In this document: piece by piece, positions 1 to 64,000 of the stretch
Layout: each line of letters begins with the position of its first letter
How positions within the stretch are numbered: the first letter of the stretch is position 1
Assembly (NCBI GenBank): GCA_044892525.1
Contig: CM097887.1
Location: forward strand, 50,406,001 to 50,470,000
Length of the DNA stretch: 64,000 nt
Direction: 5' to 3'
DNA from: Schmidtea polychroa
Lineage: Eukaryota
Translations under genes and position numbers: made by a program
The notes under the pieces: model-generated
The model's database searches: none
Told to the model about the DNA's origin: nothing
Seen by the model: the letters and a program-made list of their open reading frames with translations, nothing else

Positions 1-432
1 TTTTACTTCTCGTTCAGTTTGACACCACTTTTCGAAAAGAAAATCAAGAGATTGTAACTTTATGTACCCTAAAACCTCAAAAATAACTCTTGAATTATCA
101 GAGAAATATGATACTTTTCAAAAAATAAAGTGCAGATTAACTGGATTTAATGAAAAAAGTAAAATTCAAATGTGAGAATCATTGTAAATCATTGTCAAGT
201 TTTTGATAAGGGTTTGATATTATCAAATATATTATTGGGACTCATAATATCACACTTGATGATTATATTAAATTAATAAATAAATAGATTTCCAAAATAA
301 ATCTTTTATTTACTCAACAATAATAAGACTATATTACTATCTACAAACAAATATTGTCCTTGTTTACCAATTTACAATTTTAGACCATACAATTAGAGCA
401 CTTCAAATGTCACAGCTTTTAAAAATACATAA

Positions 433-2400
433 TTAATTCAATTTAATTGAATTTAGATACAGTATTATATTTGAGTGAAGCATAGATACAGGTACACTGA
501 GAAAGAACGGAGAGTAGAATAAAACAGGGAATCTCGAAACATTCATGTTTCGTTGATGTGCTAGGAAGTGTTGACTTTGCAAAGATTGACAGTTTTGCAG
601 CGGTCGTCTACGATGATAGTCATTGTGTTGTTTTCTTGATAAAATTTCAAGACCTTGTAGGGTTCGATAAAGCGTGACTTTAAGGAAGTTGTTCATTCTC
701 AATAGCCAGAATCATTTCGCACTGTGAAGGCCATTTGGAAAATGCACATGTAACCTGTCCTGAGACTTTTACCGAGTGTTGAGGCTTTAAAAATATTTTC
801 TTGCTGTTTTCAGATTTTCATGGTTTGGTTTGCGCATTTGATAAAAGAGATCGTTAACTAATGATATGTTTGACCCGTAAATAAGTTGTGCAGGAGATGC
901 ATTGTATCCAAGGTTGGGTAGTTTTCTCCACCACATAAGTATGAATAACAACTCAAAGGACCAGTCCTGATTTAATGATAGTTTGTGTAGCGAGTTTTTT
1001 AATGTCCTATAGAATATTTTTACCAAGTCATTTGTTTGCGGATGGAAAGTGGTATAGTGATCTTTGAGATCCCAAGGATTTCATAAGTTAATTTAATAGA
1101 TGAGACTCAAATTGCCTTCTCTGATCAGTTATAATTAACTTTTGGGGCACTAAAGCGGGCGACCCAGTTGTTTATCAAAAGTTCAACGATTGTCTCAGTG
1201 TTCGTTAAGCGCGTTGGGAAGGCCCATCTCGTATTCCGATCTATCATTATCAAAATGTAAGAGTACCTTGATGGTTCTAATACCCCTACAATATCGATAA
1301 GAGCAGCGTCGAAGTGACACCGGTTGGGTATTTGATGATTGGTGTGGTATCTTGTCTTTTTGACAATTAAAGCAGGATTTGCATCACAGATTGACGTATT
1401 TGCGCATGGAGAGTCAAACGATTTTTGTCCTTAATAACTCATAGGTTACTCGAACGCCACAGCGACTGACTTCATGAATAGCCTTGAATGCTAGAATATG
1501 ACATGGATAGCTTGTGACACCCGTTTCAAATAATATGTCATCGCTAAGAATTGGATTGTTTCTAATTTTTTTTCGATTTCTTTGATCTATCGGGTTATTG
1601 CGTACTGTATAGACGTCAAACAGTGGTTCGAATGAGTTGTCGCAGATTTTGTAAGAAACAGTCTGCTACTACGTTATTTGTCCCGGCAATGTACTCGATA
1701 TTTAGGTCGAATTCCGAGAGGTAGCTCATCGCCCTTTGTTGTTTTGTGATTGATTTTTCATGATAAGGCATTGGATCAAAGTCTTGTGCTTTGTGACGAC
1801 TGTAAATTTTCTGTCTAAGAGTAGTACAGCAAGGTGTGTACTACGAGAATTTCTCGATGGAAAATGGAATAGCGAGTTTGAACAGAACTTTACTTATGTG
1901 AGAAGAATTTTAGGGGTTCTGGTTTATGGTTTCTCAACTTGGTTAGAACTGTACCAATAATCATGTTAAACGCATCTGTTGTATGTTTAAAAGGTAATTT
2001 CGAATAAGGAAAATTAAGTGTGACAATGATATGCCGGCAAGTTTTAATTAGTCAAGCGGGTCTTGGCGCTCTTATGACCTTGAAACAAAATAGTATATGT
2101 GTGCTATTAGTAGCGAAGGCTTGAAAGTTCAGAGGAAGCTACATAGGGTAGCTACGGTTTCTGGTCTTGGGAATTTTTTTATTGCTTTCAATCTTGATTC
2201 GAGAAACCCTTTACAGCCCAGAGATATTTCATGGCATATTATGACTCATATACTGGTTTATGTACAAATCTGTATTATAGATGAGTTTATTCTAAGCAGA
2301 CACGTAGGTTTTATAGAATCCCGAAATAGCAATATCCAATGACAACCTAAATATTATAAGGTCTTTTGATGTTCACATCTTTCGTATAATTATGATATAT
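433..2400 (-). pseudogene. Degenerate Ty3/Gypsy pol remnant (RNase H + integrase), probably in an EFL1 intron
   Basis: Broken minus-strand frames give ...IAGTNNVVADC (RNase H end), HEVSRCG...CKSCFNCQKDK (integrase Zn domain), IDIVGVLEPS/IDRNTRW, ITDQRRQFES and LVKIFYRTLKNSL (integrase core). Many stops and frameshifts. Boundaries approximate. Confidence 0.8.
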
Positions 2401-2699
2401 CCCAATTTTCCAAAGATTTCTTAATCTGTTTTTAAGCGATTTGTTAACAGAAACATATAAAAGTTGAAGCAGTTTTGTTAACCCTTCCAGAATAACAGCA
2501 ATTGTTGAATTTTTTTATTAAGTGTCATTTAACTTAGTCGAATAAGTATCGACTTAGGATAGAATAATAATAATTTACTTCACATGCTTTTTAAAAGTAT
2601 CAATTAATGTTTCTTCTTAACCAAGAGTTACTTAATAAAAAGGAGAATTTTACTAAAAATATCTAGGTGCGGGCTATCTAATTGGAAAAAAAGGTTATT

Positions 2700-2890
2700 A
2701 TTATAAAGCTATGATTTCTTGGTAGCAGCATTAATTAAATGTTTAACAATTAAATGATAATTTAAGCCTTTTGCTGCGAGATTTATATTTAATATAATAA
2801 TAGAATTTTCAAATATAAAAATTCTTTCATATTATTAAATATATACCTCGCATCAAAAGGCTTAGATTATCATTTAATAGTTTAATATTA
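2700..2890. repeat. Dispersed AT-rich repeat, also present at about 55520-55785
   Basis: atgatttcttggtagcagcattaattaaatgtttaacaattaaatgataatttaagcc...gctgc near 2710-2775 is the near-exact reverse complement of 55709-55773. Internal sub-repeats (cgcagcaaaaggcttaaattatcattt) occur at both loci. Confidence 0.75.
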
Positions 2891-2893
2891 TTA

Positions 2894-3121
2894 CACTTAT
2901 ACCTCGCTATAAGGCTGCTCTTTATACGGCTTTTCGCTATAACGGCCTACTTTAATTACGGCACTTTTTCGATTTACGGCCTAAAATGTTTCGTTATACG
3001 GCGAAAAATCCTATTGAATTTATATGGAATTGTATCAAAATGTATTTGATTCGTTATGCGGCGTTTCGCATTGCGGCCAACTTTCCTGGAACGTATCTAG
3101 GCCGTAAAGCGAGGTATGAGT

Positions 3122-3122
<1 letters not shown>
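2894..3122. mobile_element. Tc1/mariner-type (pogo/Tigger-like) MITE
   Basis: 22-bp imperfect TIRs (CACTTATACCTCGCTATAAGGC and, reverse-complemented, CACTCATACCTCGCTTTACGGC) flanked by TA on both sides; 229 bp, no coding capacity. Confidence 0.85.

Positions 3123-3180
<58 letters not shown>
3123..3180. repeat. (TAT)n microsatellite
   Basis: Direct reading; starts at the MITE TA target site. Confidence 0.97.
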
Positions 3181-3183
<3 letters not shown>

Positions 3184-3198
3184 GAATTATAATTGTAG

Positions 3199-5788
3199 AC
3201 TGCCTTTGAATCAAAAGAATTGGATAAAATAACCCAAATGATGAAGAAATTAGATATTAATGTCGCGTTACGGAAAAATGTTAGAGAATCTTCATCTCAA
3301 ATTGAAAACATTCGTAATGTGTTCAGAACTTGGATGCCATTACCGACAGTTCTCCTCGACACACTTGTTGAGAAATGTCCTCATCCAAGGGAAGCAATCA
3401 CCGATAAGAAATTATCTCTTTTAGTTCCTAATGAACAGTTTGAATCGTCAAGAAACATCCTGAGAGAAGCATCAGTCGATAAGAATGCCCCAGCTGTCGC
3501 TTTCATTTCCAAGTTTATGTTCAAATCTCACACTAACACAGATATAATCGGTCTCGGTCGAATCTACAGTGGTCAAGTGATGAATGATTTGAAAATGTTT
3601 GCATTTACCCCAAGATTTAATCCATATAAAGTTTCCGAGCCGTTTTTATCTTCAACACCTGATGATTTCGATGAAGGTCCAATAGAAGTGTACTGTGACA
3701 GAGAAAAGAAGAGTTGCGATATTTTCGTAATACGATTGAAGGGTATATATCAACTGATGGGGCAAGATACCATTGAACTGAAAAATGGAGCCCATGCAGG
3801 TTACATTGTCGGGTTCACAGGATTGGAGTGTCAGCAAGTCTATAAAAGCGTAACTCTCGTTGGGAAATGTAAACTTGCCGATTGTTTGGGAATTTTTTCT
3901 CAGTGTGATTCGTTCATCGAAGAAGATTGTAACACGATCTGCGTTTCAGTTGAACCGAAAAAAGTCAACTATTTGAATGAATTACAAGATGCTTTGCGAT
4001 TATTGGAAAAATCAGATCCAATTGTTAAAGTGTCTATTGCTCAAACGGGAGAGTTGCTGGTTTTTGCGGCTGGAGAAATCCATTTACAGAAATGTCTAAA
4101 CGATCTGACAAACCGAATCGCACCACATATCGAGATTGATGTTTCTGCACCGATCGTGCCTTTCAGAGAAACGATTGTTCACCGTGCAATGTGTGACTTG
4201 GAATTGTTTAACAGTATAAAGGCTCTTTCGGAAGAAATGAAGCTATTGAAGACGAACGTGCTGGAATCGGATGAAACTCTTGTCAGTTCATTTAGTGACC
4301 AACCCGGTGTGAAAGAATCAATCATTGTTTACATCCGTTTAGCACAGAAGCCCGGAGTTAAACTTTGTTGTCGAATCAGTATTCACAGCTTACCGCCATC
4401 GCTTGTGGAATGGATAGAAAAGAATTCTCTAATACTTTCTTTACTCAATAACGCAATCAAATCGGAGCGAGAGTTATCGAAATCGGTATGTTTTTTATTT
4501 ATCTTTATATTTTCAGTAATATTTTTTATCCTTTTTATATTATATCTACTATTTTAATTTTTTACGTAATTTTTTATTTTATTTTATATTATTTAACAAA
4601 CATTTAAAAAAGGTTGTATTGAAACTTCGTTTTAAATTAAATATTATTGATTTGTCGTAAAAAGGGAAGAGAAAAGATTGAATAATTATAAATAAGTTGT
4701 TTCTCATAATTTTCAGATTGCCGAGCAGAAAGATCATTTGCTAAAATCTTTAAGGGTTGCACTAGAGATTGCTAGCAAAGAGGAGCGGGAAATGTGTGAG
4801 AATACAGATGTTATTCCATTGGACTATGCAACAATGATAGACCAGTTATGGGCGGTGGGCAACATGCAAACGACTCTCTGCAATATGCTTTTCTGCTATA
4901 TTGGTGGTGCTGCAGGTCTTTTTTCATCGAATTCCGATCTGGCTCATTGCCAACAGTTTGGCCCATTCGCACATTCCATTTCGAAAGGATTTCAAAAAGC
5001 ATTAAAGGCGGGTCCAATCTGTCAAGAAATGATGAAGAATGTCGCATTTATTGTTCACAACATCTGGGAGACAACAGATGACAGTGCTGTTGTATGCTCA
5101 GACTCTCAGGTTCCTAATAATCCAGTTCCGTTTCCGACGGATCAAATATACACCAATAACAATATCGATGCAGTCAATGGAAATGAAAATCTGAATAAAT
5201 TCCTCAATTTCTCATCTGTCATTTGCAATCCTGGTCAGATGACATTGGTTGTGATGAAGGCTTGCCAGATGTCCTTGATGTTCCATCCTGGTGCCAGACT
5301 AATGATTGCCATGTACAAGCTAGATTTGGAAGTAAGTTTTGTTATTGTTATTCAACTGATTTACTCATTGCTGCCAGGTTCGAATCAACACCTATAAAAA
5401 CCTCAGTTCCATCATCAATCAATTACACGGACAAATCGTGAAGCAGGAAGTTAATTTCGGCAATTTCATCGTAGAAGCAAGATTGCCAGTTATTGAATCG
5501 TTTGGATTCAGCGACAAAGTCCGAAAGAAGACCAGCGGTGAGGTGGGATTGCCTCAAATGAAAACGATTCTTTGGGAACCTCTGAATTGTCCGGCAATGC
5601 TCGATATGAATCTTTACAAGACGATCACTGATCGATCGGAAATCTGTGATATCAGCGGATTGTCAGCAGAACTCGTTACAAGGACCCAAAAGTATATCAA
5701 TTCAATCAGAACCAGAAAAGGAATCCAAGTCCGGCAACAATTAATTGAATCAGGTGATAAACAGAGAACTTTAAACAAGAAAAAATAA
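3199..5788 (+). CDS. EFL1: Elongation factor-like GTPase 1 (EFL1/Ria1), 3' exons 3199-4485, 4717-5331 and 5378-5788; the G-domain exons lie left of the window
   Basis: EF-2-family motifs GLGRIYSG, LRLLEKSDP, QTGELLVFAAGEIHLQKCLNDL, SAPIVPFRETIV, KAGPICQE and EARLPVIESFGFSDKVRKKTSG. GT-AG introns 4486-4716 and 5332-5377 join the three ORFs in frame. Confidence 0.9.
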
Positions 5789-5896
5789 TTTTTTATATGA
5801 AAATATATTTTTCGGTGCTTTTGAACGTTTTTTCTCATTTAATCATTATAATAATGTTATTTCACATTTCAGCATTGGATAACCTTATGATGACGT

Positions 5897-8800
5897 CAGT
5901 GGCGTACCAAGGATTTCTGGGGCCCTTGTGCAGATTTTGGGACGCACAAAATATTTGTCGAACGAAGTGATCCGAGGAACCAAACCATAGGCAGGCTTGG
6001 GGGAAGGTGATTAGCAACTCTCTGAGTAAATTTGCGCATTTTAAAACAGAAATAGTAGCGTTTCGGGTTGGGTTGAAAGGATATTGTGTTACTTCTCGGT
6101 ATTCTCTGTATATAGAATGGGCACATGCCAGGTACCATCATGATATAATGAACAATAATTGTTGTTATTGTCACTAATTTATTGAAACATAATTCTTAGA
6201 AAAAACTCAGATCATACGCTTATTTCATCACATGATAAAAAGAAAGAACAAATCAAACATATGTCCTAATTTAGTTGGACACGATTCAAGTTTAAGATTT
6301 GTCAAAGGCTAAAAATCCCAAAAGTTAAAATGGCCGTTTGCGCGCCTTCTCTTGAGCAAAAATATCGACCACTTTTGAAATGTCAAGCTTTCTTGCATGT
6401 TTGTTTTCTATCGATAACATCGCTAGGTCGGTTAATCGCCCTTCAGACATATACTTCTTAGATAGTTTTTTATGAGCTTTAATTTGGAAAATGATCGTTC
6501 GCAGTTTGCAACAGGCAAAGTCAACAGCAACATGTAAGCGGTGCAGACATCACTGAATGCAGATGATAAAGCATAATAATCCACAAGTAGCAGTTGGGCA
6601 ATTTCGAATATGGTTGGTTTGGTGGCTAAATTGGAATGAAAGCTTGCGCGAAATGACAACAGTTGAGCTGGAAACGAAGGCGAAATATCGGTATCGTATT
6701 CTTTAGCTAATAATTCGGCCGCTGTATGCAGTTCATTGTCGGAGGCAATCAATAATGTAGAGGGTAACAGAGCGCTAAACGTTGCAGCCAGCAAACTGAG
6801 GCTAAGAAATCGCAGTTTGATTTGTCTGCATGCTTTATCCACCGTAGCCAAAAATACGTTCAATCTGAAACGTTTCTCAATTGACGCAAGTGGATCGTCG
6901 TGGCATTGTTCATCATAAAGTCGTTTTGTATTTTTTAAACACCGGTCTTCGAAGTGATCTTTAATTTTCCAAGCTTTGGCCATACCAGCAGCAGTGTCGC
7001 GAATAGAATCGTACTCATTTCGCATGCGCGCTAATTTTTCATGTGATGTCTTGATCAGATCATTAGCCTTAGTCAGGTCGCACTGCGGAGATTTAAGTAA
7101 TTGTGAGGTGGCATGGGTTGCTTCCAAAATCTTATTCATCATTGCAAGAATAAAAACAAACTCAAAACATTCCATCTTCTTTTTGATCATGAGTGCATTT
7201 GCTACTTCATCATTCTTCTTGCTGGTCAGAATGATCCTTGTGAGGACTTTCAAAATATCACCAAAGCGAAATCGCATGACAACGAGACAGTCATATCTTG
7301 ATGACCATCTGGTAGGACACAATCTTTTCAGTGTAAGTTTCGAACCCGATTCGCATTCTAGTGACAACATAGACCACCGATGTATACTGTGACCAAAGAA
7401 AACGTAGATCTGTTCGAGAACACCAAAGAAATTCTTGACTTCAATAACGTCAGAAACAGCATCATTCAAAACAAGGTTTAAATTGTGAGCCGCGCAATGA
7501 ACATAAGCAGCTTTCGGCTGCTTCGCGACTATGCGCGCCTGAACTCCCGAATAAATACCACTCATAGTAGCCGCGCCGTCATAGCCTTGACCACGCAGTT
7601 TGGTGAGTTCCAAACCATTATCTGTAATACATTTATTTACAAGAGTGTCACACAGACCGCTAGCAGATGTATCATCGACCACCAAAAAACCCATAAATGA
7701 CTCACAAATTTTCAACTTCACCGGTTTGCCTGCTTGGTCTGTTTGAATACAGACGTAACGAATAACTTGACTAAGTTGGTCGATTTTACTGATATCTTGG
7801 GTAGTATCTACCATAATTGAGAAAAATGGCACAGCTTTTACGTTTTTAAGTATGTCCTCCTTGATGCATCGAGCTACCATGGTAATCACTTCATTCTGTA
7901 TGATGGGACTGAGATACTTCACAGTACCTTGGGGCATTCTCAACAATTTTTCAAGGATGGGATCATACCTTGCAAGTAGGTTGATAACAGACAAGAAATT
8001 ACCACAGTTTTCATTCCCGTTAGTTCCGACATCTTTTTCCCGGTGGTCTCTGAATGCCAAATTCGCCCGAGCCAGCATAAGCGTGACGTTTACTATTCTG
8101 TCAATAACTTGTCTCCAGTAGCTTGCTTCCTTCCTTATGACATCTTCAATTTCCGCTGTCAATGTTCTGTTCATGCGCCACTGTTCAAGAACCATGCAAC
8201 ATTGTATGTGGTCGACGGATTTTTCATGAATATCCAGCACATATGTCAGATGACCCCAGTCACGGAATCCTCTTACCCAAGACGCATCACGATTTTTCGA
8301 AAACACCCAACATGCGTGGCAATATACGCAGTCGCCACTAGGCGAATAAGCTAGAGTAGTGCGTTTCAGTTTTACGCCTGCTTTATTGATTTTATTGTAA
8401 AACGATTCGGAGAAGCATCGTCCTTTCTGGCCGAGATCTCGTGGAAACGGACCAAGAGGTTGACATGGACCAAAGGAAATTATCAGCCATGTCTGTTCAT
8501 TTGACAAATGCTCTCCGAAATTTGCTTTGTCAGTGAGATGTTTTAAAGCAGTTCGTGCCTCCACAAAAGTGTCAATGTTGCTCTGAGTAAAAGCTGAAGT
8601 AATTGAAGGGCCATATTTCTCATCGTCGGCGCTGTTTCCTAAATCTGGTGTCAATATTTGATCATCCGCCGTAGATTCCACAGTGTCATTCTGCTCAGTG
8701 GCGACATCTATAGCCACCGCCATCTCTGAGTTGGTCAAAGCTGAATTCGATTCAGTCACCATATCTGAAGTAGTCTTCGATATCGGTTTAATATCCACGG

Positions 8801-9403
8801 GCTTTAGAAATTCGTAAATTTTCGGCATTTTAGCGGCCTTCTGTTCTCGTTCCTCACGTGCTCGTCGCTTAGCAGCCTCACTTAAATATGACTTAGACAT
8901 AGTTAAGGGTGTGCAGCTAATGCAATTATATAATATCCAACTAATTATACAATTATTGTAAATTGATATACAATAAGCAATATTATTTTTATCCTTTTTA
9001 CCGCATAGTAAATATCAACAAAACCCTATGACCTCTGCCATGATGTCGTTATACCGCCATTTTGAATCGAGTAGGCAAGTAAATTGGATTTGACGTTTTA
9101 TTAATAAACAAGTCCTCATCACATAAAAAAAACCAACGTCAAGTAAAGCAAATAATTTAATAGATGAATGGGTGTACATATGTGGTTTACAACTATATCC
9201 AATATAGATTCCTAATAATATTAAATGTATAAACCGTCCAAACTGTGGTTGCTGTCTTAATAAAAATAAAACAAACGCCAAAGCGATGCTTGGTTTGATG
9301 ACAATCGGGGAATTTATAATGCTCGAACGTATAAATTTTACTAATTTTTCGTCCTGGGCCCTTGTGCCGTGCACAACCTGCACAACCTATTGCTACACCA
9401 CTG
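5897..9403 (-). mobile_element. hAT DNA transposon with a ZMYM1/DUF4371-type transposase
   Basis: Perfect 8-bp TSD GATGACGT (5889-5896 and 9404-9411); termini CAGTGGCGTA / CAGTGGTGTA (reverse complement); internal transposase. Confidence 0.95.
6325..8900 (-). pseudogene. hAT transposase with a single frameshift near the C-terminus
   Basis: 822-aa ORF with TTF Zn finger (CHACWVF), FFSIMVDTTQDISKIDQ, RGQGYDGAATM, CAAHNLNL, TRWSSRYD and CERSFSKLKLIK. A 1-nt loss near 6455 shifts off the normal tail MSEGRLTDLAMLSIE...FAQEKARKRPF* (stop 6325-6327). Confidence 0.9.
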
Positions 9404-10950
9404 GATGACGTGTTATTTTAAGAATTCATTTCAAGCAAGCTCTCAGACATTCCATTTTTAATATTTCTCTACAGTTGTTCAAGGAAATAAAAACTCTGTC
9501 ATTGAAAATTTTAAGGATGGGAGCATACGAGTCCTATGTTATGGATGGGTTACTTTTCGATCATGTTTTCCAGTTTTTTGGTCTGTGCAAAGCAAATAAC
9601 GCATGAAAAACAAATAAAGTGGAACGATACTTAATTAAGTCATCAGATTATATTTTGTTTATTGCAACATGTTGGAAATTGCAAAAGTTCTAGAATTATG
9701 TATTTTTACATGAAACAACCAAGGATTTTTAAATCACCAAACATGATTCTCACCTATAATAATACGAAAGAATAATGGTTTGGAATGCGGACATTATTAT
9801 AATAATAGATGGAGGTTGCTTTTAGAAACAGTTTTTGAATTCAGACAAGTATATATTCCAACATTTAAGTTGCGAAAAACTTTATTTGAACATTATAAAT
9901 ATAATTTGTGTTGATATATTTTTGTTTGGATTCTTAAATTTAAAATTTCCAAATAATTAAAATGAATATTGAAAATTCAAAACCGAAAAATCATCGAATT
10001 AAAATTTGAAAAACTGTTCAGATGTAAAGGAGGTGTTGCAAAAAATCATGGTGGACATGATTAATGGGGAAACGGGGAAAAGGTTACAGCAAGAATGACG
10101 TACAGTGGAACAATTAATTATTTCTTTCGAAGGAGAAAAGATGAAAAAGGCCGCGAGGCAAAGCTTGTCAAAGGGAGACGATCTAGTGAAATGCAATTAA
10201 TCAATGAGATTATTTTAACTATATAAGGAGGCTCAAGTTTAGAAACTATCGTCATTTTCCATCATGTAGGAACAAATAAATCGAAAGTAGGGCTAAAAAT
10301 GAAAAATAGAATTAGCGGAAAGGAAAATAAAAGAATCAAGTTAAGTTAAAGTAAATAAAAGAGGTGATTTTTGTTGCAGGACCAAAGCGGTTACAGTGGG
10401 ACTTATTGAATAGTCAGAATAGGCATTTCATTGCGATATTTGGAGTTTTGTAAATTGTAATTTATACAGATTTGATTACAAATATACGTTGAATGTTGTT
10501 TATCTAATTGTTACAGAAAACGTGAAGTCAGGAACACCGACGTTGATATTTATTTAATTAAAAACTCAACATTTTATTATAATACCCTTTCTTAATCAAT
10601 TATGTAAAGACGTTATATGTCTTGTTAATAATTTTATAACAATTTTTTTAATAATTTTTTCATTTTAGTGAATAAGAATAACATAATCCATTACACAGTG
10701 ACATGACAATTTTTATATACACAATCAGATGTATCCTTTGAAGAATCAAATTTATAAAACTGAAAAGTCTAATCAGCCTAGTAATTCAATTAATTTGGTA
10801 TTCCTGTGAATAAATAGTCAGCTGATATTTTCTAAAATTGGCTCATTTTTAGGTGAACCAACCACAAAATTCTACTATGACAAGAATGAAATACCATTCA
10901 AATAAGATGCCAACTGGTATCTTGTCAAACGAATTAAAGGATTCAAAATA

Positions 10951-11926
10951 CAGTCAACCCTCATTAATTATTAAAAAAATCATCTAAAGTTTTTTGTAGA
11001 GTTTTCTTTTGAATGAATTTCTCTAAATCATCTTTGACTTCTTTTAAATTTTTTATTGTATCATTGGTTAATTTTTGAGTAAAGTTGTTTGAGGAAGAAC
11101 TTGCTTTGATGACAATTTCAATTACATGGAATAAATTGCTTGGACTTATTTTGTAACTTTCATCGACCTGCCCATCTTCAGCATTAAGTACCACATCTAT
11201 AACATTGTATTATTATTGAAACAGTGCAATGATTTCATCATCATTAATGACTTCTTCTGTTTGAATCATATCCTCTTCAACCATTTTTTCTATGGGCTGA
11301 AATATCAACATCATTCATTGAAATTACTTCTCCATGAAGAACTTTCGATTTCAGATTAAAACAATTTTTGAATCTATAGAGCAATCCTTTGTTGAATTGC
11401 AGGTCATCAACATTTAGTTTTTGTCCAAATTCCGTTGCTTTTGTAATGATAATTTCATCAGTTACGTAACCATTTATCGCATCCATTCAAGATATATATT
11501 CGATCAATGAATTCTCAAGCAGGAAATGAATTTTCGAAGATTGTCTGGAGAAAGTGTTCGAGCTTTCACAATTTTCCTATCTCTCTTTATTTTTCAAAGT
11601 TTCTGATAACTTAGAAATTCCTGGGTCCAGGTTTAATTCTCTTCTGATAATTTGAAACAATTCACTCAGCGACATTTCCTTCGACTCCTTTATTTAAATA
11701 AATTAAAATGGTAAACAAGCTTAATATTTAAACAACATTTATCCGAAACTTTTAAGAATTAATAGAAATTTAATTTAAAAAAGAGCTTTCCGATTGGGGA
11801 TCATAAAGTTTCGGATTAATGAATCAAATTTGTCTGGAAACGTTCGAAAATTGACGAAATAAATAAAAAAATTTCGGATTATGAAGTTTTTGGATTATTG
11901 AAGTTCGGATTAATGAGGGTTGACTG
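10951..11926 (-). mobile_element. Internally deleted pogo/Tigger element
   Basis: 18-bp TIR CAGTCAACCCTCATTAAT at both ends with TA flanks. CENP-B HTH remnant (KATEFGQKL...FNKGLLYRFKNCFNLKSKVLHGE) and a typical C-terminus (QKTLDDFF); the DDE core is missing. Confidence 0.9.
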
Positions 11927-13218
11927 TAACTCCAAATGTAGCGATATTACCGGTTTGGATAATTATAAAAATAAAACCAGTAATTCATTTTTAATGTTGT
12001 CATGTTCTAGTTAACAATTTTTATAGTGAAGAAATATTTATTAAAAAGCTTGACTATGAATCAGTAAATATATCGATGTTTTTGAAATTCACATAGTCAA
12101 CTCATAGTTAAGTTTTTTAATAAATTCAATGTCAATTGAAAATGAATAAGTGGTGAAAATTGAAAAAAAGTTTTTATAATTGAAATATTCGTATTTAGAA
12201 CCTATGAATTTCAATTCTTCGAAGACAAGCGAGGACATGTTATGTATGTGCATGATTAGTTGATCAGAACTAAATTTCACTGACGTTGTAGAAAAGTAAT
12301 TTATGCCGTCTTTTATTTGTTCGATATGCTAGTGGAATTTATATCGTTATCATGTATTTTGTTTTTTGGACTGACTACTCTAGTGTATATGTTGTTTGTT
12401 ATTTTTGTTCAATTGAGAAAACGTCATTACGAAGGAAAGCAATTTATTTTGACGGTCACATCCGTAAAATTCCTCAATTGAATTTACCAGATAAAGCTGA
12501 TTGTCCAAATCACCCATGTCTTACTCAGGCTAGCATAGACCAAATAAACAAGGTTTAAATTATTTCTACATAATTTCATATACAAATTTTTGAGTATTTT
12601 CAAACTTTTTCTTCTAATTTTCAATATTTCGTTTTTTATATTTTCCTTTCCACTTCTGTGTCTTTCTTTTATACATTTTTTAATCTCTTGACACTTGTAG
12701 ATAATTGTATTGTTTTCCAGCATATTCCCTTAGGCATTCCTAATTTCCTTATTATCACTTGACACCTGTCGAGATATACTATTTTATCTTACTTTCTTCC
12801 TTTTTAATTTCTACGACTGCCCCAATAATCCGTTTGTTATCTCGGGCAAACTCTTAAGATAGAGTAATCCCGAATTATTTTTGATTTTTTTCTCTTCATT
12901 CGCATTTATTAATTAAAAACAACCCTTCGTATTTATTTGCTTAAATTTATCGACTCTTCTCAATTTTCATTTCTTACCCTTAATTTTTTTCTTTTTTAAG
13001 CCTTTTCCACCTGAAATCTGTTAAGAATAGTAAAAATAGTAAGAATAGTAACCTCTAAAATAAGAATGAGTCATTTGAAAGCCAGGTCAAAAAGTATTTA
13101 TTCCAACAACACTAAAAGGTTTGATAAATATTGTTTTCATATTTTAAGCAATTCATCATTATTTATTTATTCATAACATGTTACAATCATATATTGCTAA
13201 TTATAAATACATAGATGA

Positions 13219-13288
13219 AATATAATTAATAATATAATTAATAATATAATTAATAATATAATTAATAATATAATTAATAATTAATAAT
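13219..13288. repeat. 12-bp AT tandem repeat (AATATAATTAAT)n
   Basis: Direct reading, about 5-6 copies. Confidence 0.9.
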
Positions 13289-13679
13289 CACAGGCAAATA
13301 TAATTAAGTTTTATATTTAATGCCTAACAACTAATATGGTCGTAAGTATGAAAAAATTAAGTATGAAAAGTCATTATTGACAAGGACAATGTACACGAAC
13401 ACGTCTACTATATATCAGTGTGGAATTCATTATGAGATAAGAAGTCACAAAAATCGTCAGCAGAAAAATATATAAGTGAAAACCGAAATTAATACATTGA
13501 NNNNNNNNNNNNNNNNNNNNNNNNNNNNNNNNNNNNNNNNNNNNNNNNNNNNNNNNNNNNNNNNNNNNNNNNNNNNNNNNNNNNNNNNNNNNNNNNNNNN
13601 NNNNNNNNNNNNNNNNNNNNNNNNNNNNNNNNNNNNNNNNNNNNNNNNNNNNNNNNNNNNNNNNNNNNNNNNNNNNNNA

Positions 13680-14284
13680 TAATAATTCATAAAGAAATAA
13701 ATAAAATTACCTGGGGAAGATCGCCATGACAAACGGGACGATCTATAGAGACTCAGAAAAGAAAACGGAAGTGAAAAGAAATTAAAAATGAGAAAGAGAA
13801 AGGAAATAAAAGTTATCAAACAAAAAATCAAGGTCAGTACTAATTAATTAGTACAAAAAGGAAAAGGAATTTTGAAATCAGGGAAAAAGGAAAACAACAA
13901 TATCCTTATCTCGACAGCTTGCCAGTGATAATAGAATTGATGGGAGAAGGCGGTCAAACAAAAAAAGGGAAAGGGAAAAACAACTTGACAGCTGTCAGAG
14001 ATAAAAATGGGACAGTCGGGGAAAGCAGGAGAAGGAAAGTGGAAAGACATTTGATTATCTGGAGTGCCACAAGAGAAGCGAACTATATAAGAGAAAACTG
14101 GTGAACATGAAATAGGAACAAAAGAGAGAACAAATTTAGAAGGAAAATTAGAGACAAAGTGACGCGAAATTGAAAACGATTTGAGAGACGATTTGAGATA
14201 CGACTTGAGAGACGATTTGAGAATAAAATTATTGGAGAAAATTAGAGTAACATTAAATTTTATCACCAACTCAATAACCCAACA
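13680..14284 (+). mobile_element. Probable LTR remnant (left end lost in a gap)
   Basis: Purine-rich strand ending ...ACCCAACA, like the other LTR ends in this window; contains short GATTTGAGAGAC repeats. No TSD could be verified. Confidence 0.4.
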
Positions 14285-14289
14285 ATAAT

Positions 14290-14292
<3 letters not shown>

Positions 14293-14372
<80 letters not shown>
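14293..14372. repeat. (AAT)n microsatellite
   Basis: Direct reading. Confidence 0.97.
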
Positions 14373-14373
<1 letters not shown>

Positions 14374-15441
14374 CATTTGAAAATTATATTCAGTAAACAA
14401 GAAGTAGTTTTTCAGATATTATTAAAATTTACAAAATTTTGGTATAATTTAACAATTTGTAAAAATTAAACATTAAAATACTGCTGTTGTGCTGATTTGA
14501 TACATTTTAACCATTTTAACCTTTAAATTCATACCTCTTCTAAAATTGAACTTATTGTTCCCACCTCACACCTATACTCAACAAAAGAAGAAATCAAAGC
14601 ATAGTTAATGAATATTATTTATTTATTTTATTATTGTTGAATTTAGATATTGTTAAATTAATTACCGTATAAACCGAGTAATTTTTGATAAATTTTTTTT
14701 CAACATTGAAAAGGTAGGGGCTGAATCAACACCACCTACCTGAACTCATTCAAACACTGATCGAGTATGACACTGAGCATCCGCAAGATATTTGAAATAA
14801 ACTCACCTACCTGAGTTGAAGAAAAGGGTATAAATACCCAAACTGAAAGATAAAAACTACTCACACAAAACAAAAAATGAACAACTCAAAGAAACAATCA
14901 CTTACTTAAAGCCAACAATCAAAAAATCTATAAACCAAAAACTCAAAACAAAACCATCAAAACTCAAGTCAACTCAAACACAAAGATAGAAAACAGAAAG
15001 CACTTACAACTTTGAAAATCAGAATAAAAAATCGACCATCGATAAATCAAATCATCCAAGCAGGCCAAACCCAGAACTTTGAAAATATTTAAAGCTCCCT
15101 GATTAAAATATTCCAAGGCAAAGCTACAACAGAACCCAATCAACAATATCACGAAGAAAATTAGAAAAAGAAATTCTAACAATCAATTCACTGCAGTTGT
15201 AGATACAGAAAAGAGAGGAACCTATCCGGAAATCGAATTTGAAGAAACATTTATTTATTAGTAATATTAACTAGTAATTATAACTATTCACTATTTAATA
15301 AACAAATAATAAATAATTAATTAACTAAACAAATATTTAATTAAATAATTTATTTTTAATTACTAGTTAATAAACTAAAATGTCTTTATTATTATATACA
15401 TACTAAAATGAAAGCATAATTAACAAGAGTTTGGGTATTTT

Positions 15442-15605
15442 TCCAGGGGGCTGTTGTCCAGGGGGATATTGTCTGGGGGATATTGTCCGGGGGATATTGT
15501 CTGGGGGATATTGTCCGGGGGATATTGTCCAAGGGGCTGTTGTCCAAAGGGATATTGTCCGTGGGATACTGTTCGAGGGGATATTCTTCGTGGGATATTG
15601 TCCTG
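15442..15605. repeat. GC-rich minisatellite, unit about GGGGGATATTGTCC
   Basis: About 11 degenerate 14-bp copies; likely the subterminal array of a non-autonomous DNA element. Confidence 0.8.
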
Positions 15606-16677
15606 ATACTAAATAAAATAGATTGAGCGAATTACGATATCGTTATCTTCTTAAGACCAAAGAAAATTGTCTCATTGCGAAAATTGCTAAATATTAATCG
15701 GACCTTATTTAAACAATATATCAAATGTAGTTTGTAAAATATCTCGTGACATAAAGTGAACAATTACAGTGATTTTGTCAACTTAATCTCAGGCAATTCG
15801 ACCGAAAATTCGTTTAGACGAAGGTTTTTTTTATAAAGGTTCGAAATTATGAAGGGACAAGGTAAAGCGAGGCAGGTCACTTTCTACGGTAGCCTATGAA
15901 TTCAGCGACTCGTCGGATTATTAGCAGTTCTCGCTGTAGAGCTTTCATTTGGCCGAAAATTAATCCCTGAAGCTTAGTGCCAACGTCGTTTGCGACGAGC
16001 GTTTAGTGGACGATTAAAATAATTATGGGCGATTGCAGAGGGGAATGCGAGAATAATAAAATATTGGTTAAATACGTGAGAGAAAAGTTAAAGGTCTTCC
16101 TAACAGGTAACCACCATCCGTTTTCTCCTGGAGTATTTTGTTTAAAAACTTTTTCTGTAAGCATATCTGTATTTAAAAATTTAATGTTGCACGGAATAAA
16201 AACCTTTAAAAATTGTATTTTGCTGGGGAAAAGTAGCAGATTAAAATTAAGAATTCGATGCTAAAATCATTGCTGAATTGATGAAGCTGAAATGATGAAG
16301 CCGAATTTCATTTTTAATGATTAATAAAAATACCACTATGCTTAATTAGCTTTATAATTTACAAATGAAGTGAAAAAAGTCAAAGAAAAACCTAAAAACA
16401 TTATTTAATAAATATTTGCTATTTTAGCCCAAGGAACATATTGAACATTCCTTGTATAAATAAAATAAAGTTTTCAGTAAAATAAAGATTCCTTAATAAA
16501 ATTATTGGAAAGCAATTATTAAATGGTAGATTGGATAAAAAATTTGTTTCATTCGAAAATATTAAAATATTTTATTAATTAATTTTAAAATATATTTTAA
16601 TTCTATTTACAAATCTATTTGTTTATATTTATTTGATTTAAATAGTTTTCATAGTAACAACTAATTTATTAATTTAA

Positions 16678-17182
16678 ATGGCATCAGAAAAGAAAAAAGA
16701 TGAAGAAGTTGGTTATAATTACACAGCACAAGATCAAATATGGTATTAATAATAAGTTATATAATTATTTGAGTTATTCAGGAGGGACCACTGTACACAA
16801 GAAATGAAAAAAGCCGGAATCTGGGAGCATAATTGGAGCTTTTTGAAACAGTCTTATCGAGATGTATTTTAAATAAGATTAATTGTTGGTGAAAGTTTTG
16901 ATTCGATCTCACTAGATAATTAAAGACGACATGGATCAGTTGGTGGACAAAGATCGTCCGAAGGCAGAGCTACCTATCCACATGCGTGTGCAGCCCGCGA
17001 CACCGAAAAGTAAATATGTTTCTGTTAAGCCATCAATAACACCGTTTCCAAAAACGACCAGCGGTGAGGTCGGATGGCGATCAGCACACAGAGAACTACA
17101 ATTGGAAACGATTGGGAAGTCCAAACATGCCAAAGGTAGCATCCTAAAGCAGTTGAATTGGCCAGCCGAAGCTGTTGGATAA
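16678..17182 (+). CDS. CIMIP1: C20orf85/CIMIP1-like ciliary microtubule inner protein; exons 16678-16742, 16782-16863 and 16916-17182
   Basis: The spliced product MASEKKKDEEVGYNYTAQDQIWRDHCTQE...WEHNWSFLK...PKAELPIHMRVQPATP...PKTTSGEVGWRSA...KGSILKQLNWP matches the recalled human C20orf85 motifs (QDEIW, WPQNWGFL, PKIELP, PQTTQGFIGWRSA, ARELCWP). GT-AG introns of 39 and 52 nt keep the frame. Confidence 0.85.
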
Positions 17183-17760
17183 ATGTGATGGGGGAATCAT
17201 TTTGTTTGCCATTAATTAATAAATTTCTATTTTGTTTGTATTAAATTAAAATATCTTTATAAATAACTAAGCAATACTTAGAATAAATGTGGGGAGTATT
17301 GTGTTGATATATCTAGTGACCACACGACTATTATTCTTGCTATTCTGTGATTTGAATTATTCTGAATAGCTTTACATTTATTAATTACCCCCTTCTCTAT
17401 TCAAATATATTTATAAGATTTATCTTTCATGAACCACCTATTGTTTGCCCTTTGTTTTAATGAAGAGGGAAATATTTTATTCTTATACAATAATATACTA
17501 GGGGGTTAATATTATGTATTATTAGATATTTTGTTTAGCCTATCTGTAATAGGAACATAATTTAAATTTATGGAATTATAATGAAATTATTAAGAGAAAG
17601 AGTGATAAATATTAAATTTCGTAAAAATTCTTGACCATTCGCCAATACGGGCAAAGTGCTGTGTTTACCGTGGTAAGTGACACGGGTAATTCAATAAAAC
17701 AATTGAGAAATCAATATATTAACAAAAATAATCGATTTACATTAATTATGTAGTTAATAT

Positions 17761-20700
17761 TTATTTAGTTTTTGAGAGAGAGTTTAGATATCTCTCTGGA
17801 GTTAATATTGATGTCCCACCAATGATCACCTCCCAATTCCACCCTCTGCCACCTGCATTGTCTACAGGGAAATTGATATCCTTCTTGATTTGATCAGGAA
17901 TATTTCCAGTTCTTATAGCACTGCACTGGAAGGAATATATCAAATCCCATATTTGCTAAGAAATTATGAAATATACCCATTTTGTGTAATTATAGGCCAC
18001 TCGACATTCCGCCAATGAGACTCCACCTATCACAAAGATTATCAATCTTGGTCCGACATGATTTTCGATTTCATTCGATTTCAACCAGCTTTTTCTTTGG
18101 GGTAAAACGTAACCATTTAAATCTGGCTTTAGATAGTCTGGACTGGATCTTGGCTGATCAAGCTTTCCTATGATACTGGGATTGAAATTACCACGAATCG
18201 CGTCCTAAAGACACACAAAGGTAAATATGCAAACGATATACTCACAACTACCGCTATGAGGTCCTCAATAAATGGGATCCATCTTGATAGAGTATAGCTT
18301 GAACCGTTTAAAATATTTTTTCTGTTTTTAATGAGAAATGGATATTGTTTTACTGGAGTTTTCAATGTCTAAAAATCAATATAAAAATATCTATTAACTG
18401 TAATCCGTTTGCTAGTTGCTATAGCAATGAGAGAATTGTATGGGAACATTATGTCAATTTTGTCAAATTTAGCATCGATAAAATAAAAGTAAATTACAAG
18501 AAATAATTAATAATTTATGGCTATTAAACTTTTTGTTTTTCACCATTGATCGTAAATTATTTATTTTTATTATTAACACGTTAAACACTGGTGGGTCACT
18601 CCGCAACAACATTATCGGCCGCGTACTCACGGATGGGCACACGACATGTTTTAACTGGGGACCGCTTTATGTACAGTAGTCTATTCGCCGGTCCCTCGAA
18701 GAGATATTGTATATCAAATTATTGTACACTAAAAAAATATTCAAAAAATAATATAAGTAACTAAACAATAAAAAAATGCCGGTTCATATGTAAGAAATAC
18801 GATTTTGCAATGCGGTCTTCAACGTGTTAATTGACATCAAATTAATATATTGAAAACGGATGGGACAAATTTGCAATTAGAATTTCATCAATCTTCATTT
18901 AGATCAGGGGTGACCAACCGGTATTGCTTGGTGTACCAAAAAAATATTTTAAAGTTTAGTGGGCTGCACATATAAAAAATTAAAAATATTTATTACAACT
19001 ATTTTATTAGCCTTCAGTTCAGGGGTCTCAAACTCAAACTGGCCTGCGGGCCGCATTAGACTAGTATCATGAGCAGGCGGGCCGCAACATAAATAATTGT
19101 TTTCCAGAACATGTGGAGTCTGAAAGACCGAAGTTAATATTTATTTAATTAAAAACTCAACAAAACTAAAAAACATTTTATTTTAATATTTTAGCATTCA
19201 TTATGCTGCTTTCTTACATTAAAATACTAAAATTAATGTTACTGTGAAATCAATCCATGTTTTGCCCACTTACCTGGCATCGTTTAGCATCAACCAAGGC
19301 ATCAATGTTAGGTTTAATGTCCTGTGATGAAACCAGTCTTAGAGATGCTTGCAGATGTTCATCAGTAAGCCTAGATCTTAATGGCGATTTGATAATTTTC
19401 ATGGAAGAGAAAAATTGTTCGCAAACATACGTAATTCCAAACATTGCTATCATCCTTGCAGCAGCAGAAAGTAACATAGGAAACTTTTCTTTTGAAACAA
19501 ACTGATAAAATTCTAGAATTCCAACATCTGAATACTTTTGCTTCAATATGGAATCACACTGAAGATCTACTAATTCCATCTGCAGTCCTCTGCTATATTT
19601 TCAATCTCAACGGCGAATGGTGTTACAAAAAGCTGAAAATGTGGTTCAAGTGCCTTAAAATCGTTAAAACGTAAAACAAATTGTTGATGCAAATCTGAAA
19701 TTATATCTGCATATTCTTTCAGGGATTGGTTTTCGACTTTTCCTAAGGAATTCAAAGTTGAGAAATGGGCTAAGTTGCCTACAATAAGCTGTCTTTGAAA
19801 TAAAGACAATTTGACTTTGAATGATTTAACACTGTCATACATCTGTGTAATGACTTGTCTTTTGCCCTGAAGTTTTAAATTTAATGCATTCAAATGACCA
19901 GTTAAATCTGTCAGAAAGGCAAGGTCGCAAATAAACTTGGCATCAGTAAGCTGTGGAACCTCATTCTTTTTGAGTTTCATGAAAGAATAAATCTCTTCTC
20001 TAAGTGCAAAAAAACGATTCAGCACATTTCCTCGACTCAGCCATCTAACTTCGGTGTAATAAAGAATTTCCCGATATTCGCTTTCTATACTTGCTAGGAA
20101 AGAAGTGAACTGTCGGTGATTTAAGCCTCGTGAACGTATAAAATTGACCGTTTTCACAACCACATCCATGACACCCATCATTTTAATACTTTTGCTACAC
20201 AGAGCTTCTTGGTGCACAATGCAATGTAAGCTAGTGAAATTATTATTTGGTATATTGAGGCTTTGTAGTTTGGTCTTCACCAATCCAACAACACCGATTG
20301 TTTGTGAACACATAGCTGGCGCTCCATCCGTGACCATTGATACAAGTTTGTTCCATGGTAATCCAGCTTTTTCAAGACAATCTTCCAATCCTTTAAATAA
20401 ATCACGTCCCGTTGTGGTATTCTTCAATGGTACCAAGTCTAGAAATTCTTCCGTTACATTAAATTTACTGTCCACTCCTCTTATAAAAATTGCGCACTGT
20501 GAAGTATCTACCAAATCAGTACTCTCATCAAGAGCGATCGAAAATGCTTCAAAATCTCCAGCCTTTTCAATAAATTGTTTTTTCACATTATCTGCTAAAT
20601 CGGTGATTCTGCTTGCAACTGTATTAGCAGACAGACTTATGCTTTCGAATAGTTTCTTTTTATCAGGAATTAAAATTTCGCTGGCCTTCAAAAAACATTC

Positions 20701-23700
20701 TTTTATGAATGGGCCTTCTGTGAAAGGTCGCGATGATTCAGCTATCATCAGGCTTAGCTCAAAACTTGTTTTTACTGAATTTTCTGCAAATTGGCTTAAA
20801 TTCGAAAAAAAGTTTCGTTGCTTATCAAATTCTATTTTAAGCTTGTTAACTTTTTCATCTCGAATTTTTCCAGTATATTTATCATATTTTTCACGATGCA
20901 TAGTGTCGTAGTGCCGGCGAAGGTTGAACTCCTTTGGTACTGCGATAGTCTGCTGGCATATAAGGCACTGAATTTTATCTCTCGCCTCTGTGAAAAAATA
21001 TAAATTCTCCCACTTCTCTTGGAAAACCCTTCTTTCATCAACGAGTTTTCTTTTTCTAGATAACAAAGTCATTTTCTGATGGGTATAAAAAATTTTAAAT
21101 ATGCCAATTATTATTTGTTGATTGAAATAACATTAAATTAAAATAAACAAAAATTTAAATTATGTAAAATATATGTATTTTTAATATAACTTATATTTTT
21201 TTAATTTAAATAATTTAAATAATAAAATCAATAATTTTTAAAATAAATAAACTGTTTTCGATAAGATTCATAAGAAAGACGTAATAAAGCCATTATTAAA
21301 TTGTACTAGACGTCATATGTATAAATAAAAATAATTAAAAAGATTAGTTTTAATTTATACAGCCAATTATGATTTTAATTGTTAAATAAGTTTGGTTAAA
21401 TTACAAATCTATGTTTTTTCGTTGCGGGCCGCATGCGGCCCGCGGGCCGCATGCGGCCCGCGGGCCGCGTGTTTGAGACCCCTGCTTTAGTTAATGTGAC
21501 ACTTGCTTTTCTATATTTTTTAATATTATTTTCACATCGACTGGTAATTTAGAAGAGGCGCATCGGAATTGATTGGTCGCATTTTCGTCAAGCAAACTGC
21601 TTCGGCATTTCGTTTTTACTACCTTTAACTTTGAAAAAAATGATTCACACCGAAATGTCGTTCCAAAAACTGTGTAATGCATATGACTAGTCGTTTTAAT
21701 TTTGGATATTTATCCTCGATGATATATTTCTGATAGAAATCGAGCTTATTATTAGTATCAAACAAACACTTCAAATCTAAACTCGATTGTAGCTATATTA
21801 ATTCCATTTGCAAATTTGAGGCACCGATTCAACTTCAATATTAAAAGGAGTTGAGAATATTTTGAACAATTCCTCATATTTTTGCAAATATGAAAATCTG
21901 GCCTCGAATTCTTTTATTAATTTGGTGACTTCATTGGAATATTTCAAAAAATCTTTACGGTCACTATGAAAATTATTTAACAATGGAAAATGAATTGAAA
22001 TATACGATCTTAGTTGATTTTTATAAAGCCTAAGTTTTGTTATGAAGAATTTTATATCTTGGTAACATTCCATAATTATTTTATTTTCGCCTGGTAGCTT
22101 CAGATTTAATTCGTTTAATTTCATAGTTATATCTATTATAAAACATAAATCTAGAAGCCATTGATCATCGTAAAAATCACATATTTTATTTCCAGTTTTT
22201 TCCATAAAAAATATTGATACGATTAATTCAATTTATCTTAAATAAAATATTTTGAACTATTATGACCAAAGTATAACAAAGTATAACAAAATATAACAAC
22301 AAGTTTTATATTTGAATGGTATTATTTTCCAATAAAATCTTATATGAGAAATATATAATAGGCTAAATTAAATTTGCTAAAGTGACTTTTTTATTTAATG
22401 AATTTTTAAATATAAAATATAAAAAGTAAAAAAACTTCAAGTGGACCGCAAAAATTTTTAATTGTGCTGCATGCGACCCGCAGGCCGCAGGTTGACCGCC
22501 CCTAATTTAGATAATGACTATTGATCAATCACTTTTTTCATTTTACACGCATTTTTCTCACTGTCTTTCTCAAGTTTTATAAATTTTAGTGTACACTAGA
22601 AAAAAGTAAAAAGGGCAGTGCCAAAAATTTGTGTCAAATACGAAAAAACATTGATAAAAATTAGAATCTAAATGAAGATAAGTGAAATTCAAAAGGAAGA
22701 AACATATCACAGATAGATGATTTTTTCTAATAACAAAGGTTTATATAAATTAGAAATTAAATATAGTGAGGACTACAGTGCACTTTGACCTCAATATCCT
22801 TACAAGGTTATCATACTGTCATTATTATGTCAAGGTCAATAAATATAGGTTAATTGTATCATTTGTGTTTTAATTTAATTTAAATTTAAATAATTAATTT
22901 ATTATTTTAATTATTCCCAGCCAAGGATTATCAGCCACTTAGGGATGATCGCCAAATCTCTAAATGCTGCCGAGGAAAAAGAAAACAAACAAATATAACT
23001 TATTATACAGAATCAAGTATTTCACCAGTTCCAAAAATCAGGATAGTGTGAACTTACTGAAGGGTTGAAGGATTATCAAAGTGATTACGAGTGGTTTTGC
23101 AAATATTGCGCAATAACTTCTGCGGTGTTTTTGACTGAATACAGAAAGGATAATCAAGATACAATGACGTCTATTATTACGTCAGCGTAATTGTGTCTTG
23201 ATTTTCCGTCTTATTTATTATGTTGCGATATTTTTAGCTATCAGGATGATTGATGTAAATTGATTATGAAGAAAGAATTTGATTTCAGTGAAAAATTAAG
23301 TTTTTTCAAATATAAGACTGTGAAAAGCGTATAATCCATTAGAACAAAAGAATTAATTGAACTTGAGAATTCAAATAATTATCTGCCAATCGGATAAGAA
23401 ATTTTCCGTAGGACACATTCCGAATTTGAAATTTGTTTTTATTGTTTTGTGGAACTTCTATCTTAAAAGTTGTGATTGAATTGAATTGTACAAATTATTT
23501 TATGGAAATAATAATTTTAATTTACTGGATTTCACTAAATTTATTTCAAGGAAAGGTTATCCTCTTCCCACAGTCCAATAACTAAATATCGATAAATTAA
23601 TAAAGACATATTTGCATTTTTTATTTAGTTATAAATAGAATTACTGAATTATCATAAATATAAGTCTAACATTTGAGTCTTTCGACAGTACAAAATTTCC

Positions 23701-26700
23701 CATTTTTGCCATCCCTGTCAGAATTTCATTGCAGCGGCCGTCTATCCGCAACTTTTCAATTAACTCGTTGATCGCGCTCTCAATCATTCCTAGGCGAAAT
23801 ATAATTGGTCATTTCTCACTAATCCTTCATGAGCTTACCAGATTGAGTAATTATCAATGCCAATAATAATCGGATTTTCTCAGACATGGTTGCCATAGTA
23901 TTATTGATGACGTTGACTACCATTTTGTCTGGATTCTTTATTGAATTCCCACTGGCATCAGTACCCATGGCTAAATTCTATAATTATCCATAGGTCATAT
24001 TTATATTTAGACCTTCATTTTCTTTTTCATTNNNNNNNNNNNNNNNNNNNNNNNNNNNNNNNNNNNNNNNNNNNNNNNNNNNNNNNNNNNNNNNNNNNNN
24101 NNNNNNNNNNNNNNNNNNNNNNNNNNNNNNNNNNNNNNNNNNNNNNNNNNNNNNNNNNNNNNNNNNNNNNNNNNNNNNNNNNNNNNNNNNNNNNNNNNNN
24201 NNCATTTAAGTTAACCTGGTAATATTGTAGTCATGATATTCTAATGAAACATTTATTATAAACGATATTTTCATATTTTAAAAATATTTGAATACTGATA
24301 AACTGTTATACCGGGTCTTGCACCCATCGCGGCACAAATGCCATTGGCTGGATTCTGTGCTCCAATAGATTCATTAGTCAAAATAAAAAGATCAAATTTG
24401 ATTGATAAATTTTTTCCTATATAAGATTTTCGTGTTTTGTGTTTATTGTTGCGAGGGGAATAATGTAAAAATCTCAAACTACAAAAAATGCACTAAAAAA
24501 TTCTTATCTAACAAGTCTATAAATCGACAGACATTTGGCTAGTCGCATAGTAATTAGTTATATTACTCATTACGAATGAGATTAGATTTGATCGAAACTA
24601 TTTTAACTTTATACTAATTTTATTGTACTCTTTACTGAATATCAATTGTTACAGTTTGTTGTAACGCCAGGTTTAAACAAAAATTCATAAAATGGGGTAG
24701 AAAGAATTCGATTTTACAAACATAAAAATAGAGTTATTAATCTATGTCATTTATGAAGGATTGAAAAATTCAGAAAAGTGTGAAAACGAAAACTGAGCTC
24801 ACTTGTTCACATTCGCATAACTGATTAACACCTGCCTGAAAAGCAGACAAGCAAGCCTCTGATAGATAGAACATGTTCCCCACCGAGGCTGCTTCTTGTC
24901 TGAGGTGGGGCATTTTTTTAACCATAACTTGTAGTTGCTTTCTGACCATGTCCTTATTTGAATTTGGTTCGTTGTAAGAATCTGGAGTTTTATTGGGATT
25001 CTCTGTACTATTGACTGTGTTATCAATGCTTTTCTGAGCACTTGCCAGTTGCTTCAATTTCACTNNNNNNNNNNNNNNNNNNNNNNNNNNNNNNNNNNNN
25101 NNNNNNNNNNNNNNNNNNNNNNNNNNNNNNNNNNNNNNNNNNNNNNNNNNNNNNNNNNNNNNNNNNNNNNNNNNNNNNNNNNNNNNNNNNNNNNNNNNNN
25201 NNNNNNNNNNNNNNNNNNNNNNNNNNNNNNNNNNNNNNNNNNNNNNNNNNNNNNNNNNNNNNNNNNNNNTGCAATGTGGTTGTGTCGTAATTGAATCCAT
25301 AAATCATCGTTTTCTGATAAATCAACATTTACTAGTTTTTGAGTATCAAAATTTTTATAACTAGAAATTGTGCAATAAATAAATACTTAATTTAAATAAA
25401 TATAAATTTTACCTGTAAGTGTCATTTTTTATATCCAATATGTCATAAGCTAAGCATTGCAAATGTAAATCGTGTAGTATAGGAGTTAGAGGATCAATTG
25501 AACGGTCTAATATTAAAAGAACACTTCGATCTTTATGCATTGTCTGAAAACAGAATAATAATAATTTTAATCATANNNNNNNNNNNNNNNNNNNNNNNNN
25601 NNNNNNNNNNNNNNNNNNNNNNNNNNNNNNNNNNNNNNNNNNNNNNNNNNNNNNNNNNNNNNNNNNNNNNNNNNNNNNNNNNNNNNNNNNNNNNNNNNNN
25701 NNNNNNNNNNNNNNNNNNNNNNNNNNNNNNNNNNNNNNNNNNNNNNNNNNNNNNNNNNNNNNNNNNNNNNNNNNNNNNCGGTGAGATCTCCCCGTTTGGT
25801 AATGTACTGCGATACAGTACTGCATATATGGTTTTCAGGATCTTTTTAATATATTTTGATGCCTTTTGCTAGCTTCGCTCCTTCACTCATATTAAACTAT
25901 TTTTTTATATAATACAGTAGATAAAGTTGTTGGGTTTTGGATTACTTCAAGTCGGTTCTCTCTGACTCCTGGTGTTCTTTAAATTAAAACAATGAACGAC
26001 CCAACGTATATTAAAACAACAGGTTCACAATTTATTATCACTTTACAATTACCAATCAAAGTTTTACACGATTCTCTGCTCGGCGTTGATGCTTTGCAAA
26101 CAAACAATATTCACCTTTTGATCCTTTAGTTCTGTTGACTCTCGTTTTCCTCGGTTTCGGTTTGGTTTGATCTCTTTTCTCCTTTCCGTATTCTTAATTC
26201 TATTTCTTCTTTTCCCTACTTCCCTAATTCGTTTACCACTTTTCCTACAGTCTAATTCTTCGAACCCTAGCTGAGGCAAAATGCCGATTTTCTCTGATTT
26301 TCCCTTTGCTTATATACTCCTCGAAATCAGGATGACAAATGGTTATTGCCGAGCCAATCTTTCGTTTGACATTTTCTCCTACGTGTTTGCTTCGGCTGTC
26401 ATCCATAATGGTCCAACGAATCCAGATAATTAATGGCCCTACCGGTCTTCCTACGCGCGTTATCTTCTCCTTACTCTTTTCCCATTAATCATTGTGTCAA
26501 ACTAATGGGCCCAAATCTTCCTTTTGTTTGCCTTTCTTCTTGTTTACCCAGCTCGGGTTTCCTTTATCTCTCGGGTTCTCCATTGGCTCGGGTTTCCCAT
26601 TAGCTCGGGTTTTCCATTAGCCAACTAATTAATTAATTAACGTTTTCTGTTTTCATACGTTTGAATGTTTTTCGACCCTTCCTAACCCTTTTCTGATAAA

Positions 26701-29700
26701 TCCCTAACCATCATCTTGTTGACCATTAGCTAATCTATACCTGTCCCGTTTTTCCCATTCGATTTCGATGATTTTTCCATTTATTGATTTTTCTCGGATT
26801 TCCGGATTCTTGCCTTTCGTAATTGCTTTTTGCCTTTTCTAATACTGTTTCCATCACACTTTCCTTTACTATTGATTCTGTGCACGATCCCGCTTTTATT
26901 TGCCTTTTTTCCTCGCTTACTTTCCATTTGAATTATTATCCTAATTTTTATTTAACTTTTTAATTTTAATTTACAGACCTCAACATATCTCCCCCCTTAA
27001 AAAATTTTTTCGTCCTCGAAATTTATGTTTTGCTGTGATTATGTATTATTACTATTATTATTGTTGTCGTTANNNNNNNNNNNNNNNNNNNNNNNNNNNN
27101 NNNNNNNNNNNNNNNNNNNNNNNNNNNNNNNNNNNNNNNNNNNNNNNNNNNNNNNNNNNNNNNNNNNNNNNNNNNNNNNNNNNNNNNNNNNNNNNNNNNN
27201 NNNNNNNNNNNNNNNNNNNNNNNNNNNNNNNNNNNNNNNNNNNNNNNNNNNNNNNNNNNNNNNNNNNNNNNNNNNNNNNNNNNNNNNNAAAATTTGATTA
27301 TATCCCTTTGTTTGTCGACAGTAAATATTGATAAGATGTGAATTATTTAGATCGAATTAAAAAAAAGATAGTGCTTTAGATATTTAGCCGAAATATTAAT
27401 TAATTTCTTTAATATCTAAATTATAAAGTTTCTATACGATTTTTGATTTTTAATAAATATTTTGATCAAGTATTTTTTTTGAGATATCAAAGTTTTAATG
27501 TCAGAAGATTTCCATTAAAAACTCCTTTCAAGATAACTTCATTATTTTATTACGAATTTATTCAATTGTAAAAATCCTATTTATTTTTTTTTTAATAACT
27601 CAACCACTATATCAATATTTTTTAATGAAAAGTAGAACATAAAGACAATGAAAGTAGACAGATGTGTTTCCGACAGATATAGGTCAAATTCCCAAACATT
27701 TTCAAACTTTGAAGTACATCACCAATCGATCCGGCACGTCTACCGTTTTGGGATAATATATTTCATTGGTTGTATGTTTATAGGCAGCATAGAGAATATA
27801 TTTCTGTCATCCGAAACGAATTCGATTGGTCGATTCGATAATTCCTGCTATTGAAGAAATTTTGAAACTATATCAGTTTATCACAACTGATTTTTTTTCA
27901 TTAATTGTCTCTCTATTAGTTTGTTAATGATATAAAATATATTAAAAAAAATTATATCGTTTTCCTTGTTCTTTATTGCCTAGACGGAAAAGCAGTGGAA
28001 AGTAATTTTATTTATATATTTTCAAATTATTTGCGTTACTTTAGGTTCAGCCAGCGACGGTGAAGGTAGATTAAAGGATTATCTGTTATTATGTTTATTA
28101 AAGACATGAAATATTTTGAAAAAATTTTTCCTTGTTCCTTATTGCATAGCCGGAAAAGCAGTGGAAAGTAATTTTATTTATATATTTTCAAATTATTTGC
28201 GTTACTTTAAGTTTAGCTAGCGATGGTGAAGGTAGATTAAAGGATTATCTGTTTAACTACAAAGGCTATAATCAGTTAATGTGAAGGTAGATTAAAAAAT
28301 TATTTGTTTAAATACAAAGGCTATAATCAGTTAATAAGGCCCGTTATGGATTTAACTGATGTAATCGATGAAAAGTTTGAATTAGCCCTTATTCAAGTCT
28401 TATTGTCAGGGAAATCGTATTTTTTTTTTATAGTTATTTAATTATAATTCTACTAATTTTTTTTTTTTGTTGAAAAGTATTTATTTTATTAATTTTTTTA
28501 AATAGTTATTTAATTATAATTCTACTAATTTTTTATTGAAAAGTATTTATTTTATTAAAAGTATATTAAATAGTTATTTAATTATAATTCTACTAATTTT
28601 TAAATTATTTTATCTATGAATGATATTTTATTGAAAAGTATATTAAATAGTTATTTATTTATAAATATAATTTTATGTCAAGTTGTAGAATTCTTTTCTG
28701 AAGGTCCTAATTAATGAAATTGTTACCAAATGATGACAAATATCATTATTATTTTATTTGTGCTGCTGCACGTCATTTAATGACTCTATCTACAATAAAT
28801 GTTATTTGATATATGTTTAAATTGAATATGAAAAATCTATGTATGGGTCAGTGATATAATATTTCTGAAAATAGAAATTATCATTATTCTTTTATTTATG
28901 TTGTTGTTTTTGATTAAAATTTCACTTAACTATATAACTTTAATTGGAATCATTTTCCATCACAAAACTCACTTATATACAACTTTTATCGGTTCATATA
29001 CTAAATAGTTGGTGGGGTTGGGATCCCAACGATATTTATTATTTTTTTTGTTTTATTGATGGGTTATAATTAATTCACTACCGCCTTTTCCACAGCATGG
29101 TAAAAAGTTAAAGTCTCCTACCGCACCGACCGACTCATGATATCACTTTGTTTACTCCCCATGATAAGCGCTAGCGGTGTCACTAATTGTCGGTAGTCCA
29201 CTTTTGTCTTTCCGCCTGATAAAGTATCTGCTATGAACATTAATATTCCGAATATCTAGATGAATATTTAATTATCCTACGGTTTTGACGTAGCCGATAC
29301 TGATAGGCTCTATAATTAATTACCCTGTGGTTTCTTAACGTAGCCCGTACTGATAAGCTTTCTAATTAATTACCCTGTGGTTTGTTAACGTAGCCCGTAC
29401 TGATAAGCTTTCTAATTAATTACCCTGTGGTTTGTTAACGTAGCCTGTACTGATAAGCGTTCTATATAAGTTTCTGCTTTACCACTTTTCGTTAGTTTTG
29501 TCTTGCCAATCTTCAAGTAAGCATTTTATATTTTATTTCTTTTTCATATTTTTTTTGAATTTTAGTAACGCCATCCATCAATTAATATGGACGTAAGTGA
29601 TTACTTGTCTTTTATTTTTTTGTGATTCTTTTTACCATGCTGTCCTCAACTATTAGTAATGCGTTCCCTCACAGCAACCGAGCATTTGCAATCGCTGTCC

Positions 29701-32700
29701 AGGGTAGCCAAACCCCGGTGATTGCAAGTGCTCGTGTTGCTTATTAAATTAACTTATTGATGCTTATTAAATTAACTTATTTACTTTTTTAATTTTAATT
29801 CGTTAATTTGTTTATGCAACTACCTACACTCATGTTTTGGGTTATATTTTTGATTTTTGATTTTGTATTTACACTAAAAGCAAACTTCTAATTACAGCTA
29901 CTCGTATTTTTCTGACAATTTTAGCCGTATTTATACTTATTAATTTATTACGTAATTCTTACAATCAATTACTTCCCTGCACTAATTATTTGTCGAGGGC
30001 GCCATGGTACGGAGTTTTACATAGTATTTATTTCGTTTTTTCTTTTCAACCCTTACTATTTTAGGCTGTGCCAGAACCTAAGTTTGAACATCTCGATGTT
30101 ATGCAATGGTTATTTAACTGCCATACTAACAGGTTTTTAATTTCTTTTTCAGGGTCCCTTTACCACCGCGTCGAAAGGGATTGAAACGTACCTTTGCCTG
30201 TGTGGATACAGGCAGTAGGTTTGAACGACGCCCGCCTTGCAATGTACGCAGGGAATGGGACTGTGGCATCCAAAGTCCCGTTCTGTTGGACTCTGATGAC
30301 GAATAAACTTTGAATAAATGTTCAGCATACCTTTGTTTTTAATTTATGCTAGAAAGGGTGGGGTAATTGTGTCCCTCTTCGCGATTAGTCTTTGTTACTA
30401 CTAATGTGAAATTATTCTTTACTTATTTAAAATTTTGTTCTCTCGCCCAGTGGGTTACCCATTGCTATATAGTTATGCTAATTCATTAATTACTAATCAG
30501 CCATATTATTTATTTCTAATGCTCATTTAAGGTAGTCATTTCATTATTTGCAACGTTTATTTGAGTTATTCTATTTGCTCGTTTAACTTTGTTCATTTTT
30601 ATCTATTATTCATTCATTTAATTTATCACTTTTTTACTTATTTATTTATATCAATTTGTTTATTCATTTGATTATTTGTTAATTTACTTATAATTATTTA
30701 ACTATTATTTTTTTTTTTTTCTCGAGGACGAAAAAACACCAACAGGGTCCGTTTAAATAATTTATTTTTTTAGTCTAATTGATTTATCTCACCATCATCT
30801 TCCGATTCCTCCATTTCTTCTACTCTCATTCGAAACATCGCGAAATCGGCTTCGTGTTGAAAAAATAAGATTTCCAAACGGTCCAACCGCCTTTTCAGAC
30901 GGAAGTTTTCTTCCTCCAAATCTGTTATTCTGCCCTGCATGCTACGAAACTTTTGTTTTAGTTCTTGCGTACTTGTTTTACACTCTTTGCATGTCATCTC
31001 CGAGGCTTCTTGCATTCTCTGAAATTAAATGATAGTTATTTTTTTTGTATCACTCCTTATTCGCAAAGCATCAACACCTCGCTTCGAATCTCAAACAAAT
31101 TACACAGTTCATCCTATGGTACTTATAAAACATGCACATTGTTAATATAAATGTAATATATTTTTATACACTATTCATGCAGATCACAATTTACAGTCTT
31201 GTCTCATAATATGATGATGGTTGAAGGATAGTTAGTTGTCTCTCTTTTACACATATCAAGATGGTGATGATTATGAATGTTATTGATAAGATGAGAAAAC
31301 CTGTTATTAAAATGTAAATGAGATATTCACAATAGTTGACTGTCAAATCCGAATTTATCATCATTAGTTTGTTTGAGTTAGGTTTTGTCGTCTCTTGGGT
31401 CGGTAATTGGAAAGGTGATGTGGTTGTATATGATTTTCATTTCGATTCATTGATTGTCTTGACTTCCACAAAAACTGTTTGCCATCTGCCTGGATCGGTT
31501 ATCCATCGCTGATATTTAACTGTTAATTCCCATGCCGTCTCTAAATCAGAAGTGTAAAGTGTAAAAAATTGATTACCGGCATCTAATATAGTCAGGGTTT
31601 TTTGTTTGTAGATAATAACAACTCTTTCATCATTTCCTGATTTTCTATATATCGTTACCGGTCCATTTCCAACACTCAGGGTTATACGATTTGACTCGTC
31701 TCTGAGATAGATAGACTGGGTCTCACTCTTAAATCGTGACCATTGGTTTCTCACTACCGTTCCATTTTCGAGGCATATGTTCTCGTAGTAGTTTGCATTA
31801 ACTGAATAATTTTGATTCATTTTCAATTTCTCGTAGCGGATAAATGATTTTCGCGAGTTAAGGGTGTCGACATTTAACCCTTGAAATGTGATTCGCACTT
31901 TCACCAAGTCCACTGGCTTCCAATATATATTGATTCCGTTTATCTCTGGCTCTATCTCGATCAAGTTTCGCATCTCTTTTGTGTGCACTTCTATCGGAAT
32001 TTGCGTGTACCACTTTGACATGTTCTGTCTCAACAGCCATTGGTATTTGTAATTTGGCTTTAACTTTCGTACCGCAACTATATCTTTATCATAATTCAGT
32101 TCTACCACTTGTGCCGTATTGTCTAGTAAATTAATAATTTCTATTTGGTCTGCGATCTCGCATTTACAGCTCCATACTATATTTGTTAGAGTGGAATATA
32201 TATGTATTTTCTCCATTCCTCGGATTTTGTTTACCGCATATGGTAAATCAATTTTTTTGCCGCTCGCAACTGTTACTAACATCAGCATTACTGCTACATA
32301 TAATATCTTATTGATGTAGCTGACTGGTGTTGGATTTTTCGTGAATTTCTGTTTCAATTTTGTTTGACCCGTTACTTTATTCTGCTTGGATCTTAAGGGG
32401 TATCTAGATTCATCTTCCTCTGGCACTAGTTTACATCGATTTGCATGCACAATCATCGGGTTAGCCTTTTTACTCCTGAATGGTAATAACTTCAAATTGG
32501 TTTCGGTGGTGTCGCACACTTTGTAGGGTCCTTTAAATGGTCTTTGCAATTTAGGCGATAAACCTTTGAGAGGTTCCGGTCTGTTCAGATATACTAGATC
32601 TCCAATCTTTATGCCATGCGCATGTGCTTTTTTATCGTATAATTCTTTATATTTCTCTTGGTTGTGCTTTATTGTCAAACCGGCTTTAGTCCATACTGAC

Positions 32701-35700
32701 TGCATTCTTTCTTGCATCAATGCTTTATAATCGGGTATCTCCATATATTGTGAAATTGGTGGTTGGAATTTGAGATCAATCGGCATATTATTTTTCCTTA
32801 AATACATCAAGTAAAAAGGGGTCTCTCCTGTACTTTGATTTACTGCATTTCTGTAGGCAAATAAACACGGCTTTATGAAGTCGTCCCAATCTTTCTGTTT
32901 TCGATTCACATATGATGAGATCATATTTATCAGTGTCCCATTAAATCGTTCCACCAATCCATCAGTTTGTGGATGATATGGTGACGTATTCAATTTCCAA
33001 ATTCCAAATAAGTCTGTGATTGATTTAAACATCTCACTTTGAAAGTTCTTTCCTTGATCAGTTAACAATTTCTTTGGAGTACCATAGCGAAATATTATGT
33101 TTTCCACAAATATTCTAGCAATCGTATCTGCTTTTTGGTTTGGAATAGCGTATGCTTCTGGCCATTTGGTAAAGTAGTCACAAAAAACAACAATGTATTT
33201 GTTTCCTTTTGTTGTTTCCGGTAATGGTCCCAGAATATCCATTGCCGTCATCTCCATTGGTGCTGCAGGTACTGGCATCGGTTTTAATGGTACTTTAATC
33301 TTTTTACCAGTATTTCTGCGGGTGATGCATACTTTGCAACTGTTACACCAATTTTTCACGTCTTGTTCCATTGTCGGCCAAAAGTATTTCAATTTTAATC
33401 TTGATAGCGTCTTGCGCTTTGACAAATGACCTCCCAACGCTCCATCATGATACTGCATCAGTAATGCATCTCTGTGCTTGGCTGGTATAATGATTAATGC
33501 TTCCCCATTTTTCCAACATTTAAGTATTCCATTATGAATTACATATTTGCTGTTTGCATCTGTAAGTCGTTTCCAGTCTTGTTCTTTTCTTATTTTGACC
33601 GCTTGTTCCATAAATTGTTTTAATTCACTATCGTTTTCCTGATCATTTTGAAGTTCAGACATATCATTAACAGCTTTGATTGCTGCGAATATAGTGCCTT
33701 CCACTTTTTCAGGTGTCCCTTCACTATTATTTTCTGGGATTCTCGACATTGCATCTGCATTCGCGTTAGCTTTACCTGTCCGGTATTTAATCTCAAAGTC
33801 GTATTCTTGGAGGGCAATTGACCATCGTATTAACTTACTGGCTGAATCTCTGTGTTTCATTAACCACTGTAATGGATTATGATCTGTATAAACAGTAAAT
33901 TTTCTGCCCAATAAATATTGTCTAAAAGTAGTAATTCCATACACTAACGCTAACGTTTCCTTTTCAATCGTTGAGTAGTTTTTCTCGTGAGGCCTCAATG
34001 ATCTGCTTGCGTATGCTATTACATGGTCCTTTTCACCTTCAAATTTTTGTCCCAATACCGCACCCAATGCAACGTTGCTTGCATCCGTCATCAAGATAAA
34101 TTGTTTTGTAAAATCTGGACATCTTAATATAGGAGTTGTTACTAATTTCTCTTTTAATGTATTGAAAGCGTTTTGTTGTATTTGTCCCCAAATAAATTTA
34201 TTGTTTTTCTTTAGTAACGTATTCAATGGTTGTGCGATATGAGAGAAATCTTTTATAAATTTTCTGTAATAGCTCGCCAAACCTAAAAATTGTCTAACCT
34301 CATCGGCATCTTTTGGTACTGGGTACTCTTCCACTTTTTTGATGTTATCTGGATTAGTTTGTAACCCTCGCCGTGATATTATATGTCCTACATAAATCAC
34401 TTCTGCTTTGCCCCATTCACATTTCGATGGTTTGATTTTTAATTTTGCACTTTTGAGCCGTTTAAATACAGTTTCTACATCCTTCAGATGTTCTTCAAAA
34501 TCATTTGAAAATATTATTATATCGTCGATATATACCAATGCATGTCGAATTCCTCGTAACACATAATTCATTCCTCGTTGGAATGTAGCTGGGGCTCCTG
34601 TTAATCCAAATGGTAACACATTGAACTCATACAGTCCTTTGCCATCCGAGAACGCCGTCTTTCCTCTATCTTCCTCTTTTACTCTAAATTGATTGTACCC
34701 TTTGTTTAAATCAATAACTGTGAAATATCGTGCCTCTCCCATTTGATCAAACATTTCTTGGGATACCGGAATTGGATAAGTGTCTTTCCTTGTAACTTGA
34801 TTTAGCTTCCGATAATCTACGCAAAATCGTAAGTCTCCATCTTTTTTCTTAACTATCACTATTGATGAGGAGAATGGTGACGCGCAGGCCCGGTTTTAGG
34901 CATAGGCGACGTCGGCAGCAGCCTAGGGCGCCGATTTACAAGCGGGCGCCAAATAGTTCTGCTTTTTTTATCAAGTAAATTAAATATTTTATAAACTTTC
35001 TATCTTTATATTGATNNNNNNNNNNNNNNNNNNNNNNNNNNNNNNNNNNNNNNNNNNNNNNNNNNNNNNNNNNNNNNNNNNNNNNNNNNNNNNNNNNNNN
35101 NNNNNNNNNNNNNNNNNNNNNNNNNNNNNNNNNNNNNNNNNNNNNNNNNNNNNNNNNNNNNNNNNNNNNNNNNNNNNNNNTTCCATCGTTGTTTTAGTCC
35201 GATACCGATTACTTATTTCTTTTAAAATTTAAAAAAATACAACGGAAAATCGATTTAAAAAAATATTTTGCAAGTTCAAAAAAGTTAACTGAAAAGCGGT
35301 TTTAAAAAAAATTTAGCATATAGCATGCTCTGAAATTTTTTTAAATTACGCAATAATTTTTAGTTTTATTTTAAAAGAATAAAGTCACATGCAGTAAAGT
35401 TTTAAAAGACTAAAGTAAATGTTAAAAAAGTTAAAAAATAAATAAACAGAAAGTGAAAAAAAAAATAAAATTTAATTAGTGCAGGGCTCAAATTTTTTTT
35501 ATTTAAAGTATATATAATTTCGGTCGTACTTCCAGTATAATTTTTACATATATACAACACAGTAATTTAATTTATATTGGATTTTTCTACACCTATTATT
35601 AAATCTATTATATTCTATTAATTTTTACTTGAGGTAGCATAATGGCAGATAGAAAAAAATTATCTGGCGCACAAAATAGAAAACGTAAAGCTGAAAAGAA

Positions 35701-38700
35701 AAATGAAGAAAAAAAGCAAGAAGGTGCTTTTCTGAAATATATTTGTCGTCAACAATCACAAGATAAAAATCGAAATGAAATGACTCCGAGAAAACAAGTA
35801 TACTGCAATTTGGAAGAGCAAATGGATAGGAACTCTACAACTAGAAATGCAGAGGTGCCTATTTTGACTGAGTTTCCACATACGAATGTGGAAGAAACTA
35901 TAGAAGAAACTGAAGTTGAAACAATTGAAGAAACTGTTGAAGAACCTATAGAAGAAATTGTATTAGAAACTATAGAAGACACTGAAGAAATTTTAATTAA
36001 TGAAACTTTGGAAATATTAGAAAGCGTAAATTCGAGTCTTGATTATAGTGATCCGGCAACTTGGTTAAATTCACATGACTTACGTTCTGGCCGTTTGAGG
36101 CAAATTTTGGTTGAACACGGACCAGAACAAATTGAAGAATTTGATTTTCCTCAAAATGAGAGCCATAGAAAATTTTCAATGAATTTTTATAGAAGGAGAC
36201 TTGCAAATGGAGAAGAAATGCGGCGTCATTGGCTACAGTATTCCAAAACAACTAATTCGGCTTTCTGCTTTTGTTGCAAAATTTTTAATAATAACCAGCG
36301 TGTAATACATCTCTCCGATAAAGGATCAAGCGATTGGAAAAATATGTCTGTAATTTTAGAAAGACATGAGAAAAATAAGGATCATTTAATTAATTTTCAA
36401 ACTTGGAAGGAGCTAGAATTGCGTTTAAAAAAGAATAAAACTATTGACCAGGATAATTTGCGTCTCATAAAACAAGAAGAGAGACACTGGCAACAAGTCT
36501 TAGAGCGTCTTATAGGTCTAGTTAAAGTGCTTGCTACGCAAAACATTGCATTTCGCGGAAGCAATGAAAAATTGTATTCTCCTGGAAATGGAAACTTCCT
36601 TAGCTTTGTAGAATATTTGGCCTCTTTTGATCCAATTATGGGTGAGCATCTTCGCAGAATAAAGAACAATGAAACACAAGTTCATTATTTGGGAAAAGAT
36701 ATTCAGAATGAGTTAATACAACTTTTATCTAAGAGTATTAAAACAAAAATTTTAAAATCGATTTCCATGGCTAAATATTTTTCAATAATCCTGGATTGCA
36801 CACCAGACGTTAGCCATACTGAACAAATGACGTTGATTATTCGTTTTGTCCATACAAATACAGAAAATTGTGATTTAGATCCCATATGCATAAGAGAACA
36901 TTTTTTGGGATTTGTGAAACTAACAGATACAACTGGTGCTGGTATGACCGATGAAATCGTTCAGATGTTAGCAGATATGTCATTACCTATTGAGAACTTG
37001 CGTGGCCAAGGATACGATAATGGTAGCAATATGAAAGGCAAAGAAAATGGCGTGCAACGGCGAATTCTTAATCTAAATCCACGAGCACTATTTGTTCCTT
37101 GTTCTGCGCATTCTTTGAATCTGGTTGTTAATGACGCTGTAAGCTGTTGTTTAGATGCTACATCATTTTTTATGTTAGTGCAACGAATATATGTCTATTT
37201 TGCCGCTTCAACACGTCGATGGGAAGTTTTAAAACGTCATGCTTCAAACTTGACAGTGAAGCCATTGAGCGATACAAGATGGGAGAGCCGAATCGATGCC
37301 CTTAAACCTCTACGCTATCAGCTAAGTAAAGTTATTGCTGCACTTATTGATATTTTTCAAGATACTTCTCAAACAGGAGTTTCTGGTAATACTTCACGTA
37401 TAGAAGCACAGGGCCTTGCTAAAGCTATTTCGAATTTCGAGTTTGTAGTTTCTGTTATTATCTGGTATGATATTCTTTTCAACATAAATATTACAAGCAA
37501 ACAACTTCAATCTGAGAAAATTAATATTCAAGATGCTATGAAGCTACTAGAAGATACCAAAAAATTTCTATTCAACTCCCGAAATGATGAAGGTTTTGAA
37601 AGAATATTGGTAGATGCGCGAGAACTTGCTGAAGAATCAGAAATTTCCCCAATCTTTAAACAAACTCAGCGTATCAGAAAACAAAAAAAACAGTTCGAAT
37701 ATGAAGCCAACGATGAGCCCATTCAGAACCCAAAAGAAAAATTTAAGATCAGCTTTTACTTCGCAGTTTTGGATAGAGCTTTAAAATCTGTTGAGCAAAG
37801 ATTCACCCAAATGTCAACGATAAATTCAACATTTGGATTTCTATACAACATACATAATTTGCAATATATTTCGTCAAAGAAAATATTAGAGGATTGTCTT
37901 AAACTGGAAAATTTTTTACGGCACGATGATTCTAAAGATATTGATGGTACAGATTTATTGAACGAATTGATATTTATAGCTAGACATATTCCAAAAAACT
38001 TATTGCCGGAAGATGTACTTAATTATATTTGTAAAAATAATATAGTGGACAGCGTTCCAAATATATTTGTTGCTTTGCGAATTTTATTAACCCTACCAGT
38101 TTCTGTGGCAAGCGGTGAACGAAGCTTTTCGAAGCTTAAACAGATCAAAACATATATAAGATCTACAATGTCACAAGAACGGCTTGTGGGATTAGCAATA
38201 TTGTCGATTGAACACGAAATGGCGCGTGATATAGATACGAAGTTGCTGCTTGAAGATTTCGCTAAACTAAAAGCACGAAAAATTAAATTTTAAATGGTTT
38301 TTGTTTTTATATATATTTTTGTGTAATAAATAAATGAAGTATAGTTATTTTATTTTCATTTACTTCTTTAATTATTGGGTTTGTTTCTAGACTAGAGGCG
38401 CCATTTTTTTAGTTTGCCTAGGGCGCCAAATACTCTAGCGTCGGGCCTGGTGACGCGCTATCTCGAATTATTCCAAATTCCTTCATTGCTGTAATCTGTC
38501 TATCGCTTTCATCTTGATGAACGTAGGGGATTCTGTATGGCTTTATTTTTATTGGAGTTTCGTCTAATAACGGTATTTCATGCTCAATTACATTGGTTAA
38601 ACCCAAATCATATTCGTGTTTGGCAAAGATATCTCGGTATTTCCTCAACAGTTTTGTGAATTCCTTTTTCTGCCTCTCATTTAAATCATTGCTTACCACT

Positions 38701-41700
38701 TCAGGCTCCTTATACACCTTGACGTTTCTTGGTATTTTACAATTTGTTTCAATAGACATTTTTGATAATTTTCCCAATTTTGTTTTTGGGTGTAGCTGAA
38801 CCGGTTTTTTGCTGCCATTCGTTATATGGACTGGTACTATCTGATTTTCCACTTTGACAACTTCGTCACATATCGGTAAATCATATTTTTCGACTAGCGT
38901 TTGATTTGGTTCGAATATAAAATCACCATTATCCACACTCATGGTATTTGCACAATATACCATCTCCGATTGTGGTGGTATTGTCAATGTCTGATTCACA
39001 AACACTTCACCTGCCCTGTGAATTATTTCTCCTGTTTCTCCTGCTATCAAATTACCTGTCTTTAAATCAAGTGAGACTCCGTCCAGCTGCTCTAATATAT
39101 CCATGCCGATCAGACATCGTACTGGGCTTCCCTTCATTATGAGCGCATCGTGCGCTATTATTCGATCTCCAATATGGAATATGACGTTAAGTTGTCCAAT
39201 TATGTTTAATTCATTTTTTGATAATGACCTCACTATTTCGTCGGTAGGCTTTATTCGCATTTTCTCCTTCGCGTTTAATACATTTTCCGATATTATTGTG
39301 TGACTAGATCCCGAATCAACAAAAGCTTCCACTTTATGTTTGTTCATTTGTATAAATATTCGGGGTTGCTTTCCTCTTTTTGTTAATGTCATCATTGAGT
39401 AGTTGCATGGTAAGCCTAACATATTTTTTCTCTCGATCTCTGCGCTAGAAGGCTCGATTCTCTCTCCTACCATTCCTTCACATTGTAATGCGATGTTTTC
39501 CACTGGTTTCATCTCTCGTAATCGATCAACTGGATACACTGGTGCTGGTTGCATAAATGATTTTGGTATACACAGTTTTGTAAACGTGTCTACGCTACTC
39601 GCATTCAACAGTGGCTCTTTTAAGATTTGATAGGTTCTTAACGCTTCTTTATTCATTCCACTTAGTTCTTGATTGTCAACATATAACGGTGCACTATCAC
39701 CCTCGTTGTCATTGTCATTGTTCTCGTCCCTTGAAGGGGTTGTACTCGCGTAGCTCACCTTTTTCTTCTTTAATATTCGAGCCTTGAGTATCTCCAACTC
39801 CTGATATTGATGATGAGTAATGAAGAATCTAGCCAATAATGGTATGCACCCAATTACTAGTTTCCACGACCAACCTGTGATCGCGTATAATCTGTGTGTT
39901 GATAGGACCTGCGATATTATTACTTTAATTACAACACATATTACATAAATTCCAATCAGTCCGGCACACGCTTGTCCAATGAACATAAACTTTCCCCAGA
40001 TCTTTTTCATTGTATTATACGTCGCTTTCTTGTAATGATCTGGAGTTAATAAATACTCATAATTTACCTTCCCACTTCCGCTTGGGAGAATTGTATCTAC
40101 CATTTCCATTATTACTCTTTCTTTCTTTGATGGAAATAACAAGTTTCTGCGAGCTTCCTCAATGTCTTCGTTCGAGTAAATTCCACTTTGCGACAATTTT
40201 TCTAACGACGTAAAATTTACCAGATATTGTAATTCTGTCAATTCTAAGTTTTCCGGTGTCTTTACTTCTCGATGATCTGGTAATGCAATCCAAGATTCTG
40301 GTGTTAGTCTGTATAATGGTGCTAACAATCTATTGCACTGTAATACTTTCGGTTTCGCGTCCTCTTCCAGTAAGATTCGTGTTACAGGCTCCATAAATCG
40401 CAACTTTCCATTTAAATTCACTGGTAACTCGTTGGTGCATTGGTCATACTTTGTCAGTTTAACTGGTACCGCTTTACATTTATAGCTATATAGTGCTTCA
40501 CCGAAAATTCTGGCGAACACTCCATTTTCTGCAATTAACATTGGTGCTACCAAATTAGGATTGGTTATAGCCATTGTCATCCGATTTCGGAGTATTTCTT
40601 TGTTGAGATTGCAATCATTTATAATAACTTCTCGGTACACATTTTCAACAGTATTTTGACCAAAGTGAAATAAATAATCTATTTTGTTATTAAAGTAATT
40701 TGTCAACTTAATATCTCCGGCATGTATGTTTGTTTGGGCCTCTGTAATCATCTTCTGAGATACATATATACCTTTATAATTTGTCTCATAGACACTTTGT
40801 CCACACTTTGTTTTAGTTTCTTTTCTCAGGAATCGCATCCCATCTTCCTCCGAGGTTGACATTAACACTGTTGGAGTATCTTTCATCCGTAGAGGTGTGA
40901 TTCTTGTTGTTGTACTCGTTGCTGGATCCATTCTTATTTTCTCAGGCTTTTCCCTGATCTGTTCTCCCGTTATTTCTTTAAAACTCATTGACTTCAATTG
41001 CACTAAATTGCACTTTTTGGTATCGACATCGTACACCAAGATTGATTCTCCTGTCTGACAGCTAGATTGTTTCATGTTGCAGAATGGATGTGTTTGTAGT
41101 TTACCAGTATCATCATCAAATGATCCATCAAATTCTCTTAATTCTGACATGTACTCTTCCACAACCACGGCTTTGTCCATTATAGCATCGTCTACTTTGT
41201 ATGGCTCGCCTTGGCAATCACCATTCGACTTTATTATCCCTCGCACGGTTACAGTCTCACGGATTTTGTGGTTAAGCTTTGCTTGTAGTTTGAGATCTGC
41301 ATTGATTTTCAACTGTCCTGTTTGAAAGGCTGCCAAACAATTCTCTGGAATTATTTCTATCGGTCTCGGTATCGATTGCATTTTCACCATCGATGAGTGG
41401 CTCCATTTCCCACAAAAAAATACAAAAGTAGTTCGCTTCACTGTACACTCTCTCACCTTTGCTCGTCGAAACCCCGATTCTTGATATACATGATATTTTA
41501 CTGGATTTGTTACTTTAAATTTTACTGGATATGCATCCGAACACTCTGCTACGTTTACCAACGAATATACTCTTCCCATTTCGGTTTGGGAGCAGTCGTA
41601 TGCCACCAATGAATTCGTCGTGTTTATTATTCCCAATAACATAATAATAGAAATCATTAACCATGGAAATGCGAGTTTTCCCTTTTTCCTCACTGTCTCG

Positions 41701-44700
41701 GTTTTTGGGCTCTCAGCCTTTTGTATCAAATTTTCCCATCCGCCATTGTTTGCGATCCACCTAGCCAAATATTTATTCGTCATTTCCGTAGCTTTCTTTA
41801 TCAATGATTTTGAACTGTCATTTTCCAGACAACCATAAATACCAATCTCCAATATTATATAGGCTAACGCTGTCAATATTACATCTCGATCTAACTCAGT
41901 TCGTGTTAGGTCCTCAATCACTGCTTCCTCACAAAATTCCTTTTCTTCATAATTTCTTTTAATTATCGACGGTAATCTCCTCTTTAATTCCGTTGCCAAT
42001 CTTTTTACAACTCTTTCCTCCCCCTCCAAAGTATCATCTTCTGTTTCAGTTTCATCTAACAAGTACAATTCCGTAACTAAACTTTTTAACATTCGTTCAG
42101 TCTCGTTTGATTCATCTAAACGCTCAGTTTCGCTCGATTTATCTAAACTCAAGGATTCAATTTCCGCATCATTCTGTTTTTTCCGACATATCGCAATGTC
42201 ATTTTTCGTTTCAACGAAGTTCTCTTCGCTCTTCATCTCATCTATGCTCGGTAGTACCCTATTATCGGTGCTCATTTCCTCGATATCCCTTGCAACTTCA
42301 TTTTCCGATCCCATTTCCTCTTTTTCCATTGTTTCTAATCTCTGCAATTCATTAATTTCTTGATCAATTTCTCCTGGGTCATCTACAACTTCAGTTTTAA
42401 TCTCCACATTATTATTATCCATTTCCTCATATAGAGGCCAAAACGGTACTATTACCGCATCTCTTTCCATTTCATCCCTTTGTTTTGTTGCGTACACATT
42501 ATTAATACAATTTGGGTTACATCCGTAGTTTAATAAATATTCGTCATCATCCAATTCTCGTCCTTTGAACGTCAACACGATAATTCCTTCATTACCTAAT
42601 ATCTCCGCTGCTTTTTGTCGTATTTTCTTTGCTTTTACACTCCAATGTTCCTGATAATATTCAATCCTTTGATCCGCAATATTTAACGCTATTATCAAAG
42701 ACTTCGCACTATCGTCTGCCGCCTCATAATCATGTCCTAGTTTTCGGATTACCTCTTTTAGTTTTGCCTGATAACTCGTCGGTTTATTCGTATACGGTAC
42801 GATGCATTCAAACAACCCTTCTTTCATGTCTCGATCCATTTCGATGCTCATTATGAAGTCGATACTCGCATTAATTTTATCTCTATTCCCTGCATACAGG
42901 GTATCTTGTAAATCTGCTAGAATCTTTTCCCAATTTTGTCTGTCTGAATTCAAAGTATTAACAGCATTAATAACATTTACTTTATTTTTCCAGCCTGGTA
43001 TCAGACCGCAATCTACTAAGTACTCTTCGTCTTCCAGACATCGATTTTCGAATTTTAATTGCACTTGCCATCCACTGTATTGACGCAGGATTCGCTCCTT
43101 TAACTCTCTGATTTGTCCGTAGGCATTTACACGGAATTGGCACTTCACATTATCAAGTCCCGTCGTTTCCACTATGATATCAGCTAAATCCCTTGTTGAC
43201 CGTAAAGCCTTGCCAAACTTTTGCATTTGTTTAAGTATCTCATCGTCTCTGTTTCCTTTGAATAACTTTGCACATAAATTTATGGCTCTCTTTAGTTCGC
43301 TTTGGGTTAGTGACATCACACTGAGTTCTGCGATCCATCGTTTCAACTGGGAGTTGTCAGTTTCCATTTTCTCAAGCCATTTTTCAACTCGGGCTAACAG
43401 TGCAGTTGGATTCTCATCTGAAGCGATCTTTCGCACTTTCGTGGCAGGTTTTCCCTCACCTTCTGACACGGTTCCAATTATCATATGAGATTCAGTTTCC
43501 TCATCTGATTCAAATTTCGCCACTAGTTTGTTTAGCTTCTGTCGCATTTCTCGAAATTCCTTTTCCATTTTGTCTTGAAATTCCTCTCTCTGAGCATATG
43601 TCATATTACTAGTGTTTGGCATATCTTCTTGGAATCTGATTGATTTCTTTAAAATAGGTCTGCTGAATCTTTCTGAGTTCCTTGGGCATGATCGCGCCAT
43701 GTGGCCGTATCCCTTGCACGAATGACATTGGATCTGTCCATTTGTATTCACTTTGTCCCTTTGTGGTGAAGGTGGCGTTGACGATGACCTTGATCTGGTA
43801 AAACAGTTTCTGCTAATATGCCCTTTCTTTCCGCATCGATAGCATTCGACATCACTGCTGATCCGTTTGTTTTCTGTGAATCTCTTGTTAGGGCTGGGAT
43901 TTTTCCCATATTTGAACCAACATTGATTTGAGTAGTGTCCAGACTTTTTGCAATGTTCGCATTGAGGATTATTTACCTGTCCATTTGATTGTACGTTCAT
44001 GGCTGATCTACTGGCTTGAAATCTATTATTTGGTCTCAAAATTGGACTACTGATCTGATTTATTTTCTTTTCATCCCATGGTGCTCTCACAGGCGTAATT
44101 GATCGCTCACGTCTCTCCACATTAACTCCAAAAGCATCTGATCTTTTTGCACTTTTTAAATTCAGCTCTATCTTCATGGCTTTCTTCACGAGCTCATCAA
44201 AATTGGAAAAATCCACATAACATAGGGCTTTTTTGATTTCGGAGTGGACTCCGGTTATAAACTGATCTTCTAATAGCTCTTTAACCTGCTTGGCCATTTC
44301 TGCTTGGTCTGGTTTAACTTCAAAGGCTTTATCTGCTAAAGTGGTCAGATGATAAGCAAACCTTGAACTCGATTATAAAATTTCTGTCGCATGATTCTTT
44401 TGATATCTCCACCAACCAGTTTCAGTGCCATTGCATCCTTCAATTTTGTCCAATCATTGCCAACATTTCGTTTGTCGACTTGCTGCCAGGCTTCTCTTGC
44501 CGCACCCTTCAAATAGAGTGGGAATCTCTGAACCATAATGGCTTGTGTCCATCCGTATGCTGAGGCGTACATATAATAATCTCCCATGAAATCTGCAAAT
44601 TCAACAGGGTCTCCTCCATATTGATTGACGGGTAATTTCTGGCAACTTGCGAAATCAATCATCTCTCTATTGAGAGGCATGACAGCATTATCATTTGCCA

Positions 44701-47700
44701 TTTGGACTTGTTTCTGACTTCTGAGGTTGTATCGGTTCACTTTGAGCTAAACTTCAAACGTTAAACAATAATTTAAAATTATTTTTCAACTTCTTTTAAA
44801 TCTCCCAATAATAGCCTTTTATAATCTCGTTAACACTATTTTCAAACTTCTAAGCCGACTTTCACTCGCGTCAGTACTAATTCTTTTTATAATTCCTTTT
44901 TCACTAGCTTTCAATAATTTCCCTCCGACTTTCAATCACGTCGGTACTATTTTTTTCAACAATTAATTTTTTCACTAACTTTCAATAATTTTCCGCCGAC
45001 TTGCGATCACGTCGGGCTCACCAGAATATATGTTGGGTTTTGGATTACTTCAAGTCGGTTCTCTCTGACTCCTGGTGTTCTTTAAATTAAAACAATGAAC
45101 GACCCAACGTATATTGAAACAACAGGTTCACAATTTATTATCACTCTACAATTACCAATCAAAGTTTTACACGATTCTCTGCTCGGCGTTGATGCTTTGC
45201 AAACAAACAATATTCACCTTTTGATCCTTTAGTTCTGTTGACTCTCGTTTTCCTCGGTTTCGGTTTGGTTTGATCTCTTTTCTCCTTTCCGTATTCTTAA
45301 TTCTATTTCTTCTTTTCCCTACTTCCCTAATTCGTTTACCACTTTTCCTACAGTCTAATTCTTCGAACCCTAGCTGAGGCAAAATGCCGATTTTCTCTGA
45401 TTTTCCCTTTGCTTATATACTCCTCGAAATCAGGATGACAAATGGTTATTGCCGAGCCAATCTTTCGTTTGACATTTTCTCCTACGTGTTTGCTTCGGCT
45501 GTCATCCATAATGGTCCAACGAATCCAGATAATTAATGGCCCTACCGGTCTTCCTACGCGCGTTATCTTCTCCTTACTCTTTTCCCATTAATCATTGTGT
45601 CAAACTAATGGGCCCAAATCTTCCTTTTGTTTGCCTTTCTTCTTGTTTACCCAGCTCGGGTTTCCTTTATCTCTCGGGTTCTCCATTGGCTCGGGTTTCC
45701 CATTAGCTCGGGTTTTCCATTAGCCAACTAATTAATTAATTAACGTTTTCTGTTTTCATACGTTTGAATGTTTTTCGACCCTTCCTAACCCTTTTCTGAT
45801 AAATCCCTAACCATCATCTTGTTGACCATTAGCTAATCTATACCTGTCCCGTTTTTCCCATTCGATTTCGATGATTTTTCCATTTATTGATTTTTCTCGG
45901 ATTTCCGGATTCTTGCCTTTCGTAATTGCTTTTTGCCTTTTCTAATACTGTTTCCATCACACTTTCCTTTACTATTGATTCTGTGCACGATCCCGCTTTT
46001 ATTTGCCTTTTTTCCTCGCTTACTTTCCATTTGAATTATTATCCTAATTTTTATTTAACTTTTTAATTTTAATTTACAGACCTCAACAAAGTAAAATAGA
46101 CTTGAGAACTAGTCGCTTGTCAGAATGCGCGGTGGCTAGCTCAAGGCACAATTCGTTCGATCGGTAATGTGTTAAATGTTAAACAAGTAATTGATAAAAT
46201 AAGATTTCGATGCGGAATATATATTAAATTGAATTTTCTCATTTAATTTAATATTAATTCTGCAGTGAAAGCTTATTTTATCATTTACTTGTTTAAAAAT
46301 AATAGTTATAATTATTATTAAACTTATTATTAATTATTTACTTACAAGGCCCATGAACCCATTCGCTTCATCATTTTTGAACATTTCTTGTTGAACTTTA
46401 ATTGCAAATCTTTGTGCCTCTTCTGTCCTAAAAAACCAATTAAAAATCTCAAAGTAAACAAAATTTAGTTAAAAAGAAAATATAATCAAAATTTATTATT
46501 AAAAATAAGCAAGACTAAATTTGACATTTAACGCTAACCTCTTGATTTTTTTAAAGAAAAATAGTTTGAATTTATATTTTGGATTTTTAGATAGTGATAA
46601 AACAAGGGAAATCTGCTTGCATTCCTAACTTAGATGGTCACAAAACAATGACATTATCATTGGTCATTAAATTTATTTTATTTTCTAATTCTTATTGTTA
46701 AATTAGATTTGACTAATATTAAAGAGAAATTGCTTTTAAAGTATAATACTACCCGAATAAAGAATTCTACTATCAATTTTACCCAATACTTACAATACTT
46801 ATCCCGGCAATACGAGGAGTTTCAGTTACGAATTGAACAAATTGTGTAAAATTATTTATTCTAGATGGCCATTCCCAACCCAAATAGTATATTTTGCATT
46901 AGAATCTCTTTTATGCTTAAAGTATAATTGGAATCATCACCTTATACTTTAGTAAATATAGTTATAGATAACAATTATATTTGAATTATATGACCAATAT
47001 AAACAGCTATCAAACTATCAATTGTGACCGTCACTGACATTATTGTCACTTGGTTATATTAACTGATTCCGGATTATTATTATCATTAAAACAACAAATA
47101 AAAAATTCTCTTTATTTACAAAATTAATAAAGCATTGGCAAAAATTTGAGACGAAAATAAAACCAAAATTATAGTGAAAACTTTTTATGTAGAAAAAATT
47201 TAATTAACTAAAATTTATATTATTTTAACCTTCGCGGAACATTAATGAATAAATAAAAATATACAAGTAATGAAAATTAAAAATGTTTGGAATCAAAGAA
47301 AAAATACAATAAATGATTTTTACACAAAATTTAAGACTGTAGGGTTCTGTGATTTGACAGCTTCTTCATATACGATGCCTCTTCTAATGGTACACTAGTT
47401 TAGAACTTATATAGATCTTATTTGATTCGAATGTCATTACAATATTTAGTTGTGTTTAAACCGATGTTGAGATACAATAATGGGTTTTTGAAACTTATTT
47501 TGTAATATGTGGCCACAGCTGTAATATTTTATGTATAATAGTAATGAAGTGATCAGGTTCTCGGATCTGGCAGTAATATGATTGTGTTCAATCCCCAATG
47601 GTACCATATCTGTTACATAATAGTGATGAAAAACAAATAAACTTAGTAGGTAGATATAGTGGCCTACGGCAGCAATAGGGGGGGGGGGGGGTGGGTCAAA

Positions 47701-50700
47701 AATGTTGCAATTTTTGATTACATAATTGTTGCCGTAGACGTTTTTCTGCTTTTTGATTACATAATTGATGCCGTAATGCCCAATTTTTTTTGTGGGATTT
47801 TCAATACAAAAAACTTTTTCAATAAAAAAGCCAAGGATAAGTCAGTATTATTTGGGTCCTGAAAATTTCAAAAGAAAAGGTGGTCTACACTAAAAAAGCG
47901 TGGTAAATTTTTAAATTTCAGTAATTTATGGGCTAAGATTTTTGAATTAAAGTAAATTATGGTCTAAGATTTAAATTTAAGTAGTCAATGGGTTCAAATT
48001 TTACAATTAAAGTTAATTATGGTCAAAATTTAAAAATTAAGTAATCTATGGTCAATAATTTTAATTTAAAGTTAAATAAGTAATCATTTTTAAATAATTA
48101 AAGTAAGATTTTAAAATTTATTAACAAAAAGTTGGAATAATAGTCAGTGATTGAGAATTAAAATTTTTTATTGAAAATTTTTATGAATTAATTTTTTTAA
48201 GTTAATTTTTAATAGAAATTTTTATAGATTAATTTTTAATGAAATTTTTAATGGAATAATTTTTAAAGTCAACTTTTAATGAAATATTAATAGTAATAAT
48301 GATAGTAATAATAATAGTAATAGTAATAATAACAGTAATAATAATAATAATATTTCAACCAAATATACAACACATAAAAATTAACTAAACATATAAAAAT
48401 AACTAGACACATAACCAAACACAAAACTAAACACATAAAAAGAACAAAAGTAAAGATATTAAATTTTTATTTAATACAATTAATCTTCATCTGATAAAAT
48501 AACGTCATCAATATCAATATCATCTTCTCCAACATCTTCTCCATCAACTTCTTCATCAATTTCTTCATCTACTTCTCCAACATTTAATTGACTTAATCTT
48601 ACATGCCCATATGCTAAACTAGTATTTTCCCCACCCAAACCCTTTTGTCATCTGCGTTAGTTAGTGCTATTTTAGTATTTTTAATTGTATAAATTTGATG
48701 GTTTTTACTTGTTATTTTTGTTTGAGGAATCGAAAAAATTTGATTAGTGTTATAACAATCCAGATATGACTGATGTTTTATGTCACTACCTTTCAATGTT
48801 ACACCTTTAGCCTTTTTTGTTTCCTCATCACCCAACAAACTATAACACTTAGGTCTAAGAAAAACCCATTCCTTATATTTAAGACCTTTATTCTCGTCTT
48901 TGAACTTTCCAATGACAGAATCAAGGTTCTTACTATATAAGGAATGACAACTATCGTAATTGGAAGTATCTAATAAATTATCGCAGATCATTGCAGGTAA
49001 AAGAACCTCAAGTTTACAGTTAATAACTTCCAGGAAAAAGAGTCTGTATCACTTGCAACGATATTAATTTTACATCTTAACTCATTGCGATATCTTTCTA
49101 AATCTTTATATTGTAATTCATACATTCTAAGTTTAGATAGATCAAGTACAGACTGACCAATGTAACTTGGTCTATCTAAACATATAGAATCTGGATTTAA
49201 TAAAGCGGCAATTAAATTATCGTCGATTTTAATGGATTTTTTAAAAGAAGGTTTTGAAGAATATTTAACTAATTTACCGTCGGTTGTACAAAGACGAAGA
49301 TTCATTCTTCTCTTTAAATTTTCAACTGTTTACCATATAAACTGTTATTTAACAATTTGTAATAATTTTTGTCTAAACTATTTATGCTTTTTTCTCTTAA
49401 TTCAGTATCAAACGAAATTGTTGAAAGAAATCAGCCAAAAGAAAACAATCAAGTTTTAAGTATATCATCATGTAGTCTAATAAAGTTATGTAGTTAGTTT
49501 CAACCCAAATCTCCTGAGCTTTTTCATACTCGAGTTCAGTGACACCTTCCCAGATCGGTGGTAATTCATAAGTAGTTTGGAGAATATCTAAAGATGTAGC
49601 GAAATTGTAAGGAAAGATTACTTTTTCAGAAACTATAGTGCCAGTAAAAACAGAATTGGTTAAAGGTAAAATATTCAAAGTTTTGACGGCTTTAGCTAAA
49701 GAATCATTAACAAATTGATAAGAATCAATGAATCTCTAGCTAATTTTTCCTAAATGTGCAATCAACGAAATAAATTTTTCAGTTGTGATTGGGATACAGC
49801 CTAAAGTTCAATTCTTGAATTTATTTAAACCATATTTAAGTATATGGTGCATATCGTATCCTTTTAAGTTGTGAAATACGATAGGTAAAATTTTATTAAT
49901 TTTCCTATTTATGTTGCCTGTGCTACAAGCAGCACCCAAGTATTTCCCAGTAAAATGATCGTGATTTCTAACAGGATCGACGATACATTTCATGCAAAGG
50001 TAACAAAGAGATGCACTATCAAATTGTCGTTGTTCAACATTAGTTAATTTCACCATAGGTTTCCTACCCATTTTATAATAAAAAAGAACTTTATTTAATG
50101 CTATATCCTCTATAGTACTTAAAAAACTTTCGACACAATCTAAACCTATAAACTGCTGATAAGATTTAGATCCGTCGAAGTTATTAACAAGTTAAAGACC
50201 AGCAGATATTGGCATGTGTTATTGGAAGTGAATATTGTCGGAAGGTAAAATAGCCTCAAAATCGGCATAAACTACAAAAGGAGGAGTTACTGTTTTCGAC
50301 CAGTCAGTAAACTGTAATAATTTATTTTGAGGGAATGTGTAAAGCGTCGTTCCTAACTGATTTCTTTTACACAATACTTCATGTTTGTCCAGCGCATGTT
50401 TACATCTAAAGCGTTCAAACACCACTGGCACCAAAATAATCGTATTCGTGCAGGACAGCTAGTGTTTAAGTGGCAATTCATTAACCTATTTAAGTTGCTT
50501 ATAGCAACGTAATGGAAATTGTTTCCTTTATTTAATAATAATAAATTAATTATAGTTCCATTTAAAACTTTGGAACGATGTATGATATTCAAATCCGAAT
50601 GTTTTAATACATAATTGTCGGTTAATTGTCTAGTATTGTCATAAGTAAAAACATTAATTATTAAACCTGGATTTTTGGCTTCAAATTTCCTAATATCTTT

Positions 50701-53700
50701 TAGTTTCATTGGTAAATCTGACGAGTCGTATGCAAGGTCGGATAAATTATAACTTGATGTCCTATTTCTAACATAACTACTAATTTCATCATATTTTAAA
50801 ATAGCTAAAATGCTATATAGAAAACATGAATCATCAGTGTTTTTTATATTAATTAAACAATATTTATTTTTCAAATAAGTTGGTGTTTCAATAAAACTCT
50901 TACCACTTAACCTACTTAACCTACTTATTTTAGTTATAGTGAAATGGATTTCTGTTATATTTTTTTATAATCCAACTACTTCCTAACTCTGTAATACTAG
51001 AGATTTTTTCGTTTAATTCCCTAATACCTTCGTCAAAAAATGATGCAGTTAATGGTTTTGCGTTATTGGAGATATTATTAACTTTTATTTCCCCGTCTTT
51101 TTCAAATTCGATTGTTATTCCGAATTGAATTTTGACGGAACCTAATTCATTAATAATATCTCTTAATTTATTTATTAATGGTTCTGGAAATATTATTTCC
51201 TTTATATTTAAATCACTTGTATCTAAGCTCAATATCTGGTGAGTACCACTTAAATCTCGTTGAACTGTCGGTACATTTCCACCTATTTGTATAAGAATCA
51301 AGGGAAGTGAATAATCCATCATTGGATTCAATAATTATTCCATCCTGGGATTCGTTAATAATATCTCTTAATTTGATTATTAACGATTCTGGAAATATTA
51401 TTTCCTTTATATTTAAATCACTTGTATCTAAGCTTAATATCTGGTGGGTCCTTTATATCCACACAATCATTTTTTTCGACGTTACACAATACCCATTTTT
51501 TATGGAAAATTTGTCAAGGTCATTGTAAATAATCAAAAATAAAATTATTCGTAAATTTACTATTATAGGGTTTTGCATTTCTATAATCACATGTTTGCAT
51601 TTCTATAATCACATGTTTGCATTTCTATAATCACATGTTTGCATTTCTATAATCACATGTTTTCATTTCAATAATCATATGTTTTCATTTCTATAATCAC
51701 GTAAAAAAATTTTATCCTAAAAATAATTAATGGTAAGACACGAGGAAAAATAACACAAGCAGTCGTAGACATTGTTTTATCGATGACAATTAGAAACAAA
51801 ACCATCAAAAAATATCCGAAACTGTTAAGCTTCATAGAAGAACAGTTGGAGAAATTTAAAAAAAAACAAGAGAGTAGATCGTCCTTTACTTCTGCAAAGG
51901 AAAAGTATAAGGAAACATGCAGAAGAAAAAGAGAATTTTTAACTGCCGCAGAAGAGGTAATATTCAATTCTATAGCTTGTAACAGCTCTTTGATTATTAA
52001 TGAAATAAAGCAAAAAGTGTCTGAACAGTTGGACGATGATATTTCTAGTTCCAAAATTTCAAGAAAAATGAAACAGATGAATATTACAAGAAAAAGGTTT
52101 GTTTTAGTGCCCAGAGAACGAAGTACAGCGGGGAGACTTGATGAACGAACAATATATGCTGCATATATTAGTCGATTTTCCGATGAAACTGGATTTAGTC
52201 AACATACTCATCGAAAATATGGCTATTCCAGTGTCAACACTCCTGCGTATATCACCGTGCCAGCAAATAGGGGAATTGACGACTGTATTGTGACTGTGAC
52301 CAGGTTTTGCTTGAGTACGAACATGGGCTGCGGGAAGCGATTCATATGAGATTCGAAATCCAATAATTTCGGAACATAATTTCGAATCTTTGAGCACTTG
52401 TTGTTGCAATGACCTTGGGTTGTAAAAGAAGGTCTTTCAACAGGCATTTTACAACATCGAATCCTGTAAAGCGGCAAAATCTACCTATGGTATTTGGGTT
52501 TTGTTTATAAACGGTTGGTTAATTTAAAATGGGTTNNNNNNNNNNNNNNNNNNNNNNNNNNNNNNNNNNNNNNNNNNNNNNNNNNNNNNNNNNNNNNNNN
52601 NNNNNNNNNNNNNNNNNNNNNNNNNNNNNNNNNNNNNNNNNNNNNNNNNNNNNNNNNNNNNNNNNNNNNNNNNNNNNNNNNNNNNNNNNNNNNNNNNGAT
52701 AAAATTTAATCTGTGCGTTTCTTCAAAAAACAATGATAATCGAGTGGTTATTAAGATTAAATTTGTCAGTTTGCTTACGTTTGGTAATAAATGTTCGGGT
52801 TTTCATTTAGAATATCACAAAGACTTGCAATCGCCCGAGCCATTTCCCAGGATAAATCATCGTCCAAATCTTTAAACGAACTGAAGATGTCTTGACCCTG
52901 CTGGAAATTAAAATGAAACAACTGGTTTTCATTGATAAGAAATTTGATATTCATTTCTTTGAGAGTCAAGATGTAATTCGCTGCCACAGATTCGCCAATT
53001 AATCTCAGATTTTCCATGTTACATTCTACAAATGATAAAATTTTAATTAAATAGAAATAATAGGTAAAGAAAACTAAAATACAAATCGAATAAAAATGTT
53101 AACAGTTATTTACGGAAACAATAAAAATGTAATGATTATGATTTAATGAGTAAATTAAATAATCTAAATAAATTCGTTGCATCAAAATCTTTAAAATCAT
53201 TAAATATCTTTAAAAATAAATCTCAATCCGCAATAGGTTTAGTATCTGACCTAGTGTATAAATTTTCATGTAATGGTTGCAATGCCATATGCATTGGATA
53301 TTCCCCGTCATCTCCGCACACGAATTCAGGAACATAGCCGATTGAGAAGCGTGAGTCATGTAGTTGAGAGTAGGAAAATGTGTAAAGGTCTAAGTGGGAA
53401 AGAATTTTATGTGAGGCATTGGTTATTAAATCACATTCCCCCACCACTCGATCACCAACAAATTTATTGAAATCATTCAATTAACTCATCAAATCATAAC
53501 CATTACATCATTAATGTTTACGTATATAACTGTTAACAAATATTATGATGGCAGACTGATGATAGGGATAATTTCCTTGAAATATATTTCGTTTATTTGA
53601 TGTTTTTATTAAAAATGGGCAATCATTTTTTCAATATTTAAATGAAAATGAATTATATTTCAACGACATGGTCATCATGTCAGTCACTGGTATTAAAACT

Positions 53701-55343
53701 CAAAAAATCTGTTATCGATTGAATATTAATGGAAGGAAATTAGTACATAATCATCAATATTATTCAAACCTTTCGCACCACCATGACCTTGGACTCCAAT
53801 GTAAAGAGTACCGGGAGCCTTCCCGATGTATGTGGCATTCATTCATTACGTATATGTATTTACTAAATCTTAAACAAAGAATATTAGTATTCAAAATTTA
53901 TTCTTGAAAGTATTTGATGATATCATATATTTTGAAACCTTTCAGAATGATAGACAGCCAAGATATTTTTAAGATTTGATTCCTTAGTAACAGAAGAATT
54001 TAATTATAATCTGCTAGCATTGTTCTCGGGTTTTCATGTATTAATCTCATCTAGGGCCATGATATTGGAAATAATAATTCCAGACAAATGAATATTGAAT
54101 TAAACCCAGTAATAAATTAGCGTCATTAAGTTCTTTGGGCAGAATCTGTATTAGCAGGTGCTAATTCAATCCAGTAAACATATTTATGTCAAAGTATTAC
54201 TAACGTTGTAAATCAGAAGCCGTCCATAAATGGCGTCACGGAATTTTAGCCCATTTTTAACACCCTTCGTTACAAAAAGTTACACCTCTTCAAATACTGC
54301 GTCACAAAGCCCTACACCCCTCCTAAAAAAATTATCATGAAATCCTTAAAAATATTCTTCATCTTCCTTTCAGACGTTCAAAATGTAATATTTAAATACT
54401 TTTATTAATAACAAATAAAGTAATTACTACTGCAAAAAACTTGGAACTTTATAGGAGAACGGAAAATGGAGTGGATAAGATAGGCATTTTGCTGCTAAAT
54501 ATGTATCAGATTTTCTCATTTAATTTGATACATATTTTGCAGCAAAGATTTATCTTATTATTTACTTTTTTAATATTGTTGAGTATTGGTAACGTAGAGT
54601 CAGAGCGGAAATAATTTTCCTTCCTCAACATTAATAAACCCAACAGTACTTCCTCCAAAATTCATTTTAATATGTCTATCATGTGAATAACATACCAAAA
54701 TAACCTTGAAAATCTAGGAAAAATCTTAAATTTCGGCTGTTTTTTAATTTGAAAATTCAGTAAAAGAATTTCCCAAAGTTTTGTTTATAAAAGGATCATG
54801 GCGAGTTTATAGAGAAGTGAAAGACTCAACTGCTAATCACGTATGGCAAAATCGTCAAAAAATACATTAGTCGACTGCAACAGATGATTGGCACCCACAT
54901 TTGGTGGATAGTCACTAAAATGCATTAATGGAACCAGATTTGTCAACAAATAATAGACATTAAATATTCCAGTAAAGTCAATATCATGTGAATTTGAGCT
55001 AATATCAACATTGTCATCATAAAATAAACAAATGAAACTTTGTGGCTAATAAATCAACAAATCACAACCCTTACCGTCAACAAAAAACACATGTGCCTTG
55101 CTATAGACAGGGGTCGATTCAAAATCACGAAGCATCAATTCGATTTTCTAAAATATAATTAAATTATTAAAAATAGTTATTGATTGAAGATATAAATATA
55201 CGTTTCTTCCTGGAGAGATTAAATAAATGGCTTCCAGTGGCACAGGTTCTCGTCTTTTGGCCAAGTCATCGACAACTGAAAATATATCAAACAATTAGCA
55301 TCATTAACATTCGAAGTGATCATTTGAAAAGGGCTGTGCCGAA

Positions 55344-55410
<67 letters not shown>

Positions 55411-58400
55411 ATTATTAAAAGTTTATTATTATTTTAAACCAATGAGAAGTAAGAAAAAGGAAATAAAAGCGAAGCTAAATTCCATAAAATTGAAAAGGGA
55501 TATGTTATAGTCGAATTTTTTTCCTCTGTATTAAATTTATTATTCGCAGCAAAAGGCTTAAATTATCATTTAATTGTTTTAAAATTTAATTAATAAGTAA
55601 TCATCAATTTATATTATTATTATCATCATTACTTTTGTTAAACAATTCAATGATAATCTAAGGCTTTTATAGTTGAAAATTATTTCATTTTATTAAATAT
55701 ATACTTCGCAGCAAGGCTTAAATTATCATTTAATTGTTTAACATTTAATTAATGCTGCTACCAAGAAATCATCACTTTATATAANNNNNNNNNNNNNNNN
55801 NNNNNNNNNNNNNNNNNNNNNNNNNNNNNNNNNNNNNNNNNNNNNNNNNNNNNNNNNNNNNNNNNNNNNNNNNNNNNNNNNNNNNNNNNNNNNNNNNNNN
55901 NNNNNNNNNNNNNNNNNNNNNNNNNNNNNNNNNNNNNNNNNNNNNNNNNNNNNNNNNNNNNNNNNNNNNNNNNNNNNNNNNNNNNNNNNNNNNNNNNNNN
56001 NNNNNNNNNNNNNNNNNNNNNNNNNNNNNNAAAAAATGATTTTACAATGATAAATGTAAAAAATCTTGAACAGTTTATCCCAGGGGTGGGCAAAAGCCGG
56101 CCTGCGAGCGTCTCCGGCCCTTTTGCTTATTTTATCCGGCCCGTTGAAAAATCCCGCGTGCAATTTTTTAAATCTCTTTTATGCGATTTTGTAAAAATCA
56201 ATAGTATTAATGTGCGTAGTGTACATATAAATAATGAAAAATATAAATAATAGACAGTATTATAATTTCGAACAGCCGTAATTGTTAAACATAAATTAAG
56301 CATAATTTCATTAAAGTAACTACATCAGAAATACATTATGATACTTTAGTGACGCATCTATAATTGGTTGTGCACACCAACCTGTATTATAAATGCGTTT
56401 GTTCACTGCAATCGGGTCTACTTTAATGTATGCAACATACTCTCACAAAGCGCGTGGTTGGCTAAATTGAATTGAAAGTACATAGAATTGAATGTGTACT
56501 CCTCTCACTCTTTGAGGGATTACAGGTCACAGTACGCGTACTGTTTATTTTGATTTAGCATTGGTCGCATACTCGTCGTCATTTCTTTTAAGAGTCTTAA
56601 ATTAAGACTAATGTTTGTTATTTTGCTAATATAATAACAAATTAAATAAGTGGACTTCTTGTAAGTAAAATTTTAAAACATTGGTTTTATTTTATTGTAT
56701 TAATTAAATTATTTATTTATAGGCCTTTGTAAAATGAGTCAATCTAAAAATAGAAAAGTTCATTTGGAATGGAGAATGTTCAGTGAAACATGGACGGTAA
56801 AAAACCTTTTACAGACATTGATAATAAAGTAATTTGTTTAGTTTGTCAGGAAACAATTGCTGTTTTCAAGAAATACAATATAAACGAGCATTTTAAATCA
56901 AAACATCCAAAATATACATCACTTTCTTTAAAAGAACTTCAAAATGCAGCAGGAAACTTGGAAAAAGACTTGATTAATAAACAAAATATTTTTACCAAAC
57001 AAAGTAATATCGAGAAATCTACCACAAAAGCAAGTTATGTTGTTGCACACCAAATTGCTAAGTTCTGTAAACCGTTTACTGAGGGAGAATTTGTACAAGT
57101 ATCGGAGATATGTTGTCCTGAAAAGAAACATATTTTTGAAAATGTAAGCCTATCGAGAAGAACAATAGTACAACGGATCGAAAATATTTAAGGAAATTTA
57201 TTTGACCAGCTAAGAAGAAAAATTGTCGAGTTTACATATTGTTCTCTAGGTTTAGATGAGTCCTGCGATTTTACTGACATAAGTCAGTTATTAATATTTA
57301 TTCGGGGCATTAACAAGAAATGTGAAATTAGCGAGGAACTTCTTAGTGTGCATCCATTGAAAGATACTACTACCGGTGAAGACTTCTTTATCGTTGTTGA
57401 AGAGTGTTTAGTTAAAGTAAATTTAACTTGGAACCAAATATTAAGCAAGCATCACTACGGATGGTTGTCCTAGTTTAACAGGAAAAATGTGGGCTTACTA
57501 AAACGAATCAGCGACAAATTAAAAGAGTTGCAGCCAGAACAAAATATATTGTTTTTACACTGCATTATTCATTAAGAAGTGCTGTGTAGAAAAGTCTTGA
57601 AATGGAATCACGTCGTTACTCTTGTGACAAAAGTTGTGAATTTTATCCGGGACGTGCCTTAAATCATCGACAGTTTGTTGAATTTTTGAAAGAAATTGAA
57701 AGTGACTTTTACGAAATTCCTTATTACGCTGAAGTGAGATGGCTTAGCATCGGTAAAGTTTTGGACAGGTTTCAATATTTGCTTGATGGAATAGTATCCT
57801 TCTTGTCGATAAAAGGAAAACTACATGATTTTCCTGAATTGCAAAATGAGGCATGGCTAAACGATTTCGAGTTTTTGTAGATATTGTAAAATATTTGAAA
57901 GAACTAATTATACATCTACAAAACCAATTCGATTTAAATATGCACTAAAACGTCAAAGCATTTATGATAGAACTCAATTTATTTGATGAAAACTTTAATA
58001 AGAAAATACTAAATCATTTCCCCTCATTACAAACACGACGAGAATCATTGAAAAATACTGATTTCCTTAAATGTAGTGCAATTACACAAGACCTGCATTC
58101 TGAGTTTCAAAGAAGATTTCAAGAATTCAAAGCTATTGAAAATCCTTTATCATTAATTAGTCAACTTTTCAATTTCGATGTGCAAATTGAAATTCAACTA
58201 AAACTAATTGACTTACAGTCAAATAATTTACTAAAGGAAAACTTTAATTCGAACGAATTGAGTGCTTTCTACTGTGCTTTGAATACAGAACATTTCAAAT
58301 ATTTTTTTAACTATATTCAAAAATACCTAGTTTTATTTGGTTCGACATATATTTGTGAAAGAACTTTTTCCTTAATGGTTTCCACTAAAAATGAACATCG

Positions 58401-59234
58401 ATCACAAATTACTGACGAAAATCTACACTCGGTATTATGGATTGCTACAAGTGATTTGGATTCCAATTTTGAGAAGTTATATCAAATGAACATTTGAGAT
58501 TTCACGTTTCGCATTAACTATAAGTATTCTATTTTAGCGTTTGATGTTTGTCTTTTCTTTTTAAAATTCTATTTACAAAATGCAATATAAACATAGAAAT
58601 GTAATAACTATGTATCAATATTAAATATTTTGTATCCTTAAGATATATATAAATAACAAAATAAAATTTGTCATTAACTTTTTTATTTAATCATTAATTT
58701 AATATAATGCATTACGTGACACAAATTCGCGTGTACACCCAATTAAGACAATTTCTTGAGCTGGAAAAAAACTCCACCCAAAACAATCACATGTGCACAG
58801 CGTACGCGGTATAGTTCTCCGGCCCGGGAGACATTTTGAAAATTTCATTTTGGCCCGCTCTTAAAAGTATTTTCCCACCCCTGGTTTATCCTATCTCATT
58901 GGAACATATTCGCAATCAGATTCCATTTGTTGGCACAGTTTACAAGAGCTTCGTCCATAAAATTGCACAGAAAACAAAAAGAATATAAGTTATGTTTTAA
59001 CAAAAAATTATTAATTTACTAACGAGTTACTCCTTTATCGAATAAGTCATGCATTTTAAGGATCTTTGCAATAATTTGCGTACTATATTCATCAAGAACA
59101 AGAATTCGCCAGATGTTTTCTTCGTATAGAGGGTCAAACACTTTCGAACATATTTCTAAACAAGTCACACATAAAAATTTAATTGTCAAAATTATATAAA
59201 TCCCACCTCTATATATATTTAATTTCAGAGACAT
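17761..59234 (-). CDS. STXBP1: Munc18/UNC-18/Rop (Sec1/Munc18 family) gene. Exons 59207-59234, 59024-59155, 55202-55275, 55075-55147, 52779-53025, 46346-46427, 25413-25543, ~25270-25360 (runs into gap), 24803-~25064 (emerges from gap), 23839-23977, 23671-23789, 18252-18368, 17977-18204, 17761-17925
   Basis: Hand-spliced exons give WRILVLD, VDDLAKRREPVPLEAIYLISP, AHVFFVD, TLKEMNIKF, IASLCDILNENPNIYY, LLILDRSIDPLTPILHDL, DDLWIQLRHNHIA, VKKMPH, NLAMGTDASG, YTLSRWIPFIED, GPRLIIFVIGGVSLAECRVAY and WEVIIGGTSILTP, all collinear with Munc18-1. All visible junctions are GT-AG and phase-compatible. Which vertebrate paralog it is closest to is not resolved. Confidence 0.93.
18577..18826. mobile_element. 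piggyBac-like MITE
   Basis: TTAA on both flanks (18573-18576 and 18827-18830); imperfect TIRs CACGTTAAACACTG / CACGTTGAAGACCG (reverse complement). Confidence 0.75.
19020..21484 (-). mobile_element. hAT-Buster/SPIN-like element (GTF2IRD2-like transposase)
   Basis: TIR CAGGGGTCTCAAAC at both ends; TSD CTTCAGTT/CTTTAGTT (7 of 8 match); GCGGCCCGC subterminal repeats. Confidence 0.93.
19250..21072 (-). pseudogene. Buster transposase split by a 1-nt deletion near 19585
   Basis: 500-aa ORF (CLICQ...RHYDTMH, FSIALDESTD, TDGAPAM, HCIVHQEALC, VRWLSRG) continues in another frame as MELVDLQCD...FGITYVCEQFFSSMK...LTDEHL. Confidence 0.9.
25928..26985 (-). repeat. 3' LTR
   Basis: Same length as the 45031-46088 copy; only two substitutions noticed by eye. 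AATAAA on the minus strand at 26031-26036; TATATAAG at 26309-26316. Confidence 0.97.
26986..27000 (-). promoter_or_regulatory. Polypurine tract
   Basis: TTAAGGGGGGAGATA immediately precedes the TG of the 3' LTR on the minus strand. Confidence 0.9.
27960..28270. repeat. About 166-bp imperfect tandem duplication in the retroelement 3' region
   Basis: cggaaaagcagtggaaagtaattttatttatatattttcaaattatttgcgttacttta...ggtgaaggtagattaaaggattatctgtt occurs twice. Confidence 0.9.
29260..30318 (+). other. Putative antisense multi-exon (micro-exon) gene inside the retroelement
   Basis: A chain of short exon-like blocks separated by GT..AG segments, mostly 46-64 nt, with pyrimidine tracts and one TACTAAC branch site; it ends in a 51-codon open exon with TAA (30304-30306) and AATAAA (30313-30318). 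The model was built by hand. Confidence 0.45.
29288..29462. repeat. 50-bp tandem repeat, about 3.5 copies
   Basis: Unit acgtagcccgtactgataagctttctaattaattaccctgtggtttgtta. Confidence 0.92.
30770..31015 (-). CDS. 81-aa accessory ORF (CxxC + coiled coil + acidic tail) downstream of pol
   Basis: ATG at 31015 lies 3 nt after a TTTCAG acceptor-like site; heptad-like ITDLEEENFRLKRRLDRLE. Confidence 0.55.
   Translation of the reverse strand: MQEASEMTCKECKTSTQELKQKFRSMQGRITDLEEENFRLKRRLDRLEILFFQHEADFAMFRMRVEEMEESEDDGEINQLD
31437..34876 (-). CDS. Polyprotein, 3' part: RT, RNase H, integrase and a C-terminal extension
   Basis: LRFCVDYRKLN, LPFGL, YIDD (34521-34532), MTDASN, TDHNPL, HHCC Zn domain, DDE core, KGPY; then hydrophobic ILYVAVMLMLVTVASG and about 270 extra aa. 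Confidence 0.95.
34885..38449 (+). mobile_element. hAT transposon nested in the RT-coding region
   Basis: Perfect 8-bp TSD GTGACGCG (34877-34884 and 38450-38457); termini CAGGCCCG at both ends. Confidence 0.96.
35642..38293 (+). CDS. Apparently intact 883-aa hAT transposase (ZMYM1/DUF4371-type)
   Basis: Uninterrupted ORF with AFCFCCKIF, YFSIILDCTPDVSHTEQM, RGQGYDNGSNM, CSAHSLNL, TRWESR, SVASGERSFSKLK and FAKLKARK. Confidence 0.93.
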   Translation: MADRKKLSGAQNRKRKAEKKNEEKKQEGAFLKYICRQQSQDKNRNEMTPRKQVYCNLEEQMDRNSTTRNAEVPILTEFPHTNVEETIEETEVETIEETVEEPIEEIVLETIEDTEEILINETLEILESVNSSLDYSDPATWLNSHDLRSGRLRQILVEHGPEQIEEFDFPQNESHRKFSMNFYRRRLANGEEMRRHWLQYSKTTNSAFCFCCKIFNNNQRVIHLSDKGSSDWKNMSVILERHEKNKDHLINFQTWKELELRLKKNKTIDQDNLRLIKQEERHWQQVLERLIGLVKVLATQNIAFRGSNEKLYSPGNGNFLSFVEYLASFDPIMGEHLRRIKNNETQVHYLGKDIQNELIQLLSKSIKTKILKSISMAKYFSIILDCTPDVSHTEQMTLIIRFVHTNTENCDLDPICIREHFLGFVKLTDTTGAGMTDEIVQMLADMSLPIENLRGQGYDNGSNMKGKENGVQRRILNLNPRALFVPCSAHSLNLVVNDAVSCCLDATSFFMLVQRIYVYFAASTRRWEVLKRHASNLTVKPLSDTRWESRIDALKPLRYQLSKVIAALIDIFQDTSQTGVSGNTSRIEAQGLAKAISNFEFVVSVIIWYDILFNINITSKQLQSEKINIQDAMKLLEDTKKFLFNSRNDEGFERILVDARELAEESEISPIFKQTQRIRKQKKQFEYEANDEPIQNPKEKFKISFYFAVLDRALKSVEQRFTQMSTINSTFGFLYNIHNLQYISSKKILEDCLKLENFLRHDDSKDIDGTDLLNELIFIARHIPKNLLPEDVLNYICKNNIVDSVPNIFVALRILLTLPVSVASGERSFSKLKQIKTYIRSTMSQERLVGLAILSIEHEMARDIDTKLLLEDFAKLKARKIKF
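38450..44360 (-). CDS. Polyprotein, 5' part: Gag C-terminus with 3 CCHC knuckles, two ubiquitin-like modules, Bcl-2-like domain, signal/TM, fusion glycoprotein, TM, aspartic protease and RT start
   Basis: CEHCKKSGHYSNQC, CYRCGKKGHISRNC, CHSCKGYGHMARSC; LKFENRCLED and LTFKGRELDD; WIANNGGW; LVAYDC...CGKWSH...CTNELPV; FVDSGS (39309-39317). It joins the 3' part in frame once the hAT is removed (IIRDSASP-FSSSIVIVKKKDG). Confidence 0.93.
44361..44701 (-). CDS. Gag N-terminus, out of frame with the rest of the polyprotein in this copy
   Basis: Retrotransposon capsid-like YGGDPVEFADF...WTQ...FPLYLKGAAREAW...WTKLKDAM...FYNRVQ; first ATG at 44701. Confidence 0.8.
45006..45023 (-). promoter_or_regulatory. 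Primer-binding site, tRNA-Trp type
   Basis: TGGTGAGCCCGACGTGAT starts 7 nt inside the 5' LTR end. It differs by one base from the complement of the recalled eukaryotic tRNA-Trp 3' end (TGGTGACCCCGACGTGAT). Confidence 0.8.
45031..46088 (-). repeat. 5' LTR with TATA box at 45412-45419
   Basis: TG...CA, 1058 bp, direct repeat of 25928-26985. Confidence 0.97.
47645..51530 (-). mobile_element. Truncated Maverick/Polinton remnant with a fragmented protein-primed PolB
   Basis: Collinear fragments CLINIKNTDDSCFLYSILA, VVYADFEAIL, CYLC...HDHFTGKYLGAAC...FHNLKGYD, YLKLDCFLLADFF, YYKLLNNS, PSYIGQSVLDLSK...DTDS and GKFKDE...LRPKCYS...KAKG. An AGTAG/G-tract terminus-like sequence is at about 47645. Boundaries approximate. 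Confidence 0.85.
51572..51700. repeat. 22-bp tandem repeat (TTTGCATTTCTATAATCACATG)
   Basis: About 4 clean and 2 degenerate copies at the left end of the Tc1-like remnant. Confidence 0.9.
51783..52349 (+). pseudogene. IS630/Tc1-like transposase remnant
   Basis: HTH region (EIKQKV...ISRKMKQMNITRKR) and first catalytic motif DETGF...KYGYS...ANRG; the rest of the DDE domain is absent. Confidence 0.75.
53200..53480 (+). pseudogene. Penelope-like element GIY-YIG endonuclease fragment
   Basis: Two frames join as LVYKFSCNGCNAICIG...PRHLRTRIQEH. Confidence 0.75.
55347..55415. repeat. (TAT)n microsatellite
   Basis: Direct reading. Confidence 0.97.
56081..58883 (+). mobile_element. hAT-Buster element with a decayed transposase, in Munc18 intron 2
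   Basis: TSD GTTTATCC (56073-56080 and 58884-58891); TIR CAGGGGTGGG; fragments CLVCQ...HFKSKH, LGLDESCD, EVRWLSIG and FGSTYICERTFS. Confidence 0.95.
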
Positions 59235-59789
59235 TCATAAAATAAAAAAACTTTCAAATAAAAGTTAATTTAATTTAATAAACTAAAACAAAATTCAGAT
59301 GTAGCAAATTCTAATTATAGATTTAATTATAAAATCTAATTAACCAATTTTATCCAATAATATAATGTTTATTTCATCTTCATTTGATTTATTAGAATAT
59401 ATTTATTAGTATTTTTAATTACAAACTTGTTTATTCAAATTATTTCATTGAAAAAGATTAATTTAAAAACTAAATTGTTGAATTCATTTATTGAACTAAA
59501 TTAAAATGTTACTTAGATCTGAAATAATTATTTGTATTTAATATTAAAACAAATGTAATTAATTAACTAACATTGTTTCCTCTTAGGAACGAAATTTGAG
59601 AGGAATCTGTGTTTATCGACCTATGGTTCTAGTTAATTGGTTTTCTTGGTCTGAATAAATTTCATTCGTTTCGAGGTAATCTAAAGTTATTGTCTCGGAC
59701 GCTGGACTAAGGTGACACTTTTAAACAGTGCCGATTCTTTCATTTTCAAATTTTATCCTGGCGAAAAATAGAATTAGGGATTGGGTTAA

Positions 59790-59910
59790 TGAATATAGAA
59801 CATTTCAAATATTTTTTAACTATATCCAAAAATACCTAGTTTTATTTGGTTCGACATATATTTGTGAAAGAACTTTTTCTTTAATGGTTTCCACGAAAAA
59901 TAAACATCGA
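59790..59910 (+). repeat. About 120-bp copy of Buster coding sequence from 58280-58401
   Basis: Near-identical ...aaatacctagttttatttggttcgacatatatttgtgaaagaactttt... Confidence 0.85.
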
Positions 59911-60098
59911 AAAATAAACCTTGTTTAATAGTGTATGCGTTTTGACTCTAGACGGGTTACGAGTGGGAAACGTTTTATAGTGTATGTATTACCTTATCAA
60001 TGCTTGCCGTTTGTCTTCTTTCTTTCGTAACGACACATAATCATTGATTTTACCGCTGTTTGGCTCAAAAAATAAAGTAAATTAAAAGAACTTAAAAT

Positions 60099-61052
60099 TG
60101 TTGGGGTTCAACAAGAGAGGTACAAAAATGAGGTGAAAATCAATAAAATCACCAAATTCACAATAATAATTTAAAGTACAAAATATTAATTTATAAAAAT
60201 CAAAAAATTTTCTGAGGGAAACTGGTATGGGCGGATACGGAATAATGAGACAAGTTCAACTATAATAGTTAAATCCATCTTTAAATCCATCTTTAAATTT
60301 AGTAAATTCAGTAAAAGTCTTGAAACCGACAATATATATATTTGATCAAAAGGATTTATAAAATAATAAGTTTTTAATTTTTTACAAAAACCGCCACTCC
60401 AATTATTAAAACAACCAGATATCTAACTATAATAAAATAAAATCAATGGTGGGTCCCTAGAAGGAATAAATTACAAAAAACAAAAATTAATTAACTAATG
60501 GAGAACCTGAGCTAATGGGAAACCCGAGACAATGGAAAACCCAATCGACTTTAGAGAACCTGAATTATCAATCAAATTAGGAAAGGCAATTAAATCAGCC
60601 GAATAAAATTAAATCGGGGCATGCCGTCAAAGCAGACTAGTAAATTCCTCAAAACAATTAGAGTTACAAGAGGAAGCCCGGGAGGAGTTGGATCTAGACT
60701 AATTTGACATAGTAAAATCAATTACAAAATGGGTATAAAAGCGACTTGCAAGAAAACAAAATTGCTAGTTGGTCGAAGAAAAAGAAACGAGAAGTTTAGC
60801 GAGATCGAAGTAATCGAACGTACCAGAAAGGGACATCTCCCGTTGGAAGATTTATCCCTACGTAAGATTTGTAGTTGTATTGAAAAGTGCAGACCAAAAA
60901 AGGGTTGTATCAAGTGTGGTTGAATTAATAAAAAGTTTAACCAAAGTGTAACTGTATTTTAAATAAAGTTTTCTGTGTTGGGTCGTTTATTTATTTTGAA
61001 AAGAACACAAAGAAGTCAAACAGTAATACCGACTTGCACAGAGAACCCAACA
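60099..61052 (+). mobile_element. Solo LTR of a family related to the large Gypsy element
   Basis: TG...CA, 954 bp, 4-bp TSD AAAT. Shares the gagctaatgggaaacccgag repeats and the U5 end (gttgggtcgtt...aaagaacac...accgacttg...acccaaca) with the 1058-bp LTR. TATA at about 60733. Confidence 0.85.
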
Positions 61053-63403
61053 AAATGAATAAATTACTTTATAAAAAAACTTAAGTGATCGGTCAAGCCC
61101 AAGCTACATAACATAAAAAAGTCTTAAGCTTTCTAAATATAATAAAACATCAAATAAAGCAAAAATAACCAAAATAAAATAAATAAATAAGAAATAAAAA
61201 AAATTAATAAAATAAGAAATTCAAGCAGTTACACGCGTAACACATTTTCAACTCATGAAAACACAAAAGAATCGCCGGGAAAAGACACCCTATGGGTAAG
61301 ATTGGTAAAACAGCTGATCGTTCAATCAATCAGGAAAATAAAAAAATCAGAAAAAGTAAATTGAAAAACAAATAATTAAAACAAAAAATAAATTGGACCA
61401 ATTAAATTGATTGGAATTTATATCGAAATTTAAGAAAATATATTGATCAAAAAGGTAGACGTGATCAATCCGTATTGAACCGACTTACAAAATAGTATAT
61501 AAGCCTACGTCTTGGCAGATCACTAATACTATTTTACCAATTTTTAAATTGTTTATTAACTATCAAAAATATTATTATTATCAATTAGATCTATTTACAA
61601 AATTAAAGGAGATCGAAATAACACAATTCCTAAGTGTAATTTTATTGGTATATTTTTATTTATAATTTTCCTTTTATTGTAATTTAGTAATATTCATTTT
61701 TCTTTTCAAATTTCAAATTTATATTGATTGTAAAATGCTCTTTACTGTACTCGTGCAATTTAAACGCCCTCCCGATGTTTTTATAGTTGCAGTATCCGGA
61801 TTGAGAGAAATTTTACGATGTGTTTATTGTTCAAATTTTCGGGCCATTTTGCTAAGTCTACGAATGCATCAGTTTTTTCACTAGAAATCTGTAAAAATTA
61901 AAAATTTATCAGCACCAGTGTCAATAATCAATGGGTTTACCACCAACATTTCGACTGACTCCCAAGTTTGAAGTTTGTGGATGATTTCTGTAGATTCTCG
62001 TAAATCTTTATTGCTTTTATCAGGACCATAAAATCATATCTCTACGGCCTCTGCAGAACAATAATCGAAATTGTTACTGTTGAGTAAAATACCAATGGTG
62101 ATGTTTTGCTCATATGAATGATCAAAACCTTGACGGTTTTCCACATTGTTTTGAGCCTCTTTATTGTTCTCGTTACAATTGGTCGTGAAATTCAGAAATG
62201 ATTTCTGATGTTTTTAGGTCGTTGTCACACCTAAATCTTTTTATTTTCCAATTTGAATTAATTTCTTTTTTGTGGACCTGGACCTTCATTGTTCATGGTG
62301 GGACGGCTAGTATTATTTTATAAATTATTTGAAATTTGTGAATCACAGAAAATCGAATATTCAATTAGAATAGATACCCAGGTACGGATGCATCTAAATA
62401 AAACAAGACTAAATTGATTGCATTTTTATTCGATTAAGTGATTTAAATGCATATTTAAAAAATATTAATAAAATTAATTAAAAGCAAAAAAGTATAGACA
62501 ATTGACGCCGCCTCAAGCAAGAGATTTGAGGATTCTGCATGGATGTTCAGACGGTACTTGTTCGAACCTGTTTGATAGTATTTTTATCTATCGTTCAAAT
62601 TAAGTAGTCTGACATTTACAATTGAGATGATATTCGCTGGACCAGAAATCTCTTAATTAACTCTTATATCACATTTTTCCAACAAAGTAAGACTTTCTAT
62701 TGGCAGTTAGGAACCCGAAACGAGAATGCAATTATGAGTAGTCATGTTAGTTTATTGATTGTCAACCACTGTGTACATAACCGACATGGTTGCTGTCATG
62801 AGTACACGGATGGAAAGGTAAAAGATTGACGCTCAATTTAACCATAGCCCTAGAATTCCTGAATTTTACATCTCCTAAAACGCCAATACCACTAAATGCC
62901 TGTTGTAGACAATGCTGGCACTGCAATTTAGTGGATGAGTCCCATCAGAAGGATGGGTTAAGCCCTGACGCGCCAATTGGTTCAAGGATATACCATAGAA
63001 GTTATAGCGCCCTATATGCTAGTATCCCTATCATTGCCGTATTTCTTTGTCCTAACTCTTGTCATCGATTTTTATCTTAAATTTTCATAATAAGAACTTT
63101 TATTTAAACGAATAAAATTTGAAGTTGAAATTCCACAATCGGTGGTGTCAATCGGAGTACCACCCGATTATACAAACATAATGTATAATAATTTTTTTAA
63201 TATTTACCAAACAATAATTTGTTTTAATTTTCCATCTAGTGGTTTACAGGTAATCAACATCTTTTGCTTTTATGCTGTTTCCAGCATAACCCAAGATACA
63301 AGGAAGGCCTTTCATCAATATCATTACAATTATTAGTATTATTATTTTTTTCAATCTTTCGTCCTCTTTAATGTCTGGGCGCTAAGTAGTAGTATCCCAC
63401 GTT

Positions 63404-63805
63404 ATGGAAACTTCCTCAGGCGAGCAGTCAGAAGCTGAAGATGTGGAAGAAGTGATGTCGGAAGAACAAACCAATCCCCAGTCGTTAATGCAAAAGTTGC
63501 TGAACAAAATTCAATTGAATTTATCGTCTAACATACCTTCCAGCAAAACTCAACAAATAACAAATCGGAGCTTAATTTCAAAAATTAAATCTAAAATGAA
63601 ATTCTTTGAAGAAAACGGCGTTCGTGGCAAAATATTAGAGTCTGTCTACTCATTTTTGATTTTGATTCCGCGATCGAGCGTGGAGTCCGAGCGAGCCTTC
63701 TCAATTGCAAGTAACTTTTGTACAAAAGTTCGATCGAGACTCAGAGACACATCTTTAAGTGATCTCTGCTTCCTTAAAGCATATTTTAGGCAAACACAAG
63801 AATAA
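63404..63805 (+). pseudogene. hAT transposase C-terminal dimerisation-domain fragment
   Basis: SSVESERAFS...TKVRSRL...LCFLKAYF motif; no upstream catalytic domain in frame. Confidence 0.8.
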
Positions 63806-64000
63806 TTTTTTATTTTTTATTATTAAATGATATGCCATATTTGAATGTTTCTGTACTAATTGAATTTTTGTACAATAATTTTATGTTTATATAACATTTT
63901 AAATAATATATTTTTAACTATTATTATATTGTTATGTAATAATTGAATTTGTGTACAATACATTTATGTTTATATTTCATTTTGAATGATATAATTTTAT

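Follow-up and report, generated by a model that had tools for sequence, protein, structure and literature searches.

The one-ORF layout with Env and BCL2 placed between Gag and Pol has been described for the Burro elements of planarians (Arkhipova and Yushenova, 2019; PMC6431247), and in Burro/GYPSM1 the internal region reaches up to 25 kb with an ORF of about 4,900-5,100 aa. Burro-type elements are known piRNA targets in planarians (PMC8532177). GAG-ENV-POL elements of flatworms have also been reported, among them Smed_errantivirus_2, which carries a gB-type (HSV/gB) Env between GAG and POL and for which 215 intact copies are listed, the copy criterion of that paper being >98% nucleotide identity over three genes (Chary and Hayashi, eLife 2026; PMC13524379). 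The other five Smed rows of its table are 34-64% identical to row 2 in Env domain I. In mosquitoes, the same chuvirus-like glycoprotein family has been captured by the Anakin BEL/Pao elements (Dezordi et al.; PMC13524379).

The window analyzed here is the whole stretch of 64,000 nucleotides from Schmidtea polychroa. At 25928..46088 it holds an LTR element of ~16.6 kb, not counting a nested hAT transposon, whose LTRs end in TG...CA and which is flanked by a 4-bp target site duplication (TSD), AAGT. A sequence-only reading of the window had proposed near-identical LTRs, a TSD, a tRNA-Trp primer-binding site (PBS) and a polypurine tract (PPT), all of which were confirmed at the sequence level. 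The features are as follows.

45031..46088, minus strand: 5' LTR, 1,058 bp, 1,056/1,058 identical to the 3' LTR, with TSD AAGT outside
45006..45023, minus strand: PBS, 7 nt downstream of the LTR; its 18 nt are complementary to host tRNA-Trp(CCA) plus CCA
44345..44746, minus strand: Gag N-terminal part (capsid), with a frame break before the next frame; a natural copy matches PF03732 at E 1e-8
43668..43970, minus strand: three CCHC zinc knuckles (nucleocapsid), Pfam CCHC over cut-off
42483..43415, minus strand: two helical plus ubiquitin-like (Ubl) units, Pfam ubiquitin E 7e-4 (below cut-off), family profile A4
41703..42110, minus strand: Bcl-2-like domain, family profile A3, BH2 intact, BH1 NWGR absent
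41601..41681, minus strand: internal hydrophobic segment 1, signal-like and predicted to be the signal of Env (hydrophobic-segment prediction)
39888..41600, minus strand: gB-type/chuvirus-like fusion glycoprotein, PF24664 E 7e-94, C-terminal transmembrane segment (TM) at 39888-39992
39078..39371, minus strand: aspartic protease (PR), Pfam over cut-off
34885..38449, plus strand: nested hAT DNA transposon interrupting RT, transposase frame 35633-38293
32970..34853, minus strand: RT, RNase H (RH) and integrase (IN), Pfam over cut-off
32250..32324, minus strand: internal hydrophobic segment 2, also signal-like, following the IN C-terminal domain, with a counterpart in relatives
31440..32249, minus strand: predicted three-FN3-like ectodomain, ending at an early stop (31437-31439)
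31191..31436, minus strand: S/T-rich stalk followed by a TM (31227-31334) and a cytoplasmic tail that ends ETRL; other copies have this part in frame with the polyprotein
30770..31024, minus strand: 84-aa coiled-coil small ORF, a possible accessory gene, open in 16/18 copies; Pfam gave weak coiled-coil matches only
26986..26998, minus strand: PPT, directly adjoining the 3' LTR
25928..26985, minus strand: 3' LTR, 1,058 bp, 2 differences from the 5' LTR

With its LTRs, TSD, PBS, PPT and the Pol order PR-RT-RH-IN, which is that of Ty3/Gypsy, the element is assigned to Ty3/Gypsy (Metaviridae), a placement that rests on the published family (PMC13524379). Anakin, in contrast, is BEL/Pao, while here Env lies upstream of a Ty3/Gypsy-ordered Pol. 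Judged by sequence, the family is Smed_errantivirus_2 or very close kin with a Burro-type layout: 246/251 residues of Env domain I are identical, as counted by eye with the Env piece alone compared, and the GAG-ENV-POL order and high copy number are shared. The table row of Smed_errantivirus_2 gives no LTR or tRNA, whereas both are mapped in this element. The single ORF Gag-3xCCHC-Ubl-BCL2-Env-Pol is common to Burro/GYPSM1 and this element, compared by description (PMC6431247). However, Burro1 exceeds 30 kb and has a 4,873-aa ORF, against ~16.6 kb and 3,334 aa here, and it has MATH, BIR and ankyrin domains, for which this element gave no Pfam matches. Burro is also described with a dUTPase-like domain between PR and RT; this element has a conserved block of ~110 aa there, whose profile matches no dUTPase in PDB. 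The element thus works like Burro, yet it is not filed as Burro1 because it falls short of the giant size. The layout, which had been put forward as possibly new, is therefore a published one and by itself adds little; of greater interest are the last ~370 residues, which are unannotated. The domain order first proposed held through the FN3-like part, but the stalk, TM and tail past 31437 had been overlooked.

This copy is a young, recently inserted but broken member of an abundant, transcribed family. It is broken three times, by a Gag frame break near 44,350, by the hAT at the start of RT and by the early stop at 31437-31439. The hAT, recognized already from the sequence alone, is 3,565 bp long with 8-bp terminal inverted repeats, an 8-bp TSD and an 886-aa transposase frame, and it is absent from all 18 other genomic stretches reaching RT. 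At the position of the early stop the frame continues in 18/18 other copies into the stalk, TM and tail, which gives a natural protein of 3,334 aa from stop to stop with a membrane-anchored FN3-like part.

Beyond IN, the polyprotein thus extends through a signal, three FN3-like domains, a stalk, a TM and a tail ending ETRL, and this part is predicted from sequence to be a type-I membrane protein. For the ectodomain, Atlas gave 0.92 for FN3; its model is all-beta at middling confidence (pLDDT 64), and the top Foldseek matches are three-FN3 fragments (E 8e-8; whole-chain TM-score 0.25-0.30). Pfam detected no family and no FN3 in the post-IN proteins, a profile search of PDB returned 0 matches and likewise no FN3, a word-index search with the post-IN profile found only P0004, already in that profile, and a search of viral structures returned a mixture of FN3/Ig-like matches from phages and viruses, all with TM-scores <0.4, naming no closest relative. 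A TM plus short tail follows IN in 7/7 lineages (this family, a sister family, a third family, P0007, P0008, P0004 and P0005). The tail ends with a class I PDZ-ligand motif, [ST]-x-[VL], in 6/7 (ETRL, ETWV, SSLV/STLV, TSWV, STLV and VTQV), against a background of 2.5%, the tail of P0008 being without it. In the third family, P0007 and P0008, the ectodomain has no significant sequence match to that of this element, so homology of the post-IN protein across all seven lineages rests on position, topology and tail. The main text of PMC13524379 has no mention of Bcl, ubiquitin, fibronectin, FN3, PDZ, polyprotein or exonuclease, and the text of PMC6431247 has no post-integrase FN3/TM/PDZ protein for Burro. 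No description of such a protein was found in the literature searched, although subscription papers, Repbase reports, figures and bioRxiv supplements may hold one, and it is likely the one unreported part of a known family.

Selection was assessed from shared variants in 14 of 20 stretches, 12 of which had been picked for long frames; three with register-shifting frameshifts, two truncated ones and one near-duplicate were dropped. The N/S counts were 10/33 for env, 0/12 for RT, 0/14 for IN and 6/10 for the post-IN ectodomain, and the latter is under purifying selection (w 0.16, p 4e-4 vs neutral, 14 copies).

The FN3 protein may quite plausibly, if somewhat short of probably, assist the gB-type fusogen in attachment or sorting, with a PDZ ligand that steers the protein toward junctions or a single face of the cell for cell-to-cell spread. 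A credible competitor, given a lower chance, is that it modulates the producing cell as a decoy receptor, reinfection blocker or PDZ-scaffold competitor and stays outside the particle. The fold neighbors of the ectodomain (fibronectin, CD45, Tie2 and cytokine-receptor FN3 arrays) are consistent with such a modulator, as are the other modulator-like cargo that it accompanies and its fast divergence, with 38% identity to the sister family as against 85% for IN, while the tail motif persists. Nevertheless, the FN3 protein is kept in more lineages than the Bcl-2-like domain, and one internally deleted sister copy retains Env and the FN3 protein in one frame with RT, RH and IN gone; both observations speak against a modulator outside the particle. 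It is tentatively proposed that a clade of flatworm-type Gag-Env-Pol elements has a two-glycoprotein entry system within one polyprotein, in which a class III fusogen of gB type ahead of Pol and a type-I FN3 protein with a conserved PDZ ligand after integrase, as attachment or sorting partner, would serve cell-to-cell infection. If true, such a retroelement would resemble herpes and other multi-glycoprotein viruses in its construction, a signal-peptidase cut would release the integrase itself, and the system would be an undescribed one.

The Ubl and Bcl-2 domains each fall below the Pfam cut-off singly and are supported by family profiles, A4 matching ubiquitin/ISG15 (best E 2e-7) and A3 matching Bcl-2 (E 1.4e-4), where all 60 matches listed are Bcl-2/Bcl-xL. 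The glycoprotein and Bcl-2 calls of the sequence-only reading were both upheld by profiles. The Bcl-2-like domain has a BH2 motif and a helical fold (a weak model, pLDDT 59), for which the top Foldseek rows are Mcl-1 at E 0.06, with nothing at E <= 0.001. An Atlas search with the Bcl-2 piece gave no usable match, and none of 7,991 candidates in a word-index search matched the Ubl/Bcl-2 region. That the domain is a true apoptosis inhibitor is a doubtful, though by no means negligible, prediction. It draws on the homology to Bcl-2/Bcl-xL, on the hydrophobic segment behind the domain, which could serve as a tail anchor, and on the BIR that Burro1 also has (PMC6431247). Against it, BH1 NWGR is replaced in the alignment with the Bcl-2 row, the domain is not distinguishable from neutral (shared variants, small counts; w 0.51, p 0.18), and it was undetected at the same place in 2/5 full-layout lineages (P0007 and P0008). 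The same points leave the earlier phrase "armed against cell death" unproven, while the Bcl-2 homology behind it stands. The domain is probably a dispensable host modulator, for which an apoptosis block is just one option. Elsewhere in the genome, multi-copy short Bcl-2 frames lie away from env or pol in 3/3 stretches checked.

Four hydrophobic segments, two internal signal-like and two TM, lie at the expected places, which makes the processing by signal peptidase and the element's own protease, as first suggested, a reasonable inference. The polyprotein would likely thread the ER membrane four times. Signal 1 would send Env into the ER lumen, and a signal-peptidase cut after it would leave the Gag-Ubl-Bcl-2 part membrane-tethered; the Env TM would bring PR-RT-RH-IN back to the cytosol, signal 2 would direct the FN3 protein into the lumen, and its TM would leave the ETRL tail in the cytosol. 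PR would then free Gag and the enzymes. In this way Gag, Pol and both glycoproteins would arise in a 1:1 ratio on a single membrane, and neither a frameshift nor a spliced env message would be needed. The infectious nature first proposed for the element is likewise unproven. It is nonetheless unlikely that the element spreads only inside cells, with Env and the FN3 protein as anchors for assembly at internal membranes and without release of infectious particles. A polyprotein that itself would tether Gag and Pol to membranes suits such a life, as do hundreds of near-identical copies, which fit ordinary germ-line or stem-cell retrotransposition. However, env is under purifying selection on par with Pol parts (w 0.08, shared variants, 14 copies) and keeps a full fusion-protein match, and the lumenal three-FN3 ectodomain with its PDZ ligand points to the cell surface.

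Among 2,466 candidates, 131 copies with 96-100% identity were scored, and 14/131 have stop-free frames of 3,200+ aa. The stretch from the Bcl-2-like domain through the C-terminal TM lies in one stop-free frame in 13/14 stretches (picked for long frames), and Gag through Env in one frame in 6 of 20 5' stretches. The single polyprotein, reconstructed earlier by excising the hAT, is thus borne out on natural copies of this genome, which include uninterrupted ones with the same order. That order recurs in two further families of this genome and in two proteins from other assemblies. Stranded RNA covers the whole element in 3/3 raw runs, with 23, 38 and 16 reads crossing the hAT site without the hAT. 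The reads are mostly 95-99% alike to the element and therefore show transcription of the family, not of this copy; the read joints examined amount to 15/23, so a subgenomic message may also occur. A one-off chimera or misassembly as the origin of the layout, which the three breaks of this copy might suggest, has a vanishingly small chance, being refuted by the natural copies, the further families and proteins with the same order and the RNA reads across the hAT site. The proposal of a Ty3/Gypsy element that bears an Env, placed between Gag and Pol, is supported.

Most probably, then, this locus is a broken member of a Ty3/Gypsy family that is transcribed and present in high copy number, and in whose intact members a single polyprotein is likely cut into a capsid, enzymes and two surface proteins. 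Its PBS, LTR and domain map fill blanks in the table of PMC13524379. If these elements do carry a PDZ-ligand protein as their second surface protein, it would offer a direct handle on how gB-type retroelements choose their target cells. In an animal used as a regeneration model, it would also bear on whether retroelements pass from cell to cell, such as into neoblasts.

The window element is real, and both its family and its layout are already known; the FN3-TM-PDZ protein predicted at its C-terminal end is likely to be unreported. The element is encoded on the minus strand, and the window holds the following features.

45031-46088 and 25928-26985: 5' and 3' LTRs, 1,058 bp each, differing at 2 sites
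45842: possible transcription start within the 5' LTR, with a TATA-like box ~420 nt downstream, near 45418
45023-45006, minus: PBS, beginning 7 nt past the 5' LTR, 18 nt complementary to a host tRNA
44854-45015: 71-bp repeats in the leader
38418-44372, minus: long frame of 1,984 aa
31437-34895, minus: long frame of 1,152 aa
30770-31024, minus: 84-aa coiled-coil ORF
27960-29464: tandem repeats (55, 68 and 50 bp) in the long 3' non-coding region
6432-9014, minus; 19570-21132, minus; 3199-4557, plus: other frames, two of them further hAT-type transposases (DUF4371), one of these carrying a Spin-doc zinc finger, and the remaining one matching EF-G domain III

The near-identical LTRs, TSD, tRNA-Trp PBS and PPT of the sequence-only reading were all found. 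Because the LTRs differ at only 2 sites and a 4-bp TSD bounds the element, the insertion is young; the polypurine tract adjoins the 3' LTR. The tRNA motif matching the PBS occurs 821 times genome-wide, and ARAGORN assigned tRNA-Trp(CCA) in one of the two loci checked. Genes for tRNA-Trp(CCA), the primer tRNA of the element, form a tandem array with 284-bp spacing on contig G000:C4 from ~55.02 Mb (stretch L056), where nearly all of the first 100 listed motif matches fall. The nested hAT transposon (8-bp TIRs, 8-bp TSD) separates the two long frames as that reading held, which had overlooked that the Gag frame is broken near 44,350 and that a premature stop lies at 31437-31439. The single-frame layout was assessed on natural genomic copies.

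Of 2,466 candidates for a 300-aa Env query, 131 were scored as matches, with identities of 96-100%; stop-free frames of at least 3,200 aa occur in 14 of these 131 copies, and 7 of the 14 measure 3,334 aa. Twenty ten-kb stretches were compared, 14 chosen for long frames and 6 others. The Bcl-2-like domain, Env, PR, RT, RH, IN, post-integrase part and final TM tail lie in one frame in 13 of them, so the natural copies bear out a single polyprotein. The hAT is missing from all 18 stretches reaching RT, and the early-stop position is without a stop in 18 of 18 other copies. Gag is present in 19 of the 20 5' stretches, with an unbroken Gag-to-Env frame in 6.

The element family is transcribed. In three raw runs from two studies (~2 in 100 of each run read), RNA reads of a single strand extend across the element, LTR through tail. 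Coverage of the hAT interior is close to nil, and the hAT site is spanned without the hAT by 23, 38 and 16 reads. This is evidence for the family rather than for the window copy, because most reads are 95-99% alike. GT-AG ends were absent from the long RNA joints among those listed (15 of 23 joints). The RNA 5' ends clustered at 45842 in two of the three runs (42 and 99 molecules). The coiled-coil ORF is open in 16/18 copies and has good RNA coverage, with a weak match (E 2e-4) within P0008, a related polyprotein from another assembly.

CCHC, PR, RT, RH and IN all exceed Pfam cut-offs, and the glycoprotein call is upheld by PF24664 (chuvirus-type fusion protein, E 7e-94); no dUTPase-like domain was detected in the element. 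Single-sequence matches to ubiquitin (E 7e-4) and Bcl-2 (E 0.018) fell under cut-off. Profiles built from relatives matched ubiquitin/ISG15 for the Ubl (best E 2e-7) and Bcl-2 for the Bcl-2-like domain (E 1.4e-4; 60 of 60 listed rows Bcl-2 or Bcl-xL). The Bcl-2-like call thus holds as homology; its structure model is weak (pLDDT 59), the fold search ranked Mcl-1 top without reaching significance, and the alignment preserves BH2 with the NWGR of BH1 substituted. Short, multi-copy Bcl-2 frames (150-180 aa) also lie elsewhere in the genome, not adjoining env or pol (L048-L050).

The layout is not novel. The main text on Burro gives these elements one ORF encoding Gag, three CCHC, Ubl/SUMO-like and BCL2-like domains, in which a mononegavirus-like Env sits in frame after Gag and before Pol, and terms them possible proviruses (Arkhipova and Yushenova, 2019, PMC6431247). 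GAG-ENV-POL gB-type elements are known from flatworms, nematodes and bryozoans, and 215 intact copies are tabulated for Smed_errantivirus_2, its LTR and tRNA unassigned (Chary and Hayashi, 2026, PMC13524379). Compared by eye, its Env row differs from the window element in 5/251 residues, and two further families of the same genome (sister and third) look like Smed errantivirus rows 1 and 3. These resemblances point to a Schmidtea-type planarian as the likely host. The window element differs from Burro1 in size and MATH/BIR; it therefore works like Burro but is classed with the published errantivirus family. The main texts of both papers contain no mention of FN3, fibronectin or PDZ, and no literature description of the post-integrase surface protein was found, though figures, Repbase and subscription papers may contain one.

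This protein occupies about the last 370 residues, in the order hydrophobic signal-like segment, 270-aa beta-rich part, S/T-rich stalk, TM and tail, ending in YYETRL in 17/18 copies. The FN3-like call is supported by Atlas, which ranked FN3 clusters top (0.92, only 160/256 features shared), and by an all-beta model (pLDDT 64) whose top PDB hits, at E 8e-8 and a TM-score of just 0.25-0.30, are fragments of fibronectin, CD45 and Tie2 containing three FN3 domains, but not by Pfam or PDB profile searches, which gave no match. Among variants shared by copies in 14 of the 20 stretches, amino-acid changes are depleted in the post-integrase part (6 N, 10 S; w 0.16; p 4e-4) and likewise in Env (w 0.08), unlike the Bcl-2-like region (10 N, 5 S; w 0.51; p 0.18).

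A C-terminal [ST]-x-[VL] is a class I PDZ ligand. The sister family has the identical layout (RT 79%, IN 85% identity), a 38% identical ectodomain and the C-terminus ETWV, and the third family (RT 55%) ends in SSLV or STLV. P0007 (4,029 aa) and P0008 (3,865 aa), from other assemblies, end in TSWV and DALF, and the shorter homologues P0004 and P0005 in STLV and VTQV. The third family and these four proteins all close with signal-like segment, ectodomain, TM and tail; the ectodomains of the third family, P0007 and P0008 gave no significant sequence match to that of the window element. A TM and tail follow integrase in 7/7 lineages, and [ST]-x-[VL] ends 6/7 against a 2.5% background in the same proteins, which indicates conservation, not independent origins, because the lineages are related. 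Since P0007 and P0008 keep the surface protein and no Bcl-2 domain was seen in them, the surface protein is the more constant cargo.

P0007 and P0008 each have three protease-like domains, one past integrase; at the Bcl-2-like position they carry a stretch that is acidic or rich in proline. A sister-family copy (L043, G000:C52) is internally deleted, lacking RT, RH and the IN core; its protease is fused in frame to the integrase C-terminal part and post-integrase protein, and Env and the FN3 protein are retained in a 1,341-aa frame. Both further families have an extra ORF 3' of the main frame, an ISG20-like exonuclease (PDB ISG20L2, E 2e-9; L043:4168-5625, minus; L045, L047, L052). The 3' region of the window element showed no such ORF.

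The element combines one frame, four hydrophobic segments, transcription and constraint. Gag-Ubl-Bcl-2 would be synthesised in the cytosol; signal 1, which may double as a Bcl-2 tail anchor, as fits the predicted hydrophobic segment, would start Env translocation, and the Env TM would end it, leaving PR-RT-RH-IN cytosolic. Signal 2 would likewise start the FN3 protein on its translocation, and the TM of that protein would hold its PDZ ligand within the cell. Two cuts would fall to signal peptidase and all others to PR. Every part would be produced in the same quantity at one membrane. A decoy or scaffold competitor is a close rival for the role of the FN3 protein. By analogy with gB fusogens that depend on partner proteins, the FN3 protein would most likely be the attachment or sorting partner of the gB-type fusogen.

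Follow-up and report, generated by a model that had tools for sequence, protein, structure and literature searches.

A short exon under purifying selection on the strand opposite gag-pol of a planarian Ty3/Gypsy element probably ends a spliced antisense accessory gene

The window, a 64,000-nt stretch of Schmidtea polychroa DNA (contig CM097887.1, assembly GCA_044892525.1), contains a short plus-strand exon under purifying selection, antisense to gag-pol of a minus-strand LTR retroelement. The exon probably terminates a spliced accessory gene that has a predicted TATA-initiator promoter of its own and a predicted 66-aa product, likely a nuclear regulator. The plus-strand stretch is likely a real antisense accessory gene of the element, with a function that we infer. 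An intron-containing protein-coding gene antisense to a retroelement had been proposed at this site, and that proposal is supported, with a last exon that has a frame, a stop, and a poly(A) signal. The host element and its neighboring features are as follows.

25928-46088, minus strand: Burro-like Ty3/Gypsy LTR element hosting the gene (LTRs, flanks, and Pfam domains)
27030-29210, no strand assigned: variable, mosaic cargo bay (copy-to-copy comparison)
30770-31015, minus strand: separate sense small ORF, 81 aa, coiled-coil-like (purifying selection)
31437-34895, minus strand: RT-RNase H-integrase with a ~290-aa tail without known family (Pfam and homologue search)
35633-38293, plus strand: hAT transposase of a DNA transposon inserted into pol (Pfam)

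The LTRs (25928-26985 and 45031-46088) are 1058 bp each and 99.8% identical, and comparison of the flanks gives a 4-bp target duplication, AAGT. The family is young, with ~400 copies in the genome that fall into three subfamilies (A, B, and C) and three age classes; the window copy belongs to subfamily A. It is interrupted by the hAT transposon and spans 20.2 kb including this insert of ~3.5 kb. Pfam matches comprise gag, CCHC, protease, RT, RNase H, and integrase, and the domain order between the LTRs, PR-RT-RH-IN, is of the Gypsy type. A Monjiviricetes fusion glycoprotein (PF24664, E 7e-94) lies between gag and protease in one ORF with the CCHC knuckles and protease. The polyprotein also matches a ubiquitin/SUMO-like domain (E 7e-4 and 0.0028) and, weakly, a Bcl-2-like domain (E 0.0017; Bcl-2 structure matches at E 0.06-0.1), all below the Pfam cut-off. 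A homologue search with the pol tail found none. The 81-aa ORF has stops in its mirror frame, 28 of its 41 shared changes are synonymous, and its omega is 0.23. Burro/GYPSM1 elements are giant planarian Gypsy elements of >30 kb (PMC6431247). As far as the available text of that review describes them, the present element resembles them in its single polyprotein, gag-CCHC, and mononegavirus-type fusion glycoprotein between gag and protease, and perhaps in its ubiquitin-like and Bcl-2-like domains, of which the matches are weak here; unlike Burro1-4 proper, it measures ~16.6 kb without the hAT insert. The word "antisense" is absent from that review.

The gene stretch sits between pol and the 3' LTR. 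Comparison of copies leads to a revised model in which the coding sequence joins an ATG at 30004-06 to 30065-30108 and 30153-30306.

29288-29464, plus strand: 50-bp repeat in 3.5 copies, all containing a TGATAA (GATA-type) site (repeat analysis)
29463-29497, plus strand: predicted internal core promoter made up of TATATAA (29463-69) and the initiator TTAGTT (29492-97) (conservation)
29494-30003, plus strand: predicted spliced 5' leader (fixed exon lengths and variable intron lengths; junctions inferred)
29675-29739, no strand assigned: conserved RNA hairpin with a ~25-bp stem, a bulge, and a short apical stem-loop (folding z-scores)
30004-30006, plus strand: predicted start codon closing a micro-exon of 9 nt, GCC-ATG followed by a GTACG donor (conservation)
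30065-30108, plus strand: middle coding exon with donor 30109, in a frame differing from the originally predicted one (codon model)
30153-30306, plus strand: last coding exon, 50 codons and a stop (purifying selection)
30313-30318, plus strand: AATAAA poly(A) signal (conservation)

Selection on the last exon carries the argument. The comparison covers 109 distinct copies from the three subfamilies. Of the 28 changes common to at least 10 of 108 copies, 21 are synonymous (28% expected, p 4e-7), more than chance would give, as against 21 of 90 private changes. Because changes shared between replicating lineages are strongly synonymous and private, post-insertion ones are neutral, selection acted while the gene was inside the element. 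When subfamily C is compared with the window copy, 21 of 27 shared changes are synonymous, and the A-C dN/dS in the plus frame is 0.096, dN/dS among copies being a check suggested with the original prediction. The pN/pS is 0.16, compared with 0.36 for the element's own pol tail, and 0.17 between the B and A lineages; the pN of 0.074 lies below intron distances of 0.14-0.18. In contigs from RNA runs labelled as a second species, all six coding-exon changes are synonymous when codons are read by hand; three of these fall in the middle exon and are synonymous in the revised frame.

The exon might instead be the shadow of a selected sense frame. In this alternative, the mirror frame on the minus strand belongs to a spliced accessory mRNA in the sense orientation, as one of its exons. 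Of 97 copies, 94 keep the mirror frame open; its dN/dS is 0.24, it continues in many B and C copies for ~30 codons to a common stop, and the selected sense small ORF lies just upstream of it. Third codon positions of the plus and mirror frames coincide. An IQ-TREE comparison slightly favored the mirror frame; the masked data were non-identical between frames, and this result was superseded by a codon-model test on identical nucleotides. In that final comparison, the plus frame gains 20.8 lnL (omega 0.30) and the mirror frame 12.9 lnL (omega 0.39), so that the mirror frame fits 7.9 lnL worse. The same test picks the sense strand for two controls, the 81-aa ORF and the pol tail. Six shared changes are synonymous only on the plus strand and two only on the minus. 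Moreover, the mirror frame has no conserved ATG and ends early in at least 27 of 50 A copies, its purifying signal is absent across 30109-30152, and the TATA box, initiator, branch points, pyrimidine tracts, and AATAAA all face the plus strand. We therefore regard the mirror-frame explanation as unlikely and retain the plus-strand gene.

The revised frame of the middle exon is moderately supported. It has an omega of 0.36 and a gain of 3.5 lnL, whereas the original exon-7 frame gives 1.06 and 0.0; 6 of 13 changes are synonymous (p 0.07). The codon model finds no purifying signal inside the intron 30109-52, which is 43-48 nt long in A and, in subfamily C, contains an in-frame stop in 20 of 22 copies. 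The earlier donor at 30098 keeps its GT in 108 of 109 copies but requires the neutral exon-7 frame. Acceptors 30064 and 30152 and two GTAAG introns are supported. The original model lacked a start codon, which is most likely the ATG at 30004-06; all 13 C copies and 17 of 19 B copies have this ATG, and the donor GT after it is present in 32 of 32. AATAAA follows the stop in 98 of 107 copies. Of 104 covered copies, 72 retain the revised model in full. Subfamily C does so in its CDS in only 9 of 26 copies; 11 have lost a site, among these losses a GC at donor 30109 common to 3.

Upstream, the predicted promoter lies ~2.5 kb from the LTR. Positions 29464-70 are invariant in 91 copies, the TATA-initiator spacing is 31 nt in 80 of 82, and the predicted transcription start is A 29494. 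The 50-bp repeat array, judged from its sequence, is likely an enhancer. It covers most of the originally predicted intron 1. The original exon 1 resembles, by eye, a further degenerate repeat copy just before the array. Predicted leader exons are ~29494-29516, 29566-29592, 29657 or 29675-29703, 29799 or 29898-29951, and 29998-30003; subfamily A has exchanged acceptor 29798 for 29897. The ORF that opens at an upstream ATG (29587) spans 2 to ~85 codons depending on the copy (2 codons in most young copies). Of 75 sites at predicted promoter, splice, and poly(A) positions, 6 are variable, versus 80 of 316 neighboring ones (p 4e-4); several signal sites in this count were picked after the alignment was seen. 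Used GT/AG dinucleotides are kept in 96% of copies versus 82% for unused ones; a simpler dinucleotide count finds no excess constraint (4/22 vs 68/298). The antisense strand is T-rich throughout the element, which inflates chance splice-like signals. The hairpin folds with z = -8.1 on the plus strand and -6.7 on the minus, and 7 of 57 distinct sequences have double-sided changes at several pairs. Its apex is common to a distant family, whose stem is compensated. An Rfam search of 29000-31500 matched no family, hairpin included.

The original prediction described a chain of eight exons joined in one open frame. Its coordinates, GT..AG ends, intron lengths (214, 49, 64, 194, 46, 51, and 55), TACTAAC, open frame, and AATAAA all match the sequence of the window copy. 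The exact chain does not hold across the family: exons 2-8 are intact in 6 of 46 A, 0 of 23 B, and 0 of 17 C copies (6/86 in total), and with the alternative in-frame acceptor 29674, in 36 of 46 A and 0 of 40 B and C copies. Exon 1 and intron 1 lie in or at the edge of the repeat array, upstream of the conserved TATA-initiator pair. A coding role of exon 4, one arm of the hairpin shared with the distant family, is not supported, and exon 5 has 22 extra nt inside it in older copies. Splice-site conservation, another check suggested earlier, is poor at acceptor 29896-97 (AG in 47 of 102 copies) and donor 30014 (GT in 55 of 106). The 123-aa membrane protein with a TM-like helix read from this chain is not supported. 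A longer product of ~120-150 aa, in which a hydrophobic upstream segment is spliced to the charged tail and anchors the protein in the membrane, appears very improbable. The chain using acceptor 29674 is open in most A copies, the fused frame occurs in 1 of 84 copies, and in some C copies the upstream ORF reaches up to 78-85 codons, includes two hydrophobic stretches, and shows a slight excess of synonymous changes (8/19 and 9/17). Against these observations, the longer product is intact in none of 40 older copies, no in-frame ATG follows the predicted start, the upstream ORF has 3 codons or fewer in 36 of 46 A copies, the exon-7 frame is neutral, and many of the length changes within 29799-29951 are not divisible by three. 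The 66-aa model remains preferred.

A route by which such a gene could persist and be expressed follows from its orientation. In the full-length sense RNA, antisense introns run backwards; the spliceosome therefore does not remove them, and they pass unchanged through reverse transcription. Once the element has integrated, transcription by Pol II would begin near 29494 under the 50-bp repeats, about six introns of host size (44-64 nt and one longer) would be removed, and polyadenylation would follow after 30318. In most young copies, ribosomes could re-initiate at ATG 30004 after the 2-codon upstream ORF of the leader. No spliced junction at the predicted GT..AG introns was found in the contigs of seven presumed-RNA runs and one likely DNA run; such contigs drop rare forms and hold no strand information. 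The presumed-RNA contigs cross the introns unspliced, as expected from sense genomic RNA. The lack of spliced RNA in contigs, the shared frameshifts and lost sites in upstream exons, and the element's capture of intron-bearing host DNA backwards would all fit a host gene fragment captured long ago, or a model arising by chance on the T-rich strand, fixed unexpressed with leader exons as relics. For the last exon this explanation is largely refuted, its shared changes being strongly synonymous and its private ones neutral, including between the B and A lineages; overall, we give it little credence beside an expressed gene.

Most likely, the antisense gene was born from unspliced host DNA captured backwards, as is still ongoing in the adjoining bay. 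The bay measures 1.3-3.6 kb and differs in content among copies. In one copy (L043), it contains pieces of intron-bearing host genes on the element's antisense strand: DPY19 exons (E 8.5e-13 and 6.2e-8), separated by a 45-nt GT..AG intron, and a Ras/Rab piece (E 7e-4). No host donor of the antisense gene was found among the 150 of 409 candidates scored, and the true donor could hide behind the ~400 element copies. One possible donor locus (L082) was rejected as a rearranged element fragment. Four of 55 old copies with the block have no pol, LTR, or small-ORF match within the 6 kb retrieved. The peptide leaves no trace in two sister families (2 loci and 20 loci).

The 66-aa predicted protein is basic with an acidic tail. 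Its last exon encodes a basic, NLS-like PPRRKGLKR and a C-terminal VLLDSDDE; the form [VI]LLDSD[DE]E is kept across subfamilies, and its hydrophobic core with acidic and Ser residues resembles a CK2-site SUMO-interacting motif. The C-terminal position of this motif is like that in Daxx. The 50-aa last exon has no homologue among proteins of 27-90 aa, proteins of 91-2000 aa, 1.84 billion representatives, or the ESM Atlas, and Pfam gives no match at E up to 1, TRP28 (PF04195) included. SUMO-interacting motifs are loose motifs, according to the available text of PMC12751080. A search for host SUMO picked out none; the matches looked like ubiquitin repeats and ubiquitin-like domains. These sequence features suggest that the product likely acts in the nucleus, regulating the element or host silencing. 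By motif resemblance, it is possible, albeit doubtful, that it works against SUMO-dependent silencing. More speculative still is the full picture of an env-bearing animal element that keeps an antisense gene with several introns and a TATA-initiator promoter of its own. This gene would have arisen from backwards-captured host DNA in the 3' bay, and its 66-aa nuclear product would blunt host silencing through a SUMO-binding tail in the manner of a complex-retrovirus accessory factor.

HTLV-1 HBZ is a spliced antisense gene of a retro-agent and encodes a small regulator, a bZIP protein. Its antisense promoter lies in the 3' LTR (PMC7264820, in the text available); unlike HBZ, the present gene has a predicted internal promoter, about six short host-type introns, and no bZIP. 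Plant Tat/Retand/Grande Gypsy elements carry antisense additional ORFs, aORF-3R, such as maize Grande gene23, which has its own upstream promoter, a nuclear product, and a presumed regulatory function (PMC7264820, PMC11963269). Like aORF-3R, the present frame is antisense between pol and the 3' LTR, near tandem repeats, and conserved among copies. As the accessible portions of these sources describe them, aORF-3R are long ORFs of plant elements, mostly TRP28, whereas here an animal, env-like-bearing element carries a predicted mini-gene with several introns and 66 codons, in which Pfam recognizes no domain. The word "intron" is absent from both papers. TART-A captured nxf2 (PMC7785250), and Drosophila micropia has antisense RNAs (PMC7264820), as far as the text of these sources goes. 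Both are retroelement 3' regions with captured host sequence or internal antisense transcription and resemble the variable bay only; they are non-coding, whereas the fixed block here is under protein-level selection. Among the search results from the literature, no paper was listed that describes an antisense coding gene with splicing in an LTR element of an animal. Antisense exons have reportedly been described for some C. elegans Cer elements, which may lower the novelty of the present case.

Because annotation treats LTR elements as lacking introns, ORF-based pipelines miss antisense mini-genes that are spliced; a 2020 review, in its available text, calls for a search for such antisense transcripts (PMC7264820). 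The family described here would display a predicted route within itself, with a bay that repeatedly captures unspliced host DNA backwards beside an intron-bearing gene that is fixed and under selection. The hundreds of copies, spread over three age classes, make selection, splice-site turnover, and any effect on silencing open to direct test, including by RNAi in the planarian host.

The original prediction, an eight-exon plus-strand gene at 29260-30318, lies antisense to the gag-pol of a minus-strand Ty3/Gypsy element. Copies of this element were gathered through sequence similarity, pol-tail rank and the motifs of older subfamilies, and genome searches put the candidate copies in its own genome at 357-409. 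Removal of identical rows left 109 of 115 alignment blocks (50 from the young subfamily A, which includes the window copy, 32 from B and 27 from the oldest, C), a nonrandom sample in which B and C were deliberately targeted.

Features of the element and of the predicted antisense gene
25928-46088, minus strand: LTR element; LTRs of 1058 bp, 99.8% identical, with a 4-bp target duplication
30004-06 (ATG), 30065-30108 and 30153-30306, plus strand: predicted CDS, 66 codons
30770-31015, minus strand: sense small ORF, 81 aa, coiled-coil-like; clear purifying selection (omega 0.23)
31191-31364, minus strand: sense small ORF, 57 aa, hydrophobic helix; no significant selection signal
31437-32300, minus strand: post-integrase extension (pol tail), ~290 aa, opening with a signal-like hydrophobic stretch

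The dN/dS comparison proposed along with the gene indicates that its last exon (30153-30306) is under purifying selection in the plus frame (A-C dN/dS of 0.096). The window copy and subfamily C are separated here by 27 shared differences, 21 of which are synonymous in that frame; the synonymous changes include first-position Leu and Arg swaps. Over the whole set of copies, synonymous changes make up 21 of the 28 that are widely shared, compared to 21 of the 90 that are private, a pattern that points to selection while the element replicates and neutral decay once it has inserted. The exon's pN/pS is 0.16, versus 0.36 for the pol tail, and its pN lies below the intron distances. The selected frame could also be the mirror frame on the sense strand, which has its third positions in common with the plus frame, stays free of stops in 94 of 97 copies and has a dN/dS of 0.24; the two were therefore put to a direct comparison. 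Fitted to identical nucleotides, a codon model improves by 20.8 lnL in the plus frame and by 12.9 in the mirror frame, and it chose the sense strand in both controls. The same model detects no purifying signal in the intron preceding the last exon. An IQ-TREE frame comparison, which favored the mirror frame by 6-12 units, was discarded, its datasets being non-identical.

The gene structure upstream was revised from conservation among copies. The blocks, junction letters and translation originally proposed are correct in the window sequence, but that exact chain is intact in only 6 of 86 covered copies, all of them A. If an acceptor at 29674 is used instead, the chain holds in 36 of 46 A copies and in none of the 40 B and C copies; the proposed acceptor at 29896-97 and donor at 30014 are each found in about half of the copies. 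The first exon and intron lie upstream of or within a repeat array and are likely promoter DNA, because an invariant TATATAA (29463-69) stands there, followed 31 nt later in 80 of 82 copies by the initiator TTAGTT; it lies 3′ of a 50-bp repeat that carries GATA-type sites and is present 3.5 times. The middle exon (30065-30108) has an omega of 0.36 in the revised frame versus 1.06 in the earlier one. Conservation of the former exon 4 is explained by an RNA hairpin at 29675-29739, which folds at z −8. A distant family without the antisense gene shares this apex, there on a compensated stem and exactly at the edge of that family's conserved block; the hairpin is a cis element within the retroelement's RNA, on an uncertain strand.

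The predicted CDS is intact in 42/49 A, 21/29 B and 9/26 C copies. Lengths of the predicted leader exons are constant and intron lengths variable, an argument weakened by slippery T-runs in the introns. Subfamily A has lost acceptor 29798 and carries acceptor 29897 in 46 of 47 copies, the latter being absent from all B and C copies. Predicted signal positions, partly picked after inspection, vary at 6 of 75 sites versus 80 of 316 neighbors; a plain dinucleotide count gave no excess constraint at signal sites. The ORF that starts at an upstream ATG (29587) is no longer than three codons in 36 of the 46 A copies, whereas in some C copies it extends to about 85 codons and includes two hydrophobic stretches; it may represent an older fused form or a second cistron in decay.

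Contigs of seven runs presumed to be RNA, which carry two species labels, contain no GT..AG joint and run through the predicted introns unspliced. They neither demonstrate nor exclude an antisense transcript, because sense genomic RNA would look the same and contigs lose rare forms and carry no strand. All six coding-exon changes in them are synonymous in the revised frames (codons read by hand). The second label carries the family at roughly 93-97% identity to window 29440-30624 (runs X7, X10 and X12-X14), which would fit a closely related species, a synonymous label or horizontal transfer.

The element encodes gag, CCHC knuckles, weak ubiquitin-like and Bcl-2-like domains, a Monjiviricetes-type fusion glycoprotein and a protease, followed by RT, RNase H and integrase with its ~290-aa tail; in the window copy, pol is split by a hAT transposon. 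This architecture agrees with that published for planarian Burro elements (PMC6431247), which makes a planarian the likely host, but Burro1-4 are longer, and the element is classed as Burro-like only. The tail is 38% identical in a sister family and has no other homologue or Pfam match. Both sense small ORFs lie downstream of pol. In sister-family copies (L132, L143), a sense ORF 3′ of pol resembles, by eye, a DEDD-type exonuclease; it takes the antisense gene's position in a third family and, within a second one, in some copies, and would parallel bdelloid ORF3s (PMC5408684). Between A and C, pS is 0.47-0.58 in the 3′ block (30153-31015) and only 0.14-0.17 in pol (31440-32590), a disparity that points to recombination between lineages. 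The last exon has a GC3 of 0.54-0.64 in C, compared with 0.46 in the window copy. Elsewhere in the window (3199-4557, 6432-9014, 19570-21132 and 57949-58497) are an EF-G-like fragment and three more hAT/DUF4371 transposase remnants.

HTLV-1 HBZ is an antisense accessory gene, which the gene described here loosely resembles but without a bZIP domain. The predicted protein carries a basic PPRRKGLKR and a C-terminal [VI]LLDSD[DE]E, which we take to be like a CK2-site SIM; the two motifs suggest a nuclear protein with a SIM-like tail. SIMs are loose motifs (PMC12751080). Queries with the 50-aa last exon only, against protein databases of up to 1.84 billion representatives, the ESM Atlas and Pfam, returned no homologue. 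We favor a putative nuclear protein that regulates the element or silencing; a SUMO step in the silencing role seems doubtful. The gene also resembles antisense accessory genes described in the plant elements Retand and Grande (PMC7264820 and PMC11963269), but lacks the TRP28 domain, and it differs from these and from HBZ in its about six introns and internal promoter, all predicted. A literature search whose coverage did not extend to the original Burro paper or a possibly relevant C. elegans Cer paper found no comparable case in animal LTR elements. On balance, this is probably an antisense accessory gene of a retroelement, of an already known kind but in a new form.

The region from the 3′ LTR to about 29210 is a 1.3-3.6-kb mosaic that differs among copies and may bear on the gene's origin. 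In one copy elsewhere (L043:2708-3540, plus strand) it holds two DPY19 exons with their own 45-nt intron, plus a Rab/Ras G1 piece; these host pieces, from three matches among 114 frames scanned, lie on the same strand as the antisense gene. Unspliced host DNA has thus been captured in antisense orientation, and introns of 44-58 nt are host-sized; the antisense gene probably arose by the same route. A sister-family copy has an intronless antisense ORF of 94 aa in this region (L032:3682-3966, plus strand), with a signal-peptide-like start and no Pfam match. The L043 cargo, also present in L045 and largely in L049 and L050, could be a source of piRNAs that target host genes, like the cargo of TART-A.

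Follow-up and report, generated by a model that had tools for sequence, protein, structure and literature searches.

The 64-kb window (the whole stretch of DNA that was analysed) carries a Ty3/gypsy LTR element at positions 25928-46088 (20.2 kb, including a 3.6-kb insertion) in which a predicted class III fusion glycoprotein of the gB/chuvirus G type lies in frame between Gag and the protease. The element belongs to a young, very abundant planarian family. The best explanation of the whole, to which we assign a probability of about 80%, combines this young element with a predicted class III fusogen, a polyprotein that would cross the membrane repeatedly, and a single old acquisition of env. 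The features of the element are as follows, in the order of its reading.

46089-46092 and 25924-25927: target duplication AAGT, 4 nt, flanking the element
45031-46088, minus strand: 5' LTR of 1,058 nt with TG...CA ends and 2 mismatches against the 3' LTR
45006-45023, minus strand: primer-binding site, 7 nt inside the LTR
43701-44701, minus strand: Gag, with a Retrotrans_gag domain and three CCHC knuckles
42453-43235, minus strand: two ubiquitin-like stretches (PF00240, E 6.5e-6)
41736-41924, minus strand: Bcl-2-like region, a weak match (E 0.003; 18.5 bits, below the Pfam cut-off of 31.4)
41610-41672, minus strand: putative internal signal peptide for Env, with basic residues, a short hydrophobic core and small residues ahead of LVAYDC; cleavage predicted
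39990-41609, minus strand: predicted class III (gB/chuvirus G-type) fusion glycoprotein ectodomain, 540 aa, 14 cysteines, one N-glycosylation sequon
39915-39989, minus strand: Env transmembrane (TM) anchor, the highest hydrophobicity in the ORF
39813-39890, minus strand: moderately hydrophobic conserved segment past the TM (GWSW at 39875-39864), likely amphipathic and not a second crossing
39078-39371, minus strand: aspartic protease with a DSG motif, sharing the frame of env (Pfam)
34885-38449, plus strand: hAT DNA transposon at the start of RT, with the 8-nt target duplication GTGACGCG and 8-nt inverted ends
35633-38293, plus strand: open hAT transposase of 886 aa within this transposon
32325-34884, minus strand: RT, RNase H and integrase in Ty3/gypsy order (Pfam)
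31437-32324, minus strand: second internal signal and FN3-like, beta-rich protein past the integrase, ending early in the window copy
25928-26985, minus strand: 3' LTR, with a polypurine tract at 26986-27000

What is expected of an errantivirus, in the operational sense of PMC13524379, was found here, namely LTRs with a target duplication, a primer-binding site, a polypurine tract, Gag, the enzyme order PR-RT-RH-IN and env. The Pfam domains and the single frame bear out a Gypsy-type carrier with env in frame upstream of the protease, as proposed in an earlier note made from the sequence of this DNA. No Pfam match to a dUTPase was obtained between protease and RT. The primer-binding site resembles tRNA-Trp; two degenerate 70-nt repeats of this site follow at 44827-44944, and the 64-kb window contains no tRNA genes. 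As for the Bcl-2-like region, Bcl-2 family chains filled the list in a second search, with a best E of only 0.09. Its single-sequence model (pLDDT 66) placed Bcl-2 chains at ranks 29-34 in Foldseek (E 1.4), and this model gave no Foldseek match at E<=0.001 and none at Z>=8 in a wide search.

The env lies within an ORF of 1,984 aa (38418-44372, minus strand). All 12 motifs that had been quoted for it occur there in the correct order, on the minus strand, in the same single frame as the protease and ahead of it; LVAYDC begins at 41609, exactly where it had been placed, and the frame continues without a stop into the FVDSGS motif of the protease (39323-39306, minus strand).

The Env ectodomain was recognised by Pfam PF24664 (Monjiviricetes_fusion) with an E-value of 7e-94 and 315 bits against a cut-off of 27, and a library of 1.84 billion proteins contained 1,351 Env matches at E<=0.001. 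Of the 155 proteins fetched, 109 were aligned with the query; those left aside were short fragments and the longest polyproteins. In this alignment of 110 sequences, 11 of the 14 ectodomain cysteines are at least 90% conserved. The score, the number of matches and the conserved cysteines argue that the motif pattern is not a matter of chance. The AlphaFold model of the ectodomain (pLDDT 91.7, pTM 0.74) has a helix of 48 residues (302-349) and agrees with the architecture expected of a class III protein, in which a long central helix accompanies beta-rich fusion domains and PH-like domains, while the signal peptide and the C-terminal TM are indicated by hydropathy and conservation, with cleavage presumed. 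When the model was compared with the PDB by Foldseek, all 35 rows among the matches listed were herpesvirus gB (best E 2e-14), at a TM-score of about 0.45 and 9-12% identity among these matches. In BFVD, the top matches were chu-like and related G proteins (E 8e-39, TM-score up to 0.75), of only 17-21% identity to Env. The HMM and structure searches thus returned a class III fold, the best matches were not host proteins, and the chuvirus-like, class III, gB-type assignment of the earlier note holds by Pfam, by the AlphaFold model and by Foldseek. On this model, Env is a predicted class III fusogen of the gB/chuvirus G type; for other family members, predicted trimers are reported in PMC13524379. 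A search of the PDB by sequence with the ectodomain gave five weak centrin matches, none of them meaningful, and gB was reached by the fold search only. The phage collection, searched with Env, gave no match.

The copy in the window is dead in cis. It is broken at three places: a 22-nt gap near 44359 separates the env frame from the start of Gag, the hAT transposon parts the env frame from RT, and an early stop lies at 31437; the polyprotein therefore cannot be made from this copy. The hAT transposon has landed in an element with LTRs that are still identical except at 2 sites, so hAT activity is very recent. More hAT-like ORFs are present at 6432-9014 and 19570-21132.

Other copies of the family are in a better state. 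Among the best 80 of 2,982 candidate genome matches, which were the ones scored, all 80 were of 98-100% identity, 68 had an env without a stop and 13 had a frame open over at least 3,200 aa, these being the best protein matches, a choice that biases toward few changes. In a second natural copy, which was read as separate stretches, one frame takes in Gag, env, PR, RT, RH and IN in turn and finishes with a membrane protein at its C-terminus. The 3' non-coding part at 27059-29210 of the window could not be aligned with this second copy and perhaps contains a further insertion; tandem repeats of 50 nt occupy 29285-29469. In env, the 10 copies that matched best, a choice that carries the same bias, differ by 17 synonymous and 9 non-synonymous changes, which gives a pN/pS of 0.15. 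We also compared the element with reads from two raw RNA runs, which bear another organism label, of which about 2% each was sampled, and whose reads reflect the family and not a single copy. Here the ratio was 0.05, with 34 synonymous and 6 non-synonymous changes among 40 of 337 differences, all 40 located either in the protease region or towards the C-terminus of env. Judged from these substitution counts, env is under purifying selection, with its function maintained.

The layout of the polyprotein suggests how Env could reach the membrane. Gag would be translated in the cytosol, the internal signal would direct the ectodomain into the ER, and cleavage by signal peptidase would leave Gag-UBL-Bcl-2 membrane-anchored. 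The Env TM would then halt transfer, PR-RT-IN would fold in the cytosol and be released by the element's own protease, and a second signal past the integrase would insert a second type I membrane protein. In such a scheme Gag, Env and Pol would be made 1:1:1, as in a flavivirus-style polyprotein, and Env would likely coat budding particles and fuse them with target cells.

Sixteen related long proteins were inspected by eye; 14 of these extend upstream of env, and each of the 14 shows the signal pattern before an AYDC-type motif. The internal signal aligns in position with the N-terminal signal of 6 inspected stand-alone glycoproteins. A 19-residue hydropathy window flagged this segment in only 6 of the 14 relatives, a low rate that is expected for short cleavable signals. 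Only 4 of the 14 polyproteins have a Bcl-2-like motif ahead of the signal, so the signal is the older feature. Past the TM, the conserved segment scores +4.7 in hydropathy versus -0.6 for the TM itself; being weaker than the TM, and present also in stand-alone G proteins, it is likely amphipathic. The earlier idea of a single membrane crossing has to be changed, as the chain would cross twice around env, in at the internal signal and out at the TM.

Two further crossings after the integrase are likely. A second signal-like segment is found there in the window element and in 4 of 5 relatives with full Pol, three of these 4 having a clear terminal TM, and in the second natural copy the post-integrase protein extends to a TM and a short tail. 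The relatives keep a signal and a TM around ectodomains that are unrelated to one another; those of this family and of P0014 gave no alignment. The FN3 label on this protein is an Atlas lead (score 0.90, with recognition below threshold), and FN3 had no Pfam match in it. In the relatives P0005, P0006, P0007, P0012, P0013, P0016 and P0019, at least two aspartic-protease stretches follow env.

Env could also have been retained without a free virion, either to fuse neighbouring cells or vesicles for spread by contact, or for some other purpose in an element that spreads intracellularly. A 1:1:1 polyprotein would yield unusually high Pol per Gag, with Gag presumably tethered to the ER, unlike in Drosophila gypsy; purifying selection indicates that there is a function, not which one; and herpes gB requires partner glycoproteins (PMC13524379). 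However, the signal-ectodomain-TM layout is shared with stand-alone chuvirus-like G proteins, which serve viruses as envelope proteins, and a virion equipped for both attachment and fusion would agree with the second surface protein that 4 of 5 relatives with full Pol encode past the integrase. We regard retention without a virion as unlikely, and favour an Env that would act on budding particles. The Discussion of PMC13524379 describes the entry mechanism as unknown, with no errantivirus having a gB-type env shown to enter cells.

The earlier note had also proposed an independent capture of env by a Gypsy element, which our results do not support. The best sequence matches to Env are other retroelement polyproteins (37-43% identity), in which a protease follows env in frame, while stand-alone glycoproteins of 630-720 aa share only 23-31% identity with it. 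In a FastTree phylogeny of 53 picked rows (the window, 14 polyproteins, 4 fragments and 34 stand-alone proteins), all 15 polyprotein-embedded envs group with 3 of the 4 fragments in a single clade (SH support 100, long stem of 0.57), the embedded envs in it being 29-43% identical to the window Env. The rows, with hosts unnamed, were picked for their similarity to the query, a choice that makes a clade around it more likely, so that a single old acquisition is favoured at most. Within this limit, the tree makes a single, old uptake of env by the ancestor of the element lineage likely, and a fresh capture by the window element itself unlikely; an ancient acquisition is likewise argued in the Discussion of PMC13524379.

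A recent, independent capture of a chuvirus glycoprotein would agree with the nearest named structural relatives of Env, which are chuvirus and related G proteins, and with comparable captures by mosquito Pao elements (PMC7642597). Moreover, GAG-ENV-POL elements are non-monophyletic in the Pol trees of PMC13524379, which leaves room for a separate origin of the flatworm elements as a group. Against a recent event stand the higher identity to retroelement polyproteins, the single clade of embedded envs, and a cysteine type common to six S. mediterranea families whose pairwise rows in the supplement of PMC13524379 give 32-64% identity. A recent capture is thus very improbable, and we retain a single old acquisition as the reading.

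The element family is transcribed over its whole length. In both RNA runs, reads covered all 30 bins of 38448-46088; within the 5' LTR, read starts cluster around 45842 and loose poly(A) ends around 45306-45320. None of the 9 joints listed over 38448-46088 for the two runs is of the GT..AG type. A reading in which the in-frame position is incidental, and Env is translated from a separate spliced RNA or after internal initiation, is hardly credible. Most errantiviruses do have a separate env ORF (PMC6431247), and an LTR-to-env joint (41444-45592) has 3 and 1 reads in the two runs. But this joint, with 4 reads in total, lacks GT..AG ends, and the in-frame fusion is retained in 14 of 14 related polyproteins with protease or long flanks, across 60-70% divergence.

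The same two runs gave a lead on divergence between species. Reads at 95-99% identity to the element numbered 2,989 of 4,655 and 5,143 of 8,197, whereas none of the 42 reads that each run gave on an EFL1-like host gene reached 95% (identity about 88-92%), the element (38448-46088) and the host region (3200-6000) being compared at different read cut-offs, 90 and 80, and the host side consisting of one gene with few reads and many partial junk matches, from unnamed organisms. The cleanest reads at the listed places of this gene carry 12-18 differences. The EFL1-like (EFTUD1) gene lies at 3199-5731, and its GT..AG introns are visible in the contigs. Against the RNA reads, dS of the element is roughly 0.09-0.18; for the closest Schmidtea pair, PMC11410931 gives 0.3 at four-fold sites. 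The low divergence of the element could reflect spread between species, and constraint on synonymous sites in retroelements is a possible alternative. An infectious retrovirus, with a gB-type fusogen and a variable FN3-like attachment partner made from one polyprotein and having crossed planarian species, is a doubtful though conceivable extension of these data.

The element would be of greater consequence should the proposed parts hold. The family is transcribed, is present in many copies and lives in an animal in which RNAi works, which offers a way to test gB-type cell entry, and also how capsid, envelope and enzymes from one polyprotein come to lie on two sides of a membrane.

The in-frame env layout, and very probably the element family too, have already been published, and our results confirm what is in print on Ty3/gypsy elements of planarians, namely that they carry gB-type envs placed in frame between Gag and Pol. 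The closest published element is Smed_errantivirus_2, listed with an HSV/gB env and 215 copies in supplementary file 1 of PMC13524379 (Chary and Hayashi, eLife 2026), where the GAG-ENV-POL order is given for all Platyhelminthes errantiviruses. Over Env domains I-II, 246 of 251 residues are identical by eye to its sequence in supplementary file 2; this is 98.0% at the amino-acid level over 251 env residues, while the copy rule of PMC13524379 is more than 98% of nucleotides over three ORFs. On the same env stretch, Smed_errantivirus_1 and Smed_errantivirus_2 are 64% identical in that supplement. The host of the window element is accordingly a planarian of the Schmidtea type and may be a sister species. 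The likeness to Smed_errantivirus_2 extends over a near-identical Env, the HSV/gB type, the GAG-ENV-POL order and a high copy number; unlike for the window element, no LTR or tRNA primer is given in its table row. The words 'polyprotein', 'single ORF', 'Bcl' and 'fibronectin' are absent from the main text of PMC13524379. In the part of the literature covered, with Grohme 2018 and Lee 2026 outside its scope, we found no statement in print of the conserved internal signal, the second post-integrase membrane protein or the low between-species divergence.

Chuvirus glycoproteins in mosquito Pao elements, which the earlier note had mentioned, are documented in PMC7642597 (Dezordi 2020), where the Anakin elements, of the BEL/Pao type, are described with a chuvirus glycoprotein captured within mosquitoes. 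Anakin shares with the window element a chuvirus-like glycoprotein used as a retroelement env and differs from it in superfamily (BEL/Pao) and host. The window element has Pfam matches to RT_RNaseH, Integrase_H2C2 and Retrotrans_gag, and none to a Pao peptidase or DUF1759 as in BEL/Pao. With the G proteins of Jingchuvirales/Monjiviricetes and with gB, Env has in common the predicted class III fold, the conserved cysteines and the signal-ectodomain-TM layout; the difference is that the window Env sits inside a retroelement polyprotein. A gB-like env has reportedly been found in nematode Tas as well.

The layout as a whole is that of the planarian element Burro, in which env lies in frame between BCL2 and the protease, a case termed the first of its kind in 2019 (PMC6431247, Arkhipova and Yushenova). 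Burro/GYPSM1 and the window element share one polyprotein with Gag, three CCHC knuckles, a ubiquitin-like part, a BCL2-like part (weak here), env before the protease, and RT-RH-IN. In PMC6431247 the Burro env is matched to mononegavirus fusion glycoproteins and likened to gypsy Env (F type), whereas the window Env has a predicted gB-type fold. Burro1 exceeds 30 kb and its 4,873-aa ORF includes BIR, MATH and ankyrin (PMC6431247), in contrast to the 20.2 kb of the window element, its 3.6-kb insertion included, and the 3,334-aa frame of its family, in which BIR, MATH and ankyrin have no Pfam match. The window element is a compact relative of Burro, and works like it.

Follow-up and report, generated by a model that had tools for sequence, protein, structure and literature searches.

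The stretch of DNA analysed here (the window) comprises 64,000 nucleotides of Schmidtea polychroa contig CM097887.1 and contains, on its minus strand, a young LTR retroelement that spans 20.2 kb including an inserted hAT DNA transposon and about 16.6 kb without it. The 5' LTR (45031..46088, minus strand; 1058 bp, TG...CA) pairs with a 3' LTR (25928..26985, minus strand) from which it differs at 2 of 1058 bp, and the element is flanked by a 4-bp target duplication, AAGT. The primer-binding site (45006..45023, minus strand) matches the 3' end plus CCA of a genomic tRNA-Trp(CCA) identified by ARAGORN at 18 of 18 positions; it is separated from the LTR end by 7 bases (45006-45030), which is a long gap. 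The genome also contains tRNA-Trp genes repeated in tandem every 284 bp (L157, G000:C4 from 55022300); the pattern has 854 genomic matches, many of them within this array.

An open reading frame (ORF) of 1984 codons (38418-44372, minus strand; protein P0001) encodes two modules, each consisting of a four-helix bundle followed by a ubiquitin-like (Ubl) domain. On the same strand, the N-terminal part of the Gag capsid (44345..44746; Retrotrans_gag, E 4.2e-5) is followed by three CCHC zinc knuckles of the nucleocapsid (43686..43961; motif scan and zf-CCHC, E 3.3e-9), the two modules, an acidic linker with 32% Asp+Glu (42033..42482), a Bcl-2-like domain (41718..42032), and a hydrophobic segment (41604..41681; hydropathy 2.0, residues 898-916), which we infer to be likely both the Env signal peptide and a membrane anchor of the upstream part. 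Then come an in-frame Env of the class III gB type (39723..41603; Monjiviricetes_fusion, E 7e-94) with a transmembrane segment recognized by hydropathy (about 39933-39989), an aspartic protease (PR, 39087..39353; Pfam gag-asp_proteas, E 2.4e-7), and reverse transcriptase (RT), RNase H (RH), and integrase (IN), followed by about 300 aa of C-terminal extension that match no Pfam family (31437..34884). The Pfam Bcl-2 match (E 0.0014) is below the cut-off, and the family profile of this domain matches BFL-1/A1, BOK, and Bcl-xL with a best E of 9e-4. The window copy is broken twice, as its capsid start lies in another frame than the long ORF (break near 44350-44372) and the hAT transposon (34885..38449, plus strand; 886-aa transposase, 8-bp target duplication) is inserted between PR and RT. 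The LTRs, the primer-binding site, the Gag with CCHC knuckles, the PR-RT-RH-IN order, and the in-frame gB-type Env placed between Gag and PR, after the Ubl and Bcl-2-like domains, are features of the GAG-ENV-POL errantivirus/Burro clade.

Several other features of the window deserve mention. The roughly 300 residues past the integrase (31437-32350) start hydrophobic, are rich in predicted beta-type sequence, and possibly represent a second surface protein. Between pol and the 3' LTR, a 4.1-kb stretch (27051-31139) does not align with the equivalent 2.6-kb stretch of another copy (L112), while both of its flanks do. Three more places (6432-9014, 19570-21132, and 57949-58497) hold ORFs or remnants of hAT-type transposases (DUF4371, hAT dimerisation), and a 452-codon frame at 3199-4557 with a match to EF-G domain III (E 1.1e-6) is probably an exon of a host gene for a translation-factor-like GTPase.

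The first module consists of a bundle at 43203..43409 (minus strand; P0001 residues 322-390) and a Ubl domain at 42966..43181 (minus strand; about residues 398-469), the latter supported by a Pfam ubiquitin match and by 27.9 bits with the Ubl profile. In the second, the bundle at 42720..42947 (minus strand; residues 476-551) was predicted by AlphaFold2 with a pLDDT of 78-92 and scores 23.7 bits with the helical profile, and the Ubl domain occupies 42483..42707 (minus strand; residues 556-630). An earlier note on this DNA, made from the sequence alone, had described a duplicated helical and Ubl module after the nucleocapsid, and Pfam, the profiles, and AlphaFold2 largely bear out the two bundle-Ubl pairs; the shared GNRD that it pointed out has to be rejected as a conserved repeat signature, being out of register with a 9% chance of occurring at random. 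It missed that the modules directly precede a Bcl-2-like domain and an in-frame Env. The repeat is not visible to a direct self-BLAST of residues 281-900. The beta-grasp fold, whose prediction the note had proposed as a check, was obtained in the predicted structure of module 2; for the Ubl of module 1 the assignment comes from sequence homology to the ubiquitin family, the single-sequence model having a pLDDT below 50 there and 43 overall. Foldseek with this poor single-sequence model gave no match at E 0.001, the VIA comparison of the good model covers its Ubl part, matches to which took up the whole list, and the ESM Atlas matches, all below 0.8 and mostly of ubiquitin type, are leads only.

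As the note had also stated, no di-Gly follows the last strand in either window module, and the existence of an integral, non-conjugatable Ubl within a retroelement polyprotein is supported for both. Across the clade a di-Gly follows 1 of 16 junctions. The sole case is module 2 of Burro1 (L084:7740-7790, ...SGG), where the spacing of the Gly-Gly from the last strand is SUMO-like and the stretch that leads to the MATH domain follows immediately; it is possible that this is a protease site special to Burro1. The Glu of a D-D-D-E-[YF]-L motif is kept in 13 of the 14 modules outside Burro1.

Each of the five other element families examined in the genome (B, C, D, E, and Burro1) has modules at the equivalent place, as have eight relatives, with one to three modules per family. 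One module is present in each of B and C (about 3050 codons) and two in each of D and E (about 3370 and 3516 codons). Burro1 has one clear module (module 3, 18 bits) between MATH and Bcl-2 and two weak ones before MATH; since the latter (4.9 and 3.4 bits) score near the reversed control (2.2), the presence of three modules in this family is probable only. A protein search of 1.84 billion representatives returned eight matches passing E 0.001, seven of which are module-bearing fragments: P0008 holds two modules, P0009 the end of one and a whole one, and P0012 and P0013 are Gag proteins with one. The eighth phmmer match, P0015, was discarded, its match to HA repeats being due to chance. A search for homologues of near length added one further relative, and word-indexed homologue searches for longer proteins gave no match. 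Wherever the downstream part is in frame (B, C, D, E, and Burro1), a Bcl-2-like domain and Env follow; P0013 stops after the Bcl-2-like part, and no such part was found within the short stretch available for P0009, P0011, and P0014.

A tree of 14 modules unites the four first copies at 87/87, with long branches and at a node that is not starred, and this clustering favours a single old tandem duplication as the origin of the two modules. In an 11-row tree without D and E, the first copies of the window element and P0008 are not joined. Neither tree includes modules 1 and 2 of Burro1, and the second also omits its module 3. Conservation is higher in second or single copies, and first copies change faster. 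Codon comparison places the module under purifying selection in the sister families: between B and C, rough dN/dS values (dS near saturation) are 0.09 for the bundle, 0.13 for the Ubl, 0.04 for the capsid, and 0.11 for Bcl-2, and between D and E, equally rough values are 0.26 and 0.39 for module 1 and 0.17 for bundle 2, the rest being saturated. Comparison of 29 young copies with the window copy yielded 21 synonymous and 24 non-synonymous codon variants; a synonymous share of roughly one in four is expected under neutrality, and synonymous variants are thus commoner than that.

The family is abundant in the genome searched (781 Mb with four large contigs). All 131 scored candidates, out of 2061, are 97-100% identical over the full two-module stretch, which sets the copy number at no fewer than 131 from the scored candidates only; 25 of these copies have an internal stop and 13 lie inside frames of at least 3333 codons. 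One copy (L101) lacks module 1 and bundle 2, its Gag running directly to the second Ubl, and is a plain internal deletion. In three single-cell RNA runs of one study, of each of which 2% was read, 2101, 4153, and 1628 reads fell on 38460-45030 (6.6 kb, modules included; 30 of 30 bins covered), compared with 6, 5, and 9 reads on a 6.1-kb flank in the corresponding runs. Poly-T loose ends of the reads fit oligo-dT priming on the sense strand. As the depth is summed over at least 131 copies, the signal is one of the family and does not describe output per copy or expression of the window copy. The sequencing-run index listed no RNA-recorded run as containing the sequence.

Elements of this kind have been described before. 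Smed_errantivirus_2, with GAG-ENV-POL order, a gB-type Env, and 215 copies listed in the supplement (Chary and Hayashi, eLife 2026, PMC13524379), represents one family with the window element, its Env row differing from the window's Env, as compared by eye, at 5 of 251 residues; the published table gives no tRNA primer for it, whereas the window element has a tRNA-Trp site, and the cargo is left unannotated in that paper. The giant Gypsy-like Burro/GYPSM1 elements were reported to have a Gag with three CCHC knuckles, a Ubi2/SUMO-like domain between MATH and BCL-2, and an Env in frame between BCL2 and PR, and their cargo was proposed to meddle with apoptosis and ubiquitination (Arkhipova and Yushenova 2019, PMC6431247). 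The window element shares the three-CCHC Gag, a Ubl before BCL-2, and the in-frame Env before PR; it carries two modules, whereas the text of PMC6431247 names one Ubl, with no helical partner and no repetition. It is not Burro1 proper, which has a MATH domain (E 1e-29 in P0005) and exceeds 30 kb, for P0001 contains no MATH and the window element, hAT included, measures 20.2 kb. As gene order, Ubl, and Bcl-2-like domain have all been published already, the discovery value is moderate; we found no description in the literature of a repeated helix-Ubl module or of a TFIIS N-terminal domain (TND) in these elements, and Grohme 2018 and Lee 2026 may show several Ubls. The integral Ubls of BAG6, ubiquilins, UHRF1, and pestivirus insertions likewise embed a beta-grasp fold in a larger chain. 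Unlike these, the window modules have a fixed upstream four-helix bundle, an acidic signature of their own, no di-Gly, and no conserved Ile44 patch.

The reading that we prefer, with a probability of roughly 45%, is that the module is a non-conjugating protein-docking adaptor that helps its Bcl-2-like neighbour to keep the host cell alive and permissive. The N-terminal part of the polyprotein would stay cytosolic. Either the Env signal sequence would tether it to the membrane, serving at the same time as a tail anchor for the Bcl-2-like domain, or the element's own protease would release it. Docking might proceed via the conserved acidic D-D-D-E-[YF] surface and the helix bundle. Module 2 would be the conserved copy, and module 1 an extra, faster-changing copy that may reach other partners. 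A cell-death or ubiquitin-signalling protein is the presumed partner because of the constant Bcl-2 neighbour and the MATH, TRAF-like, and IAP cargo of Burro1. In that family the surroundings of the modules include a TRAF-type MATH domain, and BIR-RING and TRAF-like ORFs are present as well; its IAP reportedly shields stem cells against apoptosis (Lee et al. 2026, as described in PMC13465017). Several findings speak against the adaptor, a function deduced from the neighbourhood of the module: the Bcl-2-like domain is degenerate, three relatives (P0009, P0011, and P0014) show no such domain in the short stretch covered, the window copy is broken twice, and an RGRP motif in the linker of seven relatives together with the TND-like bundle points to the nucleus. 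A complex of module 2 and the Bcl-2-like domain, predicted without alignments, scored 0.00, which weighs neither way.

Retroviral p6-type late regions directly follow the nucleocapsid, as the modules do. The module might then serve the giant polyprotein itself in folding, spacing, or trafficking (in the manner of a late domain, or by controlling how stable the Gag-side product is) and bind the element's own proteins or membrane-budding factors, and its retention in every family examined, in one to three copies, agrees with this. We nevertheless consider it unlikely, as the co-occurring Bcl-2, MATH, and IAP suggest a host-directed cassette, and no such need is reported for other env-carrying Ty3/gypsy elements in PMC13524379, the main text and seven supplements of which gave 0 matches for 'ubiquitin' or 'bcl' in a word search. 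In its helix arrangement the bundle appears to resemble, over nearly the whole domain, the TND of TFIIS, MED26, IWS1, and Elongin A, of which the LEDGF IBD is a structural relative. A captured TND, fused to a Ubl and an AT-hook and amplified one to three times, could form a self-encoded nuclear adaptor: once cut free, it would move into the nucleus and there engage either the element's integrase or the TND-interacting motifs of elongation factors, thereby raising transcription or steering integration. The RGRP motif is AT-hook-like, though it is absent from the window family, and if this were true, the adaptor would do a job that lentiviruses borrow from host LEDGF. We regard it as more doubtful still. 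Unlike the TND (PF08711), the bundle has neither sequence support nor the signature IG motif. HHalign gave 0.25%, no better than shuffles (with shallow alignments), the helical profile reached at best 5.9 bits against planarian TNDs, and the module alignment lacks the IG signature that precedes the third helix in 8 of 8 planarian TND rows. Against PDB sequences the helical profile returned no row below E 0.25, and TND, BAG, and death-fold domains were absent among the rows listed, which excludes nothing.

Two further readings invoke ubiquitin itself. The earlier note proposed decoys or adaptors, of which the adaptor is likeliest; a proteasome-shuttle mimic or decoy acting via the canonical surfaces of ubiquitin is suggested by profile matches to the Ubl domains of BAG6, ubiquilin, and ISG15, of which ISG15 is vertebrate-specific and its ranking best read as general Ubl likeness. 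The Leu8-Ile44-Val70 patch of UBL-shuttle type is, however, not conserved: the Ile44 column holds K and T in the two window modules, Ile in 0 and an aliphatic residue in 7 of 17 modules, and the Val70 and Leu8 columns vary (with a less sure register in the last strand), making this use of the module improbable. Foldseek matches to the Ubl insertions of BVDV polyproteins and the ...SGG of Burro1 could indicate a processing tag of the pestivirus type or a conjugatable modifier, cleaved by deubiquitinases of the host; with no GG after either window Ubl, nor after 15 of 16 junctions, it is contradicted for the family and hardly credible.

Related domains were met in other contexts as well. In Burro1, a separate TRAF-like ORF (TRAF zinc finger and MATH) is situated just upstream of the BIR-RING ORF (L083:4431-5891 and 3112-4287), and the BIR-RING ORF is multicopy in the genome, inside an element that, like Burro1, bears MATH. 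BEL/Pao-type Gag ORFs present in multiple copies (DUF1759; L091:3641-7825 and L092:2558-6016) lie behind a near-canonical ubiquitin ending in GG and behind host fragments, namely a dual-specificity phosphatase as well as EAP30 and a proteasome subunit. Short Bcl-2-like ORFs, likewise in multiple copies and next to a TBP-like ORF and further small ORFs (L046-L060), are unrelated to the LTR clade and possibly belong to an endogenous DNA virus or a Polinton-type element.

As the module is small, well folded in prediction, and easily expressed, the question of its partner is directly testable. Planarian Burro-type elements, with their reported stem cell-protecting IAP, are rare retroelements with working host-modulating cargo, and the repeated helix-Ubl module is its most constant component, found also in families whose examined stretch contains no MATH.
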